Position numbers and translations under genes: made by a program. 64,000 nt of DNA, from IMG/VR virus record IMGVR_UViG_3300038317_000166. One strand, written 5' to 3'. Of the stretch, positions 1 to 64,000 are shown in pieces (within the stretch, counting starts at the first letter, position 1; each line of letters begins with the position of its first letter). The notes beneath the pieces were generated by a model. That model ran no database searches. It saw only the letters and a list, made by a program, of their open reading frames with translations, and was not told the origin of the DNA. This DNA is from an uncultured virus (IMG/VR IMGVR_UViG_3300038317_000166). Lineage: Duplodnaviria > Heunggongvirae > Uroviricota > Caudoviricetes.

Positions 1-295
1 CGCCAAGAGCTGCTTCGTAAGGAATTTGGATATCCTCCGGCACTGGTTCTGGTTCTGGAAGTGGAGTGTCATATTCTTCTGTAATTGCTTTGAAGTCATG
101 CAATCCCTTAAGGTCAGCAACCAAGTTGGGATTGTCCTCACCCTCGAGCATTCCATTCTTATCGATGTGGTAGCCTCCTACTTCGTAAGCAAAGGTAGGT
201 GCACCAAGGTATATCGTCGGAGCATTTAGTTCCAGGCTGATTGCTCCGACCAGCGATTTTCGTTTTGGACCTGTAATATTATAATTTATCTTCAC
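1..295 (-). CDS. Phage 'virulence-related' hypothetical protein, runs off the window start; paralog of 52457..53365
   Basis: Manual translation from GTG at 295: MKINYNITGPKRKSLVGAISLELNAPTIYLGAPTFAYEVGGYHIDK, matching MELKYNVTGSARKSLIGAIS..YLGAPTFAYEVGGYRIDK; RBS GAAAGGCGG. Confidence 0.85.
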   Translation of the reverse strand, partial: MKINYNITGPKRKSLVGAISLELNAPTIYLGAPTFAYEVGGYHIDKNGMLEGEDNPNLVADLKGLHDFKAITEEYDTPLPEPEPVPEDIQIPYEAALG

Positions 296-300
296 TTTTC

Positions 301-358
301 ATACCGCCTTTCATTTTTCGGTACTACATATATCACTCTGAATGCTGTAAATAGCAAG
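301..358 (-). promoter_or_regulatory. Conserved promoter-like motif TTGCTAT..AGAGTGAT..ATGTA.TACCGAAAA
   Basis: Close copy at 52396-52450 and weaker copy at 53840-53884, each directly upstream of an RBS. Confidence 0.65.
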
Positions 359-394
359 TCATTTCGAGCATTTTATGTAGAGAATAATGTTCTT

Positions 395-2266
395 TTATTC
401 GGCGGTATCTTGTATGGAAAACACAATGCCCGACAAAACAAAATACACACACGGAAGTGCCACTCCATTGCCCCACATCTTATATTCCGCAGAATCAGAA
501 TGTGGGTCTTTCAGCCACTTAGATATCTGCTTTAAGGTTTTAGGCTTAGTTGAACTTCCCGTAACCTTACGGTGGGTTTCAAATATGTTATACCAAGTGC
601 GTAAGTCATCCATTGTTGGATTTTCTGTTGCAAGATCACTACACCACCAGTCCGGGAAACCTTGAAGCCTTGCACATTCGGTCGGAGTTAATCTTCTGAC
701 CGTGTATAGGGTGCCGTCTGTATCATTAATAAGCGGAGGGTCTTTGTAGTCAGTAGCAACCAGCGTATTTGCTAGTTCTTCTTCAGCGGCAGTAAAAAAT
801 GATGCCTTGCTTGAAGAGTAGGTAGGAGTTGCCACAGCACTTGGCCCCTGTGCATTTAGTGTCGATGATATTCCGTCTTCTGTAATCCCAAGATTTCTGG
901 CATAATTTTGACCACAGTTGAAAGATTCTCTATCAATAGCGAAAACAACAGCGTGCTTATCTACAGTATTTAATGTAAAACTTATATTTTCATTAACCCC
1001 GTCACCCTGTGGGCCGTTCTTATCTTTTCTTCCAATCATGGAGCCTTGCAGAGCATAACTTTCTACAATAGCAATACCACCTTGATTGCAGGAAGGATTT
1101 CCTCCATTTCCATCAATGGTTCGTGAAGTATCGGCCTCATATACTCCGCTGTTGGGATTAGATGATTTCATGGCATTGCTGTCTTTAGAGCAGATACCAT
1201 AAGCTTTCGGGACAAATAACGTCTGATCATTATTGCAGGATAGTGTTGCCGATTTATTATTCTGGATAAGAGCACCTTTGCCACCGCCCTCACAGCCACA
1301 TCGGATTTTAAGAGTTTTAGGTGTATCACCAACCACAAAAGGCTGATTATTACCGCCTGTTCCATAAGTGGCTGATATTGTGGGTGCAACTTCAATTGGT
1401 CCCGTAAAACGAATATCTCTTCCGTGATTATCAAATACCGCCGCATCCATAACACAAGGTGGGTGATGAGCCTCAGCTCGAAGAGTGCAAGTGACATCTT
1501 CCGTGATATCCATCCGATTGCCACCTTGGTCATTTAAAATCACACTGCTTGTGCCTGTTTCTCTAATGCCGTTTTCAAAACAACCGGCAGTTCCTTGCCA
1601 CGCGCGGAAGCTCTCCTTAGAATACCCAGACAAGCCTTCTGACTTAAATAGTACTTCTCCGGCACTCCCACCTGCAAAATCTGCGACAAGGAAGATGCGT
1701 TTTCTTCGTTGGGGAACTCCCCAGTATTGAGCATCAAGCACTCGCCAGGCAATGGAGAAATTATCTCCCATGACAGTTCCTGCTTGCCTCCATTTATCAG
1801 CTTTAGGAACTGATAAGGTTTCATCTTTGATGCGGCAGATGCTTTCAAGGACACATCTGAAATCCTCTCCTTTGTTTGAGGAGAAAGCACCCGGCACGTT
1901 TTCCCAGACGATGTACCTTGGATATTTGCCATCTGTTGCACACCTCATTTCTTTTACAATTCGAATGGCATCATAAAAAAGGCTTGAACGCTCTCCGTCC
2001 AAGCCATCACGCTTACCCGCCACAGACATATCCTGACAAGGTGAGCCAAATGTAATTATATCAACCGGTTCTATCTTGCCGCCATCCAGGCAAGAGACAT
2101 CACCGTAGTGTTTCATGAAAGGCAGCCTTTTTGTTGTAACCCGTAAAGGAAACGGCTCAATTTCTGATGCCCATAACGGCTCGATACCACAGAGCAGACC
2201 GCCCAAAGGAAAACCGCCGCTGCCGTCAAACAGTGAGCCGAGGGTAAGATTATGCATCATCGGCAC
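395..2266 (-). CDS. DNA (cytosine-5) methyltransferase, alpha chain, with a long modular variable region
   Basis: Motif I LFDGSGG, catalytic GSPCQ, ENV, QRRKR, RRLTPTECARLQGFPD, GNGV. Confidence 0.95.
   Translation of the reverse strand: MPMMHNLTLGSLFDGSGGFPLGGLLCGIEPLWASEIEPFPLRVTTKRLPFMKHYGDVSCLDGGKIEPVDIITFGSPCQDMSVAGKRDGLDGERSSLFYDAIRIVKEMRCATDGKYPRYIVWENVPGAFSSNKGEDFRCVLESICRIKDETLSVPKADKWRQAGTVMGDNFSIAWRVLDAQYWGVPQRRKRIFLVADFAGGSAGEVLFKSEGLSGYSKESFRAWQGTAGCFENGIRETGTSSVILNDQGGNRMDITEDVTCTLRAEAHHPPCVMDAAVFDNHGRDIRFTGPIEVAPTISATYGTGGNNQPFVVGDTPKTLKIRCGCEGGGKGALIQNNKSATLSCNNDQTLFVPKAYGICSKDSNAMKSSNPNSGVYEADTSRTIDGNGGNPSCNQGGIAIVESYALQGSMIGRKDKNGPQGDGVNENISFTLNTVDKHAVVFAIDRESFNCGQNYARNLGITEDGISSTLNAQGPSAVATPTYSSSKASFFTAAEEELANTLVATDYKDPPLINDTDGTLYTVRRLTPTECARLQGFPDWWCSDLATENPTMDDLRTWYNIFETHRKVTGSSTKPKTLKQISKWLKDPHSDSAEYKMWGNGVALPCVYFVLSGIVFSIQDTAE
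1540..1941 (-). CDS. Nested alternative-frame beta subunit of the C5 methyltransferase (M.EcoHK31I beta-like); start uncertain
   Basis: LSQIL..VPEKYYLSQKACLGILRRASARGKELP..L..AL signature, same strand and different frame inside the MTase gene. Confidence 0.7.
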   Translation of the reverse strand: MQQMANIQGTSSGKTCRVLSPQTKERISDVSLKASAASKMKPYQFLKLINGGKQELSWEIISPLPGECLMLNTGEFPNEENASSLSQILQVGVPEKYYLSQKACLGILRRASARGKELPVVLKTALEKQAQAV

Positions 2267-3446
2267 TCACCTCCGGCAGATCACTATATCGGATTTCCGA
2301 GCCTTCTCTCAAAAGAAATACACCATCGGAGGTTCCGACTTGCTCAACATATCTCTTTACAATAACATCACAGTATTTTTCATCCAGTTCAATGGTGTAG
2401 CATATCCTGTCCGTTTGCTCACAGGCGATAAGGGTAGAACCACTTCCGCCGAAGGGATCGAGTACGATACAATTAGACAAACTGCTATTTAAGATTGGAT
2501 AGGCTACCAATGCTACAGGCTTCATAGTTGGATGGTCAGCATTTTTCTTTGGCTTTTCAAATTCCCATATAGTAGTCTGCTTTCTATCGGCATACCAGTT
2601 GTGCTTGCCGGATTTCTTCCAACCGAAAAGAACAGGCTCATGCTGCCATTGATAAGGCGAGCGGCCAAGAACAAGCGACTGCTTTTTCCAAATGCAAGTA
2701 CCGGAGAGATAAAAACCAGCATCTGAGAATGCCTTTCTGAAATTCAAACCTTCAGTATCTGCATGAAATACATAAATAGAAGCATCCTTCGCCATTGCTA
2801 CTTCAGTGTTTTGAAAAGCCGAAAGCAGGAATGTATAGAACGCTTCATTGCCCATGTTATCGTTTTTGATTTTACCCGCCGAACCTTNNNNNNNNNNNNN
2901 NNNNNNNNNNNNNNNNNNNNNNNNNNNNNNNNNNNNNNNNNNNNNGTGCTGCCCAAGCATCCAAACATCTCCTTGCTTGGTGAGTGCAGGCTTTTGCAGT
3001 TCTGCATCCACATCGAAGTCATCTTCATGAATGCCATCCTTAAGTGAATCCTTAAACAATGCATCCAGTTCAGCAGGCTCAAATCCGGTGAGGGATATGT
3101 CAAAGTCAGCCCCTTGCAGGTCGGCAATTAAGAGCATCAATTTGTCTTTATCCCAGTCACCGCTTATTTTATTGAGAGCGATATTGAGGGCCTTTTCTTT
3201 TTCTTCGTTCATCTCGATAACCACACACTCAACTTCAGTGATACCCATATCAAGTAGCACCTTCAAACGCTGATGGCCACCGACAACATGAGATGTGGTC
3301 TTATTCCATATAACGGGTTCAACATAGCCGAATTGTTCCATGGAGCGTTTTAGCTTTTCATATTCTGGGTCACCCGGTTTCAAGTCTTTACGAGGATTAT
3401 AGTCGGCTGGAATCAATAGCTCAGTTTTCAATTTTTCTATCTGCAT
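2250..3446 (-). CDS. ParB-N domain fused to N4/N6 DNA methyltransferase (assembly gap hides DPPY)
   Basis: YNPRK/GGHQR ParB motif, HPTMKP, DPFGGSGST; close paralog of 51029..52261. Confidence 0.93.
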   Translation of the reverse strand: MQIEKLKTELLIPADYNPRKDLKPGDPEYEKLKRSMEQFGYVEPVIWNKTTSHVVGGHQRLKVLLDMGITEVECVVIEMNEEKEKALNIALNKISGDWDKDKLMLLIADLQGADFDISLTGFEPAELDALFKDSLKDGIHEDDFDVDAELQKPALTKQGDVWMLGQHXXXXXXXXXXXXXXXXXXXXGSAGKIKNDNMGNEAFYTFLLSAFQNTEVAMAKDASIYVFHADTEGLNFRKAFSDAGFYLSGTCIWKKQSLVLGRSPYQWQHEPVLFGWKKSGKHNWYADRKQTTIWEFEKPKKNADHPTMKPVALVAYPILNSSLSNCIVLDPFGGSGSTLIACEQTDRICYTIELDEKYCDVIVKRYVEQVGTSDGVFLLREGSEIRYSDLPEVSADDA

Positions 3447-4617
3447 ATAATTCAGCCGCCTTTCTTAAATTTGTATACATATTGACATTCTCCCAGGGGA
3501 ACAGACTGGAATTAAAATGTCCGTAAACCGCTGTATCGGAATATATAGCATTTCTTAAGTGTAGTTTTTCAATGATTGCAGCAGGTCTAAGGTTAAATAC
3601 TTCTTGCACAATATTGGTAAGCTGATCATCAGTGACCTTACCTGTACCAAAGGAAGTCACATCAACAGCCACAGGGTTTGCCTTGCCGATTGCATAAGAA
3701 AGAGCGACCTCGCATTCCTCTGCAAGACCGCTCCATACGATGTTCTTTGCAATGTATCGTGCCATGTATGCACCACTTCGGTCAACCTTAGTTGGGTCCT
3801 TGCCACAAAGAGCACCTCCGCCGTGGGATGCAAGGCCACCATAGGTATCGACCATGATTTTTCTGCCAGTCAATCCTGTGTCGGCAGCAGGACCACCCTC
3901 GACAAATCTTCCAGAGGGGTTAATAAGAATTTCGGTACCATCATCAAATGGAAAATCCTCAAAGCACTGCCAAAGTACATTATTTCGAATATCCGAACTC
4001 AGTTCTTCCAGGGTTTTGTCTTTATCATGCTGGACTGAAACTACAATTGTTTTTACACTTCTTGGTTTACCGTCCTCATATTCCACTGTTACCTGTGCTT
4101 TACCATCTGGTAAAATTCCTTTGATAAGTTTCCCTTTACGGCAATCATCAATACGCTTTACGATACGATGAGAAAGCACCACTGGGAGGGGAAGGTTCTT
4201 ACTGGTTTCGCTTGTTGCATAACCGTAAACCGTACCTTGGTCACCGGCTCCAATAGAACCATACGGGTCAGCAATACCATTTCGCACTTCAAGTGCAATA
4301 TCTACACCCGCCGCAATATCAGCACTTTGCTGATGTACGAACACAAATACTGTGAACTTCCACGGATTATATCCGACCTCTCGAAGTACATTTTTTACGA
4401 TGAAACGGATATCCACTNNNNNNNNNNNNNNNNNNNNNNNNNNNNNGGTGATTTCGCCCGCCACGATAATTTTTCCTTTAGTAGCCATGACCTCACAGGC
4501 CACACGAGAAGCTTTATCTTTACGCATACAAGCATCCAGAATATTATCAGCAATGAGGTCACAAAGCTTATCCGGATGTCCCATGCAGACACTTTCAGCT
4601 GTTTTATAAGTAATCAT
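3421..4617 (-). CDS. metK: S-adenosylmethionine synthetase (phage-borne)
   Basis: [35 protein letters not shown]. Confidence 0.96.
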
Positions 4618-4635
4618 ATTTTTCTCCTATCTTAT

Positions 4636-5187
4636 TTATTTACCTCGCCTTGCCGTGAGCAGACGCTCCATTACATCGTCCTGTGGGTTAGCACCACTGT
4701 ACTCACCAGTGCAGTTTTCTTTGACGATCTGGAATATCTCCATCCACAACCGGTTGGTTTGATTCATGTAATTCTGACCCATTGCCACATATGGACTTTG
4801 AATGGCATTACCCGTAGTTGGGTGTTTTGCTAAAAAGCCATATTCAGTTACCGCTTCCTCACATTGAATCCAACGAGCCACGCTCATGGCATATCGTTCC
4901 AATAGCTGCGGTGATACGAGAACGGCACACCCTCGCTCATTCAGCCACTGCCATGTATTTCTGTAGATTTCTCCTGCAACCAGTGCTTTGCCGTCTTTTT
5001 GTATAGCCTCGAGCATTTTATTTGGTTCGGGCATTTCAATTCCCTTTAGGTCTGCTGTATCTTGAAATTCCATCACGGTCAGTTTCCTGCCTCCCGGATT
5101 TCCTTCGGCGATTTTGTCAGCCAGTGGTTTCTTTTTCGCACCTGCACCGACACGAGCGCCACCTCGATTTGTACCGTCTTTTGCCAT
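4636..5187 (-). CDS. terS: Terminase small subunit (P27 family)
   Basis: RGGARVGAGAKKK N-terminus, position after HNH, near-identical to 50472..51023. Confidence 0.85.
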   Translation of the reverse strand: MAKDGTNRGGARVGAGAKKKPLADKIAEGNPGGRKLTVMEFQDTADLKGIEMPEPNKMLEAIQKDGKALVAGEIYRNTWQWLNERGCAVLVSPQLLERYAMSVARWIQCEEAVTEYGFLAKHPTTGNAIQSPYVAMGQNYMNQTNRLWMEIFQIVKENCTGEYSGANPQDDVMERLLTARRGK

Positions 5188-5224
5188 ATAATCACCTCAC
5201 TTTGCAGGGCCAAGGTTATTCCCT

Positions 5225-5307
5225 CGTTTGAAACCGCATTTTTTCACACGAAGCCCCACGCCGCTGTCCGCTTTAAAAAGTTTTAGAGATTTGACCGCCC
5301 CCACCGG
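5225..5307 (-). other. Candidate cos/packaging site
   Basis: Between HNH and terS; 24 bp GGACAGCGGCGTGGGGCTTCGTGT identical to 50391-50414. Confidence 0.6.
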
Positions 5308-5624
5308 TCACCGCTCTCTGCAGTAATCCTTGAGTGGCAGGATTTACAAAGAGCCATGAGATTGCTCTTCTCGTTACCACCACCTTTGGAAAGCGGAAGG
5401 ATGTGGTGTACCTCTTCGGCAGGAGTGAGCTTACCTTGCTTCTCACATTCCTCACAGAGAGGATGCGACTTGATGTAGCGGTCACGAATGCGTTTCCAAG
5501 CACGGCCGTATCGTTTGTTGGAGAAAGGGTCACGTTCATACTGGTTGTAATGTTTGTCCATTGCCTTTTGATGCTCGGCACAGTATTGCTCACGTTCAGC
5601 AAGCCGACCGCAGCCGGGATAAGC
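5283..5624 (-). pseudogene. Packaging HNH endonuclease, 5' truncated
   Basis: CEEC, EVHH, LCKSCH; frame extends upstream to AYPGCGRL but RBS and first 9 codons of the paralog (MPYKPKRPC) are absent. Confidence 0.75.
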
Positions 5625-5626
5625 TG

Positions 5627-5686
5627 ATTATATAATAACATAAATGCAACTGTGGTATCTTGTTGCAAAGTGTTGCAGAATGTGCA
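5627..5686 (-). promoter_or_regulatory. Late promoter with 10-bp-phased direct repeats (putative RinA-type activator sites)
   Basis: TGCA(A)CA at 5681, 5671 and 5661, then TATAAT at 5627-5632. Confidence 0.6.
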
Positions 5687-5688
5687 AA

Positions 5689-6114
5689 CTATATTTTAAT
5701 AGGATTTTCGGGAAGAGTCACATGATTAAGTGCTGCATTATGCCACCTGTAAACCGTTGTTCTGTCGGCATTAAGTTCATCGCCGATTTGCTCCCAGGTG
5801 AAGTTATGCACATAACGATACCTTAGAACCATGCGTTCATCCGTGTCTGCAACCTCGTTTATAACACACCTTATCTGCTCTTTAAGTGCCACAAGGTTAT
5901 CAACCTCGGCATTTATCTTACTTTCCAAATCCATAATACGCTCTAAACACCTTACAAACTTGGCATCTGCACTTCGTGAAGTTTGCACCTTCTCGTCCCA
6001 GCTTGGTGGTGATACACTTGTTGCCATTTCTCTTAGGCACTCCATCTCCTCAATGTCAGATTGTATTCTTTTATCTAGACGATATGCTTGGTGTAAATAT
6101 TCTTTTACTTTCAT
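5689..6114 (-). CDS. RinA/ArpU-like (DUF1492) late transcriptional activator
   Basis: KEYL.QAY N-terminus, C-terminal HTH VLRYRY..TWEQI..L..DRTTVYRWH. Confidence 0.8.
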   Translation of the reverse strand: MKVKEYLHQAYRLDKRIQSDIEEMECLREMATSVSPPSWDEKVQTSRSADAKFVRCLERIMDLESKINAEVDNLVALKEQIRCVINEVADTDERMVLRYRYVHNFTWEQIGDELNADRTTVYRWHNAALNHVTLPENPIKI

Positions 6115-6335
6115 CCTTTACTTACCTCCAATCTTAAATTTTTGATTAGGAAATTCCCATCAACAGAGGTAAGTTCTCTATACCAATCAGAATGGAAGAA
6201 CCTCTCCACCTCGGATATCATGTCCTTCGCAGGATCATAGCGGGGACGTTTTTTCAGTTTTTTCAGTGCATCCCTATAATCCTTGACAGCTTGCAGAATA
6301 ATGGCGTTTGCAAGTTGCTCATAAGGGTCGGTCAT
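6111..6335 (-). CDS. Conserved phage hypothetical protein
   Basis: PYEQLANAIILQAVKDYR; paralog of 49194..49391. Confidence 0.8.
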   Translation of the reverse strand: MTDPYEQLANAIILQAVKDYRDALKKLKKRPRYDPAKDMISEVERFFHSDWYRELTSVDGNFLIKNLRLEVSKG

Positions 6336-7689
6336 CGCACCACCTCCAATTTTGCTTTTACTGCATCAATTAAAGAGGTTTGTGTTTTTTCTTTTCTTGT
6401 AAGTGCAACCATAACGTCTTCATCTATGGTGTTTTTGGCAACAATGTGGTGAATCACAACCGTTTCATTTTGACCTTGCCTATAAAGGCGGGCATTGGTT
6501 TGCTGATACAACTCCAAAGACCAGGTAAGTCCAAACCATATAAGGGTAGAACCACCGCTTTGAAGATTAAGACCGTGTCCTGCACTTGCTGGATGAATAG
6601 CGGCGATTGGAATACTGCCGTCATTCCAATCTTCAATATCTTTAGGTGTGATAATCTGCCTAACGGGAAACCTCTTCTGGATACGCTCCAGGTCATGCTT
6701 ATACCAGTAGGCAACAAGCACCGGTTTTCCGTTTGCTCCTTCGATTAGGTCCTCCAAGGCATCAAGCTTTCTGTCATGAATCAAATGTGCCTTGTTTTTA
6801 TCATCATAGACAGCACCGTTAGCCATTTGTAAGAGTTTACCGGAAAGTACTGCCGCATTTACCGCATCAATTTCCTCATCACCTAAATTTGCCACCATCT
6901 CGTCTTGGAATTCAGAATAAATGCTCCATTCCTTATCACTCAGATATACAGGCACTTCATTTATGACGCATTCAGGCATTTTGAGATAATCTGCAGACTT
7001 CATAGAAATCGTAATATCAGATATTTGGTTGTATATCCTTTCTTCAGCACCTGGCAACGGCTTATATGAAAAGATAATCTCAGCATTTCGCTTATCTGGT
7101 ACAAAGTAGGCACTACGGTAGTGGGTTATGTACCTTCCAAGCCTCTGACCTAAATCAAGGACACGAAACTCTGCCCATAAATCCATAAGTCCGTTACTTG
7201 AAGGTGTTCCCGTCAAACCTACAATTCTTCTTACAGATGGTCTTACTTTCAGAAGGCTTTTAAACCGCTTTGCACCATAGGACTTAAAAGAAGATAACTC
7301 ATCGATGACAACCATATCGAAGTCAAAGGGAATACCGCTTTTGTTGACAAGCCAGTCTACATTTTCACGATTAATGATATAAATGGTGGCTCTTTTCATA
7401 AGGGCATTGATTCTATCTTTTTCCGTTCCTACAGCAACAGAGTAAGATAAGCCTTTGAGGTGATTCCACTTTTTTATTTCCGCAGGCCATGTTTGAGATG
7501 CAACTCTTAATGGCGCAATCACAAGAACCTTTCTTATTTCAAATTTATCAAGACATAGGTCAAACAATGCAGTAAGAGTGATTGCCGTTTTTCCTAACCT
7601 AAGCCCATATCAAGGAATATTGCAGATATTGGCTTGCTCTCGATAAAATCAATTGCATACTGCTGATAATCATGTGGTATGAACTTCAT
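6332..7689 (-). pseudogene. SNF2-family helicase, frameshifted by a 5-bp duplication in Walker A
   Basis: ATG at 7689 reads MKFIPHDYQ..FLDMGLG then TAG; TTAGG duplicated at 7593-7602; remainder (DELS, GLTGTP, HGLNLQ) intact. Confidence 0.85.
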
Positions 7690-7973
7690 TCGGCATCACC
7701 TCCCATCGTTCGTAACACTTCATCAATCTGCTCTACGCTATCAATGCAGTAAACTAAAAAACCTAACGCTTCCAGTTGTCTTTTTCGCCTTACTTGCAGG
7801 GGACGCATCATTTTGCCCGGTGCTTTTAATTCAATAAATGCGATTCTGCCCATAGGAAGTAGCACAAGGCGGTCAGGCATACCATTAAATCCTGGACTTA
7901 CAAACTTCGGGGCAATGCCTCCCATGTTTTTAACCGCTGCTATCAATTTTTGCTCTATATATTTTTCTTGCAT
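7686..7973 (-). CDS. VRR-NUC domain nuclease
   Basis: PG..GMPDR..L, FIELKAPG..RPLQ. Confidence 0.9.
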   Translation of the reverse strand: MQEKYIEQKLIAAVKNMGGIAPKFVSPGFNGMPDRLVLLPMGRIAFIELKAPGKMMRPLQVRRKRQLEALGFLVYCIDSVEQIDEVLRTMGGDAE

Positions 7974-7994
7974 AAAGTCCTCCATTTCTTATTG

Positions 7995-8185
7995 GGGAAC
8001 AACAGGCACAACTTTGAACGATTTTTCCTATATGCGCGCACACACGACATTTCTACTATTACTTTTTAATTTATTACTAAGTAGTAAAAGTCTTGTTCCT
8101 GTTATTCCCATTAAGCCGAAGTATCGATATTTGCTACGGTTTTAAGAAAACAACTATAGGAAACAACCAAAGAACAAGGAACTAC
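7995..8185. other. Candidate replication origin of the left element
   Basis: 15/17 inverted repeat (7995-8011 / 8093-8109) around an AT-rich core plus AACAA repeats, downstream of the primase/helicase. Confidence 0.55.
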
Positions 8186-8187
8186 CT

Positions 8188-10545
8188 TTACCTTTTTCGC
8201 TCGTAACAACGTTGCTTGCCGTAAATCGGAAAATTGCTTGTTCCGTTCTTGTTCCCGGTGTACTTGTTCCAATCACCGATCTTCTTCATAATGCCTGCGA
8301 TGGCATAAGAGTCTGCAGGTTTCATGGCTGCCGCCTCTTTACCGAAGCATTCGCACCAGATTTCCATATTACAAACAAGGGTACGTTCTACCGTACCAAC
8401 ATGAGATTCTCCACCAAATTCACTACCGTTTAGGAAATTTCTACGCTCGTAAGCAGACATGGTATCCCAATCCTCCGGCAAAAGCGTATCGAGATAAGTA
8501 CGAACCAACCCTTCACGCTCATCACTTTCCATGGCATCATCCTGCTCACTGGTAGCTAAATGCACATCATCACCTTCAAGGTAGAGTTTTTCGCCCTTCT
8601 CATAAAGCACAAGTGTTTCTGCCCATATCTGCTCAACATCATAAACAGACATCTGCCAGGCTTTCTTCTTACCGTTACCGCTGATACGAACAGGCCAGAA
8701 CCGTCTGTTGCCCGTAATATCTCGAAGAAATCCACTCTCTGCATTGGTAGAGCCTACAATTACACACTGACGGGGATGACTTTCCACATTGACACCGTAG
8801 CTGGCACGGTACTTGTCATCACACCTTGATATAAAGGACTTCACAACTTCCACATCGGTCTTGCGCATTCCGGCAAGCTCCCCAAGTTCCAGCATCCAAT
8901 ATCCCTGCAATTTTTCGGGACCTGCTTTATCCTTCATATCCGTTAGAGTCAAGCTATCAGAAAACCAGTCTCCTGCAAGCTTCGCAAAGAAGGTTGATTT
9001 ACCGATTCCCTGTGGACCATTAAGGATAAGTACACTATCAAACTTTGTGCCGGGATGGTAAATTCGTGCTACCGCAGCAACCATTGTCTTTCTTGTAACT
9101 GCTTTTGTATAGGAATTGTCCGTTGCTCCGAAGTAATCAACAAGTAAGGTTTCAACTCTGTCTATACCATCCCACTCCGATAAGTTGTCGAGATATTCTT
9201 TTATAGGATGATAGGCTCGCTCTGCTGCCACAGCAAGAATCGCATCTTTCGTCTTAGTTGGGGAGTAGACCCCATATTTATTAGATATATATACTTTTAG
9301 AGCGGCATTGTCCGAGTCATTCCATCCTTCTTTCATCTGGCTCCAAGGCAGACCGTTTCTTGCATCGATTCCGTCACGGTGCTTGTTAAAGGCAAGAGAC
9401 TGAAGCTCCGGGTCATTTCGGATAATAAGGACGATGTTGTCGAGGGTGTCCTTAATCTTACCTTGTTTATCAAGTTCAAGTGCCGTCTGCCAAGTGTCCT
9501 CTGTAAATTCAGCCGTTGTCTGATCCATACGCTCTTTGGCAAACTGTGCCTTAACCTCATCGTCCTTAATGGCAAATTCACACATAGCAACATAGGATGG
9601 CAGCTTGCTCGGAGCTGTTGCCTCCGATGCTCTGTCATCCAAATTGCCAAACTTATGAATACGGACAAGGTCAAAAGCATTCAGTAGTCTCCCGCTTGCT
9701 GGATCTGTCGCATGATGGGAATATACAAACTTATCATCATAGATAATAACACCGGCACTTGAGTCAGCCGGCATATAATCATATCTTCCTGTTATAGCTG
9801 AAGGCTCATATACATCTTCCAGAAATTTATCAATCACATCTCTTATTGAATAGGTACGGCAGAAAGTGCCGACCACACCTTCTTTGGAAAGTGGGTCAGC
9901 TTGTTCTTTTAATGAACGTTCTATAACTTCTGACTGCCTTGAGGACACAGGCCAAGTGCTTGTGTCATGCCAGTCATCATATTTATTAAGAAACACATCC
10001 GGGTCTAGGAGTGAGCCGTCTTTTTCTTCATATACAAACTCGCCGTTTCTTGATGTAGACGGCCAATACATCAACCTTTCCGGTTCATAGGTAGTGTCAT
10101 CAAAAAGGTCAATACCTATCTCCTTTGCGACCATACGGCTGACCGCGGCATATTCTTCCTCTCCCACATCACGCGAAAGAGGAATGATCAGCCTAAGTCT
10201 TGGGTTTTCCGGGGTATGCTTATGTGTGGAATAAATACAGCACTGATATGGGAAGAAAGTGCAGAGTTCACCCCATATACTGCTTGTGCCATAATCCATA
10301 TCAAGGGTTAGCATGGAGCGTGACAGCACGTTGCCTTTTTTTCGTCTGCCGTCTTTTAAGTGACCACCGACAAAACCACCGACATCTTTGATTGAATCCT
10401 GTCCACCCTTTTTCATCTTTCGGTATTCTTCCACGGTTTCGGTGGTACGCTGTGTGGTCTTAACACGAGAGCAAAAATCCTCCCAGCTGATATCGCTGTT
10501 TTTCCACTTTTTATCCATCCGGCTATTGCCGTATGCTATCTTCAT
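8188..10545 (-). CDS. Primase fused to VapE/VirE-type helicase
   Basis: LTLDMD, STHKH..PRLRL primase motifs; GPQGIGKST, ELGEL, GNRRFWP. Confidence 0.9.
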   Translation of the reverse strand: MKIAYGNSRMDKKWKNSDISWEDFCSRVKTTQRTTETVEEYRKMKKGGQDSIKDVGGFVGGHLKDGRRKKGNVLSRSMLTLDMDYGTSSIWGELCTFFPYQCCIYSTHKHTPENPRLRLIIPLSRDVGEEEYAAVSRMVAKEIGIDLFDDTTYEPERLMYWPSTSRNGEFVYEEKDGSLLDPDVFLNKYDDWHDTSTWPVSSRQSEVIERSLKEQADPLSKEGVVGTFCRTYSIRDVIDKFLEDVYEPSAITGRYDYMPADSSAGVIIYDDKFVYSHHATDPASGRLLNAFDLVRIHKFGNLDDRASEATAPSKLPSYVAMCEFAIKDDEVKAQFAKERMDQTTAEFTEDTWQTALELDKQGKIKDTLDNIVLIIRNDPELQSLAFNKHRDGIDARNGLPWSQMKEGWNDSDNAALKVYISNKYGVYSPTKTKDAILAVAAERAYHPIKEYLDNLSEWDGIDRVETLLVDYFGATDNSYTKAVTRKTMVAAVARIYHPGTKFDSVLILNGPQGIGKSTFFAKLAGDWFSDSLTLTDMKDKAGPEKLQGYWMLELGELAGMRKTDVEVVKSFISRCDDKYRASYGVNVESHPRQCVIVGSTNAESGFLRDITGNRRFWPVRISGNGKKKAWQMSVYDVEQIWAETLVLYEKGEKLYLEGDDVHLATSEQDDAMESDEREGLVRTYLDTLLPEDWDTMSAYERRNFLNGSEFGGESHVGTVERTLVCNMEIWCECFGKEAAAMKPADSYAIAGIMKKIGDWNKYTGNKNGTSNFPIYGKQRCYERKR

Positions 10546-10973
10546 AGAGCATCTACCTCCTTAAAATCTTTATTGAAATATCTAACCGGCTGCCTGCGTT
10601 TCTTTGCCTTTTCTATTTCAATGCTCATACCCCTTGAAATAACATCACCGAGCACCCAGACTTCCTGACATTTTCCCATAAGGATGATATCCATGAAAAT
10701 AGCGAGGTCACGTTCTTTCTCATTACTGTCATCCATGAAAGGAAATAAAAGGTGTGGGGTCAGCGGAATGCAGCCACAATTAAAAGCAAATTCTGCAAAC
10801 TGAGTAGCCTTTAATACATTTTCCTTAACAGCCCCATTGAATGGTGCGCATATATAAACCAAAGGACGGAAGGCGGGTTTTGATGCCGCCTTGTCCTCTC
10901 TTTCAATATTGGTAAGTGCTTGATATGGCACTAAGTCCATGTACCCTTCCGAGTTTTTCCTGTCGATTCCCAT
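10542..10973 (-). CDS. DUF4406-like (nucleoside deoxyribosyltransferase fold) protein
   Basis: YICAPF, PHLLFP, C.EVWV.G..S.GM..EI; paralog of 44657..45082. Confidence 0.75.
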   Translation of the reverse strand: MGIDRKNSEGYMDLVPYQALTNIEREDKAASKPAFRPLVYICAPFNGAVKENVLKATQFAEFAFNCGCIPLTPHLLFPFMDDSNEKERDLAIFMDIILMGKCQEVWVLGDVISRGMSIEIEKAKKRRQPVRYFNKDFKEVDAL

Positions 10974-10974
10974 A

Positions 10975-11754
10975 TCACACCTCCATCTCAATCTGCGGAT
11001 AGATACCGTTAGCCTTTAGCTGCTCATAGATAAAGAGCCTGCCTTTTTGCGTCCACTTTGTGTGAACCTTGGTATGTTCAAAACCATTACTGTCTTCATA
11101 AACATGGGTATTTGTTCTCGTGTAACCTTTGTCTGCGTGTTTCTGATACAAAAGCCAGGTATCACCTTGTTTAAATTGAATGCCCTTATCATGGAGATAC
11201 TCATTCATGCGAATACCGCTCCAGCCATAATCTTTGGCAATAACGGAGATGTTTACAGCATCCTTACATTTAAGAACCACATCATAATAAGTGGCTTTTG
11301 GTTTCATCTCAGCAATCTGCTGCTGTTGAACTGCAACTGCTGCCGTAAGGGTTTTATTTCTTTCACGTTCTTCTTTAAGAGCAGTAAAGGCAGCAATTGC
11401 AAGGTCGGGATTGGCAATTAAATCATCTGTTGCATAGATACCATGTTTACGAATAGCAGGGAGTACCTCATTTGTAACCCAACGCTTGAACTTTTTAGCA
11501 TTTGGCATCTTACTTGAGAGAATAAGGCTGTATAAACCAGATTCATTTATAATGATAGTTTCCTTATCCTGCGTTCCATCGAAAAACATTGCTTTCTGCC
11601 TGTCCTCTTCATCAACATGGCGGTTTATATCTCGACTACCGTTTTGGTACCCGAGGATATCCGTCACATCCTTACCGACAAAATACGGTTGCCCACCAAT
11701 AGTTGTAGTGCGTACAGAGCCAAACTCTGCATTTTTGTAAATTTGTAATTCCAT
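10975..11754 (-). CDS. BRO-N / KilAC antirepressor
   Basis: FVGKDV..ILGY, INESGLYSLI, VLPAIRKHG, C-terminal WTQKGRLFI. Confidence 0.92.
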   Translation of the reverse strand: MELQIYKNAEFGSVRTTTIGGQPYFVGKDVTDILGYQNGSRDINRHVDEEDRQKAMFFDGTQDKETIIINESGLYSLILSSKMPNAKKFKRWVTNEVLPAIRKHGIYATDDLIANPDLAIAAFTALKEERERNKTLTAAVAVQQQQIAEMKPKATYYDVVLKCKDAVNISVIAKDYGWSGIRMNEYLHDKGIQFKQGDTWLLYQKHADKGYTRTNTHVYEDSNGFEHTKVHTKWTQKGRLFIYEQLKANGIYPQIEMEV

Positions 11755-11819
11755 TAGAATTACCTCCTTAATAATTTTTTGGAGGTCTTGACCTCCTACC
11801 TGGTAGCCACAGGAGTTGG

Positions 11820-12365
11820 TCAAATCTGATGGTTTTCAAAAAATTCTTTAAGTTTTTTCTCTGCACGTTTTAACTTTTGGCTGATGTTATTTTCGTCAGC
11901 ATCGATAGAGCGAGCATATTCACGGATTGGTATGCCATCAATGCGTACTGCGATGAACATATCCGCCCAATCTTGCTTTTTACCGAGAGCCTTATGTATC
12001 AACTGGCAAACATTATCGTGTTCATAACGGAGATTTCGCTCGGTTTTGTCATGGTCGTCGACAAACAAGCCGTCTTCTGCATCCATCGGTTGACCATTTT
12101 CATCTTCAAGTGAAAGGTGCCCTCTCTTACCATCTAATCGCCTTGGTCTTGGATTAGGATCAATGTGGCGATTGAACTTATGCCAGCAGTTATACTCTGG
12201 CCTGTTAAATTGCTTATCAAATGCATCTTGTATGAGCTTTTCTTGTTCTTTTTTGCTTGAATCGTTATCCCTTTCAAGCGAAAGACTAATCCACATTTGC
12301 TCAGTTTCTTTTTCTTTTAGCTCAATTGTTTGAAATTTGTTTTCATACCTTACTGATAATCTCAT
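11820..12365 (-). CDS. Sigma-70 region 4-like regulator
   Basis: C-terminal HTH IREYA..NNISQKLKRA; first gene of the lytic module; RBS AGGAG. Confidence 0.65.
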   Translation of the reverse strand: MRLSVRYENKFQTIELKEKETEQMWISLSLERDNDSSKKEQEKLIQDAFDKQFNRPEYNCWHKFNRHIDPNPRPRRLDGKRGHLSLEDENGQPMDAEDGLFVDDHDKTERNLRYEHDNVCQLIHKALGKKQDWADMFIAVRIDGIPIREYARSIDADENNISQKLKRAEKKLKEFFENHQI

Positions 12366-12620
12366 TAGATTCTCCTGTTCCCGTCTGTAAAACGGCGGAG
12401 TACTAATGAGCCTTAAAAACAAATGACCAACAGATTTACTTCCTAAAAAATGTGTAGGAAATAAAACGGAGGATCATAAATTTTTCCAATAGCCTATCAG
12501 ACTATCTTCGATTCATTTATGTATCCGCCGTCTTCTGCTGGCCAGCTTTAGACGTATATAAATTTTTGTAAGGCTTGTTCCTTACATTTATTAATATAAT
12601 TGGTTTTCAAATTTCACGAG

Positions 12621-12723
12621 CAACTCGATGAGTTGGCTTTTGTTTGTTTATATATGGACATTTCCCGAATTTGGGCATAAAAAAAGAACCCCTTTCGGGG
12701 TTCAAAACCAACTCAACGAGTTA
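12621..12723. promoter_or_regulatory. Two palindromic operators AACTC-N3-GAGTT
   Basis: CAACTCgatGAGTTG at 12621-12635 and AACTCaacGAGTT at 12710-12722. Confidence 0.6.
12678..12703 (-). terminator. Rho-independent terminator of the R-M/IrrE operon
   Basis: GAACCCC-GAAA-GGGGTTC followed by T7 on the minus strand. Confidence 0.85.
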
Positions 12724-14319
12724 ACTAATTTTTTCTTTTTTTATTTCAGTACCTAATTGCTGAAGATCGCATTTCTCAAGAAGGGAATTAAAATCACTAA
12801 GCGAAAGTCCTGGCATTGTCTCCATTATATGAATATAAGTCCTGTCGGGGTCTTTATAATAGTTGAGCTTATTCTCTGACTTTTGAAACAATTTTTCAGT
12901 AATTCTAAGACTTAATTTCATGCCCACACAAATGGCCATTAGAACATTAGTAGTCATATTATTGTAATTATTATTTTTTATTTTACCATGATAGTTTTTG
13001 TGAAGTTCCGTCTGCTCGTTAAATTTCTCGGGGTAGTTCCACTTCCTGTTCTCCATTAAAAACCATAAGCACTCGCACAGTGATTTAGTTGGATCACCTA
13101 TCATCCTCATCAGTTCAATTTCTTCTTCTTCATTATAAGAAGTTATATGGTTTGCGAACGACTGATAAACTTCTTCAGGCTCATAATCAAAAGACGCTTG
13201 GTATTTTGGATGAAACGTAAGGAGCCTAGTATCAACTCCTTCAACCTTTTTAAGTACAGTATATCCAAGAAAGTCTTTGTATGTATTAGTATATGTTATA
13301 TATTTTTGTTCACGGATATTAATTACACATTTTGAAAGATTCTTCTTAGCCTTTTGTGTAAGACGAAGGGTCCCATCTTTTTGTGTAACATACTGACTAT
13401 CAGCAAGTACAAAATATCCTTCAGCAAACACAAAATGTCTTTCACTTATCCATCTTTGAAGGTTTGAGTCTGAAGCTGTTATTTTTATCGCTTCTACTGG
13501 AGTTAATTTAACATAGTCATTAGTGCTATTGATTTCGTCATAGACATCTTCATAGTCTGCAAACATTGAAATTGTATCTTTAAGACCAACCTCAATCAAT
13601 CTATATTTGACTGATAATCGTGACGTTATAAAAAAGGCGCTTAAATCTTCAATCAAAGTGTCGCACAGTAATACAGCATTTTCTCCAGCCTCTTTATACT
13701 GCTGAATAAACTCTTGTGCTTTCTTTTTAAAGCTGTTTTTTGGCATAAGGACTCTTGGCGCTAATCTGTGTGCCTGCCATTCCAGCCACCTTACTTCATT
13801 TTCCTTTGTATTCTTTCCTTCAGATGGTGTAAAGAAAGTCTCGGATTGACGGCACAGAATAGGGTATAGCTTTTCAGATGCGTCTTTATTTTTCAACTGA
13901 AGGATTTCAAAATACACCTTATCCTTTTCCCAATGCAGCGCTTCATGGATTAGTGTGTTTCTTTTCGAACCTTCACCATAGACAGCCTCAGAGGAGGGAT
14001 CAATCAATACAGTTCCGGCGTTAAAAGCAGTTGATGTATACTGCCTTGTTTCTTGGTTATAAACATCTATATGTCCATCAAGTAGTAAACAACAACCAAA
14101 AACATCTAAATCTCTAGATAAAGAAGTTTCTTGAACTATAAGACCCATATCCTCAAGTATCTGTTCAACCGGAAGAGGCATTGGTTCAATCAATGCCTGC
14201 TTACAGTATTTTGCTAGAAATTTAGTTGCATAATCATCGAGTCGGTTCTTACCAAGAATTAATGCACCTGATTTTCTATTAGTATCATAAATATCACTAG
14301 ATGTTATTTTGCACTTCAT
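12721..14319 (-). CDS. ImmA/IrrE metallopeptidase with a C-terminal HTH-like domain
   Basis: TLIHEALH, EWQA..LA..VLMP; XRE-like C-terminus (VLMAICVGMKL). Confidence 0.8.
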   Translation of the reverse strand: MKCKITSSDIYDTNRKSGALILGKNRLDDYATKFLAKYCKQALIEPMPLPVEQILEDMGLIVQETSLSRDLDVFGCCLLLDGHIDVYNQETRQYTSTAFNAGTVLIDPSSEAVYGEGSKRNTLIHEALHWEKDKVYFEILQLKNKDASEKLYPILCRQSETFFTPSEGKNTKENEVRWLEWQAHRLAPRVLMPKNSFKKKAQEFIQQYKEAGENAVLLCDTLIEDLSAFFITSRLSVKYRLIEVGLKDTISMFADYEDVYDEINSTNDYVKLTPVEAIKITASDSNLQRWISERHFVFAEGYFVLADSQYVTQKDGTLRLTQKAKKNLSKCVINIREQKYITYTNTYKDFLGYTVLKKVEGVDTRLLTFHPKYQASFDYEPEEVYQSFANHITSYNEEEEIELMRMIGDPTKSLCECLWFLMENRKWNYPEKFNEQTELHKNYHGKIKNNNYNNMTTNVLMAICVGMKLSLRITEKLFQKSENKLNYYKDPDRTYIHIMETMPGLSLSDFNSLLEKCDLQQLGTEIKKEKIS

Positions 14320-15043
14320 CCTCAACCTGTTCTCCTTTTTCAAAATAATCCAAAGGCATCTTTGCTAAAAGCTTTCTTGCCTCTTTCCAGGTAGGATAGA
14401 ACTCTTCAACGAGTGCATTGAATTTATGAGTATGATTCTTTTCTATCAAGTGTACTAGTTCATGGATGACTACATATTCAAGGCATTCAACCGGCTTTTT
14501 AGCAAGCTGCAAATTAATCCATATTCTTTTTTTATCAATGTTACAAGTACCCCACTTTGTCCTCATGTTTTTAATTCTGTATTCATCAGCATGAAGATTG
14601 GTCTTAGTCTCACACCTTGAGACAACACCATCCAAAACTCGTTTAAGTTCTTGCCTATACCATTCGTTAAAAGCCCTCTCTCTAGATTCTTTTGTTGATC
14701 CTGTAGGTGCATTTAAAATAATCTTATTTGGTGCCTTGGTAATTACATACTTATTCCCCTCATAAACAACCTGCAAACGATAGGGCTTTCCCCATAAATA
14801 ATGTGACTCACCAGATACATATTCACGTTCAGTTTGACGTGCTTGGGATAGCATCCTGTCTCTCACCTTGGTTATTTCTGGCATTTTCTTTAAAACAAAA
14901 AGTCTAATTTCTTCATCAGGATAATCACTCGGTGTGCTGACAGTTACCTTTCCTTGTGGTGGATTAACTCTTACGTAAAGATTTTTGAGATTTTTCTTTT
15001 TAATAATTTCTATTGGCATGCCGCCAATTATTTCGTTACTCAT
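14297..15043 (-). CDS. M48/YgjP (DUF45) family protein
   Basis: MRTKWGTC, YVVIHELVH, NH..F; typical position after hsdR. Confidence 0.9.
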   Translation of the reverse strand: MSNEIIGGMPIEIIKKKNLKNLYVRVNPPQGKVTVSTPSDYPDEEIRLFVLKKMPEITKVRDRMLSQARQTEREYVSGESHYLWGKPYRLQVVYEGNKYVITKAPNKIILNAPTGSTKESRERAFNEWYRQELKRVLDGVVSRCETKTNLHADEYRIKNMRTKWGTCNIDKKRIWINLQLAKKPVECLEYVVIHELVHLIEKNHTHKFNALVEEFYPTWKEARKLLAKMPLDYFEKGEQVEDEVQNNI

Positions 15044-18000
15044 CGTATTCTACCTGCCTCCCAGCTATATCGAAGACTGTATTGGTTTTTTCAGTTGCAT
15101 CATCTTCGGTATAACCATTAACCAATAAACTTTGATATATGGCAAGTCTTATATTTTGTTGCTTTTGGAAATTTCTCTTCCAATCAGGACGTATTGCATT
15201 ACGGATAGCCCTATCAATACTCACAGCGAGATTTTCATCTTTTTCAAAGTAATCAAAGAAAGCTCTTCTTGCTTCGCTATTTTTAACACTATCGGGATAA
15301 TCAGAGTTTTCTTCTGGATGTAAAATCGCTTGTGCCAATTCCACAACTTGACGCAAGTACTCCTCATAGCTCATAGCCTCAATCCGTCTTTGGGTTATTA
15401 TTTTTTGTAGCATTTCAGATAGCTTGCCATAGTAGACTTCATTCGAGGACATCTTTTTGACGATTTCATGTTGCAAGTTATTTTCAATAGTCTCAGCTTT
15501 AGCATTATCGTTTCCTGGCAAGTCTTTCACTAAAGCATCAACTGGAGTTGTTGTGGTGCTATTTAGTAACAACTCTACAAGCGACATACTCCCAAGTTCA
15601 CTTACAATCTTAGAATCATCAGCGCGAATATAAGTGTCAAGGATATAACGCATATCGACTTCATACGGCTTTAAGTCTATGTAATCGCAGCTTGCAAGTT
15701 TAATCATTTCTTTGATTTTGTTATATCCAGAAATATCACTTCTAATTTGGTTTACTTGTTCCTCTGAATAGCCATAATTACTTACAAGTTTATCGCAGCA
15801 ATTTGCAAAAGCTCTAGTCAGTGATGCCGTAAGAGTATACAAAATATCCCTACGTCCTATGGTTTCTTCATCCTCACTATTATCACCACAGAAATACTCA
15901 ATATAATCGGTATCATCTTTTGGCGCATTTACGTTCTCAAGTAAGTCTTTTAGTGATGCAATCGAGCCAACCATTTCAGATTTTGCCTCATCATAACGGC
16001 TTTTGATAAGTCCCTCAACATCTTCTTTATCAAAATTATCGAATGCCTCAGTTGTATAATCAGCAACAGCAAGTTGTACATTACGGAATAAGTCCATATA
16101 ATCCACTATATAACCATAGTCTTTATCCTCACCATCTGGCCTATTAACTCGACAGATCGCTTGGAACAAATCGTGATCTCTCATGGATTTATCAATATAT
16201 AAATAAGTTGCACTAGGAGCATCAAAACCTGTTAAAAGTTTGTCCACTACAATAAGAAGTTTCATTTTTGCAGGTTCTTTTTTAAACTGTTCTTTAACAT
16301 CTTTTTCAAACTCAGTCAACTTTTTACCGCGTAGCATACGCTCATAAACAGACTTTTTGTATTCTTCTTCGCCTTCTTGACTTAAGTCGCTTGTCGCAGT
16401 TCTAACACTTGCAGTAGTTGGCTCATACGAAGTAACAACTGCACATTTTGTAAAACCATTGCTCGTAAATATATCCCAATATTTACAAGCCTCGTAAATA
16501 CTATTTGCAACAAGCATCGCTGTACCGCGGTCGTTTTTTAGACGAGGTTTTAAGCTCATGTCGAAGATGATATCTCCTGCAATTTTATCTAGTCTTTGCC
16601 TGGAGCTATATAGCTTATTAATGGAAGTCCAACTTTGCTTTAGTTTTACTTTTGCTCTATCCGTTAAGCCTGTGGTTTTATTATCGAACCAAAGATCAAC
16701 CTTTTCTTTGTTAGTTAAATCCTGATCAACATCCCTAGCCTCATAGCGTAAGTCAAGAACAACACCATCTACAACACCTTCATCAAATTTATAAGTGTGA
16801 ATGTATGGTCCAAAGGTCTCAAGACTTGTCGATTTATCAGTTTTAAGTAATGGAGTTCCTGTAAAACCAATAAGAAGTGCATCAGGCATCAATACCTTTA
16901 CCGCCTCATGCAATTTTCCAGAGTTGGTGCGATGGCATTCATCAATAAAGGCAATAATATTTCCTTTTGCTTTAAAGTCAGCAGGTAAGTCTTTCAATAA
17001 TTCTTTACGGTACTGATCTACATCAGATTGATTGCCTGCATTATGTCCATACTTATGAATCAATGAGCATATAATAGCATCATCATTTTTATTTAGAATT
17101 TCCCGTAAATTAGAACAACTCTTCGCTCTAGTTACTTTCTCATTAACATCAATAAATAAGCTTTCGATTTGGTCGTCGAGCTCTTCACGGTCTGTAATGA
17201 TTACTACACGGCTATCTGTTATATTTTCAATAATCCACTTAGTAAGCCAAACCATAATCAAAGATTTACCAGAGCCTTGTGTGTTCCAAATTATGCCGCC
17301 TTCGCCATCATGAATTCTTTTTCTCGATGCAATATTTGCAAAGTATTGGTTGTGCCTTGCAACTTTTTTCACACCTGCATCAAAAATAATGAAGTCATGG
17401 ATGAATGACAAAAAGCGCTCTTTCTGGCAAAGTGAAACCACACCATCTCTTAGTATATTTTTCTCTTTAGATTGAATATCCTTAACAGTTGCAGATAGAT
17501 CATCAGTGGCTTTGGTATCTTCTTTCCATTTTAAATAATACTTCTCAGGTGTTTCGATTGTTCCATACTTAATACCCTCTGCCTCGTTACCTGCAAAAAT
17601 TAGTTGAACGGTACTAAAGAAAGGTTGAATATACTCTTTTTTTTGATTTGTAAGATTTTGACGAATACCCTCACCAATACTCACGCATGAACGCTTTAAC
17701 TCAAATACACCAAGAGCGATGCCGTTAATATACAGCACCACATCTGGTCGTTTTCTTTCAGTTTGATTAAAGCATAGTACGCTTACTTCTTCAGCAACAT
17801 AAAAATCATTATTATCTACATTCTCCCAATCGATATAATGCACAGTTTGACGATTTCTGTTTTCATCTTTTACACCTTGCCTGCCATAACGAAGTAGAGA
17901 ATATACATCTTTATTTATTTGATATAGGCTATCTACCTGGTTTTTTGCCCTTGAAACAAGCTCTGTTACTGCCTTTGATATTTGTTCTCTATTATAGCCA

Positions 18001-18161
18001 CGCTTTTCTAGATTCTTCTTTAGCAAATCCTCTTTCACAGGCGTGTTGTCTTGGTCTTCAAGGTTGCCGAGATATGTGTAGCCTAAGCCACCATCTTTCT
18101 CTTCATCTATTAACCAATGGAGGACCTTGTTTTGTAATTTTCGTTCTAAATCAACAGACAT
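15036..18161 (-). CDS. hsdR: Type I restriction endonuclease R subunit
   Basis: RPDVVLYING..ELK, QGSGKS, DECH, FTGTP, LLTGFDAP, QAICRVNR. Confidence 0.96.
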   Translation of the reverse strand: MSVDLERKLQNKVLHWLIDEEKDGGLGYTYLGNLEDQDNTPVKEDLLKKNLEKRGYNREQISKAVTELVSRAKNQVDSLYQINKDVYSLLRYGRQGVKDENRNRQTVHYIDWENVDNNDFYVAEEVSVLCFNQTERKRPDVVLYINGIALGVFELKRSCVSIGEGIRQNLTNQKKEYIQPFFSTVQLIFAGNEAEGIKYGTIETPEKYYLKWKEDTKATDDLSATVKDIQSKEKNILRDGVVSLCQKERFLSFIHDFIIFDAGVKKVARHNQYFANIASRKRIHDGEGGIIWNTQGSGKSLIMVWLTKWIIENITDSRVVIITDREELDDQIESLFIDVNEKVTRAKSCSNLREILNKNDDAIICSLIHKYGHNAGNQSDVDQYRKELLKDLPADFKAKGNIIAFIDECHRTNSGKLHEAVKVLMPDALLIGFTGTPLLKTDKSTSLETFGPYIHTYKFDEGVVDGVVLDLRYEARDVDQDLTNKEKVDLWFDNKTTGLTDRAKVKLKQSWTSINKLYSSRQRLDKIAGDIIFDMSLKPRLKNDRGTAMLVANSIYEACKYWDIFTSNGFTKCAVVTSYEPTTASVRTATSDLSQEGEEEYKKSVYERMLRGKKLTEFEKDVKEQFKKEPAKMKLLIVVDKLLTGFDAPSATYLYIDKSMRDHDLFQAICRVNRPDGEDKDYGYIVDYMDLFRNVQLAVADYTTEAFDNFDKEDVEGLIKSRYDEAKSEMVGSIASLKDLLENVNAPKDDTDYIEYFCGDNSEDEETIGRRDILYTLTASLTRAFANCCDKLVSNYGYSEEQVNQIRSDISGYNKIKEMIKLASCDYIDLKPYEVDMRYILDTYIRADDSKIVSELGSMSLVELLLNSTTTTPVDALVKDLPGNDNAKAETIENNLQHEIVKKMSSNEVYYGKLSEMLQKIITQRRIEAMSYEEYLRQVVELAQAILHPEENSDYPDSVKNSEARRAFFDYFEKDENLAVSIDRAIRNAIRPDWKRNFQKQQNIRLAIYQSLLVNGYTEDDATEKTNTVFDIAGRQVEYDE

Positions 18162-18174
18162 ATACCTAACCTCC

Positions 18175-19311
18175 TTATACTTTAAGGCACACACGGCCTG
18201 TTAAAAGGTCATCCATTGCGCCTTCTCTAATCTCAATCATCTTCGCTTTTTCAACTTTAAGAGATTCTATTTCTTCATCCATCACTGTTAGGATAGAAGC
18301 TATTGCTTTCTGCTCATCTTCATTTTTCGGATATCTTACTTTACATTTACCAATCTCACCTTTATTTATTTTCTTTGGTGTTGCATGGTGAAGAGTTCTA
18401 TCATCTAGCTCTTTTTTAAAGTTTTTACATTCTATATAATGATTCAAAAACTCACTATCAATTGCTATTTCTTTAAATAATGCCAGACTAACATAATATG
18501 CAATTGGTTCTGTTGTTCTAACGATGCATGACGTACCGATATCTCCAATCCTTGTCATAAGGACATCGCCTTTTTCTGGGCGAACTTTAAAATCCCTATC
18601 ATAATCAGCCTGTGATATATATTTATCTGAACTATAAATGTCTGAAATATTCTCGACACTTACAAATTTTATACCACTTACAGTGTATTTTGGGGTTTGG
18701 TGAGTCCCATCATATATATCGCATATTTTTTGCAAAGGCTCTTCTTCCCACTCACCATCAAACCCATCAAGCCTTGTCCTGCCACTGAACAAATCTTCCA
18801 AAGCACCATCTCTGATTGCTTTTTTCTTTTCAATTAGTTCAGTTAGATTGTCAATATGCTCATCAAAATCTAACAATGCTTGAACAATCTCTTTTTGCTC
18901 AGGTAAAGGAGGATATGGAAACTCCATTTTAGCTATCATATCACGTCGTACTGAATCAACTGATGATTTAGCTGTATATTTTTCAACTTCTTTCCCGAAG
19001 TTGTTTGAGAAATAATAGTAGAAGTACTTTCCATCAACATCTTGAAAATTGCTCATAACATAAACACGCTGATGTGCTGCAAATTTACCGTCAATGTAAT
19101 GAAATACCTTTCCTGTGCCTACCCCATCTCCTGCAGTTAACACAGCTTCACAATCAAAGTCCGCCACATCTATACGTTCAACAATAGGAGAACGTACAAA
19201 AAACGGATACCTTCCGTTAACCTTGTTATCTTGAGTATCTCTGCAACCAGTTGTAATATCTGCAATATTTGTAATTGTATCGCATTTCCAGCCCTCTGGA
19301 TAAGTTACCAT
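18175..19311 (-). CDS. hsdS: Type I specificity subunit
   Basis: Two TRDs, PPLPEQ and EQKAIA helices, LLTG terminus. Confidence 0.93.
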   Translation of the reverse strand: MVTYPEGWKCDTITNIADITTGCRDTQDNKVNGRYPFFVRSPIVERIDVADFDCEAVLTAGDGVGTGKVFHYIDGKFAAHQRVYVMSNFQDVDGKYFYYYFSNNFGKEVEKYTAKSSVDSVRRDMIAKMEFPYPPLPEQKEIVQALLDFDEHIDNLTELIEKKKAIRDGALEDLFSGRTRLDGFDGEWEEEPLQKICDIYDGTHQTPKYTVSGIKFVSVENISDIYSSDKYISQADYDRDFKVRPEKGDVLMTRIGDIGTSCIVRTTEPIAYYVSLALFKEIAIDSEFLNHYIECKNFKKELDDRTLHHATPKKINKGEIGKCKVRYPKNEDEQKAIASILTVMDEEIESLKVEKAKMIEIREGAMDDLLTGRVCLKV

Positions 19312-21998
19312 GTGTACCCCATCCTTTCTAAAGCAGACTTCACCTTGGCTTTTGACTGAACTGTCTTTTCTTCAATCTCTCCTAAAGTGTGCTCATAGCG
19401 TTTTGCAATCAAGACAACTCTTGAAGCAAGGGCATTCAGCACCTGGTCAATCGCATCGGCGATATCATACTCAAGCCTAGCCATCCACTTTTTGTTAAAG
19501 AGCAAATCCTTTATCTCATCAACTGATAACTCTCCATATTTAGCAAGTACTATATCATCAAGTACCTTTTGCGCCTCTTTGATAGCCTTGTCGGCTTCTT
19601 CTTTTTCTGTCATCTTAGCTTGATATGCAATTAAAGCATTATATTCATCAGCATAAAGTCCAGGTATTACTGCATTGTCGCTTGCATCTTTTAATGCTGC
19701 TTTTAACTTGGCCTTACCAAATGAACCATTCTTGTTTCTTAGCTCATAAGCCTTTAATTCACTATTAGCTTTGACTATTTTCTCCATCTCCGAAGTATTA
19801 CCGGCGTCAAATAATTCAATCAGCTTTGTGATATCGCTCATTACCGGGGATGTCTTTTTACTTTCAAGCTCCTTAATCTGCTTGTTAAGATTTGCTTTAG
19901 GAATACCGTCACCTTTTTCATTCAAGGCATTTACAAGCAGCCCATCATCCCCTGATTCTTCTTCACGCATTTCATCAAGTTCAGCTTCAAGTAAAGTAGA
20001 TTTTTCAATTAACACATTAAGAGCTAATAATTCAGTTTCAAAATACTCATGCTCGATAATTTCCCTCGATATTAAAGCTCCATCAAACGACTTCATTTTA
20101 GAAGTGTCGTCAACTTTTATTTCTTCTCCACTTTCATCTTTTGCTTTCTTTTGAGCGTAAACAAATTCAATTTCACGACCAGCCTCATATCCGCTAGCCT
20201 TAATTACATACACGTCATCTTGCATTTTCTCATTCCAGTAATTAAGTAAGAAGTCATATACATCGTAATTATCTAAAAGCTGTGCCGCTTCAAAATCTTT
20301 CAAAATTTCAATACCAATGTTGCGAATTAAGGCTTTTGGATTTGTATCTGCATTGATATTTAGCAACGAATCTTTTACTGCATTTCTCCAAGTTCGGAAT
20401 AGTTCACCACACTCGTTTTCCTTTTCATTTTTAATATTTTCATCCTCAGAGATAACAGTTTCTATCTCATTTGGTGACATAGCAAGATTATAAATGTTGT
20501 GCTTTTCATCAACACAAGTAAATATTTCTTGCTTTAATTTTGGTGATATTCTCCATAGTTTTGCTATTGAATTAATATCAACTCCTGGAATACCACCCTT
20601 AAGATGCGATGCGATGTTTTGTGGTAATGTATCATCAAGCTTTTGGATATAACGAGGCACATTTAGATTTCCATCGTTTTCTTCTAAGATCTTTTCATAG
20701 GTAACAAATTTAGAGTAACCCTCAATTTCTTCTTTATTTATGCATGTTTGTACTATCTTTTCTATATCTTGCTCGCGGAGGCGGTTCTTGTTTCCATCTT
20801 TCTTAAAACCACGGCTTGCATCCACCATAAAGATACCTTCACGTTTATCAGCATTCTCTTTATCAATTATGATGATGCTAGCAGGAATTCCTGTACCATA
20901 AAATAAGTTTGCCGGTAAACCAACTATACCCTTGATGTATCGCTTATCAAGAACTGATTTTCTAATAGTCTCTTCTACATTCCCTCTAAACAGCACACCG
21001 TGTGGCAGAATGATCCCAGCCTTACCGTGGTCGCTATCCAATGCCTTTAAGACGTGTAAAAACCAAGCATAGTCACCATTCTTCTCTGGTGGAATGCCAA
21101 AGCCGTCAAATCTCTTGAATTTATCTTCTGATGGTTTAATTCCATCAGTCCAATCCTTATCGGAAAATGGTGGATTCATTACAATAAAGTCAAATTTTTT
21201 AAGCCCACCAAAATCATCCGTATATGCTGGGTTTGCTAATGTATTACCACTCTTGATTTCACCTGTACCTTTGTTATGTAGGATAAAATTCATCTTTGCT
21301 AAACCTGCAGTATCAGGATATTTTTCTTGACCAAATATTGTAACAATAGAATCACCATTTTCATCAGTAGGAGCTTCATCTGCTGCACGAATTAGTAGAG
21401 AACCACTACCCGCCGCGGGATCGTGAAGCGTCCATTTCTTACCTGCCTCTTGCTTAATATCTCCTATACCAATAAGTCTAGCGATAATACGTGATACCTC
21501 ACTAGGTGTATAAAATTGCCCCTTGCTCTTACCGGACTCCTGAGCAAATTTCATCATGAAGTATTCATAAGCATCTCCGATGATGTCATCTCCACTAGCT
21601 CTGTTACTTTTAAAGTCAATAGCAGGGTTTTGGAATATGGCAATTAGCCCAGAGACTTTATCTACAAGTTCCTTACCAGAACCAAGTTCGTCTGGGTTGT
21701 TAAAACTAACATCTGGAAGAGAGCCTTGAAGACGGTTTTCCTCTAAGAATTTTTGGATAATCTTATCTACTCGTTCACCAACGTCACTTTTACCTTTTGC
21801 AGCAATCAAATCATCAAATGACGCACCTTCATTTACTGTAAATTCAGCGAATCTTTGTCCCTTGTATCTATCTGATACGTATTTGAAAAACAATAGCACT
21901 AGTACATAATCTTTGTACCTTGATGGCTCAACTCCACCTCTTAATTTATTACAAGCATCCCATAAAAGGGAATACAATTCAGATTTTTTCACGGCCAT
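19305..21998 (-). CDS. hsdM: Type I methyltransferase with a long C-terminal extension
   Basis: GQFYTP, DPAAGSGS, NPPF, LPHGVLFRG. Confidence 0.96.
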   Translation of the reverse strand: MAVKKSELYSLLWDACNKLRGGVEPSRYKDYVLVLLFFKYVSDRYKGQRFAEFTVNEGASFDDLIAAKGKSDVGERVDKIIQKFLEENRLQGSLPDVSFNNPDELGSGKELVDKVSGLIAIFQNPAIDFKSNRASGDDIIGDAYEYFMMKFAQESGKSKGQFYTPSEVSRIIARLIGIGDIKQEAGKKWTLHDPAAGSGSLLIRAADEAPTDENGDSIVTIFGQEKYPDTAGLAKMNFILHNKGTGEIKSGNTLANPAYTDDFGGLKKFDFIVMNPPFSDKDWTDGIKPSEDKFKRFDGFGIPPEKNGDYAWFLHVLKALDSDHGKAGIILPHGVLFRGNVEETIRKSVLDKRYIKGIVGLPANLFYGTGIPASIIIIDKENADKREGIFMVDASRGFKKDGNKNRLREQDIEKIVQTCINKEEIEGYSKFVTYEKILEENDGNLNVPRYIQKLDDTLPQNIASHLKGGIPGVDINSIAKLWRISPKLKQEIFTCVDEKHNIYNLAMSPNEIETVISEDENIKNEKENECGELFRTWRNAVKDSLLNINADTNPKALIRNIGIEILKDFEAAQLLDNYDVYDFLLNYWNEKMQDDVYVIKASGYEAGREIEFVYAQKKAKDESGEEIKVDDTSKMKSFDGALISREIIEHEYFETELLALNVLIEKSTLLEAELDEMREEESGDDGLLVNALNEKGDGIPKANLNKQIKELESKKTSPVMSDITKLIELFDAGNTSEMEKIVKANSELKAYELRNKNGSFGKAKLKAALKDASDNAVIPGLYADEYNALIAYQAKMTEKEEADKAIKEAQKVLDDIVLAKYGELSVDEIKDLLFNKKWMARLEYDIADAIDQVLNALASRVVLIAKRYEHTLGEIEEKTVQSKAKVKSALERMGYTW

Positions 21999-22029
21999 TC
22001 ATTTAACCTCTCTCATTATTAATATTTTC

Positions 22030-22242
22030 TTAGTATTCTGTTATGTCAATTCCTGCTTTCAATAGCCTTTCATATCTCTCGTGGGAGATAAGAACAGCTA
22101 CTGGTTTTCCGTTTTTTAGCACAAAAGCAGTTTTATCTTCATCAGATAATCCAGTGATTAACTTCGATGATTGTCCTCTTAGAAAATCAGACATATTATA
22201 AAATTCCATTGGCTGTTTTAGGGTTTTATCTTCTTTTCCCAT
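22030..22242 (-). CDS. Phd/YefM-family protein, no adjacent toxin
   Basis: MSDF..SSKLI..FVLKNGKPVAVLIS..YE. Confidence 0.8.
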   Translation of the reverse strand: MGKEDKTLKQPMEFYNMSDFLRGQSSKLITGLSDEDKTAFVLKNGKPVAVLISHERYERLLKAGIDITEY

Positions 22243-22265
22243 GGCTAATCCCACCTTTCCTTTTT

Positions 22266-22294
22266 ATTATATCACAAATAGACGCTTATATAAA
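22266..22294 (-). promoter_or_regulatory. Sigma-A promoter of the phd-hsdMSR operon
   Basis: TTTATA-17 bp-TATAAT with extended -10 TG. Confidence 0.65.
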
Positions 22295-22591
22295 CTCTTA
22301 TTTGCACCTAAAAAGTAATTACTATTTACACTTATTATTCTAATTCTTGATTTTGCATTGGTACATGCATTTTGTCAACTTAATCTCATTTTTACAGCAA
22401 TTCTATCCACTCGCCACCTTTTTGACAGTAATATCGTCAACTCAGTAGCAAGAAGTAATAATGTCCACACAACCTTGCGTTTTTATGGCTTTAGATATGT
22501 TCTTACAATAAAGAAATCCGCGACCTTGAACCCAGCTTGAATATGTGTTCAAAATCACGGAAATCCCTTTATATCAAGCACTTTTATACTC

Positions 22592-22658
22592 TTATTTCTC
22601 AACCCTTGACATCAATACAACCGTCTCAACGTGGAACGATAGCATCAGATTGATGTCA
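22592..22658 (-). mobile_element. rlmD: att junction between the two elements; rlmD (rumA) 3' end fragment
   Basis: Minus strand encodes HVETVVLMSRVEK*; perfect 10-bp inverted repeat TGACATCAAT (22607-22616) / ATTGATGTCA (22649-22658) centred on the His codon. Confidence 0.8.
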
Positions 22659-22796
22659 GGTATGTGTTTTACTGATTTTCCGTACAAGGGAATAGGTCGA
22701 TAGTGGATTTTATGGGTACTCTCTGTTCAAGGGAACAGTTCAACAGTTTTTATCCGTTCGTGGGAACAAGTCGATATATGATTTATTCCATAGTCG

Positions 22797-23312
22797 TTAT
22801 TGACCCATAGCTGTCTTGACAGACTCATAATCCCAATAATGCTTGCCGTCTACCATCTTTTGCATTGCAGCGTGCGTACCATATGCTTTAATGGCGTCAG
22901 GGCATTTGCTTTTGTCGACAGTTGCTGCGTTATACAGGACAACAAGTTTGATGTTTTCGCTATCTCGGACAGCCTTTTTGCATTCATACTCGATAAAGCT
23001 ATCATTACTGACTGTATGGCCCGTTTTACACTTGCCGTTATCGTAGTTCGAACAATATGTACACTCGCCGGATCTCCGGCTTTTTGTGCCACTACCAACG
23101 ATTAGAACGAATGTCTTTGAAGCATCCATCCTCGTTGCAAGAGATGCTTTGATGCTGCAATTAAGACTATTGTCTCGTGCTTGAGTTAGGTCGTGTGCGT
23201 CTGTAAAAGACAGGCTCCATTTCTTGCCGTCATTCCATGCGTTCAATTGGTCGATAGCGTTTTTATCACCGTCCCAGTCTGCTGCGATGTATGTTTTAGT
23301 TCTGTAAGCCAT
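22797..23312 (-). CDS. thsB: Thoeris TIR protein (second copy), with a Cys-rich insert
   Basis: TYIAADWD, SIK..L..RM..SKTFVLIVG, IEYE; adjacent to thsA. Confidence 0.8.
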   Translation of the reverse strand: MAYRTKTYIAADWDGDKNAIDQLNAWNDGKKWSLSFTDAHDLTQARDNSLNCSIKASLATRMDASKTFVLIVGSGTKSRRSGECTYCSNYDNGKCKTGHTVSNDSFIEYECKKAVRDSENIKLVVLYNAATVDKSKCPDAIKAYGTHAAMQKMVDGKHYWDYESVKTAMGQ

Positions 23313-23383
23313 TATAATTATCCCTCAATTCATAAAAATTTTTATTATAACGTTTAAAGCCACGTCAAGTCATGAGAGGTGCC

Positions 23384-24214
23384 TCATGTTTCAAGGTCCT
23401 TCAATTTTTGCAAGTTTATCTTTTCACTCTTTTTCTCCCAGACAACAATCTTGACCTTAGACGGATATGTAAATTTGATTCTGCTTAATTTGAATGTCCA
23501 GATTATAAGCTCCAGCAGTTCTTGGTCAGATATGCTTTCGTAGTCCCTAAAACGGGTAATCCCAGAGCCTAATACTGGCAACGCTAAAGTCCTTTCGTTA
23601 TAGACGCTGTCTACCTCGTTCCAAAATGCAAGCAGGCAGCTAATGTAGTCGGATATCTCGAGGAAAGCTTTGTTGTTCGCGTCAAAGCGTGACAGCGCAA
23701 TCAACAGACATTCTTCTGCCATGCAGACGGTTCCGAGCTTGTATTTCGTTTTCTTGCCCGCCGGTCGCGTGGGGTTTTCTCCTGCGATCATCTCCGGTAA
23801 ATGCTCGTCTGCAGCAATGATATCGTCAAGAGCATCCACCCGTCCGGCGTATAATTTTTCGATGAACTGCCCGTGCAGAGATCGCTTCGAAATTATTTTG
23901 TCATCTACCTGCGTATCAAAATACTCGTTAAAAGAGATGGCCTTGAGTTCTGCAGAATCCTCAAAGATGTCGCCAAAATATACCTCTATCTCAGAATTGT
24001 TTATCTTTAGCCGAATGCTGCGCCGTACATTCGCGTGGATCCAGATCCCGATGTAAACGAGGATGATTGCGCCAAGTGCCACTATGCCTGCGATCGGTTT
24101 ATCCTTGTCCTCTATGTCGGCAAACAAAAATACAATAGAAGTGATTACGCTTATCGCGCCTAAAAAAGCATAGAATTTGTTTAGCACTCTCTTGTCAAGA
24201 GGAGATACTTTCAT
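23384..24214 (-). CDS. thsA: Type II Thoeris effector (two TM helices plus Macro domain)
   Basis: Two hydrophobic helices, GDIF, FNEYFDT.VDD.IIS..SLHG, PVLGSGITR. Confidence 0.88.
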   Translation of the reverse strand: MKVSPLDKRVLNKFYAFLGAISVITSIVFLFADIEDKDKPIAGIVALGAIILVYIGIWIHANVRRSIRLKINNSEIEVYFGDIFEDSAELKAISFNEYFDTQVDDKIISKRSLHGQFIEKLYAGRVDALDDIIAADEHLPEMIAGENPTRPAGKKTKYKLGTVCMAEECLLIALSRFDANNKAFLEISDYISCLLAFWNEVDSVYNERTLALPVLGSGITRFRDYESISDQELLELIIWTFKLSRIKFTYPSKVKIVVWEKKSEKINLQKLKDLET

Positions 24215-24765
24215 TCAACAAACCCCCAGTCAATGTAAGATTGGCGGTTGTAATAGTTCTTTCCGCTGGATAGATGTTTGCCATTTACATAAAATTGAGA
24301 AATGGCGTCGAAAATAGGTTCTTTTTTAAAAGCAATATGTATTGCCTCTACGCCAGCGTTACCAATTCGCTCGGCGAGCGTTTTTGGCCAGAGGTTGCTT
24401 AAGGCATCAACGTCACAGATTGCTGAATATCCAGGATATGCGATAATCAAAGGAATCTTATAATTATCGATTGCTTGCTCTATTTCATACGAAAGAACGC
24501 TACCCGTATATCGTGTATCTTTCGTAAGGATTACGAGCATATTCTTTGATGCTCGTAATCGTTCCTGAATCCGAGCATAAAGTGTTGCTTTTGCACTTGA
24601 GTCTCGTACAGCATATGTCTTTTCGTGGCTGTTGGTAATGTTAAACTCTATATTTTTATTTGCACTCCAAGCTTGTATGGTTGCGTAATATTTAAAATCA
24701 GACTTGGCAGGGTCAGTTTCGCCTAAACCATCAAAGGCGACATAAGTTCCTGTTCTATTTGCCAT
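24211..24765 (-). CDS. thsB: Thoeris TIR protein (first copy)
   Basis: YVAFDG, HEKT..VRDSS, RL..SKN, YEIEQA, PLIIAY; RBS precedes ATG at 24765. Confidence 0.85.
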   Translation of the reverse strand: MANRTGTYVAFDGLGETDPAKSDFKYYATIQAWSANKNIEFNITNSHEKTYAVRDSSAKATLYARIQERLRASKNMLVILTKDTRYTGSVLSYEIEQAIDNYKIPLIIAYPGYSAICDVDALSNLWPKTLAERIGNAGVEAIHIAFKKEPIFDAISQFYVNGKHLSSGKNYYNRQSYIDWGFVE

Positions 24766-24862
24766 AATCAAATCCCCCTTACTCCACGCCAAAGCTTTAA
24801 ACACAGCTTTCTGCGGTGTATTGTAAATATCAGACTCCGATAATGCCCTCCTTGCATCGTTA

Positions 24863-25921
24863 TTAAATTGCACCAAAGTGCTCTTCCACAATCCTGTTGA
24901 GCTGCGCAGCGATTTCTACAAATTCCAAATTCAAGTCCAGCGTTTTTACACTTATTTTATTACCGCTCATCTGATAAGCATTGTCCGGCTGGATTGTTTC
25001 GTCGGTTTTGGCGTACAGAAGCATTCCCGATACTTTATGTGGTTTCTCTCCAAATTCTGAGTCTTTATTTTTCACATAGGTGAATATCTGGTACAGATTG
25101 CTGGAATGAAGGGTATGCACGTCAAATTGAACCTGTGTCGTATGTGTATAGTATTTTGCGTCGATAATCAGCACTTCGTTTCCCCTGGCAAGAGTAATAT
25201 CGCTTTGCATTATTGGAAGCATTGTACCGATGCCATCGTCCAATGCCCATGGTATCTGCGATGCGTTTACATTCAATGCTGGAAATTCCTTGCTGTAGTA
25301 TTCCACGATAAATTTCTCATAAAGACGGCACATCCGCTGCTCATCGACAAACGATGCGAGCTTATATTCTCCTTGTTCCGTTGTCTGAAGCATTCCTTGC
25401 AGAATAAGCTGGCAAATACTGATGAGCATACGGTAGGTCTGGTTGTTTCTTTGAAACCGGATTGTTGCCCATTTTATAGATGATGGCTCCAATGTGTCCA
25501 CGTTTGAAAAAAACAGCATTTCTTTCTTAAGAGCATCCTTGTGTTCGCTATCAACCTTTGAAAGACGAAGCAGGATCATCACGGTCGTTTTTAGAATTTG
25601 ATTTAACAGGTTATTTTCTGATAGGTCGTCGTACTCGCAGGACAAAACCTGCTGGCGAGCAATTTTGTTTTTGATAGTGCCTGAAATATCGATTTTGCCA
25701 TGCATAACCGCCATGTTTTCTGTCTTATTCAGATACTCACGATATAAACCCTGCTTCAATTGCTGCCCGATGCCTTTAGCGAGAATCGCAGCAAAGAGAT
25801 TGTGCATATTCTCAAATTCCTCAGTCGCCACATCCTCAAAATTTGACTGATTCAGAGTGGTGAATGCATAGGAAAGCATATAGTATATGTTCTTGATAAA
25901 GATACTCTTATCCTTAATCAT
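24863..25921 (-). CDS. mcrC: McrC nuclease subunit
   Basis: NIYYMLSYA, LYEKF, SDI..IIDAKYY, NLYQIFTY. Confidence 0.93.
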   Translation of the reverse strand: MIKDKSIFIKNIYYMLSYAFTTLNQSNFEDVATEEFENMHNLFAAILAKGIGQQLKQGLYREYLNKTENMAVMHGKIDISGTIKNKIARQQVLSCEYDDLSENNLLNQILKTTVMILLRLSKVDSEHKDALKKEMLFFSNVDTLEPSSIKWATIRFQRNNQTYRMLISICQLILQGMLQTTEQGEYKLASFVDEQRMCRLYEKFIVEYYSKEFPALNVNASQIPWALDDGIGTMLPIMQSDITLARGNEVLIIDAKYYTHTTQVQFDVHTLHSSNLYQIFTYVKNKDSEFGEKPHKVSGMLLYAKTDETIQPDNAYQMSGNKISVKTLDLNLEFVEIAAQLNRIVEEHFGAI

Positions 25922-28308
25922 TGAAATACACCACGCAGAATGTTTTCCCAGCGCTGCAACTTACCACTGTCATCGAACCAGTATTCACTCAGCATCGGTA
26001 AAATGTCATAGTCAATAATGGAGTGCATCCATTCGTCAGTGCAGACGGTCTGCCCGCAAAAATAGCTATGCCCAATACAGAATCCTTTACCGAGGGATTT
26101 GTCAAGCGCGATTTCCTTGTTAAGCTCTTTTACACGTTCGATAAGAGTGTTGAATGTTTCATTATTCAAACCATTTTGGTATTTTACAAAGCCTTCGGAG
26201 TCAAAGCCCGGCTCGATTTCAAAGAAGCTGAAACGACGGCGGAGGGCATAATCAATCATAGCAAGACTGCGGTCAGCAGTATTCATCATGCCAATAATAT
26301 AAAGGTTCTTTGGCACAGCAAACGACAAGCCGTTATATGCAAGTGTGGCTTTCGTGCCACGATAATCACACTCAATCAACATAAGCAATTCGCCGAAGAT
26401 TTTACTCATATTGCCACGATTGATTTCGTCTATGATAAAGAAGAAGTCCTTGTCCGGCTGGTTTGCAGCCTTCTGGCAGAAACGATAGAAGATGCCATAT
26501 TTTAGTTCGAATCCGTCATTCACAGGCTTATAGCCCATCATAAAATCTTCGTAAGAGTAATTCTGGTGGAACTGGACGAATTCAATGCGGTTTTCGTCCT
26601 TTTCTCCAATCATCGAGTATGCGAGGCGCTTTGCTGCGAAAGTTTTCCCGACACCGGGTGCCCCCTGCAGAATAATGTTCTTTTTGTTTTTCAGGACAGA
26701 AAGCAGCATATCATAGCGGCTCTCTGTCATGTAAACCTCATTAAGGAAGTCCGCCTTGTCATACTTTTCTGATTTTTCTTCTTGAACAAGTGGATTTTCA
26801 TCCCGAATCATATCGACGATAAAATCATACTCGCCCTTTGTCAGCTTAAACAAGCTGCCTTGGGGATTGCTGAAATACTCCATTCTCTCCAGCTCAGAGC
26901 AGCTTTTCAGCGTTTGATAATCAATCGGCGAGGAAAGCCCCTCGATTTTTTCAAAATAGATTTTCTCACCATCTTGTTCCGCACTAACTTTGCCAATCGC
27001 CACAATTTGTTTAACCGGGTTCGATTCATAGCCAATTATCATGTCTCCGGCTTTTGCATCCAAGAAATTTTGAAAAATGCGACGTTTGTTGCCATTGTCA
27101 TTATAGAGTGTATACGACTGTACTTCACCAACAGCAATTTCCGAAAAACTCCATATTTTCGGATTTGCATTAAGCCACCAATAGCCATGTTCCTCTTCAC
27201 CTGGAGCTGCAGCAACGTACAATTCCACTTGGCTTAGGTCAACCTTATCGAGGGCAGCAGATAATTCGTCTCGTAGTTTCCATATATAGCTGCCAGATTC
27301 ATCTTTACCAGCATTTCGTCCAACATACAGAATCGGCCACCAGCGAGAGTTTTCTTCATCTCTATCCATTACAGGACAGCCGGTTTTTTCTGCAATACGA
27401 CGTGCCAAAGCAGAAGAACCGCTATTATAGAAGTTCTTCGTTTCACCGTATTTGATAGAGAGCTGGGTACATGTAGCCTGCCCGCCGTAGTCCTTCATAC
27501 GCTTCATGATTTCAAGGCTCCCGGTTGTAAACACATCGGGGTCATTAAGTAGTTCTACCCACTCATCGACAGAAATGTTTGGCGTGTAATCTGTTGGAAA
27601 CCAGTCGTCAGTGGCTACGGATTCTTTCTGGGAAAAGTAGCGACTGATGTAAAAGCCGATATCAATTGTAAGCGTTCTGTATTCCGGGTCTGGATAGCAA
27701 TCCCCCGTTAGCTGGGATTTAAGCAGACTTACAAGTTCTTCATCTTTTTTGATTTCCGCACATAGCTCATCATAGAAATTATAGAAATTGCGCAAATTGT
27801 CCGCATATGCGCCTTTCTTGAATCGATAATCGCTGCCGAGTTCATCTGCAACAGTTTTTATCTCGCCATATTTATAAATATAGTATTTGTCGGGATAACG
27901 CAGCCATAAGTAGGTGCTGACGGCATTTTCATACTGATAATGCTGTCCTGCGCCGTTGCCATACTTTTCGAGCAGAATGGATGACTGGTCTTTAAAATCT
28001 GTAATTCTGGTAACGACATCCTTGCTTTCATCAAACAAAGCAAGGAACATCGCCCGTACTTCTTCAGGAGCCGTTTCCGCAAATTTCTCAATCATTCGCG
28101 CAGGAAAGTTATTCATGGACGCAAGCAAATTATATGTTTTTGAAAGGGAAAGAGTCAGCATGGCGGCAAAATCCGCTGCATTCACATCCCAATTGTCCTG
28201 AAAGAATTTTACTGCTTCCCACTTGTATTTCTCGTTTCCCCATTGGTTAGAAACGAAATTCTGCTTGTATTTTACAAGAGCGTCCTGCAAACGGAATTTC
28301 TCAAACAT
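25918..28308 (-). CDS. mcrB: McrB AAA+ GTPase with an extended N-terminus including an EVE-like domain
   Basis: GAPGVGKT, QFHQNYSYEDF, IDEINR, MNTADRS, ALRRRF; YWWLNANP EVE-like start. Confidence 0.93.
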   Translation of the reverse strand: MFEKFRLQDALVKYKQNFVSNQWGNEKYKWEAVKFFQDNWDVNAADFAAMLTLSLSKTYNLLASMNNFPARMIEKFAETAPEEVRAMFLALFDESKDVVTRITDFKDQSSILLEKYGNGAGQHYQYENAVSTYLWLRYPDKYYIYKYGEIKTVADELGSDYRFKKGAYADNLRNFYNFYDELCAEIKKDEELVSLLKSQLTGDCYPDPEYRTLTIDIGFYISRYFSQKESVATDDWFPTDYTPNISVDEWVELLNDPDVFTTGSLEIMKRMKDYGGQATCTQLSIKYGETKNFYNSGSSALARRIAEKTGCPVMDRDEENSRWWPILYVGRNAGKDESGSYIWKLRDELSAALDKVDLSQVELYVAAAPGEEEHGYWWLNANPKIWSFSEIAVGEVQSYTLYNDNGNKRRIFQNFLDAKAGDMIIGYESNPVKQIVAIGKVSAEQDGEKIYFEKIEGLSSPIDYQTLKSCSELERMEYFSNPQGSLFKLTKGEYDFIVDMIRDENPLVQEEKSEKYDKADFLNEVYMTESRYDMLLSVLKNKKNIILQGAPGVGKTFAAKRLAYSMIGEKDENRIEFVQFHQNYSYEDFMMGYKPVNDGFELKYGIFYRFCQKAANQPDKDFFFIIDEINRGNMSKIFGELLMLIECDYRGTKATLAYNGLSFAVPKNLYIIGMMNTADRSLAMIDYALRRRFSFFEIEPGFDSEGFVKYQNGLNNETFNTLIERVKELNKEIALDKSLGKGFCIGHSYFCGQTVCTDEWMHSIIDYDILPMLSEYWFDDSGKLQRWENILRGVFQ

Positions 28309-28319
28309 GATACCCCTCC

Positions 28320-31289
28320 TTAGGCTTTACGCAGGCTTGCGTATATTTCATCAGTAAAGATGCCTAGTACCTGCCGCTTTATTTCTTCGTTGCTCAAAAG
28401 CATCGAGAAAAAGTCCTGATTCTGCGAAAGCCCCTCGATAAGGGCATCGTCGATGTCGTCAAAATAGGAAAACTCAAAATCTTTGACGGTGTTGTTTCTG
28501 GCGCTGGTTTTCAGTTTATCTGATTTTAGCAGTATGTCCCGGATTTGCAGCATTGCTTTTACCGCAACATCATTGTCATAGGTTTTTCCTGTTCGACTAT
28601 TGATTTCCGCAATAATCTGGGAGAGTTTTTCTTCCTTTGCTTCGGTCAAGCCAAAGCTATCAGCCGTCGGCAGCTTCATAACCGGTTGCGCTACAAGCTC
28701 AGATTTTTTATGCTCCTCGTCCTTTTTCTGAACGAAATTGGTTGCCTTGATTTTTCCATCGAGGTTATAGCCGCCACCCGGATGCTTGATGTTGATGTAA
28801 GAAAGCAAGTAAGTAATGAAATTGTACTTCTTGTGCAGGTCTACATCCTCAAAACAGGAAACTTGGAGCAAAAATTCATAAAAACGAACGAAGTGGCGCA
28901 TGAGAGCTACGATCTCCTGCTGCTTGGTCACATCGTAATTTTCAATCAGATTTTTCGCCTTTTTGAAATAGAAGGTCAGTTTCTGCTTGTCCTTCGAAGT
29001 AATGTTATCACTGTAGAGCAGGTTGTTGGCCTTCTCAATATCATCCGGGTCAAGAACGGTATAGGAGTCGATATTAGCTTCAAGATCATAAATTGCCGTG
29101 GGTGTCACCGAATTTGACAGCAATGTCGTCGTGTAATATGGTGCAAAGGCAGCGGTAATATCCGCATAATCGTTTACGAAGTCCAACACGAATGTATGCT
29201 TCTCAAATGGCGGGAAGATGCGGTTCAAGCGTGACAGCGTCTGCACGGCTGTAACACCTTTTAGCTTTTTCATAACATACATGGCGCACAGCTTCGGCTG
29301 GTCGAATCCCGTCTGATATTTATTTGCCACAAGCAGGACTTGATAATCGTCCTTGTCAAATTTCTTGGTGAGCTGATCTTCAGAAAAACCGTTCATGGAG
29401 GATTCGGTGTATTCGGTTGTATCATCGTCCGGCAGCTTGACCTTGCCGGAGAAAGCCACCAGAGCGTGAATGTCCTTGTAACCTTTTTTCGTGATATAAC
29501 TCTCAAAAGCCTGACGGTATTTAACAGCGCCCTGGCGCGAAGCTGTAATCACCATTGCTTTTGCCATGCCGCCCAGCTCCGTCATAACGGAAGTGCGGAA
29601 ATGCTCAACAATGACCTCAATGCGCTGTGAGATGTTCGTTTCGTGCAGTTCCACGAATCGGGCAATCTGCCGCTTGGCGTCAGAAGTCTTGCAGCGTGGG
29701 TCGTCCTCGATTTCTTTATTTATCTGATAAAAGGTATCGTAAGTCGTGTAGTTCTGCAGCACATCAAGAATAAAGCCCTCTTCTATTGCTTGCTTCATAG
29801 AATAGACATGGAACGCCTCGCGCTGTCCCTTGGTATTCAACATCCCAAAAAGCTGAAGCGTGGTCGGCTTCGGCGTCGCCGTAAACGCAAACATTGAAAC
29901 ATTAGCCTGCTTACCGTTGCGAGCAATCTCATCAACGATCATATCCTGTGCATCACCGAAGTCCTGCTCACCAGCACCCAGCGACTGCGTAACGGCAGCC
30001 ATATCCTTTCCGGCAGTGGATGAATGCGCCTCATCAATTATGACAGCAAATCGTTTCGTTTTCAGCCCCGCGACACTGTCCACGATATACGGAAATTTCT
30101 GAATCGTAGTTGCGATGATTTTTGTGTTGCCTTTGAGGGCGATTGCAAGGTCGGCAGAGTTGCACTTGTCGTCCATCACACGGATAAGGCCTGTTTTGTG
30201 CTCCATACCCATGATGGCCTTTTGAAGCTGACGGTCGACAACCACACGGTCAGTGATGATGACCACATTGTCAAAGATGATTTTATCGTCAGCGTCATGC
30301 AGTGACGTGAGCCGATGCGCCAGCCAAGCGATAGAATTTGTTTTGCCGGAGCCTGCGCTGTGCTGAATCAGATAATTTTGCGCGGTTTTATTTTCGCTAA
30401 CGTCGCCCAATAGCTTACGAATGACGTCCAACTGGTGGTAACGCGGAAAAATGATACTTTCAGACTTTTTGATTTTGCCAGTAAACTCGTCCTCTTTTTC
30501 TTTTGTCTCTACAAATATAAACTTGCTGATGAGGTTGAGCAAGGTATCCTTTGTGAGAATATCCTCCCACATATAGGACACGCTGTACTTGTCCTTGAAG
30601 GTGGGATTGCCCGCTCCGGCGTTGACGCCTTTTCCGTTACCGATATTGAACGGCAGAAAGAAGGTGGAGTCGCCAGATAATTTCGTGGTCATATAGACCT
30701 CTTCCAGATCCATCGCAAAGTTGACGAGGCAGCCTGCCTTAAACAGGAAAAGGCGTGTCTTCGGATTGCGTTCACAGCGGTATTGATAAATGCCGTCCTG
30801 GTAGGACTGCCCGGCGGCATTGCACTTTAGCTCAAAGGACATGATGGCAAGTCCGTTCAGGAAGATAACCAAATCGACTCGTTCCTTGTCGCTTGCCCAG
30901 ACCTCCTCCATAACGGAGAAGATGTTCTTTTCATAGTTCGCAAGCAGTTCCCTGTTAAATGTGGTAGCTGGTTTGGTATACATCAGTTCCAGCTTCATGC
31001 TGGAAATTTCAATTCCGTGTTTCAGGATGTCCAATAGACTGCCGCGAGCTTTTGTCGCCTCGGCATTGATAAAGCTGACAAGGGTCTCCTCCAAATCATC
31101 CTTATATATTTTGCGCAGTGCCGTCATTGTTGCGCCCTGCGTATCGTTCAGAAATTTGAACAGCATCTCACGGTCGATGGAAAACAGGCGGTCATAGGAG
31201 GTGGCTTTACGAATCACATAACCGTTATCCTGCTCCAGCCGTTCCATGATGAAATGCTGGTATTCTTTTTCGGATAAGATGTTATTCAT
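28320..31289 (-). CDS. hsdR: Type I restriction endonuclease R subunit
   Basis: DLVIFLNG..ELK, HSAGSGKT, DEAH, FTATP, TGFDQP, QTLSRLNR. Confidence 0.96.
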   Translation of the reverse strand: MNNILSEKEYQHFIMERLEQDNGYVIRKATSYDRLFSIDREMLFKFLNDTQGATMTALRKIYKDDLEETLVSFINAEATKARGSLLDILKHGIEISSMKLELMYTKPATTFNRELLANYEKNIFSVMEEVWASDKERVDLVIFLNGLAIMSFELKCNAAGQSYQDGIYQYRCERNPKTRLFLFKAGCLVNFAMDLEEVYMTTKLSGDSTFFLPFNIGNGKGVNAGAGNPTFKDKYSVSYMWEDILTKDTLLNLISKFIFVETKEKEDEFTGKIKKSESIIFPRYHQLDVIRKLLGDVSENKTAQNYLIQHSAGSGKTNSIAWLAHRLTSLHDADDKIIFDNVVIITDRVVVDRQLQKAIMGMEHKTGLIRVMDDKCNSADLAIALKGNTKIIATTIQKFPYIVDSVAGLKTKRFAVIIDEAHSSTAGKDMAAVTQSLGAGEQDFGDAQDMIVDEIARNGKQANVSMFAFTATPKPTTLQLFGMLNTKGQREAFHVYSMKQAIEEGFILDVLQNYTTYDTFYQINKEIEDDPRCKTSDAKRQIARFVELHETNISQRIEVIVEHFRTSVMTELGGMAKAMVITASRQGAVKYRQAFESYITKKGYKDIHALVAFSGKVKLPDDDTTEYTESSMNGFSEDQLTKKFDKDDYQVLLVANKYQTGFDQPKLCAMYVMKKLKGVTAVQTLSRLNRIFPPFEKHTFVLDFVNDYADITAAFAPYYTTTLLSNSVTPTAIYDLEANIDSYTVLDPDDIEKANNLLYSDNITSKDKQKLTFYFKKAKNLIENYDVTKQQEIVALMRHFVRFYEFLLQVSCFEDVDLHKKYNFITYLLSYINIKHPGGGYNLDGKIKATNFVQKKDEEHKKSELVAQPVMKLPTADSFGLTEAKEEKLSQIIAEINSRTGKTYDNDVAVKAMLQIRDILLKSDKLKTSARNNTVKDFEFSYFDDIDDALIEGLSQNQDFFSMLLSNEEIKRQVLGIFTDEIYASLRKA

Positions 31290-31650
31290 CAGTTTTCGCC
31301 TCCTGCTTGTCTCTTAATATGAAATTACGCCCATTGTTGTCACTAAATACGATTTCGGTAAGCCTTGTGCCATTCAACACATACACCTCGCACCATGTGT
31401 CGAGGAGAGTTCTGCCTGCCCATCTTTCTTTGACGGTGTATATGACATTACCGCTTTTTTCGAGCCATTGCTGAATGGCATCATTTACATTATCATCGAA
31501 ATGAGAAACCGTATCGAAGTGCACACAAAATCCTTTAACCGCGATTTCAAGCAAACGATACTCTTCGTCGTCTTTGAGTGCCTTTATAAAATCGGTGCCT
31601 TTTATAACCAAACTTGGCATATTTCCATAATATGAGTAATCTACTTTCAT
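31282..31650 (-). CDS. Hypothetical protein inserted between hsdS and hsdR
   Basis: Overlaps both neighbours, RBS GGAGGTG; family not recognised. Confidence 0.7.
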   Translation of the reverse strand: MKVDYSYYGNMPSLVIKGTDFIKALKDDEEYRLLEIAVKGFCVHFDTVSHFDDNVNDAIQQWLEKSGNVIYTVKERWAGRTLLDTWCEVYVLNGTRLTEIVFSDNNGRNFILRDKQEAKTDE

Positions 31651-32948
31651 TGGGCAGGCACCTCCTTTTTCCCCGTGACATACTCATAGATGAGAGATTT
31701 TTTGTATTCTTCGAGAACGACGAGTTGCTCTCTTTTTTTGTAAATGATCTCCTCGGCTTTTCGGCAAGCCTCATCTAAATAGTCGCAGATTGAAGTCTGT
31801 TCTTCATTTGTGGTTGGCAAATTAATATAAATATCTTTCACCTTATCCCACGAACGAAAGTCGCTTGTATTCCCGCGTACACCGTTAGATATTAGTTTAT
31901 ACACACCTTGAAAAGCAAGGTGCTGTAGATAATAGACAATAAACCGTTTATCAGCAGTGCTGTCGCACACATGAACCACGCGTGTTATTTTTCCCTTAAA
32001 ATCAGATATAGCAATTGCTCCGTGCCATGTATCCATTCCATGTATTGCAATGTCGCCTTCATGGATTCCTTGCATCGCGTTATCTTCACTAACCATCTTA
32101 CCAACTGCATCTGCGTCCCTAATTAGCACTTTCCCTTGATTTGAGCAGACCAAAGCAGTATCTTCCGCTTCAAAATAACGAGATAGTTTTGTACATATAT
32201 ATCCAATCTTTGTTAATCGCCACGTGGCGTTAACGGGACCGATATAAAATATCCTGCTTTCCTTCATCTCGACGGCAGGGTTTAAGCCTTTTGTGACCGC
32301 TTCGGTGATAATGGAACGCTTATATTGCTCCAAGGTGTCAATCTGCGATTGAATATCGACAGCAAGGCTGTCGATCTCGGCACACTTGGCATCGAGGATA
32401 TCGGAAATAATTCGCTGTTCATACGCAGTTGCCACTGGAACAACTAAATCCCCAAACTTATCCATGGGTATGCGCATACGAATTGTATTTAACTTTCCAT
32501 TGCCGGACTCTTTTATGAGAATGCCGTTACCAAGACCAAATAAACTTTTCTGAAAAACGGTAGTCTGAAAAATATAGTTAAAATATCTCACATCATCTTC
32601 ATTACTATACGGTCTAAGCATATAATACACGGGGCTTACGCATCCGAAATATCGTGACAATCCAACCGAGCCAGAAAGTATATTCATGCTGTTCATCACT
32701 ATATCGCCCGGATATGCCAATCTATACGCACTCACATCTTCTTTTGGCTTATTACCGCCGCCTTCTTTTTCGTCATAAGGAATGACCCCCTGCTTTGCAG
32801 TAAGAGATAAAATATCAGATGTTCTTATTGGATTATTTTTTTCTATACGCTCTTTTAATGTGTATTTGATTTTTTTAAGTTTCCAGCTTGATGGGATTTC
32901 TTTGAGCCATTGTATACCGCTATCTTTCATCTGTCTCAATATCATCAC
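31647..32948 (-). CDS. hsdS: Type I specificity subunit
   Basis: MKDSGIQW..IP..W, EQ..I..LD, SIITEAVTKGL, YEYVTGK. Confidence 0.93.
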   Translation of the reverse strand: MMILRQMKDSGIQWLKEIPSSWKLKKIKYTLKERIEKNNPIRTSDILSLTAKQGVIPYDEKEGGGNKPKEDVSAYRLAYPGDIVMNSMNILSGSVGLSRYFGCVSPVYYMLRPYSNEDDVRYFNYIFQTTVFQKSLFGLGNGILIKESGNGKLNTIRMRIPMDKFGDLVVPVATAYEQRIISDILDAKCAEIDSLAVDIQSQIDTLEQYKRSIITEAVTKGLNPAVEMKESRIFYIGPVNATWRLTKIGYICTKLSRYFEAEDTALVCSNQGKVLIRDADAVGKMVSEDNAMQGIHEGDIAIHGMDTWHGAIAISDFKGKITRVVHVCDSTADKRFIVYYLQHLAFQGVYKLISNGVRGNTSDFRSWDKVKDIYINLPTTNEEQTSICDYLDEACRKAEEIIYKKREQLVVLEEYKKSLIYEYVTGKKEVPAQ

Positions 32949-32952
32949 CGCC

Positions 32953-35058
32953 TTAATCGAACAGCTTTGCTACGCGCTCATTGATTGATTTCTCAAGCGT
33001 AGTAAAGCGTTCCTCCAGCTCTTCACTGGGAGTAGGCTGCTGATATTTGTAAAAATAGCGGGTAAACGGTATCTCAGCGCCGGTCTTGATGATCGGCTTT
33101 TTTTTGCTCAAATCTTCTTCAAAAAATGCTTTCGCATCGGGGATGTGCGGCAGGACTTCTCGCGCCATGTAGGTGTCGATGTCTTCCTGGTATTTTACGA
33201 TTTCAGTATCCTTCGATTCTTTGTCATAGATGATTTCGCCCTTCTTGTCACGCTGAATCTCAGCGTTCTTATCCATGACGGAAAGACCGTCCGCAATTTT
33301 TTCAATCAACTTATTGTCTGCGGTTGCAGAAGACAGTACCTTTGTCAGTACAGGCAGAAACGCAGCCGGGGAGAGGTAGACTTCCTCAGAAGCAGCGGCT
33401 TCCAGTGCGGCAACGATGCCGTCAAACACAGGCTTGTTGTTCTGATAATCCTCCAGCTTCTTTACGTCCTTGCCGGACAGTTCTTCTTCAGAATTTTCCA
33501 GTTCGCTGACTTTGCCCTCGTCATATAAAGAACTGAGCGCGCCTTTGGAAAGCATCTGCTGGATGCGTTCTTCTGTGATGGCGTAGCTCCTTTGAAGCGG
33601 CTGCATCACGGTATATTCGCGGTAGATGAACTCTTCGTTGTTATAGATTTTGCAAAACTCGCTTTCTTTGAAGTCCGCATATATCCGTGTAATAGAGGAG
33701 CGATCTTCCGGAGCAATCTCGTTTTTCTTGTTGCCCAGAGCTTTGCGGAGTTTATGATAAATTCCGGAAGCGTCAATTAACTGAATTTTTCCCTTGCGCT
33801 CGGCACGTTTGTTTTTTGACAGTACCCAAATATATGTAGCGATACCGGTATTGTAAAAGAGGTCAGTCGGCAACGCAATAATCGCTTCAATTAGGTCGCT
33901 TTGCAGCAGCCAACGGCGGATCTGGCTTTCGCCGGATGCTGTGCCACCAGAAAACAGCGGACTGCCGTTTTGAATGATGGCTGCACGTCCATTATGCTTG
34001 TCCATTTTGTCGATTGCAGATTGCAAAAACAGCATCTGCATATCACCGGTACTAGGAAGCCCAGCGCCCCAGCGCCCGTCAAATCCCTTTTTGAATTCGT
34101 CATTTACCGCAGTCTCAACGCCCTCGGCAGCGTCCTTACCGCCCCACGCCGTACCGAATGGCGGATTTTCGAGCACGAAGCGCATCTCCGTACCCTTAAA
34201 GCGATCATCTATCATGGTATCCTGATAACAGATGTTCTCGGAGTTCTGCCCTTTGATGAGCATCTCGGCAAGGCACATTGCATAGGATTCCGGGTTGATT
34301 TCCTGCCCAAAAAGCCGAACGTCGGCGGAGGGGTTATAACGCTTGATGAAATTGTAGCCGGTGGAGAGCATACCGCCTGTGCCGCAGGCTTGGTCGAGTA
34401 TCGTGATAACCTTGCCATCATCAAAAATGTCGTCGCAGCCCTCTGCCAGCAGAATATTGACCATCGTTTTGATGATATCCCTGCCGGTGTAGTGGTCGCC
34501 AGCCTCGGCATTTTCAGAGAACTTACGGATAAGTTCTTCGAAAATATATCCCATCTTCACGTTGTCAATAGTACGCGGATCGAGGTCAAGCTCCGAAAAC
34601 GCCTTGACGACACTGAGCAGACGATTATTTTTATCCATCTTGTCGATTTGCTTATAGAAATCAAGACCCTTTTCCGCAGAGAGCAGAATTTCCTGTACGT
34701 TGGGAGAAAAGCCTTGAATATAGCTTTTAAAATTGGCTGCGATATGATCGGCATCATTTACCAGCTCTGCAAGGTCGTACCCACTGGTATTGTAAAACTG
34801 AAAGCCGGAAATGCGATACATTGCCTTTGCCGGATAGGTCGGGTCAGCGTTATATTTATCGACGACCGCTTTTTTCGTATGCGCAAGGGCACACTCAAAA
34901 CGGCGGATGATAGTCATCGGAATGATGACATCCTTATATTTATCACTCTGGTACGGACCGCGCAGCTTGTTTGCGATAGACCAGATAAAGTTTACTTCTG
35001 TGGAAACATCAATGGGGCTGTCGTCCCACATTGCATCTATTACTTGTTTATCAACCAT
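32953..35058 (-). CDS. hsdM: Type I methyltransferase
   Basis: AGDHYT, DQACGTGGM, NPPF, GSPLFSG, EIPFTRYFY. Confidence 0.96.
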   Translation of the reverse strand: MVDKQVIDAMWDDSPIDVSTEVNFIWSIANKLRGPYQSDKYKDVIIPMTIIRRFECALAHTKKAVVDKYNADPTYPAKAMYRISGFQFYNTSGYDLAELVNDADHIAANFKSYIQGFSPNVQEILLSAEKGLDFYKQIDKMDKNNRLLSVVKAFSELDLDPRTIDNVKMGYIFEELIRKFSENAEAGDHYTGRDIIKTMVNILLAEGCDDIFDDGKVITILDQACGTGGMLSTGYNFIKRYNPSADVRLFGQEINPESYAMCLAEMLIKGQNSENICYQDTMIDDRFKGTEMRFVLENPPFGTAWGGKDAAEGVETAVNDEFKKGFDGRWGAGLPSTGDMQMLFLQSAIDKMDKHNGRAAIIQNGSPLFSGGTASGESQIRRWLLQSDLIEAIIALPTDLFYNTGIATYIWVLSKNKRAERKGKIQLIDASGIYHKLRKALGNKKNEIAPEDRSSITRIYADFKESEFCKIYNNEEFIYREYTVMQPLQRSYAITEERIQQMLSKGALSSLYDEGKVSELENSEEELSGKDVKKLEDYQNNKPVFDGIVAALEAAASEEVYLSPAAFLPVLTKVLSSATADNKLIEKIADGLSVMDKNAEIQRDKKGEIIYDKESKDTEIVKYQEDIDTYMAREVLPHIPDAKAFFEEDLSKKKPIIKTGAEIPFTRYFYKYQQPTPSEELEERFTTLEKSINERVAKLFD

Positions 35059-35126
35059 AAATATTTCCTCCGTTCAGGCGCTTGCCTGTTTTAATTCTGT
35101 ATTAACGGCTGTCCCATAAGAAGGAC

Positions 35127-37403
35127 TTACGCCTCTATGCCCATCATCATATTGTAATGCTGTTCCTGATGCAGCGATTCAAAGATGAGCTTGAACACCG
35201 ATTTATACTGCTCGGCATCGATACAATCCTCAACATAATTCAAGCCGTCACTGATGCCCTGCGGATTGTTGATATAGGTCAGCATTGCCGAAGCAAGCTG
35301 ATATTTCTCGTAGTCCGGTTTACCGCCTTCTACGGGCGTTACGAATTTATCTTTATTATCATCTAGAACAAGCTTGCGGATGTTGGTCCCTTCATAACCG
35401 CAAAGCTGTAGGAAGTAGTATTCAAGAATACGACGGATTACATTGAGCAAAGGAATGGTGGATTTCAGTGCTCGGAATTCGTCCCACAGCGCCGCATAGG
35501 AATTTTGAACAGGATTGTAATTCTCTCTCTCGGTCGGGCTGCTTTCACTTTCGCGGTCACAAAGCTTGACCGTAGATACATTATCAGCTTTATGTATCAT
35601 ATAAAACGAAACGCTCTTGTAACGTCCGACCTGACGATATGTTATTTCTCTGTGGAAGTACACATTATGCGTAAGGATAAATATCTGTTTTATGTAGTCG
35701 CCCTGAACAGTTTGCCCGCGATAATCGGTATTGTTATAGCAGACTTCGACCATTTCACGAATGATCGCACTGACAATAAACAGCGTATTGCTATCCATGC
35801 TGGAAACCGGGTCATCAATAACCACAATTTTGTCTTTTACTTCGTCGCTGCTGTGACTGCCGCGAACAAGATTATAGAAATATAGAAAAGCAATAAAATT
35901 ACGCTCGCCCTCACTCAGCTTTACCGCGATACTTCCATCTTCACGGATAACCTCATAAACATTCGGAGTATCTTTCTTTTCACGAAGGCTGAAGCCTTGG
36001 AAGCCGGAATCTTTCAGAAGAGCATTTATGCTGGCAATGGCGGCTTGCGTATTTACTACCTGCTTATTAAGTTCTGCAATCTCTCCTGTCGCTGCATTGA
36101 AAGCACGGCGGGCAGCGGTTGCTTTGGATGTCAGTTCATCGGCTTCTTTTTGTAACTTAACCTGTTCCGCCTTATATTTTGCTACATCCGCACTCAGCAT
36201 GAAAGCAAGATGCTCCCACACCTGATTTACTGAGGATGTCTTTTTTGCCTTTTTGTCGTTCACGACATCGTTGTTTGCAATTATTTGACGATTGATTTCG
36301 TCAATAAGCGTACCAATTTCGATAAGCAGCGAATCCGTATCCTCGAGAGCCACAACAGACGTAGGTTCTTTCACCTTTCCGGCGATGCGCTGCTTGTTGA
36401 TTTCAATGCTGCTTTTCAACAGTGCTATTTTGTCTTTGTATTCCGTCACGTCAACGGTTGCAAGCACATCCTGTAAATTTGCTTGCAGCGTGTCTAAAAT
36501 GGCATCTGTTTCACGGGTGTAAGTAGCTTGAAAATCCGCAATATCGTCAATATCCTGCTGATATTGAGCATCAAAGCAAGCGGCAATTTCTTCATCAAAG
36601 CCCTCCGGCAGTTTCTGCTGGCAGAAAGGACACTTTCCATCAGCTCCTGCAACATAGTGGTCATGACCTTGCCGTACCCAGTCAGTGGCATGGAGTGCTT
36701 TCATAAATTTAGTGAATGATGATTCGCTGCTGCTAACGATAGCCTTGTCCATAAGGTCTTTTCCGGGTAACTTTCCATATGTGGTGGAACTGCCTGCTCT
36801 GGAGAAAAGCTTATATACTCTTGCAGAGGTATCAAATGCGATATCGTACATCTTCTTTAGAGCGGTTAAATCGTGCTCCGCTGGGGTGGGAACGGCTAAA
36901 ATGGCATCAGCAAACAGATTTATTCGTTTTTTGCCCTTCATGGCCTCATCAAAAGTTTCTCTTACAGTCTTTGTTTTGCTCCAGCAAGCATTCTGCAAAG
37001 AACTTAATGATGTGGCCATATCATCCCGCTTGCCGCCTGCCGCAGTAGTCAGTGTGCGGTACTGCTCATCAAACGAGGCTCTGTCAGCGGTTTTCTGCTC
37101 AACTTGCTTTTGAATCTCTATATTCGTATCACATACGGTAAATACACCTGCGAGATTCCCGTAATTTTGCAGATTGCTATTAATAAAGTCTTGGTCATAA
37201 ACCAAGATATCGTAGTCTGCGGCGGATTTTCCATCCTGCCAATCCAAGCTGGTATCAGAGCCGATAGCCTGCGCTATTGTTGATTTTCCGGCACCGTTTC
37301 TCCCATAGAAAAAATTGATAAAGGTTGGCTCAACCACGTCTCCGTTGAAGGTGGGGGTATTGAGCGTTATTTTTTTTATTGCGGATGGCATTTTAGACGT
37401 CAT
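35127..37403 (-). CDS. RloC-like (AAA_13) ABC ATPase with zinc hook and HEPN-like C-terminus
   Basis: GRNGAGKS, CPFCQQ, LSEGE, IDDPVSSMD, LTHN, NVIRRILEYYF. Confidence 0.85.
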   Translation of the reverse strand: MTSKMPSAIKKITLNTPTFNGDVVEPTFINFFYGRNGAGKSTIAQAIGSDTSLDWQDGKSAADYDILVYDQDFINSNLQNYGNLAGVFTVCDTNIEIQKQVEQKTADRASFDEQYRTLTTAAGGKRDDMATSLSSLQNACWSKTKTVRETFDEAMKGKKRINLFADAILAVPTPAEHDLTALKKMYDIAFDTSARVYKLFSRAGSSTTYGKLPGKDLMDKAIVSSSESSFTKFMKALHATDWVRQGHDHYVAGADGKCPFCQQKLPEGFDEEIAACFDAQYQQDIDDIADFQATYTRETDAILDTLQANLQDVLATVDVTEYKDKIALLKSSIEINKQRIAGKVKEPTSVVALEDTDSLLIEIGTLIDEINRQIIANNDVVNDKKAKKTSSVNQVWEHLAFMLSADVAKYKAEQVKLQKEADELTSKATAARRAFNAATGEIAELNKQVVNTQAAIASINALLKDSGFQGFSLREKKDTPNVYEVIREDGSIAVKLSEGERNFIAFLYFYNLVRGSHSSDEVKDKIVVIDDPVSSMDSNTLFIVSAIIREMVEVCYNNTDYRGQTVQGDYIKQIFILTHNVYFHREITYRQVGRYKSVSFYMIHKADNVSTVKLCDRESESSPTERENYNPVQNSYAALWDEFRALKSTIPLLNVIRRILEYYFLQLCGYEGTNIRKLVLDDNKDKFVTPVEGGKPDYEKYQLASAMLTYINNPQGISDGLNYVEDCIDAEQYKSVFKLIFESLHQEQHYNMMMGIEA

Positions 37404-37459
37404 AATTTTTCTCCTTCCACCGAGATTGGTCGGTATTTACGAAATGTGATTGTTGTCTA

Positions 37460-37660
37460 TCAGTCTTTAATTTTTCCTTTTCGTACCCATTCATCAACTT
37501 CGGAAATTTTGAACTTATATCTCTTTCCAGCTTTGTTGATGGGGAGTTTGCCTTCACGCATCCATGTGCGGACGGTGTCCTTGCTCACACTGAGATATTC
37601 TGCAATATCCTCAAGGTTTACCCACTTTTCAGTAACAATATTTTCTTTCTCGCTGCTCAT
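37460..37660 (-). CDS. Excisionase-like HTH DNA-binding protein
   Basis: EDIAEYLSVSKDTVRTW..GKLP..KAGKRYKF..EVDEW. Confidence 0.88.
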   Translation of the reverse strand: MSSEKENIVTEKWVNLEDIAEYLSVSKDTVRTWMREGKLPINKAGKRYKFKISEVDEWVRKGKIKD

Positions 37661-37703
37661 TTTGAACCTCCATGTATATCTCGTTTCGGTATGGCTTTTT
37701 TCC

Positions 37704-38330
37704 TTAAAGCAGTGTATCCAAACCTGCGTTACGCAGTTTTTCTATTATGTTTATCTGCTTAATTGTCCAATGCGTACTGTCGAATTCATTGAACGCCGAA
37801 GCACTGTCAATAGAAATTTCACAAGCAAGTTCATTCAATCGGCTCTGGGGTATTGGATACAGCAGATGAAAAGACACCCTAATACCATTGTCCTGAATGC
37901 TTATATCATTTACAAATCCGAGGTATGCTTGTTGATTCCCACCCGCACAACAATATTGATAATTTTTGCCTGCAAATATAGCTGGGAAGGTCTTTATTGC
38001 TGCAATGGCATCTATATCGAGCGTTGCATATAAGGCTTTCAATTCAGGTGTTATACTTTCGGTTAAGGCACACTTCTTCGGTACTATAAAATATCCTCCA
38101 GTAAATGTTTCATCGCCGATAACGAAAAGATTATAATAATCCTCATTTATAGTCCGTCTTGTCGGTAGTGTTACACCGTTTGCTTGGACAACAGGGATAT
38201 AAACGCTTTTCATGTTTACCACATTTGCTTGAGCAATCAGCGTGTTCCCGTCACCGGGTAGAGTTATATTTGCCGATGCGCCTCTCGACGGAAGGACGGA
38301 CGATGAGATCTGCTGAAGTTTTTCACTCAT
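37704..38330 (-). CDS. Hypothetical protein: N-terminal short N/Q/G motif plus globular domain
   Basis: Start overlaps the upstream stop by 8 nt; YNLFV..FPAIFA..E..STHWTIK domain. Confidence 0.8.
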   Translation of the reverse strand: MSEKLQQISSSVLPSRGASANITLPGDGNTLIAQANVVNMKSVYIPVVQANGVTLPTRRTINEDYYNLFVIGDETFTGGYFIVPKKCALTESITPELKALYATLDIDAIAAIKTFPAIFAGKNYQYCCAGGNQQAYLGFVNDISIQDNGIRVSFHLLYPIPQSRLNELACEISIDSASAFNEFDSTHWTIKQINIIEKLRNAGLDTLL

Positions 38331-39255
38331 CTTTTTGCCCTCCGTTCTTAATATTTACTGTATCTACCTGATTATAGAAGCTGTTGTTATTGCCAGAAAT
38401 ATTGAAATTGAAGAATGTCGGATTGTTGTTTATAACCTGCTGCGTCAAATTGGATGCGGCAGGTTCTTTTTCTGCCGATTGTTCCTCACTACGAGGTTCA
38501 TCACCTGTCAGAGGCTCGTCCACCAAAGGCTCATCAACAATTTCGGCATCTACACTTTCCCCAAAGGACTCACAATAGGTTAGCGTGATATTCCTTGTTA
38601 TGAGGTTTGCAAGGTTACCTTTATACTCGCGCTTTCCGCCCCCGGTTGAGGGACACCACAAATTGATTGTTTCTTTACCGAAAGTGTTCCTTTCCGAACG
38701 GGTTACTGCGAAATACCAAACGCCTAATAAAAATGATTGCAAGCAAATATCTTTTGCTTTTAGAAGATCAGCTTTCGTTATGGTATCGCCATTCTCCAAT
38801 GAATAGAAAGGTTGACTATCCCCGATGGAGTCATCAACCTCAATTAATGCAATAAGTTCCTTAACAAGGCGAATATCTTTTTTCATGCTGCCTGTGTCAA
38901 CAAGCAAACCTATAACTTTGCACATATCTGCTAATGCGGTAGGATAACTTTCTTTGATACGTTCACCGAATGCGATCAATGCTGCATCATCACCGAAGGG
39001 GTATATTGAGCCACCTTCATTCTTACAAGTCTTATATTCCGAAGTATTGCCGCTAACAGTGCTGTCGGCGTATACAAATATACTTTTCCAATCAGGAACT
39101 ATCACCTTGGATAAGGCAAACAGAGCTATGGGTTCGGAATATGGCTCCGGATTTCCTGTATAGTATTCATTTGCTCCGTGCAGGGGCTTTCTTGCGCGTA
39201 AAAACAATGTGAAGAAAGTACCGCCGCAAAGGCGTTGTTTAACTGTTTTCGTCAT
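38323..39255 (-). CDS. Hypothetical protein: globular domain, acidic linker, C-terminal N/Q-rich motif
   Basis: 310-aa ORF, first gene of the leftward defence operon. Confidence 0.8.
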   Translation of the reverse strand: MTKTVKQRLCGGTFFTLFLRARKPLHGANEYYTGNPEPYSEPIALFALSKVIVPDWKSIFVYADSTVSGNTSEYKTCKNEGGSIYPFGDDAALIAFGERIKESYPTALADMCKVIGLLVDTGSMKKDIRLVKELIALIEVDDSIGDSQPFYSLENGDTITKADLLKAKDICLQSFLLGVWYFAVTRSERNTFGKETINLWCPSTGGGKREYKGNLANLITRNITLTYCESFGESVDAEIVDEPLVDEPLTGDEPRSEEQSAEKEPAASNLTQQVINNNPTFFNFNISGNNNSFYNQVDTVNIKNGGQKDE

Positions 39256-39280
39256 AGATTTTCACCACTTTTTCAAAAAC

Positions 39281-39336
39281 CAACTCGGCGAACTCCAACC
39301 AACTTAGCGAAGTATGGCTGGCGAACTCGGCAAACT
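39281..39336 (+). repeat. Short direct repeats (GCGAACT-like) in the divergent control region
   Basis: CTCGGCGAACT, CTTAGCGAAGT, CTGGCGAACT, CTCGGCAAACT. Confidence 0.55.
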
Positions 39337-39342
39337 ATCTCA

Positions 39343-39374
39343 TGTCCTTGTGAGAAATCGCAGGGGCATTTTTT
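39343..39374 (+). terminator. Terminator-like hairpin in the leader of the sigma-like gene
   Basis: 11-bp stem with G-U pairs, GAAA loop, T6 tail. Confidence 0.65.
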
Positions 39375-39554
39375 GTTGCTCTTGTATGGCGGCTAAGAGA
39401 GAAGAACCAATTTTGCAATTCACTCTAAACACCGCTAAACCATTATATCGCTTATTAACCCGAAAAACAATGGAATAAGTGTAAATTTTCACTAATTCTC
39501 GGAGATTTCCCCCCTGCGATTGCTCACGCAATTCAAATCACAGGAGGAAATCTA

Positions 39555-40058
39555 ATGAAAAACCAAGCAAACCTGAACCAAGACCGTGAGTACAAGGTCT
39601 ACATCCCCAGCACCCACCAGTTCATTCCGGTGACGAAGGAGTTCTACTATGAATACTACCGTCCCATCTGGCGCACACAGAAGGAAGCACAAAAACGCGG
39701 TCAGTGTATGTGCCCGAAAAGCAAGCTGTGGCGCTGCGACGGCTGCTGCCTCGACTGCCCATATCACTCTTCTGGCAATGTATGGTCGCTCGAGTATGAG
39801 CAGGAGCTCATGGGGGACAAGCATGAGGACCCCAGCGCTAACATCGAATCCATCGTGACCGACAAAATCGTACTGCAGCAGCTTTTCAAGCGCCTGGACG
39901 AACTCTTTCCTGAAGCCCGTCGCATCGGCGAGCTTCGCATGGAGGGTATCTCGGAGCGTGACATTGCAGACATTCTTGGAATGCCCCGCAGCACCTTCAG
40001 GTCGCGTCTCGAAAAAGTTGAAACTCTGCTACGTGAGGAGTACGGCGACATCCTCTAA
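39555..40058 (+). CDS. ECF/sigma-70 region 4-like regulator with a Cys cluster
   Basis: CMCP..CDGCCLDC, C-terminal HTH SERDIADILGMPRSTFRSRL. Confidence 0.75.
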   Translation: MKNQANLNQDREYKVYIPSTHQFIPVTKEFYYEYYRPIWRTQKEAQKRGQCMCPKSKLWRCDGCCLDCPYHSSGNVWSLEYEQELMGDKHEDPSANIESIVTDKIVLQQLFKRLDELFPEARRIGELRMEGISERDIADILGMPRSTFRSRLEKVETLLREEYGDIL

Positions 40059-40067
40059 TTAGGCATG

Positions 40068-40105
40068 ATCTCCGGCCGCCCTAATACGGTGGTCGGAGAT
40101 TTTTT
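40068..40105 (+). terminator. Rho-independent terminator after the sigma-like gene
   Basis: ATCTCCGGCCGCC / GGTGGTCGGAGAT stem followed by a T run. Confidence 0.75.
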
Positions 40106-40122
40106 CAAAAAGTTTTTTAGAT

Positions 40123-40155
40123 TTTCGTCCAAATGGACCTTTTCGTTCCAGTGAG
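40123..40155 (+). promoter_or_regulatory. Bipartite motif TTTCGTCCAAA-N11-GTTCCAGTGAG, copy 1
   Basis: Both 11-bp boxes are identical at 44580-44612 with the same spacer length. Confidence 0.75.
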
Positions 40156-40201
40156 TTGTGAAAGCGATACACAACCGGCTTTCAGAACGGAGGTGAAACG
40201 A

Positions 40202-40417
40202 ATGTATCAGGCCCAAACAAAATCCCAGAGCTGCACTGCGGACGAAGAACTCGTCGATGTTCTCACCGCAATCAGCGTCGTGTCCATGCGACTGGCAAGA
40301 AAACTGACCTTGCTGTCCACACAGAGTCAATCTACGGAAGGAGGAAAAACAGATGAGCAAAATGAGCGAAATGGCCGCAACCATCGAAGACCTGCGCAGT
40401 GCCGCTGCCGCTATTAA
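40202..40417 (+). CDS. Small phage hypothetical protein
   Basis: RBS GGAGGTG before ATG 40202. Confidence 0.55.
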   Translation: MYQAQTKSQSCTADEELVDVLTAISVVSMRLARKLTLLSTQSQSTEGGKTDEQNERNGRNHRRPAQCRCRY

Positions 40418-40667
40418 CGAAGCTGCCAATTGGCTGGCAAAGCAGTTCAGCGGCGACGAACCTGTACCTGAAGAAACAATTCCTGCCAAGCCTGTACTTA
40501 CATTGGAAGCGGTCAGAGCAGTTCTTGCGAACAAGTCCCGTGCCGGTTTCACCGCTCAGATTCGCTTGCTGCTCCAGAAATACGATGCCGACAAGCTGTC
40601 TGGTATCGACCCAGCTAACTACAAAGCACTGCTTGCCGATGTGGAGGGACTGACCGATGCCACCTAA
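40353..40667 (+). CDS. Conserved phage replication-module hypothetical protein
   Basis: LTLEAVRAVLA.KSRAG..LL.KY.A.KLS; RBS AGGAGG. Confidence 0.8.
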   Translation: MSKMSEMAATIEDLRSAAAAINEAANWLAKQFSGDEPVPEETIPAKPVLTLEAVRAVLANKSRAGFTAQIRLLLQKYDADKLSGIDPANYKALLADVEGLTDAT

Positions 40668-41796
40668 AGGACACGCCTTACTCTCCGCATCCAGCTCCGA
40701 ACGCTGGCTCCATTGCCCGCCATCGGCACGGCTCTGTGAGAGTTACGATGACAAAGGCAGCGATTACGCCGCCGAAGGCACCGACGCCCATACGCTCTGT
40801 GAATATAAGCTTCGCCGGGCGCTGGGTATGGAGGCCGAAGACCCAACTGAAAACCTCACCTGGTTCAATGAGGAAATGGACGACTGCGCCACCGGCTATG
40901 CCACCTATGTTCTCGAACAGGTGGAGGCTGCTAAGCAAACCTGCGCCGATCCTGTTGTCATGATCGAGCAGCGTGTAGACTTCTCCCGCTGGGTAGCGTC
41001 CGGCTTCGGTACCGCAGATTGCCTTATCATTGCAGACGGCACCCTGAAAATCATCGACTACAAGCACGGTCGCGGAATCATGGTCGACGCAACCGAAAAC
41101 CCGCAAATGCAGTGCTACGCCCTCGGGGCTCTGGAACTGTTCGACGGAATCTACGACATTGATATCGTTCACATGACCATTTATCAGCCACGCCGCGATA
41201 ACATCAGCACATACGAGCTCTCGAAAGATGAGCTTTACCGCTGGGCAGACGAGGTACTAAAACCTACAGCCGACCTTGCTTTCGCTGGTGATGGAAACTT
41301 CCTCTGCGGCGAATGGTGTGGCTTCTGTAAGGCAAAGCACGATTGCCGTGCCAGAGCTGACGCCAATATGGAGCTTGCCCGTTATGACTTCAAGCTGCCG
41401 CCGCTGCTTACAGACGAGGACATTGAAGATATCCTCTCAAAGGTCGATGACCTTGTCGCTTGGGCGGCGGACATCAAGGAATACGCATTGCAGCAAGCAA
41501 TCAGCGGCAAAGACTGGACCGGATATAAGCTGGTCGAAGGACGTTCCAACCGCAGATACACCAATGAGACGGTAGTCGCCGACGCAGTCAGCAGGGCTGG
41601 CTTTGATCCATACGAACGCAAGATTCTCGGTGTCACTGCCATGCAGAAGCTGCTCGGAAAATCCCGCTTTGATGAACTTCTCGCGGCCTACATTGAAAAG
41701 CCGCAAGGTAAACCAACGCTCGTGCCGGAGAGCGATAAGCGCCCGGCCATGAACACAGCCAAAAATGATTTTATGGAGGAAAACGATTATGAATAA
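40657..41796 (+). CDS. DUF2800 PD-(D/E)xK (Cas4-like) exonuclease
   Basis: HALLSASSSERW..CP, FGTADC, IIDYKHG, QMQCYALG, WCGFC. Confidence 0.88.
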   Translation: MPPKGHALLSASSSERWLHCPPSARLCESYDDKGSDYAAEGTDAHTLCEYKLRRALGMEAEDPTENLTWFNEEMDDCATGYATYVLEQVEAAKQTCADPVVMIEQRVDFSRWVASGFGTADCLIIADGTLKIIDYKHGRGIMVDATENPQMQCYALGALELFDGIYDIDIVHMTIYQPRRDNISTYELSKDELYRWADEVLKPTADLAFAGDGNFLCGEWCGFCKAKHDCRARADANMELARYDFKLPPLLTDEDIEDILSKVDDLVAWAADIKEYALQQAISGKDWTGYKLVEGRSNRRYTNETVVADAVSRAGFDPYERKILGVTAMQKLLGKSRFDELLAAYIEKPQGKPTLVPESDKRPAMNTAKNDFMEENDYE

Positions 41797-42364
41797 CAAC
41801 ACAAACAAAGTAAACAACCCCATGAAGGTTATTACCGGCCCCGACACCCGCTGGAGTTATGCGAATGTATGGGAAGCCAAGAGTATTAACGGCGGTACGC
41901 CAAAGTTCTCTGTCAGCCTTATCGTTCCCAAGTCTAACACAAAGACCGTCGCCAAGATCAGGGCCGCTATCGAAGCTGCATACCATGACGGCGAGTCCAA
42001 GCTGAAGGGCAACGGCAAGTCTGTGCCTCCACTGGCGGCACTCAAAATTCCTCTCAGGGACGGAGATTCTGAGCGTCCTGACGATCCCGCTTATGCCAAC
42101 GCTTACTTCATCAACGCAAACTCTGCCACCGCTCCCGGAATTGTCGATGCTGACCGCAATCCCGTTCTTACCCGCTCCGAGGTTTACTCCGGTGTTTACG
42201 GCAGGGCAAGCATCAGTTTTTATGCCTTCAATAGCAATGGAAACAAGGGAATCGCATGTGGTTTGAACAACCTGCAGAAGGTACGCGACGGCGAGCCTCT
42301 CGGCGGCAAGACCAGTGCTGAGTCCGATTTCGCAACCGACGATGACGACGATTTTCTGAACTGA
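41789..42364 (+). CDS. DUF2815 single-stranded DNA-binding protein
   Basis: RWSYANVWE, PLRDGD, YSGVY, GLNNLQ, acidic DDDDFL tail. Confidence 0.88.
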   Translation: MNNNTNKVNNPMKVITGPDTRWSYANVWEAKSINGGTPKFSVSLIVPKSNTKTVAKIRAAIEAAYHDGESKLKGNGKSVPPLAALKIPLRDGDSERPDDPAYANAYFINANSATAPGIVDADRNPVLTRSEVYSGVYGRASISFYAFNSNGNKGIACGLNNLQKVRDGEPLGGKTSAESDFATDDDDDFLN

Positions 42365-42384
42365 GAAAGGAAGGGTGAAAAGCT

Positions 42385-42570
42385 ATGACAACCTTACAAA
42401 CCATCTTGTTGACCGTCCTTATTGCCATCTGGCTCTGTTTCAGCATTGTATTCCTGATTAATGCGATTCAGAGCGCAGTGTATGACCGCAAGCGTGAGAA
42501 GCGTGAAAAAGCACAGGCCGTCCGTGATAAGGAATACCATGAGCTGCGCATGAAGGAAATCAGCAAGTAA
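42385..42570 (+). CDS. Small membrane-anchored protein
   Basis: N-terminal hydrophobic helix, charged tail, RBS. Confidence 0.65.
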   Translation: MTTLQTILLTVLIAIWLCFSIVFLINAIQSAVYDRKREKREKAQAVRDKEYHELRMKEISK

Positions 42571-42580
42571 CAGTATTTAT

Positions 42581-42613
42581 GAGGGCGGCAGAGACATTCT
42601 TTGCCGCCCTCTT
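42581..42613 (+). terminator. GC-rich hairpin upstream of the DNA polymerase gene
   Basis: GAGGGCGGCA / TGCCGCCCTC stem. Confidence 0.6.
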
Positions 42614-42634
42614 CTCAATAAAGGACGGTTGATT

Positions 42635-44575
42635 ATGAAAACACTCAGTATAGATATTGAAACCTATAGCAGCGCCAGCCTCGCCAAGAGCGGAGTGTAC
42701 CGCTATGCTGAAGCACCGGACTTTGAGATTCTGCTGTTCGGCTATTCCGTAGATGGTGGCTCTGTTCAGGTCGTTGACCTTGCCTGCGACGAGAAAATAC
42801 CGCCAGAAGTGATAGACACGCTCATGGATGAAACGGTGACTAAATGGGCCTTTAACGCCAACTTCGAACGGGTCTGCCTGTCTCGCTTTCTTGGACTCCC
42901 GACCGGCGAGTATCTCGACCCTGTTTCATGGAAGTGCTCGATGGTATGGGCTGCGACAATGGGACTGCCGCTTTCACTGGAAGGCGTCGGATCGGTTCTT
43001 AAGCTGGATAAGCAGAAGCTCACCGAGGGCAAAGACCTCATTAAATACTTCTGCCAGCCTTGTGCTCCGACGAAATCCAACGGCCAGCGCTCCCGAAATT
43101 ACCCGTACCACGCGCCGGACAAGTGGTCGGCGTTCAAAAAATATAACGCCCGCGATGTTGAAACGGAGATGTCTATTCAAGAAAAGCTTGCTATGTTTGC
43201 GGTGTCGGATAGTGTCTGGGATGAATATCGCCTTGACCAAGAGATAAACGACCGAGGTGTGGCTCTTGATATGACACTGGTGCAGGGGGCCATTGCTATG
43301 GACGGTCGCTCCCGTTCTGAGCTCACCACTGCCTTGAAATCGCTGACCGAGCTAGATAACCCAAATTCGGTTCAGCAAATGAAGCAGTGGCTTGCTGACA
43401 ACGGCATGGAAACCGATACGCTCGGTAAAAAAGCTGTTGTCGAGTTACTCAAAACTGCACCACCGGATCTTGCTAATGTTCTATCCCTACGGCAGCAACT
43501 TGCCAAATCATCGGTACGAAAGTATCAGACAATGCAAAACGCAGTCTGCTCCGATAGTCGCGCCCGTGGAATGTTTCAGTTTTATGGAGCCAATCGCACA
43601 GGACGCTGGGCAGGCAGGCTCATACAGATGCAAAACCTACCACAGAACCATTTGGAGGATTTAGCTGAGGCTCGCGCTCTTGTTCGCTGCGGCGACTTTG
43701 ATGCGTTGGAAATGCTCTACGAGGATGTGCCGGACACGCTGTCGCAGCTTATCCGCACAGCATTTGTACCAAGAACCGGTGCAAAGTTCATCGTTTCCGA
43801 CTTCAGCGCCATCGAAGCCCGTGTGATCGCATGGCTCGCCAGTGAACAGTGGCGGCAGGACGTGTTTGCCAAAGGCGACGACATCTACTGCGCCTCAGCC
43901 AGTCAGATGTTCAAGGTGCCAGTTGAGAAGCATGGCATCAATGGCCATCTGCGGCAGAAAGGCAAAATCGCCGAACTCGCCCTTGGTTATGGCGGCTCAG
44001 TCGGTGCGCTCAAAGCAATGGGCGCTCTTGAAATGGGGCTAGCTGAAGATGAGCTTCCTCCGCTCGTTGACGCATGGCGGCAGTCCAATCCGCGCATCGT
44101 GAAATTCTGGTGGGACGTTGACCGCGCCGCGATGGAGGCAGTTCGTCACAAGCATACCAATGAAACCCACGGCATCGTTTTTACCTGCCGGAGCGGGATG
44201 CTGTTCATCACACTTCCGTCTGGTAGGCAGCTTGTCTATGTAAAGCCGCGCATCGGCGAGAACAAGTTTGGTGGCAGTTGCATTACTTACGAAGGTGTCG
44301 GCGGCACAAAAAAGTGGGAGCGGCTGGATTCTTATGGGCCAAAGTTTGTGGAAAACATCGTTCAGGCCACGGCCCGCGACATACTCTGCTACGCCATGCA
44401 GACACTCCGGTGCTGTTCCATTGTCATGCATATCCACGACGAAGTTGTAATTGAAGCCGATACGCACATGTCGCTGGATGCTGTCTGCCAGCAGATGGGT
44501 CGGACGCCGCCATGGGCAAATGGGCTGCTACTCCGTGCCGATGGCTACGAAACAGATTTTTATAAAAAAGATTAA
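42635..44575 (+). CDS. Phage family A DNA polymerase
   Basis: DIET exonuclease I, TGRWAG..QNLP, DFSAIEAR, GKIAELALGYG, HIHDE. Confidence 0.95.
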   Translation: MKTLSIDIETYSSASLAKSGVYRYAEAPDFEILLFGYSVDGGSVQVVDLACDEKIPPEVIDTLMDETVTKWAFNANFERVCLSRFLGLPTGEYLDPVSWKCSMVWAATMGLPLSLEGVGSVLKLDKQKLTEGKDLIKYFCQPCAPTKSNGQRSRNYPYHAPDKWSAFKKYNARDVETEMSIQEKLAMFAVSDSVWDEYRLDQEINDRGVALDMTLVQGAIAMDGRSRSELTTALKSLTELDNPNSVQQMKQWLADNGMETDTLGKKAVVELLKTAPPDLANVLSLRQQLAKSSVRKYQTMQNAVCSDSRARGMFQFYGANRTGRWAGRLIQMQNLPQNHLEDLAEARALVRCGDFDALEMLYEDVPDTLSQLIRTAFVPRTGAKFIVSDFSAIEARVIAWLASEQWRQDVFAKGDDIYCASASQMFKVPVEKHGINGHLRQKGKIAELALGYGGSVGALKAMGALEMGLAEDELPPLVDAWRQSNPRIVKFWWDVDRAAMEAVRHKHTNETHGIVFTCRSGMLFITLPSGRQLVYVKPRIGENKFGGSCITYEGVGGTKKWERLDSYGPKFVENIVQATARDILCYAMQTLRCCSIVMHIHDEVVIEADTHMSLDAVCQQMGRTPPWANGLLLRADGYETDFYKKD

Positions 44576-44579
44576 AGGG

Positions 44580-44612
44580 TTTCGTCCAAAGTGGGCTTTT
44601 TGTTCCAGTGAG
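44580..44612 (+). promoter_or_regulatory. Bipartite motif TTTCGTCCAAA-N11-GTTCCAGTGAG, copy 2
   Basis: Matches 40123-40155; intergenic, upstream of the DUF4406-primase genes. Confidence 0.75.
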
Positions 44613-44656
44613 ATTTAGAGGTGGGCAAAAAGTCCGCCGTGAAAGGAGTGTTCCTA

Positions 44657-45082
44657 ATGAGTATAGACAAATACAACAGTGAGGGCTATTACGACCCAAC
44701 TTCCTATGAAGCAATGTCCATTATTGAAAAAGAGGAACGGGCGCTTCGAGCATTCCGGCCTATCATATATATTTGCTCTCCATTTTCAGGAGATGTGGAA
44801 GGTAACGTGAAGGCCGCGCAGGGCTACAGCCGATATGCCGTGGACAATGGCTACATTCCCATCGCACCGCACCTGCTGTTCCCGCAGTTTCTAAACGATG
44901 ATAATCCCGCCGAGCGCCAGCTTGGGTTGTTCTTCGGAAACGCCCTGATGAGCAAATGCTCAGAGGTATGGGTGTTCGGCAGTATTATCTCGGCCGGTAT
45001 GGAATCCGAAATCAAAAGAGCCAGGTGGAAGAACTATCGTTTGCGCTACTTTACCGAAAACTGCGAGGAGGTGCAGGTTTGA
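44657..45082 (+). CDS. DUF4406-like protein
   Basis: YICSPF.GD, APHLLFPQF, CSEVWVFG..SAGM..EI. Confidence 0.78.
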   Translation: MSIDKYNSEGYYDPTSYEAMSIIEKEERALRAFRPIIYICSPFSGDVEGNVKAAQGYSRYAVDNGYIPIAPHLLFPQFLNDDNPAERQLGLFFGNALMSKCSEVWVFGSIISAGMESEIKRARWKNYRLRYFTENCEEVQV

Positions 45083-47355
45083 TGTTCACCGTTTATCATT
45101 CCGATTTTATCGGCAATCCCGGCAACTGCTCCTATCCGCACAAAGCCCCAATAATCGATTCAACATCTCTCATCGCTGCGGTCGGTCGAGACTATGTGTG
45201 CGCAGAGTACAAAAACAACTATCGAAACGGTGATAACTTCATAGGTAGCGACTGTCTGCCGGTGGACTGTGATAACGACCACTCGGAAAACCCTGAAGAT
45301 TGGATGCTGCCAGCCGATGTTATGGAGGCGTTTCCCGGCGTGACCTTTGCGGTTCATTACAGCCGGTCCAATATGCGCGAAAAGAACGGTAAACCCGCTC
45401 GGCCGAAGTTTCACGTTCTTTTTCCCATCGACCACATAGCAGACGCAACTTGCTACAGCGATATGAAGAAGCTGGTCAACGCCATCTTCCCGTATTTTGA
45501 CACCAAGGCGCTGGATGCTGCTCGTTTTTTCTTCGGTACCAATTCGCCAGAGGTGGAGATTTACGAAGGTAGCATGAACTTAAGCGAGTTTTTAGAAGGC
45601 GATGATTTCGATGTGGAAATGACCAGTGGTCTTCGTGCCAATCAGGTCATTCCAGAAGGTAGCCGTAACGCCACTATGTCCCGCTTCGCCGGTCGTGTCA
45701 TTAAAAAGTATGGTGACGGTGACACTGCTTACCAGTGTTTTCTGGAAGAAGCCGCGAAATGCTCTCCACCGCTTGGGGAACAGGAGCTATTTACCATCTG
45801 GCACAGCGCCCAACGCTTCTTTGCAAAGGTTCAACAGCAGGACGGATATGTGCCACCGGAGGTGTATAACGACCCTGCGTCATATAAACCCGGAGATTAC
45901 TCCGATGTGGGACAGGCAGAAGTGCTGGCAAAATACTTCTCCGGTGAATTGCGCTACTCTCCGGCTACGCACTTCATCCGCTATAACGAGCACTATTGGC
46001 AGGAAAGTGAGCCCGGCGCACAGGCCGTCGCCCATGAGCTGACCCGTCGCCAGCTCACGGAAGCCACGAAAGACCTGCAATCGGCGATGAAACTGCTGAC
46101 GGAAAACGGCGGTCAGGAAATCGTCGAGAATACCTCCAAGGCAAAGGCTGAGTCTCTTATGAACGATGCGCAGCTTGAAACATATCGGGATTTTCTTGCG
46201 GCCAAAGCATATCAGTCCTTTGCCACTCGCCGCCGGGATTCCAAAAATATCACCGCAACGCTGAAGGAGTCTCATCCCATGCTGGAGATCTCGCCGCGTG
46301 ACCTTGATGCCGACTGCTTTCTACTGTGCACGCCTGCTGCTACTTACGATTTGAGAAAAGGCATGGCCGGAGCCAGAAAACATTCGCCGGAGGATTTTAT
46401 CACCAAAATGACCTCGGTCTCACCCAGCGATAAAGGCAAACAACTCTGGCTGGACAGCCTGAATCTCATCTTCTGTGGTAATCAGGAGCTAATTAACTAT
46501 GTGCAGATGATTTGCGGTCTCGCTGCTATCGGTAAGGTTTATGTGGAAGCTCTGATTATTGCTTACGGAGGCGGGCGCAACGGTAAGTCCACCTTCTGGA
46601 ACGCCGTTTCCCGCGTGCTCGGTCTCTATAGCGGCAATATCTCCGCCGATACGCTGACAGTCGGATGCCGCCGCAATATTAAGCCAGAAATGGCCGAGGT
46701 CAAGGGCAAGCGACTGCTCATTGCGGCTGAAATGCAGGAAGGCGCAAGGCTTAACGATTCTACTGTCAAGCAGCTTTGCTCCACAGATGATGTTTTTGCC
46801 GAGAAAAAGTACAAGGACCCCTTCAGCTTCACGCCCTGTCACACGCTGGTCCTCTATACCAACCACCTGCCAAAGGTCAGTGCCTCCGATGACGGTATCT
46901 GGCGCAGGCTGATTGTCATTCCATTTGATGCCAAGATTGAAGGCAGCAGCGATATCAAGAACTATGGCGAGTACCTTTATCAGAACGCCGGTGAAAGCAT
47001 TCTCGCTTGGATTATTGATGGTGCCAAAAAAGTCATTGCGCTGGATTACAAAATCCCGGTACCGGAATGTGTGCAGAAAGCCATTGCGGAGTACCGGGCG
47101 CAAAACGACTGGTTTGGCCATTTCCTTGAGGATAAATGTGAGCTTGGTGCCAGTTTCCGGGAAAGTTCCAGTGCGCTTTATCAGACGTATCGGAATTATT
47201 GCATTGACACCAATGAATATATCCGCAGTACCACTGATTTCTATTCTGCACTGGAGGCTGCTGGGTATGGCCGTATCAAGGTCAAAAACAAGCGGTTCTT
47301 TACAGGACTGCGACTAAAAACCGACGACGGAGATTTTGAGGATTTCCTGAACTGA
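45082..47355 (+). CDS. Primase with P4/D5-type SF3 helicase
   Basis: DCDNDH, PEGSRN (PriCT), GGRNGKST, YTNHLP, GIWRRL. Confidence 0.92.
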   Translation: MFTVYHSDFIGNPGNCSYPHKAPIIDSTSLIAAVGRDYVCAEYKNNYRNGDNFIGSDCLPVDCDNDHSENPEDWMLPADVMEAFPGVTFAVHYSRSNMREKNGKPARPKFHVLFPIDHIADATCYSDMKKLVNAIFPYFDTKALDAARFFFGTNSPEVEIYEGSMNLSEFLEGDDFDVEMTSGLRANQVIPEGSRNATMSRFAGRVIKKYGDGDTAYQCFLEEAAKCSPPLGEQELFTIWHSAQRFFAKVQQQDGYVPPEVYNDPASYKPGDYSDVGQAEVLAKYFSGELRYSPATHFIRYNEHYWQESEPGAQAVAHELTRRQLTEATKDLQSAMKLLTENGGQEIVENTSKAKAESLMNDAQLETYRDFLAAKAYQSFATRRRDSKNITATLKESHPMLEISPRDLDADCFLLCTPAATYDLRKGMAGARKHSPEDFITKMTSVSPSDKGKQLWLDSLNLIFCGNQELINYVQMICGLAAIGKVYVEALIIAYGGGRNGKSTFWNAVSRVLGLYSGNISADTLTVGCRRNIKPEMAEVKGKRLLIAAEMQEGARLNDSTVKQLCSTDDVFAEKKYKDPFSFTPCHTLVLYTNHLPKVSASDDGIWRRLIVIPFDAKIEGSSDIKNYGEYLYQNAGESILAWIIDGAKKVIALDYKIPVPECVQKAIAEYRAQNDWFGHFLEDKCELGASFRESSSALYQTYRNYCIDTNEYIRSTTDFYSALEAAGYGRIKVKNKRFFTGLRLKTDDGDFEDFLN

Positions 47356-47363
47356 TGGACTAT

Positions 47364-47462
47364 GGGGTAACCTCGATAAAGGTCATATACAAAAAGTCTC
47401 TTAAGGCCTTAAAAAATAAGTCTAAGAAAAGTTTTAGAAATGACCTGCGCCGAGGTTACCCC
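47364..47462. other. Candidate replication origin of the right element
   Basis: GGGGTAACCTCG-N4-AGGTCAT / ATGACCT-N4-CGAGGTTACCCC around an AT-rich core, directly after the primase. Confidence 0.6.
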
Positions 47463-47492
47463 TCCTTAAAATTTCTGATGGAGCGTGAGAAT

Positions 47493-47774
47493 ATGAGAGA
47501 AAAAGCAATTGAGAAAAAACTGGTTCAGGAAGTAAAAGTGGTTGGCGGTATCGCACCGAAGTTCACAAGCCCTGGCTTTGACGGTATGCCCGACCGCATC
47601 GTACTTTTACCGGGTGGACACATGGGTTTCGTGGAAGCAAAGGCTCCCGGTGAAAAGCCGAGACCCCTGCAACTGGCAAGACACAGATTACTACGAGGGC
47701 TTGGTTTCAGAGTTTATGTTTTGGAGGACGAGCGGCAGATTGGAGAAATTCTTGATGAAATACGAACCACATAA
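47493..47774 (+). CDS. VRR-NUC domain nuclease
   Basis: PGFDGMPDR, FVEAKAPG..RPLQ. Confidence 0.9.
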   Translation: MREKAIEKKLVQEVKVVGGIAPKFTSPGFDGMPDRIVLLPGGHMGFVEAKAPGEKPRPLQLARHRLLRGLGFRVYVLEDERQIGEILDEIRTT

Positions 47775-49122
47775 CTATCAGAAATACGCCATCGGCTACA
47801 TCGAAGATCACCCCATCGCCGCCGTTCTGCTGGATATGGGCCTTGGCAAGACGAGCATCACGCTGACGGCGCTGAATGATCTGTTGTTTGATAGCTTCGA
47901 GGCGCACCGCATTCTTGTGATCGCCCCACTGAGAGTGGCACGGGACACATGGCCTGCTGAAGCAGATAAGTGGGACCACCTGAAGAACCTCATCTGCTCC
48001 GTGGCAGTCGGCTCCGAAGCAGAGCGCCGTGCAGCACTGATAAAACCAGCCGACATTTACATCATTAATAGAGAAAACATCCAATGGCTCATTGAGGAAA
48101 GCAAGCTACCGTTCAACTTTGACACTGTCGTGGTTGACGAGCTGTCTTCCTTTAAAAACTACCAAGCAAAGCGCTTCCGAGCGCTGATGAAGGTGCGACC
48201 CACGGTAAAACGCATCATCGGATTAACCGGAACACCAAGCAGCAACGGCCTCATGGATTTGTGGGCTGAGTTCCGACTGCTGGATTTGGGCGCTCGTCTC
48301 GGACGGTTCATCAGCCACTACCGGCTTGACTACTTCATGCCAGACAAGCGAAATGGTCAGGTCATCTTCAGCTACAAGCCGCTCCCAGGCGCCGAGCAAC
48401 GGATCTATGACAAAATCTCTGACATCACCATTTCCATGCGGTCTACCGATCTTCTGAAAATGCCGGAGCTGATCAGCAGCGAATACACCGTCTGCCTCTC
48501 CGAAGAAGAGCGCCAGCGTTATGATGATCTGAAAAGCAAGCTCGTGCTACAGCTCCCGGATGGCGACATCACCGCTGCAAACGCCGCCGCTCTCACCGGG
48601 AAGCTGTGCCAGATGGCAAACGGCGCGATATATACCGACGACAGCAGCGCCCTTACCATCCATGAACGAAAGCTGGACGCACTGGAGGATATCATCGAAG
48701 CCGCTGGTGGCAAGCCGCTTCTTGTGGCCTACTGGTTTAAGCACGACCTTGCCCGGATCACCGAGCGGCTGCACAAGCTCCATATCCCGTTTTCCAAGTT
48801 GGACAGCGCCGACAGTATCCGCAGATGGAACACCGGTGAACTGCCCGTGGCACTAATCCACCCCGCCTCCGCCGGTCACGGACTGAACCTTCAAAGCGGC
48901 GGCTCCTGCATTGTCTGGTTTGGGCTGACCTGGTCACTGGAATTATATCAGCAGACCAACGCCCGACTCTGGCGGCAGGGCCAAAGCGCCGAAACGGTTG
49001 TGGTGCAGCACATCGTCGCCAAAGGCACGATCGACGAGCGGATTTTGAAGGTGTTGTCCAAGAAGGACAGCACTCAGGCCGCTTTGATAGAGGCGGTAAA
49101 GGCCGAAGTCTCAGTAAACTGA
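47755..49122 (+). CDS. SNF2-family helicase (intact)
   Basis: DMGLGKT, DELS, GLTGTP, HGLNLQ, QTNARL.RQGQ. Confidence 0.93.
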   Translation: MKYEPHNYQKYAIGYIEDHPIAAVLLDMGLGKTSITLTALNDLLFDSFEAHRILVIAPLRVARDTWPAEADKWDHLKNLICSVAVGSEAERRAALIKPADIYIINRENIQWLIEESKLPFNFDTVVVDELSSFKNYQAKRFRALMKVRPTVKRIIGLTGTPSSNGLMDLWAEFRLLDLGARLGRFISHYRLDYFMPDKRNGQVIFSYKPLPGAEQRIYDKISDITISMRSTDLLKMPELISSEYTVCLSEEERQRYDDLKSKLVLQLPDGDITAANAAALTGKLCQMANGAIYTDDSSALTIHERKLDALEDIIEAAGGKPLLVAYWFKHDLARITERLHKLHIPFSKLDSADSIRRWNTGELPVALIHPASAGHGLNLQSGGSCIVWFGLTWSLELYQQTNARLWRQGQSAETVVVQHIVAKGTIDERILKVLSKKDSTQAALIEAVKAEVSVN

Positions 49123-49193
49123 GACAGCACATCTGAGAAAATCTATGACAATCCGTGCCAATCCGAGAGAAATAAAAATCGGAGGTACAGATT

Positions 49194-49391
49194 ATGAACA
49201 ACCCCTATGAGAACCTTGCAAACGCCATTGTGCTGCAGGCCGTGAAGGATTACCGGCTTCACGATGACGAGCGTGAGCTTGCCAGCATTGAGCGTTTCTT
49301 CCGTTCCGGTTGGTTCGGTGTGTTGACCGGCCTTGACCCGGAGCTGCTGATCTCCAAGCTGAGAAAGGAGAAGATGTGCTATGACTACTAA
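49194..49391 (+). CDS. Conserved phage hypothetical protein
   Basis: Paralog of 6111..6335. Confidence 0.8.
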   Translation: MNNPYENLANAIVLQAVKDYRLHDDERELASIERFFRSGWFGVLTGLDPELLISKLRKEKMCYDY

Positions 49392-49815
49392 GACCTACCT
49401 TTCTCAGGCGCGTTACCTTGATATGCGTATCAAATCAAAGCTACAGCAGATCGATTCACTGAACGAGCTGGCAACAACCTGTACGTCAGTGCTGACCGGT
49501 ATGCCCCGCAATCCCAGCGGTTCAACCTCCCGAATGGCAGACGCCATTTGTAAAATTGTTGACCTGCAGAATGAAATCAACCGTGACATCGATAAGCTGG
49601 TTGACCTCAAGAAAGAAATCATGGGCGTCATCAAAGCAGTATCCAACCCGGAACACCAGACCCTTTTGGAGAAGCGTTATCTCTGTTTCCTGTCTTGGGA
49701 GAAAATTGCTGTGGACATGGGTTATGACCTGCGATACACACATAAGCTCCACAACTGGGCGCTGGAGGAATGTAGCATTCCCGCTTCGCCGGAAGTGGAC
49801 ACGAAAAGACACTGA
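49381..49815 (+). CDS. RinA/ArpU-like (DUF1492) late activator
   Basis: KTYLSQA, LLEKRY..SWEKIA..MGY HTH. Confidence 0.8.
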   Translation: MTTKTYLSQARYLDMRIKSKLQQIDSLNELATTCTSVLTGMPRNPSGSTSRMADAICKIVDLQNEINRDIDKLVDLKKEIMGVIKAVSNPEHQTLLEKRYLCFLSWEKIAVDMGYDLRYTHKLHNWALEECSIPASPEVDTKRH

Positions 49816-49847
49816 AAGACACCTGCCACTTATGATAGTATTATAAT
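49798..49847 (+). promoter_or_regulatory. Late promoter with three GACAC repeats at 10-bp spacing
   Basis: GACAC at 49798, 49808 and 49818; TATAAT at 49842. Confidence 0.65.
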
Positions 49848-49925
49848 CAGGAAAGCAGAATGAAGATGAGCCTTGTGGGAGTAATCCCGCAGGGCTTTCT
49901 TTATGCCCCGAAGGAGGTGAACCGA

Positions 49926-50291
49926 ATGCCATACAAACCCAAACGTCCCTGCGCATACCCCGGCTGCGGTCGGCTTGCTGTACGCGAGCAATACTGTGCC
50001 GAGCATCAGAAGGTCATGGACAAACGCTACAACCAGTACGAGCGCGATCCTGCGTCAAATAAACGGTACGGCCGTAGCTGGAAACGAATCCGTGATCGTT
50101 ACATCAAGGCACACCCTCTTTGCGAGGAATGCCAAAAGCAAGGAAAGCTAACGCCCGCCGAGGAGGTGCACCACATTCTCCCGCTCTCTAAGGGCGGCAA
50201 CAGCAATGCCGAGAACCTCATGGCTCTTTGCAAAGCCTGTCACTCTCGTATCACTGCCGAGAGCGGCGACCGATGGGGAAAAGGATGTTGA
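49926..50291 (+). CDS. Packaging HNH endonuclease
   Basis: PC.YPGC, CEEC, EVHH, LCKACH; RBS AAGGAGGTG. Confidence 0.92.
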   Translation: MPYKPKRPCAYPGCGRLAVREQYCAEHQKVMDKRYNQYERDPASNKRYGRSWKRIRDRYIKAHPLCEECQKQGKLTPAEEVHHILPLSKGGNSNAENLMALCKACHSRITAESGDRWGKGC

Positions 50292-50352
50292 AAGAGGCAT
50301 CGTTTACATTTTGGTACGATGCCTCAAAGCAATCCATTTTTCATGGTCTCTC

Positions 50353-50435
50353 CCGGTGGGGGTATCAAAATCTCTAAAACAAAAAAATCTGGACAGCGGC
50401 GTGGGGCTTCGTGTTGAAAAACGCGATTTCAAACG
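50353..50435 (+). other. Candidate cos/packaging site
   Basis: Non-coding block conserved with 5225-5307, between HNH and terS. Confidence 0.6.
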
Positions 50436-50471
50436 GTGGAATAGCCCCAGCGCACAAGGAGTGTGATGAAT

Positions 50472-51023
50472 ATGGCGAAAGACGGCACTTGCAGAGGCGG
50501 TGCTCGCATCGGTGCAGGCGCAAAAAAGAAGCCTCTCGCCGACAAAATATCCGCCGGCAATCCAGGCGGCAGAAAATTAACTGTGATGGAGTTTTCTGAC
50601 ACGGCAAATCTGCAAGGCAATGAAATGCCGGAACCAAACAAAATGCTCGAAGCCGTGCAAAAGGACGGCAAGACGCTTGTGGCAGCAGAGATTTACAAAA
50701 ACACATGGCAATGGCTGAATGAGCGTGGCTGTGCGGCACTCGTTTCCCCACAGCTTTTGGAACGCTACGCCATGAGCGTAGCCCGGTGGATTCAATGCGA
50801 GGAAGCGGTTACCGAATATGGCTTTCTGGCCAAACACCCCACAACGGGCAATGCCATTCAAAGTCCTTATGTGGCAATGGGCCAGAACTACATGAATCAG
50901 ACGAACCGTCTGTGGATGGAAATCTTCCAGATCGTCAAGGAAAACTGCACCGGCGAGTATGGCGGAGCTAATCCGCAGGATGATGTGATGGAGCGGTTAC
51001 TTACCGCTCGGAAAGGCGGCTGA
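50472..51023 (+). CDS. terS: Terminase small subunit (P27 family)
   Basis: Near-identical to 4636..5187. Confidence 0.85.
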   Translation: MAKDGTCRGGARIGAGAKKKPLADKISAGNPGGRKLTVMEFSDTANLQGNEMPEPNKMLEAVQKDGKTLVAAEIYKNTWQWLNERGCAALVSPQLLERYAMSVARWIQCEEAVTEYGFLAKHPTTGNAIQSPYVAMGQNYMNQTNRLWMEIFQIVKENCTGEYGGANPQDDVMERLLTARKGG

Positions 51024-51028
51024 AAGCT

Positions 51029-52261
51029 ATGCTGATAGAAAAGATTCAGACCGATCGGCTTGTTCCCGCCGATTATAATCCTCGCAAAGACCTCAAGCCT
51101 GGCGATCCGGAATATGAGAAGTTGAAACGCTCTCTTGAGGAATTCGGCTATGTTGAACCTGTTATATGGAATAAAACCACCTCCCATGTCGTTGGGGGCC
51201 ATCAGAGATTAAAGGTGCTGCTTAATATGGGCGTCACCAAGGTCGATTGCGTAGTTGTCGAGATGGACGCTGAAAAGGAAAAGGCGCTCAATGTTGCGCT
51301 CAATAAAATTAGCGGTGACTGGGATAAAGACAAGCTGGCTCTGCTCATTGCAGATTTGCAGGGTGCGGACTTTGATGTGTCGCTCACGGGCTTCGACCCC
51401 GGAGAAATTGACGACCTGTTCAAGGACTCGCTCAAGGACGGTATCCACGACGATGATTTTGATGTTGACGCGGAACTGCAAAAGCCCGCCGTTACAAAGC
51501 TCGGTGATATCTGGACGCTTGGCCGCCATCGGCTGGTCTGCGGCGATTCTACCAAAGCCGACACCTTCACCGCTCTGATGGACGGGAAGCTCGCAAATCT
51601 GGTGGTGACCGATCCGCCATACAATGTCAATTATGAAGGAACGGCGGGCAAAATCAAAAATGACAATATGGGTAACGAAGCGTTCTATGACTTCCTGCTT
51701 GCGGCGTTTACAAACACCGAAGTGGCGATGGCGCAGGACGCTTCCATTTATGTGTTCCATGCCGACACTGAAGGGCTGAACTTCCGAAAAGCGTTCTCGG
51801 ACGCGGGCTTTCAGCTTTCCGGGTGCTGCATCTGGAAAAAGCCGTCGCTGGTTCTGGGACGCTCGCCCTATCAGTGGCAGCATGAACCTGTCCTATTCGG
51901 CTGGAAGAAGAAAGGCAAGCACAACTGGTATGCTGACCGCAAGCAGACCACCATCTGGGAATTTGAAAAGCCAAAGAAGAATGCCGACCACCCCACCATG
52001 AAGCCGATTGCGCTGCTGGCATATCCCATTATGAACAGCAGCCTAACGAACTGTATCGTTCTTGATCCCTTCGGCGGTAGCGGGTCCACACTCATCGCCT
52101 GTGAGCAGTCTGATAGGATTTGCTTCACCATAGAGCTTGATGAGAAATACTGCGATGTCATTATAAAACGGTATATTGAGCAAGTCGGCAGTGCAGACGG
52201 TGTTTCCGTTATCCGCGATGGTGTCACGATGAAATATGCGGATGTGGCTGTCGATGAGTAA
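51029..52261 (+). CDS. ParB-N domain fused to N4/N6 DNA methyltransferase
   Basis: YNPRK, GGHQR, TDPPY, HPTMKP, DPFGGSGST. Confidence 0.95.
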   Translation: MLIEKIQTDRLVPADYNPRKDLKPGDPEYEKLKRSLEEFGYVEPVIWNKTTSHVVGGHQRLKVLLNMGVTKVDCVVVEMDAEKEKALNVALNKISGDWDKDKLALLIADLQGADFDVSLTGFDPGEIDDLFKDSLKDGIHDDDFDVDAELQKPAVTKLGDIWTLGRHRLVCGDSTKADTFTALMDGKLANLVVTDPPYNVNYEGTAGKIKNDNMGNEAFYDFLLAAFTNTEVAMAQDASIYVFHADTEGLNFRKAFSDAGFQLSGCCIWKKPSLVLGRSPYQWQHEPVLFGWKKKGKHNWYADRKQTTIWEFEKPKKNADHPTMKPIALLAYPIMNSSLTNCIVLDPFGGSGSTLIACEQSDRICFTIELDEKYCDVIIKRYIEQVGSADGVSVIRDGVTMKYADVAVDE

Positions 52262-52358
52262 ACTCATGCTTGGTTCTCGTTCCAACGGAGATGCCCTGCC
52301 ATACACCTGTTTTGTTCTGTCCGGCATTGTGTTATCTACACAAGAAACCGCCGAATAA
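52254..52358 (+). pseudogene. 34-codon remnant of the C5 methyltransferase (internal deletion)
   Basis: MSKLMLGS-RS-NGDALPYTCFVLSGIVLSTQETAE* joins the two ends of the left MTase (MHNLTLGS / NGVALPCVYFVLSGIVFSIQDTAE*) at the syntenic position. Confidence 0.85.
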
Positions 52359-52456
52359 TCGGTACAGTATTCTCCACAGGAATCGCATTAAACCGTTGCT
52401 ATATCAGCGGTTTAGAGTGATTAATGTAATACCGAAAAAGAAAGGCGGTTTGAAAA

Positions 52457-53365
52457 ATGGAACTCAAATACAATGTAACAGGCAGTGCACGCAAATCATT
52501 GATCGGAGCGATCAGCACGGCACTGGGTGCCCCAACTAACTACCTCGGTGCTCCTACCTTCGCCTACGAGGTCGGAGGTTACCGCATCGATAAGGACGGA
52601 ACGCTTATGGGTCCAGATAACCTTGACTTGGAGGATTCGCTCCATCAAGCGGGCTTTGACGCAGACGGCAACAGTCGCAAGTATGACGAAGCCGACATCT
52701 ACGAGAGCGGGCTTAGCGGCATGAGTGCGCTTGACGAATTTCCGGATATTGACCAGCACCACCCCGGACAGTATGTCAACCCCGATGCGCCCATTACCGA
52801 CACCATGCAAAGACAACTGGACGAAGTACTTGCCTTTGAGGACCTTAGGATGGATGGTCGTGAGGAATTGGGGCTGGTAATTGAAATGCCACGCTCCTCA
52901 TTCACCGACGCAGCACTCGACAACCTCAAGAAGCTGGTCGAAAGCAAAGGCAGCCTTATTAAAAAGGCACTCGGCGCGGAAACGCTCGAACTTGAAATAA
53001 CAGATGACAAGGTGCGGTTCCCTTGGTTTGAGGACGGCACAGACCCTGAAGCAGTCAAGGCATACACGCATTTAGTGGCTGCACTCTGCGAGATGGCGAG
53101 GGCGCAAAAGCGTGTCACCGCAAAGGAAAAGGATACCGATAACGATAAATACGCTTTCCGCTGCTTTCTCCTGCGACTCGGCTTCATAGGCTCGGCATAC
53201 AAAGAGGAACGGAAAATTCTGCTGCAGAATCTCTCCGGCAGCTCGGCTTTCAAGGACGGACAGAAAAAAGGCTTCTCGCAGGATGAACTTGATAAAGCAA
53301 AAGCCGACCCCACTATACGCGCCGAAATCAAAGCCATTTTGGGAGGAAACGACGATGAACAATAA
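52457..53365 (+). CDS. Phage 'virulence-related' hypothetical protein
   Basis: YLGAPTFAYEVG, NDKYAFRCFLLRLGFIG..YK..RK.LL.NL.G.SAF. Confidence 0.8.
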   Translation: MELKYNVTGSARKSLIGAISTALGAPTNYLGAPTFAYEVGGYRIDKDGTLMGPDNLDLEDSLHQAGFDADGNSRKYDEADIYESGLSGMSALDEFPDIDQHHPGQYVNPDAPITDTMQRQLDEVLAFEDLRMDGREELGLVIEMPRSSFTDAALDNLKKLVESKGSLIKKALGAETLELEITDDKVRFPWFEDGTDPEAVKAYTHLVAALCEMARAQKRVTAKEKDTDNDKYAFRCFLLRLGFIGSAYKEERKILLQNLSGSSAFKDGQKKGFSQDELDKAKADPTIRAEIKAILGGNDDEQ

Positions 53366-53591
53366 TTTTCCATCAAGAGAAACCGTTGAGCGTATCCGAA
53401 AACAGTACCCGATCGGCTGCCGTGTGGAGCTTCTCCGCATGGACGATGTTCAAGCGCCACCCATCGGCACAAAAGGTATCGTGCAGTATGTTGATGATCT
53501 CGGCAGCCTGGGTGTTGCGTGGGACAACGGGAGTTCGCTCCAAGTGGTGTACGGCGAGGACCTTTGCAGGAGATGCGACGATGACAAATAA
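53355..53591 (+). CDS. DUF4314-like protein
   Basis: YP.G.RVEL..MDD.QAPP.GT.G.V..VDD.G...V.WD.GS.L. Confidence 0.8.
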   Translation: MNNNFPSRETVERIRKQYPIGCRVELLRMDDVQAPPIGTKGIVQYVDDLGSLGVAWDNGSSLQVVYGEDLCRRCDDDK

Positions 53592-53757
53592 GGTACGCGA
53601 GCAAATCCTCGCCATCCGCAATACCGGGCTGACAAATATGTTTGATGTCAATGCCGTTCAGCGCATGGCCCATGAAATGAACTTATTTGAACTGGTGGTT
53701 TTCCTGGAGGAGCATAAGGACCAATACGTCCGCTTCATCCTCACGGGCGAGGAATAG
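53581..53757 (+). CDS. DUF5049-like small protein
   Basis: EQILAIR.TGLTNMFD..VQ..A...ELV. Confidence 0.75.
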   Translation: MTNKVREQILAIRNTGLTNMFDVNAVQRMAHEMNLFELVVFLEEHKDQYVRFILTGEE

Positions 53758-53910
53758 CAGGTGCATACTACACAATTCAACCGGCGATATTCGCTTGAAA
53801 GATCGTGTAGTTTATGCCCGGATTTATCGCGTAATTGTCTGGATATAGTGTGCTTTCAGAGTTAATATGTGACTACCGAAAGGGAAAACACACAAACGGA
53901 GGAAACGAAA

Positions 53911-54090
53911 ATGACCGAAAAACAGATTAAGCAAATCGAAAGTCAGCTGCCGCAGGGCGAGAAAATCGACAGAATGTACACCGCCTTTGAGGGCGGCATC
54001 CGGGTGATTACCAAGAACGCTGACGGCTACGAAATTCGCTACAACGTGAGCTTCGATGCCGACGGCAACGTCAGCATCAAGAGGTTTTAA
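53911..54090 (+). CDS. Small hypothetical protein
   Basis: RBS GGAGG before ATG 53911; own promoter-like motif upstream. Confidence 0.7.
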   Translation: MTEKQIKQIESQLPQGEKIDRMYTAFEGGIRVITKNADGYEIRYNVSFDADGNVSIKRF

Positions 54091-54103
54091 GGAGGACGCG
54101 ACC

Positions 54104-54331
54104 ATGTGGAAAGAAGGTAGCCTGAAAATTCACGACAGCGTTTTTCATTACTGGATGAAGCAGTATGACGAAGGCTCACAATTTAGTATTAACGGCGGCA
54201 GAATCAGCAAGTTGATGCTCAAGCGTAACGGCAAAATCGTGTGCAACTACGACAGAGGCTGGGATGTGGAGCCCTCTGACCCAGACGCACGGCTTGCCCT
54301 TGAACTTCTGCTGCACAGCGAAAACTACTAA
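54104..54331 (+). CDS. Small conserved phage protein
   Basis: K.YDE.S.F.I.GGRISKL..YDRGWD; RBS AAGGAGG. Confidence 0.78.
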   Translation: MWKEGSLKIHDSVFHYWMKQYDEGSQFSINGGRISKLMLKRNGKIVCNYDRGWDVEPSDPDARLALELLLHSENY

Positions 54332-54447
54332 CCCGCGCTAATAAGATAGCCGAGATTCCGCCCTGCATGGGGCTGTATCTCGTACAGATAAATTTTGAAG
54401 GACTGCCGATGGCGGTCTATTTTTATGCCCGAAAGGAGGCGGTCGAT

Positions 54448-56049
54448 ATCCGTAAACTAAAAAAATACAAATCGACACGGTTTAAAGCCACGGATTCCGT
54501 TTACGACAAAACCGCCGCCGACTATGCCGTAGCTTTTGTTGAAGCTCTCTGCCATACCAAAGGCACCTGGGCCGGAAAGCCCTTCGAGCTTATCGATTGG
54601 CAGGAACAGATTATCCGTGATATTTTTGGAACCCTCAAACCCAATGGCTACCGCCAGTTCAACACCGCCTTTGTAGAAATTCCGAAAAAGATGGGCAAGT
54701 CCGAGCTTGCGGCTGCTGTCGCACTGCTTCTCACCTGCGGGGATAACGAAGAACGCGCCGAGGTCTATGGCTGTGCCGCAGACCGAAATCAAGCGTCCAT
54801 TGTTTTTAATGTGGCAGCAGATATGGTTCGAATGTGTCCGGCGCTCTCAAAGCGTGTAAAAATACTGGACGCAACCAAGCGGCTCATCTATCAGCCGACC
54901 GGCAGCATCTATCAGGTGCTTTCCGCCGACGTCGGAAACAAGCACGGTTTTAACACCCACGGTGTTGTATTTGATGAACTGCACACCCAGCCAAACAGAA
55001 AACTATATGACGTTATGACCAAGGGCAGCGGCGATGCGAGAATGCAGCCGCTGTATTTTTTGATCACCACTGCCGGGGATAACCAGAACAGCATCTGTTG
55101 GGAGGTCCATCAGAAGGCACTGGATATTATTGATGGCAGAAAGCACGACCCTACCTTCTACCCAGTAATTTACGGCGCGGCACAGGAGGACGATTGGACA
55201 GACCCCAAGGTGTGGAAAAAAGCAAATCCCTCCCTCGGCATCACGGTAGGGATGGATAAGGTCAGAGCTGCATTTGAATCGGCAAAGCAGAACCCAGCTG
55301 AGGAGAACAGCTTTCGGCAGCTCCGACTGAACCAATGGGTAAAACAGGCGGTGCGCTGGATGCCGATGGACAAATGGGATGCCTGCGCATTTCCCGTGGA
55401 TGAAAAGCTGCTTGAAGGGCGGGTCTGCTATGGCGGACTTGACCTCTCGTCCTCTACCGATATCACAGCGTTCGTACTGGTATTCCCTCCGGCAGATGAG
55501 GCAGATAAATACGCCATACTGCCGTACTTCTGGATACCGGAGGACAATATTGACCTGCGTGTCCGGCGCGATCATGTGAATTATGATGTCTGGAAAAATC
55601 AAGGATTCCTGCAAACTACCGAGGGCAACGTGGTGCATTACGGCTACATCGAGCAGTTTATTGAAGCCCTCGGCGAGAAATACAACATCCGTGAAATCGC
55701 GTTCGACCGCTGGGGCGCGGTGCAGATGACGCAGAATCTTGAAACGCTCGGTTTCTCGGTCGTGCCGTTCGGACAGGGCTTTAAGGATATGAGCCCTCCC
55801 ACTAAGGAACTGATGAAGCTGACGCTGGAAGAAAAACTCGCCCACGGCGGCCACCCGGTGCTCCGCTGGATGATGGACAACATCTATATACGCACCGACC
55901 CGGCTGGAAATATCAAAGCAGATAAGGAAAAATCCACAGAGAAAATCGACGGCGCAGTCGCTACTATTATGGCGCTCGATCGGGCGATTCGCTGCGGCAA
56001 CGATACGGGCGAAAGCGTGTATGACACACGCGGACTGCTCGTTTTTTAA
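54448..56049 (+). CDS. terL: Terminase large subunit; start uncertain (possibly ATC)
   Basis: PKKMGKS, VFDELH, ITTAG, GLDLS, KIDGAVA. Confidence 0.93.
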   Translation: MRKLKKYKSTRFKATDSVYDKTAADYAVAFVEALCHTKGTWAGKPFELIDWQEQIIRDIFGTLKPNGYRQFNTAFVEIPKKMGKSELAAAVALLLTCGDNEERAEVYGCAADRNQASIVFNVAADMVRMCPALSKRVKILDATKRLIYQPTGSIYQVLSADVGNKHGFNTHGVVFDELHTQPNRKLYDVMTKGSGDARMQPLYFLITTAGDNQNSICWEVHQKALDIIDGRKHDPTFYPVIYGAAQEDDWTDPKVWKKANPSLGITVGMDKVRAAFESAKQNPAEENSFRQLRLNQWVKQAVRWMPMDKWDACAFPVDEKLLEGRVCYGGLDLSSSTDITAFVLVFPPADEADKYAILPYFWIPEDNIDLRVRRDHVNYDVWKNQGFLQTTEGNVVHYGYIEQFIEALGEKYNIREIAFDRWGAVQMTQNLETLGFSVVPFGQGFKDMSPPTKELMKLTLEEKLAHGGHPVLRWMMDNIYIRTDPAGNIKADKEKSTEKIDGAVATIMALDRAIRCGNDTGESVYDTRGLLVF

Positions 56050-56065
56050 TTGGAGGGAACTGCCT

Positions 56066-57379
56066 ATGAACATCTTTCAAGGAATTTTCAAAGCCCGTGA
56101 TAAGCCTAAGAACTTAGGCAGCACCAGCTTTTTGTGGGGCGGCTCGTCCTCCGGCAAGGTCGTTAACGAAAGAACGGCCATGCAAATGACAGCGGTTTAC
56201 TCTTGTGTCCGTATATTATCCGAAGCAATCGCGGGCCTGCCGCTGTTTGTATATAAATATGGCGACGACGGCAGCAAGGACAAATATCTCGACCACCCGC
56301 TGTGGCGTGTGCTGCACGATGAACCAAACCCGGAAATGACGTCGTTTGTTTTCCGGGAGACCATGATGAACCATCTGCTGCTGACGGGCAATGCCTACGC
56401 ACAGATTATCCGAAACGCTCGCGGCGATGTCGTGGCGCTATATCCCCTCATGCCTGACCGCATGACTGTTGACCGGGATTCGCAGGGACGGCTGTATTAT
56501 CGCTACAGAAAAAATAGCGATGACGCGCCGGAGGTCAGCAGGAACAAGCCGAGCGATGTCATCCTCGCACCAAGCGATGTGCTGCACATTCTCGGTTTGG
56601 GCTTTGACGGACTGGTCGGCTACTCGCCGATTGCAATGGCAAAAAACGCTGTGGGTCTTGCTATCGCTGCCGAGGAATATGGTGCTAAATTCTTTGCCAA
56701 CGGTGCAGCGCCGAGCGGCGTGTTGGAGCACCCCGGCACCATAAAGGACCCAGAGCGGATAAGGCAAAGCTGGCAGTCAACCTTCGGCGGCAGCGTCAAT
56801 AGCAACAAAATCGCCGTACTTGAGGAAGGGCTCAAGTATACGCCTATCGCCATTTCTCCCGAACAAGCGCAGTTTTTGGAGACGCGGAAATTTCAGATCA
56901 ATGAGATAGCTCGAATTTTCAGAGTCCCGCCCCATATGTTGGCGGATCTCGAGAAGTCGAGCTTTTCTAATATTGAGCAGCAGTCGCTGGAGTTTGTGAA
57001 ATACACGCTCGACCCGTGGGTCGTTCGCTGGGAACAGGCAATGAATAAGTCGCTCTTGCTCGAAAGCGAAAAGCGTGATGTGTTTACAAAATTTAATGTA
57101 GACGGACTGCTTCGCGGCGACTATGCCAGCCGTATGACAGGTTACGCGACGGCGCGGCAGAACGGCTGGATGAGCGCAAACGATATCAGACAGCTTGAGA
57201 ATCTCGATCGGATACCTGCGGAGCTCGGCGGCGACCTATACCTTATCAATGGCGCGATGACCAAATTGCAGGACGCTGGCGCGTTCGCAAATACAACTTC
57301 AACAGAAACGGAGGAAACCTCAGATGGACAAAACAAATCGGGTACAAAGCCCAGGCAAAGTTCCCGTCAGGGCGCGTGA
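56066..57379 (+). CDS. HK97-family portal protein
   Basis: AVYSCV..LS..IA.LP, PN.EMT, GNAYA, G.SPI, EIARIFRVP. Confidence 0.95.
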   Translation: MNIFQGIFKARDKPKNLGSTSFLWGGSSSGKVVNERTAMQMTAVYSCVRILSEAIAGLPLFVYKYGDDGSKDKYLDHPLWRVLHDEPNPEMTSFVFRETMMNHLLLTGNAYAQIIRNARGDVVALYPLMPDRMTVDRDSQGRLYYRYRKNSDDAPEVSRNKPSDVILAPSDVLHILGLGFDGLVGYSPIAMAKNAVGLAIAAEEYGAKFFANGAAPSGVLEHPGTIKDPERIRQSWQSTFGGSVNSNKIAVLEEGLKYTPIAISPEQAQFLETRKFQINEIARIFRVPPHMLADLEKSSFSNIEQQSLEFVKYTLDPWVVRWEQAMNKSLLLESEKRDVFTKFNVDGLLRGDYASRMTGYATARQNGWMSANDIRQLENLDRIPAELGGDLYLINGAMTKLQDAGAFANTTSTETEETSDGQNKSGTKPRQSSRQGA

Positions 57380-58103
57380 CAAAACGCATTTCTGGAACTG
57401 GGAAAACGATGATGAATTGGGCGTCCGCACTCTTTACCTCGACGGCACCATTGCGGACGAAAGCTGGTGGGACGATGAAATCACACCCAGAATGTTCAAG
57501 GATGAGCTGTTTTCCGGCAGCGGAGATATTGTCGTATGGATCAACTCTCCCGGCGGGGACTGCGTGGCGGCTTCACAGATTTACACCATGCTCATGGACT
57601 ACACAGGCAATGTCACTGTAAAAATTGACGGTTTGGCAGCAAGCGCAGCTTCGGTCATCGCAATGGCGGGTACACAGGTGCTTATGGCTCCAACGGCGCT
57701 GCTGATGATTCACAATCCGATGTCAATTGCTATTGGCGATACCGAGGAAATGCAGAAGGCCATCGCCATGCTGGACGAGGTCAAGGAAAGCATCATCAAC
57801 GCTTATGAAATCAAAACAGGGCAGTCGAGAGCGAAAATATCTCATCTCATGGACGGTGAAACCTGGATGAACGCCAACAAGGCGATTGAGCTTGGCTTTG
57901 CAGACGGCATCTTGGAGGATTTCAAGCGCGGTCATACCGAAGATGTGGTCTTTGCGTTTTCCCGCAGGGCGGTTACCAATTCGCTTATGAACAAGATCAT
58001 CTCTAACTCCGCTCCAAAGCCGGAGCAAAAGAAGCAGAATGCGCCGGTCGGCGTTTCCATCGAAGCGGCTATGCAGAAACTGCAAGCCCGTAAATACATT
58101 TAA
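57324..58103 (+). CDS. ClpP-like head maturation protease
   Basis: INSPGGD, GLAASAASVI, MIHNP, ETWM.A..A..GFAD. Confidence 0.94.
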   Translation: MDKTNRVQSPGKVPVRARDKTHFWNWENDDELGVRTLYLDGTIADESWWDDEITPRMFKDELFSGSGDIVVWINSPGGDCVAASQIYTMLMDYTGNVTVKIDGLAASAASVIAMAGTQVLMAPTALLMIHNPMSIAIGDTEEMQKAIAMLDEVKESIINAYEIKTGQSRAKISHLMDGETWMNANKAIELGFADGILEDFKRGHTEDVVFAFSRRAVTNSLMNKIISNSAPKPEQKKQNAPVGVSIEAAMQKLQARKYI

Positions 58104-58118
58104 TGGAGGTATTTGATT

Positions 58119-59300
58119 ATGAAAAAGGTACTTGAAATGCGTGAAAAACGCGCAAAGGCATGGGATGCGGCAAAGGCGTTTCTTGACACTCGCGCCAAGG
58201 ACGGCGTCCTCTCTCCCGAAGACAACGCGACCTATGACAAGATGCTTGCGGATGTGGACGCAATGGCGCATCAGATTGCCATCGAGGAAGACCGCGTGGC
58301 AAGAGACGCCGCTATGGCTCAGCCGACCAGCTCTCCCATTACGGCAAAACCCAACGCACAAAACGGAAAGCCCATCAGCCCCAGAGCGACCGCTGAATAC
58401 CGCGAGGATTTCTTAAACCTCGTGCGCGGTAAGCGACCGATTCACAACGTTATGGAGGAAGGCACTCCTTCTACCGGCGGCTATATCGTCCCGGTTGAAT
58501 TTGACAGCACCCTTGTGCAGGCGCTTGCCCGTGAGAATGTAATTCGTTCTCTGGCAAAAGTCATCACCACCGCCGCACCGCACAGAATTAACGTAGCACT
58601 CACCGATGTGTCCGCCGACTGGGTGGCGGAAAGCGGTACGTTTACGCCCAGCACTCCCACCTTCAATCAGCTCTCCCTTGACGCTTATACGCTCCGTGCG
58701 GCGGCGCTGGTTTCAGAGGAACTACTGCAGGATTCTATGTTTGACCTCGAAGCCTACCTCATTGACAACTTCGCCCGCGCTTTTGCAGCGAAGGAAGAGC
58801 AGGCTTTCTGCGTCGGTAACGGCAGCGGTCAGCCCACGGGCATCTTCACTGCGAGTGGCGGTGACGTCGGCGTGACCACCGCAACTGCGGCGGATATTAA
58901 GGCTGATGAAATCATCGACCTAACCTATTCCCTCAAGGACGGATATAAGAAAAATGCCGTGTTTGTTTTGAGCAGCGCCACTCTCGCAGGTATTCGCAAA
59001 TTAAAGGACGGCAATGGCGCATATATGTGGCAGCCGTCGCTGCAGGCAGGTCAGCCTGACCGTCTGCTTGGTTTCCCGGTGTATGTCTCCCAGTATGCTC
59101 CGACCATCGCGGCAGGTGCATATACCGTTGCTTTCGGTGACTTCCAGAACTACTGGATTGCCGACCGCAGTGGCAGAACCGTGCGCCGTGCGGACGAACT
59201 GCATATCGCCAACCTGCAGACCGGCTTCTACGCTTTCCAGCGCGTAGACGGAAAGACCGTACTGCCCGAGGGCATCAAGCTGCTCAAGCAGCACGCTTAA
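58119..59300 (+). CDS. HK97-fold major capsid protein
   Basis: GGYIVP, VS.ELLQDS, G.G..QP.GI, LKD.NG.Y.W, FGDF. Confidence 0.95.
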   Translation: MKKVLEMREKRAKAWDAAKAFLDTRAKDGVLSPEDNATYDKMLADVDAMAHQIAIEEDRVARDAAMAQPTSSPITAKPNAQNGKPISPRATAEYREDFLNLVRGKRPIHNVMEEGTPSTGGYIVPVEFDSTLVQALARENVIRSLAKVITTAAPHRINVALTDVSADWVAESGTFTPSTPTFNQLSLDAYTLRAAALVSEELLQDSMFDLEAYLIDNFARAFAAKEEQAFCVGNGSGQPTGIFTASGGDVGVTTATAADIKADEIIDLTYSLKDGYKKNAVFVLSSATLAGIRKLKDGNGAYMWQPSLQAGQPDRLLGFPVYVSQYAPTIAAGAYTVAFGDFQNYWIADRSGRTVRRADELHIANLQTGFYAFQRVDGKTVLPEGIKLLKQHA

Positions 59301-59313
59301 GGAGGGCTGACCT

Positions 59314-59535
59314 ATGAGTGACTATAACGCAAAAAACTACACCGAGCAGGGCGGAGAAAAAACCGTCATTGGTGGCACACTCGAAATCTTGGAGGGAGCC
59401 TCGGTAACGGGGCTTCCTACTGCAGAAAATCAGGCGGACAGTACCGCGACCGATGCCGCAGGCTTGGTTACGGACTTTAACGCTCTTCTCGCCAAGCTGA
59501 AAGCGGCGGGTTTGATGGTGGCGGACGAAGAATAA
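59314..59535 (+). CDS. Head fiber/decoration protein
   Basis: DFNALLAKLKAAGLM; follows the capsid gene. Confidence 0.75.
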   Translation: MSDYNAKNYTEQGGEKTVIGGTLEILEGASVTGLPTAENQADSTATDAAGLVTDFNALLAKLKAAGLMVADEE

Positions 59536-59554
59536 CCCAAAGGAGGCGGATGGC

Positions 59555-59872
59555 ATGACAACAGATAACCTTCTCCCCAAAGTCAAAGCGCACCTTATTT
59601 TGTCACACGACGAGGACGACGGATTGCTACTGAGCTATATTGCCGCCGCCGTCTCCTATGCCGAAAGTTACCAGCACGTTGCTAAGGGCTATTATGAGGA
59701 AACTTCCATGCCGCCCACCACAGAGCAAGCCGTGATTATGCTGTCGTCCTTCTTCTACGAAAGTCGGGACGGCAGCACGGCCGGCTTTTTCGCGGATAGC
59801 GTGCAGGCCGGCCAGCAGGTGTGGGATACGGTCAATATGCTTCTTCGGCTTGACCGGGATTGGAAGGTGTGA
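59555..59872 (+). CDS. Head-tail connector (gp6-like)
   Basis: VKAHL..DD.LL..YI.AA..YAE, QAVIML...YE.R. Confidence 0.85.
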   Translation: MTTDNLLPKVKAHLILSHDEDDGLLLSYIAAAVSYAESYQHVAKGYYEETSMPPTTEQAVIMLSSFFYESRDGSTAGFFADSVQAGQQVWDTVNMLLRLDRDWKV

Positions 59873-59874
59873 CA

Positions 59875-60210
59875 ATGAGCTACGGTAAAATGAATACCTT
59901 CATTGGCATCATCTCCACCGCCCCGGCAAAGGATGCGGATGGCTTTGTTACAAGCGGCGACCATATTGTTGCTTCCATCCGCGCATACAAAGAGGACCGC
60001 CACGGAAACGAGAAGTGGGCAAATATGGCAGCGTTCAGCGAAGCGACGGCCCTTTTCCGTTTTCGTAAGATTCCCAACGTAGAGATAACAACCTCTCTGT
60101 TTATCATCTGCGGCGATGAGCAATATCGAATTATCAGCGCGGAGGATGTTCGCGGGCGCGGAATGTACATTGAGGTGCTCGCGGAAAAGCAGGAAGGGAC
60201 GGTGAGGTAA
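59875..60210 (+). CDS. Head-tail adaptor/closure protein
   Basis: Position and KD.DGF, F..R, Y.I motifs. Confidence 0.75.
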   Translation: MSYGKMNTFIGIISTAPAKDADGFVTSGDHIVASIRAYKEDRHGNEKWANMAAFSEATALFRFRKIPNVEITTSLFIICGDEQYRIISAEDVRGRGMYIEVLAEKQEGTVR

Positions 60211-60641
60211 TGGCAAAAGCCCAAATTAAGATGCCGGAGGAATTTCTTTTGAAGGTTTCCCGGCTGGCTGACCAAACAGACGCGATTATCCCCAAGGTGC
60301 TGGAGGCGGGCGGCGAGGTCGTTCTATCCAAAGTAAAGTCGAATCTGTCAAGCGTGGTAGGCAGCGGAATAAAAGAAAAAAGCCGCTCCACAGGCGAATT
60401 GGAACGCTCCCTCGGACTCTCTCCCGCCAAGCAGAACCGGGACGGTAACTGGGATGTGAAGATCGGTTTTGCGGAACCGCGCTCTGACGGTGACTCCAAC
60501 GCAAAAATTGCCAACATTCTCGAATACGGCAAATCCGGCCAGCCGCCCAAGCCTTTTTTAAAGCCTGCAAGAACTCAGAGCAAAAGCGCCTGCATTGAAA
60601 CCATGAAGTCAAAGCTTCAGGAGGAGGTCGACGGAATATGA
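60210..60641 (+). CDS. HK97 gp10-like tail component
   Basis: TGEL..S, LEYG.S.QPPKPFLKPA. Confidence 0.85.
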   Translation: MAKAQIKMPEEFLLKVSRLADQTDAIIPKVLEAGGEVVLSKVKSNLSSVVGSGIKEKSRSTGELERSLGLSPAKQNRDGNWDVKIGFAEPRSDGDSNAKIANILEYGKSGQPPKPFLKPARTQSKSACIETMKSKLQEEVDGI

Positions 60642-60976
60642 GCATTTTAACAGAATTGAACACATTGCTTTCGCCTGTTCTCCCTGTGGAGACAGGCGTT
60701 TTTTCCGGCGTTCCTCCCGACGAATACCTTGTATTCACACCCATGACGGACGAATTTGCCCTGTTTGGAAATAACACACCGCTCTTCGATATCTCCGAAG
60801 TGCGGATTTCGCTGTTTTCCAAAGGCAACTACCTCCAGAGGAAAAAGCAGATAACAGCGCTGCTTCTGGGCGCAGAATTTACGATAACCGACCGCCGGTA
60901 TATTGGCCATGAGGACGATACCGGCTACCACCACTACGCCATTGATGTGGAAAAATCATACGAAACGGAGGAATAA
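60638..60976 (+). CDS. Putative tail terminator
   Basis: Position before the major tail gene; E.DTGY.HY. Confidence 0.65.
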   Translation: MSILTELNTLLSPVLPVETGVFSGVPPDEYLVFTPMTDEFALFGNNTPLFDISEVRISLFSKGNYLQRKKQITALLLGAEFTITDRRYIGHEDDTGYHHYAIDVEKSYETEE

Positions 60977-60979
60977 ATT

Positions 60980-61570
60980 ATGGCGACAATCGGTCTTGAT
61001 AAACTGTATTATTCAAAAATAACCGAGGATTCCAACGGCGAAGAAACATACTCTACGCCTTTGGTGCTTGCCAAAGCCATCACTGCCGAACTCTCGGTGG
61101 AACTGGTGGAGGCAATATTATACGCTGACGACGGTGCCGCCGAAGTGGTGAAAGACTTCAACAGCGGTACGCTCACACTTGGCGTTGACGACATTGGACC
61201 CACTGCAGCGGCGGATCTGACCGGCGCATCCACAGACGATAACGGCGTACTGATCTCAGCAAGCGAGAACGTGGGAACGCCTGTCGCAGTAGGCTTCCGC
61301 GCGAAGAAAGCAAACGGTACCTACCGCTATTTCTGGCTTTACCGCATAAAATTCGGTCTGCCCGCGACCAATCTGCAGACCAAGGCAGACTCCATCACAT
61401 TTTCCACGCCGACTATCGAAGGGACGGTCATGCGCCGCAACAAACTGGACGCTTTTGGCAAGCACCCGTGGAAGGCGGAGGTTACCGAAGGTGACGCCGG
61501 AGTGGCTTCTGCCACAATCACCGGTTGGTTCACCGAGGTTTACGAACCTGCCTATACACCGGAGCCGTAA
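60980..61570 (+). CDS. Major tail protein (phi13 family)
   Basis: IGL..LYY, LYADDG, VAVGF, Y.YFWLY..KF. Confidence 0.9.
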   Translation: MATIGLDKLYYSKITEDSNGEETYSTPLVLAKAITAELSVELVEAILYADDGAAEVVKDFNSGTLTLGVDDIGPTAAADLTGASTDDNGVLISASENVGTPVAVGFRAKKANGTYRYFWLYRIKFGLPATNLQTKADSITFSTPTIEGTVMRRNKLDAFGKHPWKAEVTEGDAGVASATITGWFTEVYEPAYTPEP

Positions 61571-61582
61571 GGAGGATGCAGA

Positions 61583-61993
61583 ATGAATAACGTCATTTTT
61601 ACAAATGCCGCCGAAAGAAGCGCCGCTATCAATATCGGCGGCAAGGAATATGAACTGGTGCTGACCACCCGCGCGACCAAGGCGATTGCAGGGCGGTACG
61701 GTGGACTTGAAAATCTCGGCGAGAAGCTGATGAAATCGGAAAATTTCGAGATGGCGCTGGATGAGATCGTGTGGCTCCTGACACTGCTCGCTAACCAGTC
61801 CGTTTTGATTCACAACCTCAAAAACAAGGATGCCCCGCAGGAGCTTCTGACAGAGGAGGAGGTAGAACTTCTCACCTCGCCCCTCGATCTGGCGGCCTAC
61901 AAAAATGCGATTACAGAGGCAATGTTCAAGGGTACCAAGCGCAACGTGGAAAGTGAGGACGAAACCTCCTTAAAAAACGCACAAGTCGAGTAG
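61583..61993 (+). CDS. Tail assembly chaperone (gpG-like)
   Basis: Between major tail and tape measure genes; ends at a slippery site. Confidence 0.8.
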   Translation: MNNVIFTNAAERSAAINIGGKEYELVLTTRATKAIAGRYGGLENLGEKLMKSENFEMALDEIVWLLTLLANQSVLIHNLKNKDAPQELLTEEEVELLTSPLDLAAYKNAITEAMFKGTKRNVESEDETSLKNAQVE

Positions 61994-62199
61994 ACGGACT
62001 GTGTCAGCAAACTGACGCGGAAACCTTTACTCGACTTCTTTATTACGGAACGGTGCAGATGGGTATGGCCTCGGAGGAATTCTGGCTCATGCCCATCGGC
62101 CTGTTTCTGGACCTGTGGGCCTGCCACAAACAGTTTCTCGGCATGGAAAAGCCGAAGAAAACCCGGACGATCGACGATATCATTCCACCCGGAATCTAA
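61972..62199 (+). CDS. -1 frameshift extension of the tail chaperone (gpGT-like)
   Basis: A AAA AAC at 61972-61978; -1 frame open to TAA 62199 (..EEFWLMPIGLFLDLW..). Confidence 0.75.
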   Translation, partial: KKRTSRVDGLCQQTDAETFTRLLYYGTVQMGMASEEFWLMPIGLFLDLWACHKQFLGMEKPKKTRTIDDIIPPGI

Positions 62200-62213
62200 G
62201 GAGGTGAGCATAA

Positions 62214-64000
62214 ATGGCGGACAATTTTGGCTTAAAAATCGGCGTTGAGGGAGAGCGCGAGTTTAAAAAGGCACTTTCGGATATCAACCAGAGTTTCAAG
62301 GTTCTCGGTTCGGAAATGCAGCTGGTCACCAGTCAGTTTGATAAAAACGACAAATCCGTGCAGGCGCTCACTTCCCGCAACGAAGTCCTAAACAAGGAAA
62401 TCGACGCTCAGAAAAGTAAGATTGAAACCCTGCGTGCCGCCCTGCAGAACGCCTACGAATCCTTTGGTGAAAACGACCGCCGCACCCAAAACTGGCAGAT
62501 TCAGCTGAACAAGGCGCAGGCGGAGCTTAATGGCATGGAGCGTGAGCTGGCACAGTCAACGGAAGCTACTGACAACCTTGGTGATGAACTGAAGGATACC
62601 GCCGACGAAGCCGAAAAATCCGGCCCGAGGTTTGAAAAGCTGGGCGGTGTTCTCAAAGGCATCGGCGTAACGATAGGTGCGGTGGCTGTTGCGGCAGGCG
62701 CGGCGGCAATCAAGCTGGGCAAAGAGGTCGTGCAGCAGTTCGGTGAACTGGAACAAAATCTCGGCGGCTCAGAGGCGGTCTTCGGCGCATATGCCGCGTC
62801 AATTCAGAAAACCGGTGAGGAAGCGTACCGAAACCTTGGTGTTTCCCAGTCGGAATATCTGGCTACGGCCAACAAAATGGGCGCTTTGTTTCAGGGCTCC
62901 GGCATTCAGCAACAGAAATCGCTGGAACTGACAGAAAAAGCGATGCAGCGTGCGGCGGATATGGCGTCAGTCATGGGCATTGATATGTCCACAGCCATGG
63001 AAGCCGTCACCGGCGCGGCAAAGGGCAACTTTACCATGATGGACAATTTGGGCGTTGCAATGAACGCGACCAGCATTCAGGCGTATGCCGCCTCGAAGGG
63101 TCTGGATTTCGTATGGAACAGCGCGAGCAATGCCGAAAAAGCCGAAGTCGCCATGCAGATGTTCTTTGAAAACACCGAGCAGTACGCCGGCAACTTTGCA
63201 AGGGAATCTACGCAAACCATCAGCGGCTCTATCGGCCTGCTTCAAGCTGCCCTATCTTCATTCACGGCGGGGCTTGGAAACGCAGACGCGGATATGACGA
63301 ATCTAACGGAGAACCTTGTGGACGCGTTCCAAGCTGTAGTAAAGAATGTCGTGCCGGTGCTTGAAAACATCGTGGCGGCACTCCCGCAGGCAACGGGGGC
63401 AATTTTACAGGCGGTTGGTGATCTTCTTCCTTTGCTGCTTGAAACGGTGACGAACATCTTCACGCAGGTGTTGAACACGATTCTGTCGCTCCTGCCCGAA
63501 CTCATCCCCGCAGCCGTAGACGCTGTGATGACAATAGTCGGAGCGCTGATTGACAGTCTCCCGCTCCTCGTCGACGCGGCGGTGCAATTGGTAACAGCTC
63601 TGGTCGGCGGCATCGGCTCAGCTTTGCCAAAACTTATCCCAGCGGCAGTAAGCGCGGTCTCAACCATCGTTCAAGGCTTGGCGGATAATCTCCCAATGAT
63701 TCTTGAAGCAGCGCTGCAGCTTATCCTTGGGCTTGCCCAGGGTTTGCTGGATGCAATTCCTCAATTAATCGCCGCCCTGCCCGCGATCATTACCGCCATC
63801 GTGGCCTTTATCATCGCGGCGATACCACAGATTATTGATGCTGGCATTCAGCTGTTGACCTCGCTGGTTGAGGCGCTGCCTGTAATTATCGAGGCAATTG
63901 TGGAAGCCATACCACAAATCATCGACGGGATTATTACGGCAGTCATTCAATCCATCCCACTCATTATCGATGCGGGGGTAAAACTTCTTATATCGCTGAT
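62214..64000 (+). CDS. Tail tape measure protein, runs off the window end
   Basis: ATG 62214 MADNFGLKIGVEGEREFK after RBS AAGGAGGTG; Ala/Leu/Pro helical repeats downstream. Confidence 0.9.
   Translation, partial: MADNFGLKIGVEGEREFKKALSDINQSFKVLGSEMQLVTSQFDKNDKSVQALTSRNEVLNKEIDAQKSKIETLRAALQNAYESFGENDRRTQNWQIQLNKAQAELNGMERELAQSTEATDNLGDELKDTADEAEKSGPRFEKLGGVLKGIGVTIGAVAVAAGAAAIKLGKEVVQQFGELEQNLGGSEAVFGAYAASIQKTGEEAYRNLGVSQSEYLATANKMGALFQGSGIQQQKSLELTEKAMQRAADMASVMGIDMSTAMEAVTGAAKGNFTMMDNLGVAMNATSIQAYAASKGLDFVWNSASNAEKAEVAMQMFFENTEQYAGNFARESTQTISGSIGLLQAALSSFTAGLGNADADMTNLTENLVDAFQAVVKNVVPVLENIVAALPQATGAILQAVGDLLPLLLETVTNIFTQVLNTILSLLPELIPAAVDAVMTIVGALIDSLPLLVDAAVQLVTALVGGIGSALPKLIPAAVSAVSTIVQGLADNLPMILEAALQLILGLAQGLLDAIPQLIAALPAIITAIVAFIIAAIPQIIDAGIQLLTSLVEALPVIIEAIVEAIPQIIDGIITAVIQSIPLIIDAGVKLLISL

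What the first reader, a model, noticed from the sequence alone, without database searches (positions are those of the whole stretch)
37704..39255. Candidate amyloid-motif-coupled two-gene defence system at the head of a defence operon
Seen: two unknown genes overlap by 8 nt. The 310-aa protein ends, after an acidic low-complexity linker, in NFNISGNNNSFYNQVDTVNI (38350-38409). The next 208-aa protein begins, after a Ser-rich leader, with NITLPGDGNTLIAQANVVNM (38211-38270). The ungapped alignment has 6/20 identities (N,G,N,Q,V,N) and the same hydrophobic pattern, and I see no other similarity between the proteins. Known: a short N/Q/G motif at the C-terminus of one protein and the N-terminus of its neighbour is the layout of amyloid signalling pairs (fungal HET-S/NWD2, bacterial BASS, and as I recall the E. 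coli Bab/Agp antiphage pair). Inference: the 208-aa domain (YNLFV..FPAIFA..THWTIK), which I recall fused to TIR/Abi effectors elsewhere, is a sensor that templates polymerisation of the 310-aa effector. No NLR is present. Caveat: the second motif contains a Pro.
Basis: partly seen in the sequence, partly recalled or inferred. Interest (0 to 1): 0.9.

Follow-up and report, generated by a model that had tools for sequence, protein, structure and literature searches.

The report
Amyloid-motif-coupled prophage defence gene pair
Two overlapping prophage genes encode an unknown helical protein and a small reader-like protein that carry matching, co-evolving 21-residue motifs at their facing ends, the hallmark of amyloid-based immune signalling, here without the usual NLR receptor.

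Summary
The 310-aa protein (A) and the 208-aa protein (B) overlap by 8 nt. Each carries an N/Q/G-rich 21-residue motif, at the C-terminus of A and the N-terminus of B.

- **This window alone:** similarity is weak (6 of 21 identities) and not above non-cognate background.
- **Related loci:** the two motifs co-vary. In 17 clades the cognate score was 53.9 against 32.6 ± 2.7 for shuffled partners (0 of 20,000 permutations).
- **Specificity:** a motif profile hit only A tails, B heads, two alternative upstream proteins and two frameshifted A tails among 6,412 ORFs.
- **Domain A:** confidently predicted, all-helical, no known fold. It also occupies the N-terminal slot of NACHT-SNaCT14 proteins.
- **Fusions:** seven A-B fusions checked lack the motif.
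- **Context:** the pair opens the cargo arm of a prophage family, usually ahead of an HTH, an RloC-like ATPase and restriction systems.

Best reading: an NLR-less amyloid-type sensor/effector module (about 0.6). Fibril formation and defence are untested. This scan had not seen the family before. It noted analogous pairs of other families.

The parts
38323..39255 (-). Gene A, 310 aa: N-terminal helical domain, acidic linker, C-terminal motif
   Evidence: ORF. 304 homologues at E <= 1e-3, none with a functional name (those named by a source are called 'hypothetical protein'). An A-family ORF lies directly upstream of B in 54 of 58 related loci.
38563..39255 (-). A globular domain (residues 1-231), all-alpha, no known fold
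38443..38562 (-). A acidic low-complexity linker (residues 232-271)
   Evidence: pLDDT below 50. Mean column conservation 0.28, against 0.61 for the domain and 0.63 for the motif region.
38350..38412 (-). A-side core motif FNFNISGNNNSFYNQVDTVNI (residues 282-302)
   Evidence: Gapless 21-column core shared with B heads. The motif profile hits 92 of 120 listed A-family proteins, all within 25 aa of the C-terminus.
38323..38330 (-). 8-nt overlap of A's stop with B's start (ATGAGTGA), with an SD sequence upstream
   Evidence: Read directly from the sequence. This suggests translational coupling.
37704..38330 (-). Gene B, 208 aa: leader, N-terminal motif, spacer, PUA-like domain
   Evidence: ORF. 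186 homologues. 484 clusters at 50% identity carry the domain.
38211..38273 (-). B-side core motif ANITLPGDGNTLIAQANVVNM (residues 20-40)
   Evidence: The motif profile hits 78 of 120 listed B-family proteins, all starting within the first 45 aa.
37707..38153 (-). B globular domain (residues 60-208), alpha/beta, PUA-like (EVE/YTH/ASCH-like)
37460..37660 (-). 66-aa HTH_17 / excisionase-family protein, frequent follower of B
   Evidence: Pfam HTH_17 1.7e-14. TIGR01764 passes its cut-off; MAD1 model 55.9 bits, below its cut-off of 80. A homologue lies within about 100 nt downstream of B in 41 of 58 loci.
35127..37403 (-). 758-aa AAA_13 (RloC-like, zinc-hook) ATPase, frequent follower
   Evidence: Pfam AAA_13 4.3e-124. 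PADLOC PDC-S06 3.9e-215, LmuB 1.5e-18, PrrC 2.3e-9. A homologue lies within 320 nt of B's end in 42 of 58 loci. The homologue in phage Javan105 is annotated RloC.
39256..39554 (.). Divergent intergenic region between A and the prophage's rightward replication operon
   Evidence: The rightward genes are a sigma-r4-like protein, DUF2800 nuclease, Enc34-type SSB, PolA and D5 primase.

Best explanation
A and B form a two-component, NLR-less immune module carried at the head of the cargo arm of a prophage. B is read as the sensor. It has a PUA-like (EVE/YTH/ASCH-type) ligand-binding domain preceded by a short N/Q/G-rich motif. A is read as the effector. It has a helical domain of unknown fold followed by a disordered acidic linker and the cognate motif.

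Proposed mechanism, all inferred. B binds an infection cue, plausibly a modified nucleotide or nucleic acid. This clusters B molecules, so their N-terminal motifs adopt a stacked in-register beta (amyloid-type) fold. That fold templates the matching tail of A, and the resulting clustering or refolding of A switches on its toxic activity (abortive infection).

Shown here: the motifs are specific to the facing termini, co-vary toward identity between partners, and are kept by selection at protein level. They are dispensable when A and B are fused. Both domains recombine with known immune domains.
For: **Synteny.** An A-family ORF lies directly upstream of B on the same strand in 54 of 58 loci. 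Two further loci are cut by the contig end. Two have another upstream protein.

**Co-variation.** With one representative per 70%-identity clade (17 clades from 49 pairs), the cognate tail-head score was 53.9 against 32.6 ± 2.7 for permuted partners, and 0 of 20,000 permutations reached it. The cognate head was the best match in 10 of 17. In the 21-column core, cognates average 8.9 identities against 5.4. Column 12 is identical in 61% of cognate pairs against 15% of non-cognate pairs. Examples: L035 TIVNQYGEKNIHIDRVETLNL / TTVNQYGEKNVHIDHADNIHQ; L041 IFIQQNGDGNMVIPNYGTINI / EKFVQTGNDNVLIPNYGTVNI.

**Not recent gene conversion.** At identical residues the codon is the same in 127 of 277 cases, against 112 expected from codon usage.

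**Specificity.** The motif profile hit 100 of 6,412 ORFs from the loci: 47 A, 49 B, 2 alternative upstream proteins and 2 frameshifted A tails. No unrelated ORF was hit.

**Effector swap.** In L029 and L030 a different protein precedes B. Its residues 5-149 match a PADLOC LmuA model at E 2.3e-22. Its tail..NNPTIVNQYGEKNVHIEHVDNLKL, matches B's head.

**Fusions.** A+NACHT+SNaCT14 (P0241, P0243, P0249), A+NACHT (P0245), A+B fusions (P0259, P0262, P0276, P0281, P0242, P0246, P0247), trypsin+B, kinase+B, B+TIR and motif+B+NB-ARC all occur. The four NACHT fusions and the seven A-B fusions named here have no motif-profile hit.

**Composition.** The core is N 18%, I 11%, V 10.5%, T 9.4%, G 9%, Q 7.7%, P 1.2%. 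The motif is as conserved as the globular domain, whereas the linker is not.

**Precedents.** Bab/Agp is an amyloid pair in a prophage defence island. BASS pairs are described. PUA-like sensing of a modified nucleotide that triggers immune polymerisation is reported in PMC12871103 (abstract and section 5 read).
Against: - No experiment and no amyloid predictor could be run.
- AF2 gives the motif regions pLDDT below 50.
- The window's own pair is weakly similar (6 of 21) and lacks the Q of the phi-Q-phi-G/A core seen in other clades.
- No Pfam RHIM or other amyloid-motif model matched any of the 59 A or 49 B family members, even at E <= 10.
- B has no NTPase to drive oligomerisation.
- One relative (P0382) places motif+B at the N-terminus of an NB-ARC protein, the slot usually held by effectors. 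B's role as sensor is therefore not certain.
- A's activity is unknown.
- The pair travels with the phage replication module and with an RloC-like ATPase (42 of 58). It could serve the phage, or be part of a larger system.
Confidence: 0.6

Rival explanations
1. The shared motif is a specific docking element that joins A and B in a defined, non-amyloid complex. This could be a two-stranded beta-zipper that holds A inactive, as in a toxin-antitoxin or tethered effector/regulator pair. Release or a conformational change, rather than templated polymerisation, would then activate A.
For: Everything that shows coupling fits this reading equally well: co-variation, A-B fusions that lack the motif, and translational coupling. 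No direct evidence for fibrils exists. B lacks an oligomerising NTPase. AF2 does not model the motif confidently.
Against: Partners co-vary toward the same residue in the same N-to-C register. Parallel in-register stacking predicts this; a complementary interface does not require it. The N/Q/G plus beta-branched composition, the disordered flanks and the terminal position match amyloid signalling motifs. The same tail works on an unrelated upstream domain.
Confidence: 0.25
2. The functional unit is larger: A, B, the HTH and the RloC-like zinc-hook ATPase act together, in a Lamassu-like arrangement. The ATPase would be the true sensor and B an adaptor that passes the signal to A.
For: An AAA_13 homologue follows B within 320 nt in 42 of 58 loci and the HTH follows in 41 of 58. 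Only L014 and L015 have neither. The ATPase hits PADLOC LmuB at 1.5e-18. The alternative upstream protein hits LmuA at 2.3e-22. The same four-gene order occurs in Streptococcus phage Javan105.
Against: 16 of 58 loci lack the ATPase next to B. In the 8 of these examined, a helicase/DUF4391/methylase restriction system follows instead. A itself has no PADLOC match. AAA_13/PDC-S06 proteins score as a stand-alone candidate system. The A+B, A+NACHT and B+TIR fusions never include the ATPase.
Confidence: 0.15
3. The pair serves the prophage's own biology rather than host defence. It could be a switch at the lysogeny/early-gene boundary that senses host state or superinfection, controlling induction or exclusion.
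For: A and B lie divergently next to the replication operon, where temperate phages often keep their control genes. They are conserved with that module (DUF2800 in 30, PolA in 27 of 43 loci), while the downstream cargo varies. The position is the same in Javan105, and none of the features overlapping the first 26 kb of that record is annotated as a repressor.
Against: Neither protein has a detectable DNA-binding domain. The A domain occurs on NACHT-SNaCT14 proteins. The B domain occurs with TIR, LmuA/Avs2-type protease and a PD-T4-6-like kinase, all immune contexts.
Confidence: 0.07

Closest known systems
Bab/Agp (BASS11) antiphage Abi pair of E. coli ECOR25 (bioRxiv 10.1101/2024.11.07.622273)
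   Same: Adjacent genes in a prophage defence island. The effector has a C-terminal motif of about 20 residues and the receptor has the same motif at its N-terminus. The bacterium is unicellular and the receptor is not an NLR.
   Different: [quoted passage not shown] Here the effector is a 231-residue domain of unknown fold and the receptor is a 150-residue PUA-like domain. The BASS11 sequence appears only in figures, so I could not align it. The few residues named in the text (I87-G88-S89-V90 at the start of a 23-residue motif, and N100) do not fit our motif in register.
Bell/NLR gene pairs with BASS1-10 motifs, including RHIM-like BASS3 (Dyrka et al., bioRxiv 10.1101/2020.01.06.895854)
   Same: Gene-pair layout, small overlaps between the ORFs, motif at the facing termini, and interchangeable effector domains. 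Several clades here carry N-phi-Q-phi-G/A (for example NNIQIG, NTQIG), close to the G-phi-Q-phi-G signature that the paper gives for RHIM/PP/BASS3.
   Different: The receptors there are NB-ARC or NACHT NLRs and the hosts are multicellular Actinobacteria and Cyanobacteria. Here there is no NLR. The hosts are mostly Clostridia, with some streptococcal prophages and Actinomycetes. The window's own clade lacks the Q. No Pfam RHIM match was found.
HET-S/NWD2 of Podospora anserina
   Same: The logic is the same: the sensor's N-terminal motif templates the C-terminal motif of a separately encoded death effector. 'All-in-one' fused architectures exist alongside split ones (as described).
   Different: That system is eukaryotic, with a two-repeat beta-solenoid motif on the effector, a HeLo pore-forming domain and a NACHT-WD receptor.
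Bacterial NACHT (bNACHT) all-in-one proteins with SNaCT C-terminal domains
   Same: The A domain is the N-terminal domain of NACHT-SNaCT14 proteins P0241, P0243 and P0249, and of the NACHT protein P0245.
   Different: The window's A is a stand-alone protein with a motif tail instead of a NACHT module. That the N-terminal slot of bNACHT proteins holds effectors is recalled knowledge, not tested here.
PUA-like modified-base readers in defence (EVE/YTH/ASCH fusions; PUA-Cal-HAD, PMC12871103)
   Same: A small PUA-like domain is coupled to interchangeable effectors. In PUA-Cal-HAD, ligand binding triggers polymerisation.

Membership tests
Amyloid signalling gene pair (BASS/FASS type) | Short motif at the C-terminus of one protein and the N-terminus of the protein encoded by the adjacent gene | tested here: met
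   Motif profile: 92 of 120 A-family hits, all C-terminal; 78 of 120 B-family hits, all N-terminal. Genes are adjacent in 54 of 58 loci.
Amyloid signalling gene pair (BASS/FASS type) | Motifs of a pair resemble each other more than motifs of other pairs (co-evolution) | tested here: met
   53.9 against 32.6 ± 2.7; 0 of 20,000 permutations; 17 clades. 8.9 against 5.4 identities of 21. For the window's own pair alone the test is not met (6 of 21; rank 8 of 37).
Amyloid signalling gene pair (BASS/FASS type) | Receptor is an NLR (NB-ARC or NACHT with repeats) | tested here: not met
   B is 208 aa with a PUA-like domain, and no STAND gene is at the locus. One relative has motif+B+NB-ARC (P0382). 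The Bab/Agp receptor is also not an NLR.
Amyloid signalling gene pair (BASS/FASS type) | Effector is a known death or immune domain (Bell/HeLo, TIR, CHAT, etc.) | tested here: not met
   A matched nothing in Pfam, PADLOC, PHROGs, NCBIfam, PDB or BFVD. Its immune role is inferred from the NACHT fusions.
Amyloid signalling gene pair (BASS/FASS type) | Motif forms amyloid fibrils or prion-like foci and cross-seeds | not testable with these tools
BASS3 / RHIM / PP motif | Central G-phi-Q-phi-G signature | tested here: not met
   In the window, A has NNSFYN and B has GNTLIA at that place. Q is present at column 12 in 11 of 31 A tails and 11 of 31 B heads, preceded by N rather than G. No Pfam RHIM hit.
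BASS11 (Bab/Agp) | Sequence match to the BASS11 consensus | tested here: inconclusive
   The consensus is given only in figures. The residues named in the text do not map in register.
PUA-like fold (EVE/YTH/ASCH) | Fold similarity over the whole domain | tested here: met
PUA-like fold (EVE/YTH/ASCH) | Match to the EVE, YTH or ASCH sequence models; conserved base-binding pocket | tested here: not met
   No Pfam hit for any of the 49 family members at E <= 10. The pocket residues were not examined.
Lamassu (LmuA/LmuB) | LmuA effector plus LmuB SMC-like ATPase | tested here: inconclusive
   A has no LmuA hit. The downstream ATPase hits LmuB at 1.5e-18 but hits PDC-S06 at 3.9e-215. Only the alternative upstream protein of L029 hits LmuA.

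The most novel reading that the evidence does not exclude
This would be a widespread, prophage-borne amyloid signalling system that needs no NLR. A PUA-like reader would be concentrated by a modified nucleotide or by phage nucleic acid, and that clustering alone would nucleate a cross-beta template. The template would switch on a new class of helical effector that is also used by bacterial NACHT proteins. The many co-varying motif classes would act as address labels, keeping co-resident sensor/effector pairs insulated from each other and letting effectors be exchanged between sensors.
Probability: 0.4. Interest if true: 0.88.

Novelty: new variant of a known kind. Interest (0 to 1): 0.8.

Why it matters
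Amyloid-based signalling in bacteria rests on one tested case (Bab/Agp) and on predicted Bell/NLR pairs in filamentous bacteria.

This family would extend it in several ways:
- to gut and anaerobic Firmicutes, streptococcal prophages and Actinomycetes;
- to a receptor of only about 150 residues with a reader-like fold;
- to an effector domain with no known fold that bacterial NACHT proteins also use.

The family offers natural controls that few systems have. There are many motif classes on near-identical domains, a natural effector swap, and fused versions without the motif. Specificity, templating and insulation between pairs can therefore be tested directly by motif swaps.

It also names two unannotated domain families (484 clusters for B, more than 300 proteins for A) that sit at the entry of prophage defence islands.

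Tried and rejected
**No family match.** For A or B, no significant match in Pfam, PADLOC, PHROGs or NCBIfam. Scanning all 59 A-family and 49 B-family members at E <= 10 gave no consistent family and no RHIM.

**No fold match for A.**
- Foldseek against PDB.
- BFVD.
- ESM Atlas gave no usable hit.

- Complex prediction on the two motif regions was unavailable and nothing was folded.
- The window's own assembly is not held. I could not ask whether other genes of the genome carry the motif.

**BASS11 comparison.** The sequence is not in the text of the preprint and bioRxiv supplements are closed. Those supplements may hold the consensus and accession lists.

**Readings rejected.**
- Chance or low-complexity similarity: rejected by the permutation and specificity tests.
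- Recent gene conversion as the cause of similarity: rejected by codon comparison.
- A as a plain repressor: no HTH found, and its NACHT fusions argue against it.

**Literature.** Searches found no paper describing this pair, or an amyloid motif on a PUA-like protein. Subscription journals are not covered.
Full report
**What is in the window.** Two ORFs lie on the minus strand: A (38323-39255, 310 aa) and B (37704-38330, 208 aa). A's stop and B's start overlap in ATGAGTGA, with GGAGGG 7 nt upstream of B's ATG. A consists of a conserved N-terminal part, an acidic linker (9 E and 4 D in 40 residues) and the tail QQVINNNPTFFNFNISGNNNSFYNQVDTVNIKNGGQKDE. B begins MSEKLQQISSSVLPSRGASANITLPGDGNTLIAQANVVNM. 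Neither protein matches a Pfam, PADLOC, PHROGs or NCBIfam family at a significant E-value; A's only rows are chance-level (Pfam DUF3667 at E 0.15, a PHROG at E 0.23).

**Is the resemblance more than chance?** In this window alone it is not. The two motifs share 6 of 21 aligned positions. Their local alignment score (41-43) is close to the mean for non-cognate pairs (about 36), and several foreign heads score higher.

Relatives decide the question. A has 304 homologues and B has 186 at E <= 1e-3; none carries a functional name. In the 120 listed A proteins, a hypervariable acidic linker is followed by a strongly conserved N/Q/G-rich tail that comes in several classes. The 120 listed B proteins start with a corresponding set of classes.

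A scan of one genome per species found 58 loci. An A-family ORF lies directly upstream of B on the same strand in 54 of them. Two loci are cut at the contig end, and two have a different upstream gene. Printed side by side, tail and head change together from locus to locus:
- L035: TIVNQYGEKNIHIDRVETLNL with TTVNQYGEKNVHIDHADNIHQ
- L041: IFIQQNGDGNMVIPNYGTINI with EKFVQTGNDNVLIPNYGTVNI
- L047: TVFNQRAEKIVNIEHVEHLQI with AGVNQQAEKIINVNRADSITT
- L052: VVFNQYGANSQQIGSVGTLNI with MVLNQLGANGVQIAHAGTVNA

**Statistics.** I used 49 pairs. Dropped before the count were:
- L036, L040 and L051, whose A tail is broken;
- L029 and L030, which have no A-family ORF;
- L033 and L058, which are cut by the contig end;
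- L056 and L057, whose B is frameshifted;
- the window itself, which is identical to L001.

Clustering B's globular domain at 70% identity gave 17 clades. With one representative per clade, cognate tail-head scores averaged 53.9 against 32.6 ± 2.7 for permuted partners. None of 20,000 permutations reached the observed value, and the cognate head was the best match for 10 of 17 tails. At 90% (30 representatives) and 60% (12 representatives) the result was the same.

All tails and heads align without gaps in a 21-column core. Over 31 pairs, cognates share 8.9 positions and non-cognates 5.4. Column 12 is identical in 61% of cognate pairs against 15% of non-cognate pairs. Relatedness of the sequences inflates such tests. 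Two observations speak for independent changes. B domains more than 70% identical carry quite different motif classes (L012/L016/L053; L014/L020), and their A partners differ in step.

Recent DNA exchange does not explain the likeness. At positions where partner residues are identical, the codon is the same in 127 of 277 cases, against 112 expected from codon usage. Nucleotide identity over the core is 38-68%.

A profile of the core hit 100 of the 6,412 ORFs of at least 50 aa in these loci and the window. The hits were 47 A, 49 B, the 2 alternative upstream proteins and 2 out-of-frame remnants of broken A genes. No unrelated ORF was hit. Divergent motif classes are missed by this profile: 28 of 120 A proteins and 42 of 120 B proteins had no hit, mostly the FNTFNFNGPIG-type tails and the 198-aa NIENHANVGNQ-type heads.

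**The two globular domains.**

A search for longer proteins found the A domain in several architectures:
- at the N-terminus of NACHT plus SNaCT14 proteins (P0241, P0243, P0249) and of the NACHT protein P0245;
- fused through a middle domain to B (P0242, P0246, P0247);
- in proteins that continue into a second motif (..CFSQTGDRNTLIAHADLVV..) and DUF6650 (P0244, P0248).

A search of 1.84 billion representatives found 484 clusters with this domain. Most are 200-220 aa with the domain starting near residue 60. The 21 longer proteins I scanned include:
- direct A+B fusions (P0259, P0262, P0276, P0281, P0374);
- X+B+TIR_2 (P0296, P0391) and AbiJ_NTD3+B+TIR_2 (P0332);
- a trypsin-like protease+B that hits PADLOC LmuA and Avs2 models (P0383);
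- a PD-T4-6-like kinase+B (P0396);
- an A-like domain+B+LRR (P0379);
- motif+B+NB-ARC (P0382).

The four NACHT fusions and the seven A-B fusions named above have no motif-profile hit. The motif is therefore present when the two domains are on separate chains and absent when they are joined.

**Natural effector swap.** In L029 and L030 the gene before B is not A. It encodes a 384-aa or 217-aa protein whose residues 5-149 match a PADLOC LmuA model (E 2.3e-22). It ends ..QIINNPTIVNQYGEKNVHIEHVDNLKL, matching B's ..KTVNQYGEKNVHIDTAENV.

**Context.** The window holds a prophage on the plus strand from 39.5 kb: a sigma-r4-like protein, DUF2800 nuclease, Enc34-type SSB, PolA, D5 primase, SNF2, terminase, portal, ClpP and capsid. 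A long minus-strand cargo arm begins with A and B. It continues with HTH_17, a 758-aa AAA_13 ATPase, a type I R-M system, McrBC with an EVE domain, Thoeris-like genes and a second type I R-M system.

In 43 related loci the replication module lies divergently upstream (DUF2800 in 30, PolA in 27). The downstream cargo varies between type I R-M and a helicase/DUF4391/methylase/Res system. An HTH homologue follows B in 41 of 58 loci and an RloC-like ATPase follows in 42 of 58. Only L014 and L015 have neither.

The pair also occurs in deposited phage genomes: four Streptococcus constellatus Javan prophages, a Lachnospiraceae phage and two of the faecal NatCom phages (PV036449, PV036420); a third, PV036423, matched with A only. 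In Javan105 the order is integrase ... methylases ... RloC - VrlI-like HTH - B - A, then the replication genes on the other strand.

By record titles, hosts are mostly Clostridia, with some Actinomycetes.

**How it most likely works.**

Shown:
- two proteins with cognate, position-matched terminal motifs under protein-level selection;
- domain contexts that are immune in character;
- the motif is dispensable in fusions.

Inferred:
- A is the effector, from its N-terminal slot on NACHT proteins and its replaceability;
- B is the sensor, from its reader-like fold and its fusions to effectors;
- the motifs act by in-register stacking.

The main argument for stacking over a conventional interface is that partners drift toward the same residue at the same position. 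A parallel cross-beta ladder predicts this. The composition points the same way: N 18%, I, V and T about 10% each, G 9%, Q 8%, P 1%. So do the disordered flanks and the likeness of several classes to the G-phi-Q-phi-G signature of RHIM/PP/BASS3.

Bab/Agp shows that such a pair, with a non-NLR receptor and in a prophage defence island, confers abortive infection in E. coli. PUA-Cal-HAD shows that a PUA-like domain can turn binding of a modified nucleotide into immune polymerisation.

I put about 0.6 on amyloid-type templating, about 0.25 on a non-amyloid docking motif, and the rest on a phage-regulatory role. A further question, which does not exclude any of these, is whether the RloC-like ATPase and the HTH belong to the same system (about 0.15).

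**Weak points.**
- There is no experiment, no amyloid predictor and no complex prediction.
- Model confidence in the motifs is low.
- The window's own pair is one of the least similar.
- The B fold is assigned at moderate Z.
- P0382 places B where effectors usually sit.
- A's activity is unknown.

**Novelty.** The principle is known; the members are not. Three literature searches and two look-ups of this scan's notes by sequence found nothing on either family. The scan has noted analogous motif-coupled pairs of other families on other DNA.

I file this as a new variant of a known kind: a new motif family with many classes, a new effector domain, a new minimal receptor, and a new host range and mobile-element context.

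Noticed in passing
window 12721-37403, minus strand: A dense defence island follows the pair. It holds an RloC-like AAA_13 ATPase, a type I R-M system (HsdM 32953-35058, a 433-aa ORF without a Pfam match in the HsdS position 31647-32948, HsdR 28320-31289), McrBC whose McrB carries an EVE domain (24863-28308), Thoeris-like genes (two ThsB-TIR and a ThsA-Macro, 22797-24891), and a second type I R-M system with a YgjP-like peptidase (14297-21998).
   Followed up: partly
window 35127-37660: The HTH_17 protein scores 55.9 bits on NCBIfam's MAD1 model, below the cut-off of 80. The AAA_13 ATPase has a Rad50 zinc-hook-like CPFCQQ segment and weak LmuB, PrrC, mad3 and mad8 hits. This pair follows B in most related loci and may or may not belong to the same system.
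   Followed up: partly
window 395-12422, minus strand: A second phage-like module sits beyond the island: Bro-N/ANT antirepressor, VapE-like primase, SNF2, small terminase, SAM synthetase, and N6/N4 and C5 methylases. The island is thus flanked by two phage-type gene sets running outwards.
   Followed up: no
window 11820-14343, minus strand: Two ORFs of 540 aa and 200 aa have no Pfam match at E <= 1e-5. They lie between the second R-M system and the antirepressor.
   Followed up: no
proteins P0244, P0248, P0331: A+middle domain+B fusions continue into a second motif of the same family (..CFSQTGDRNTLIAHAD..), followed by DUF6650. The motif therefore also heads a third, uncharacterised domain. 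The middle domain of about 150 aa (LLDLFEDAIDKYNI...) has no family match.
   Followed up: partly
loci L004, L007, L009, L019, L025, L031: Pairs at 41-90% B identity to the window (most at 78-90%) sit in metagenome bins titled Desulfobulbaceae, Paceibacterota, Limisphaerales, Bacteroides and Nanoarchaeia. This suggests mis-binned mobile DNA rather than true hosts.
   Followed up: no
loci L036, L040, L051, L056, L057: In these loci A or B is frameshifted or truncated, for example by a poly-K run in L036. They look like decaying copies or assembly errors.
   Followed up: no
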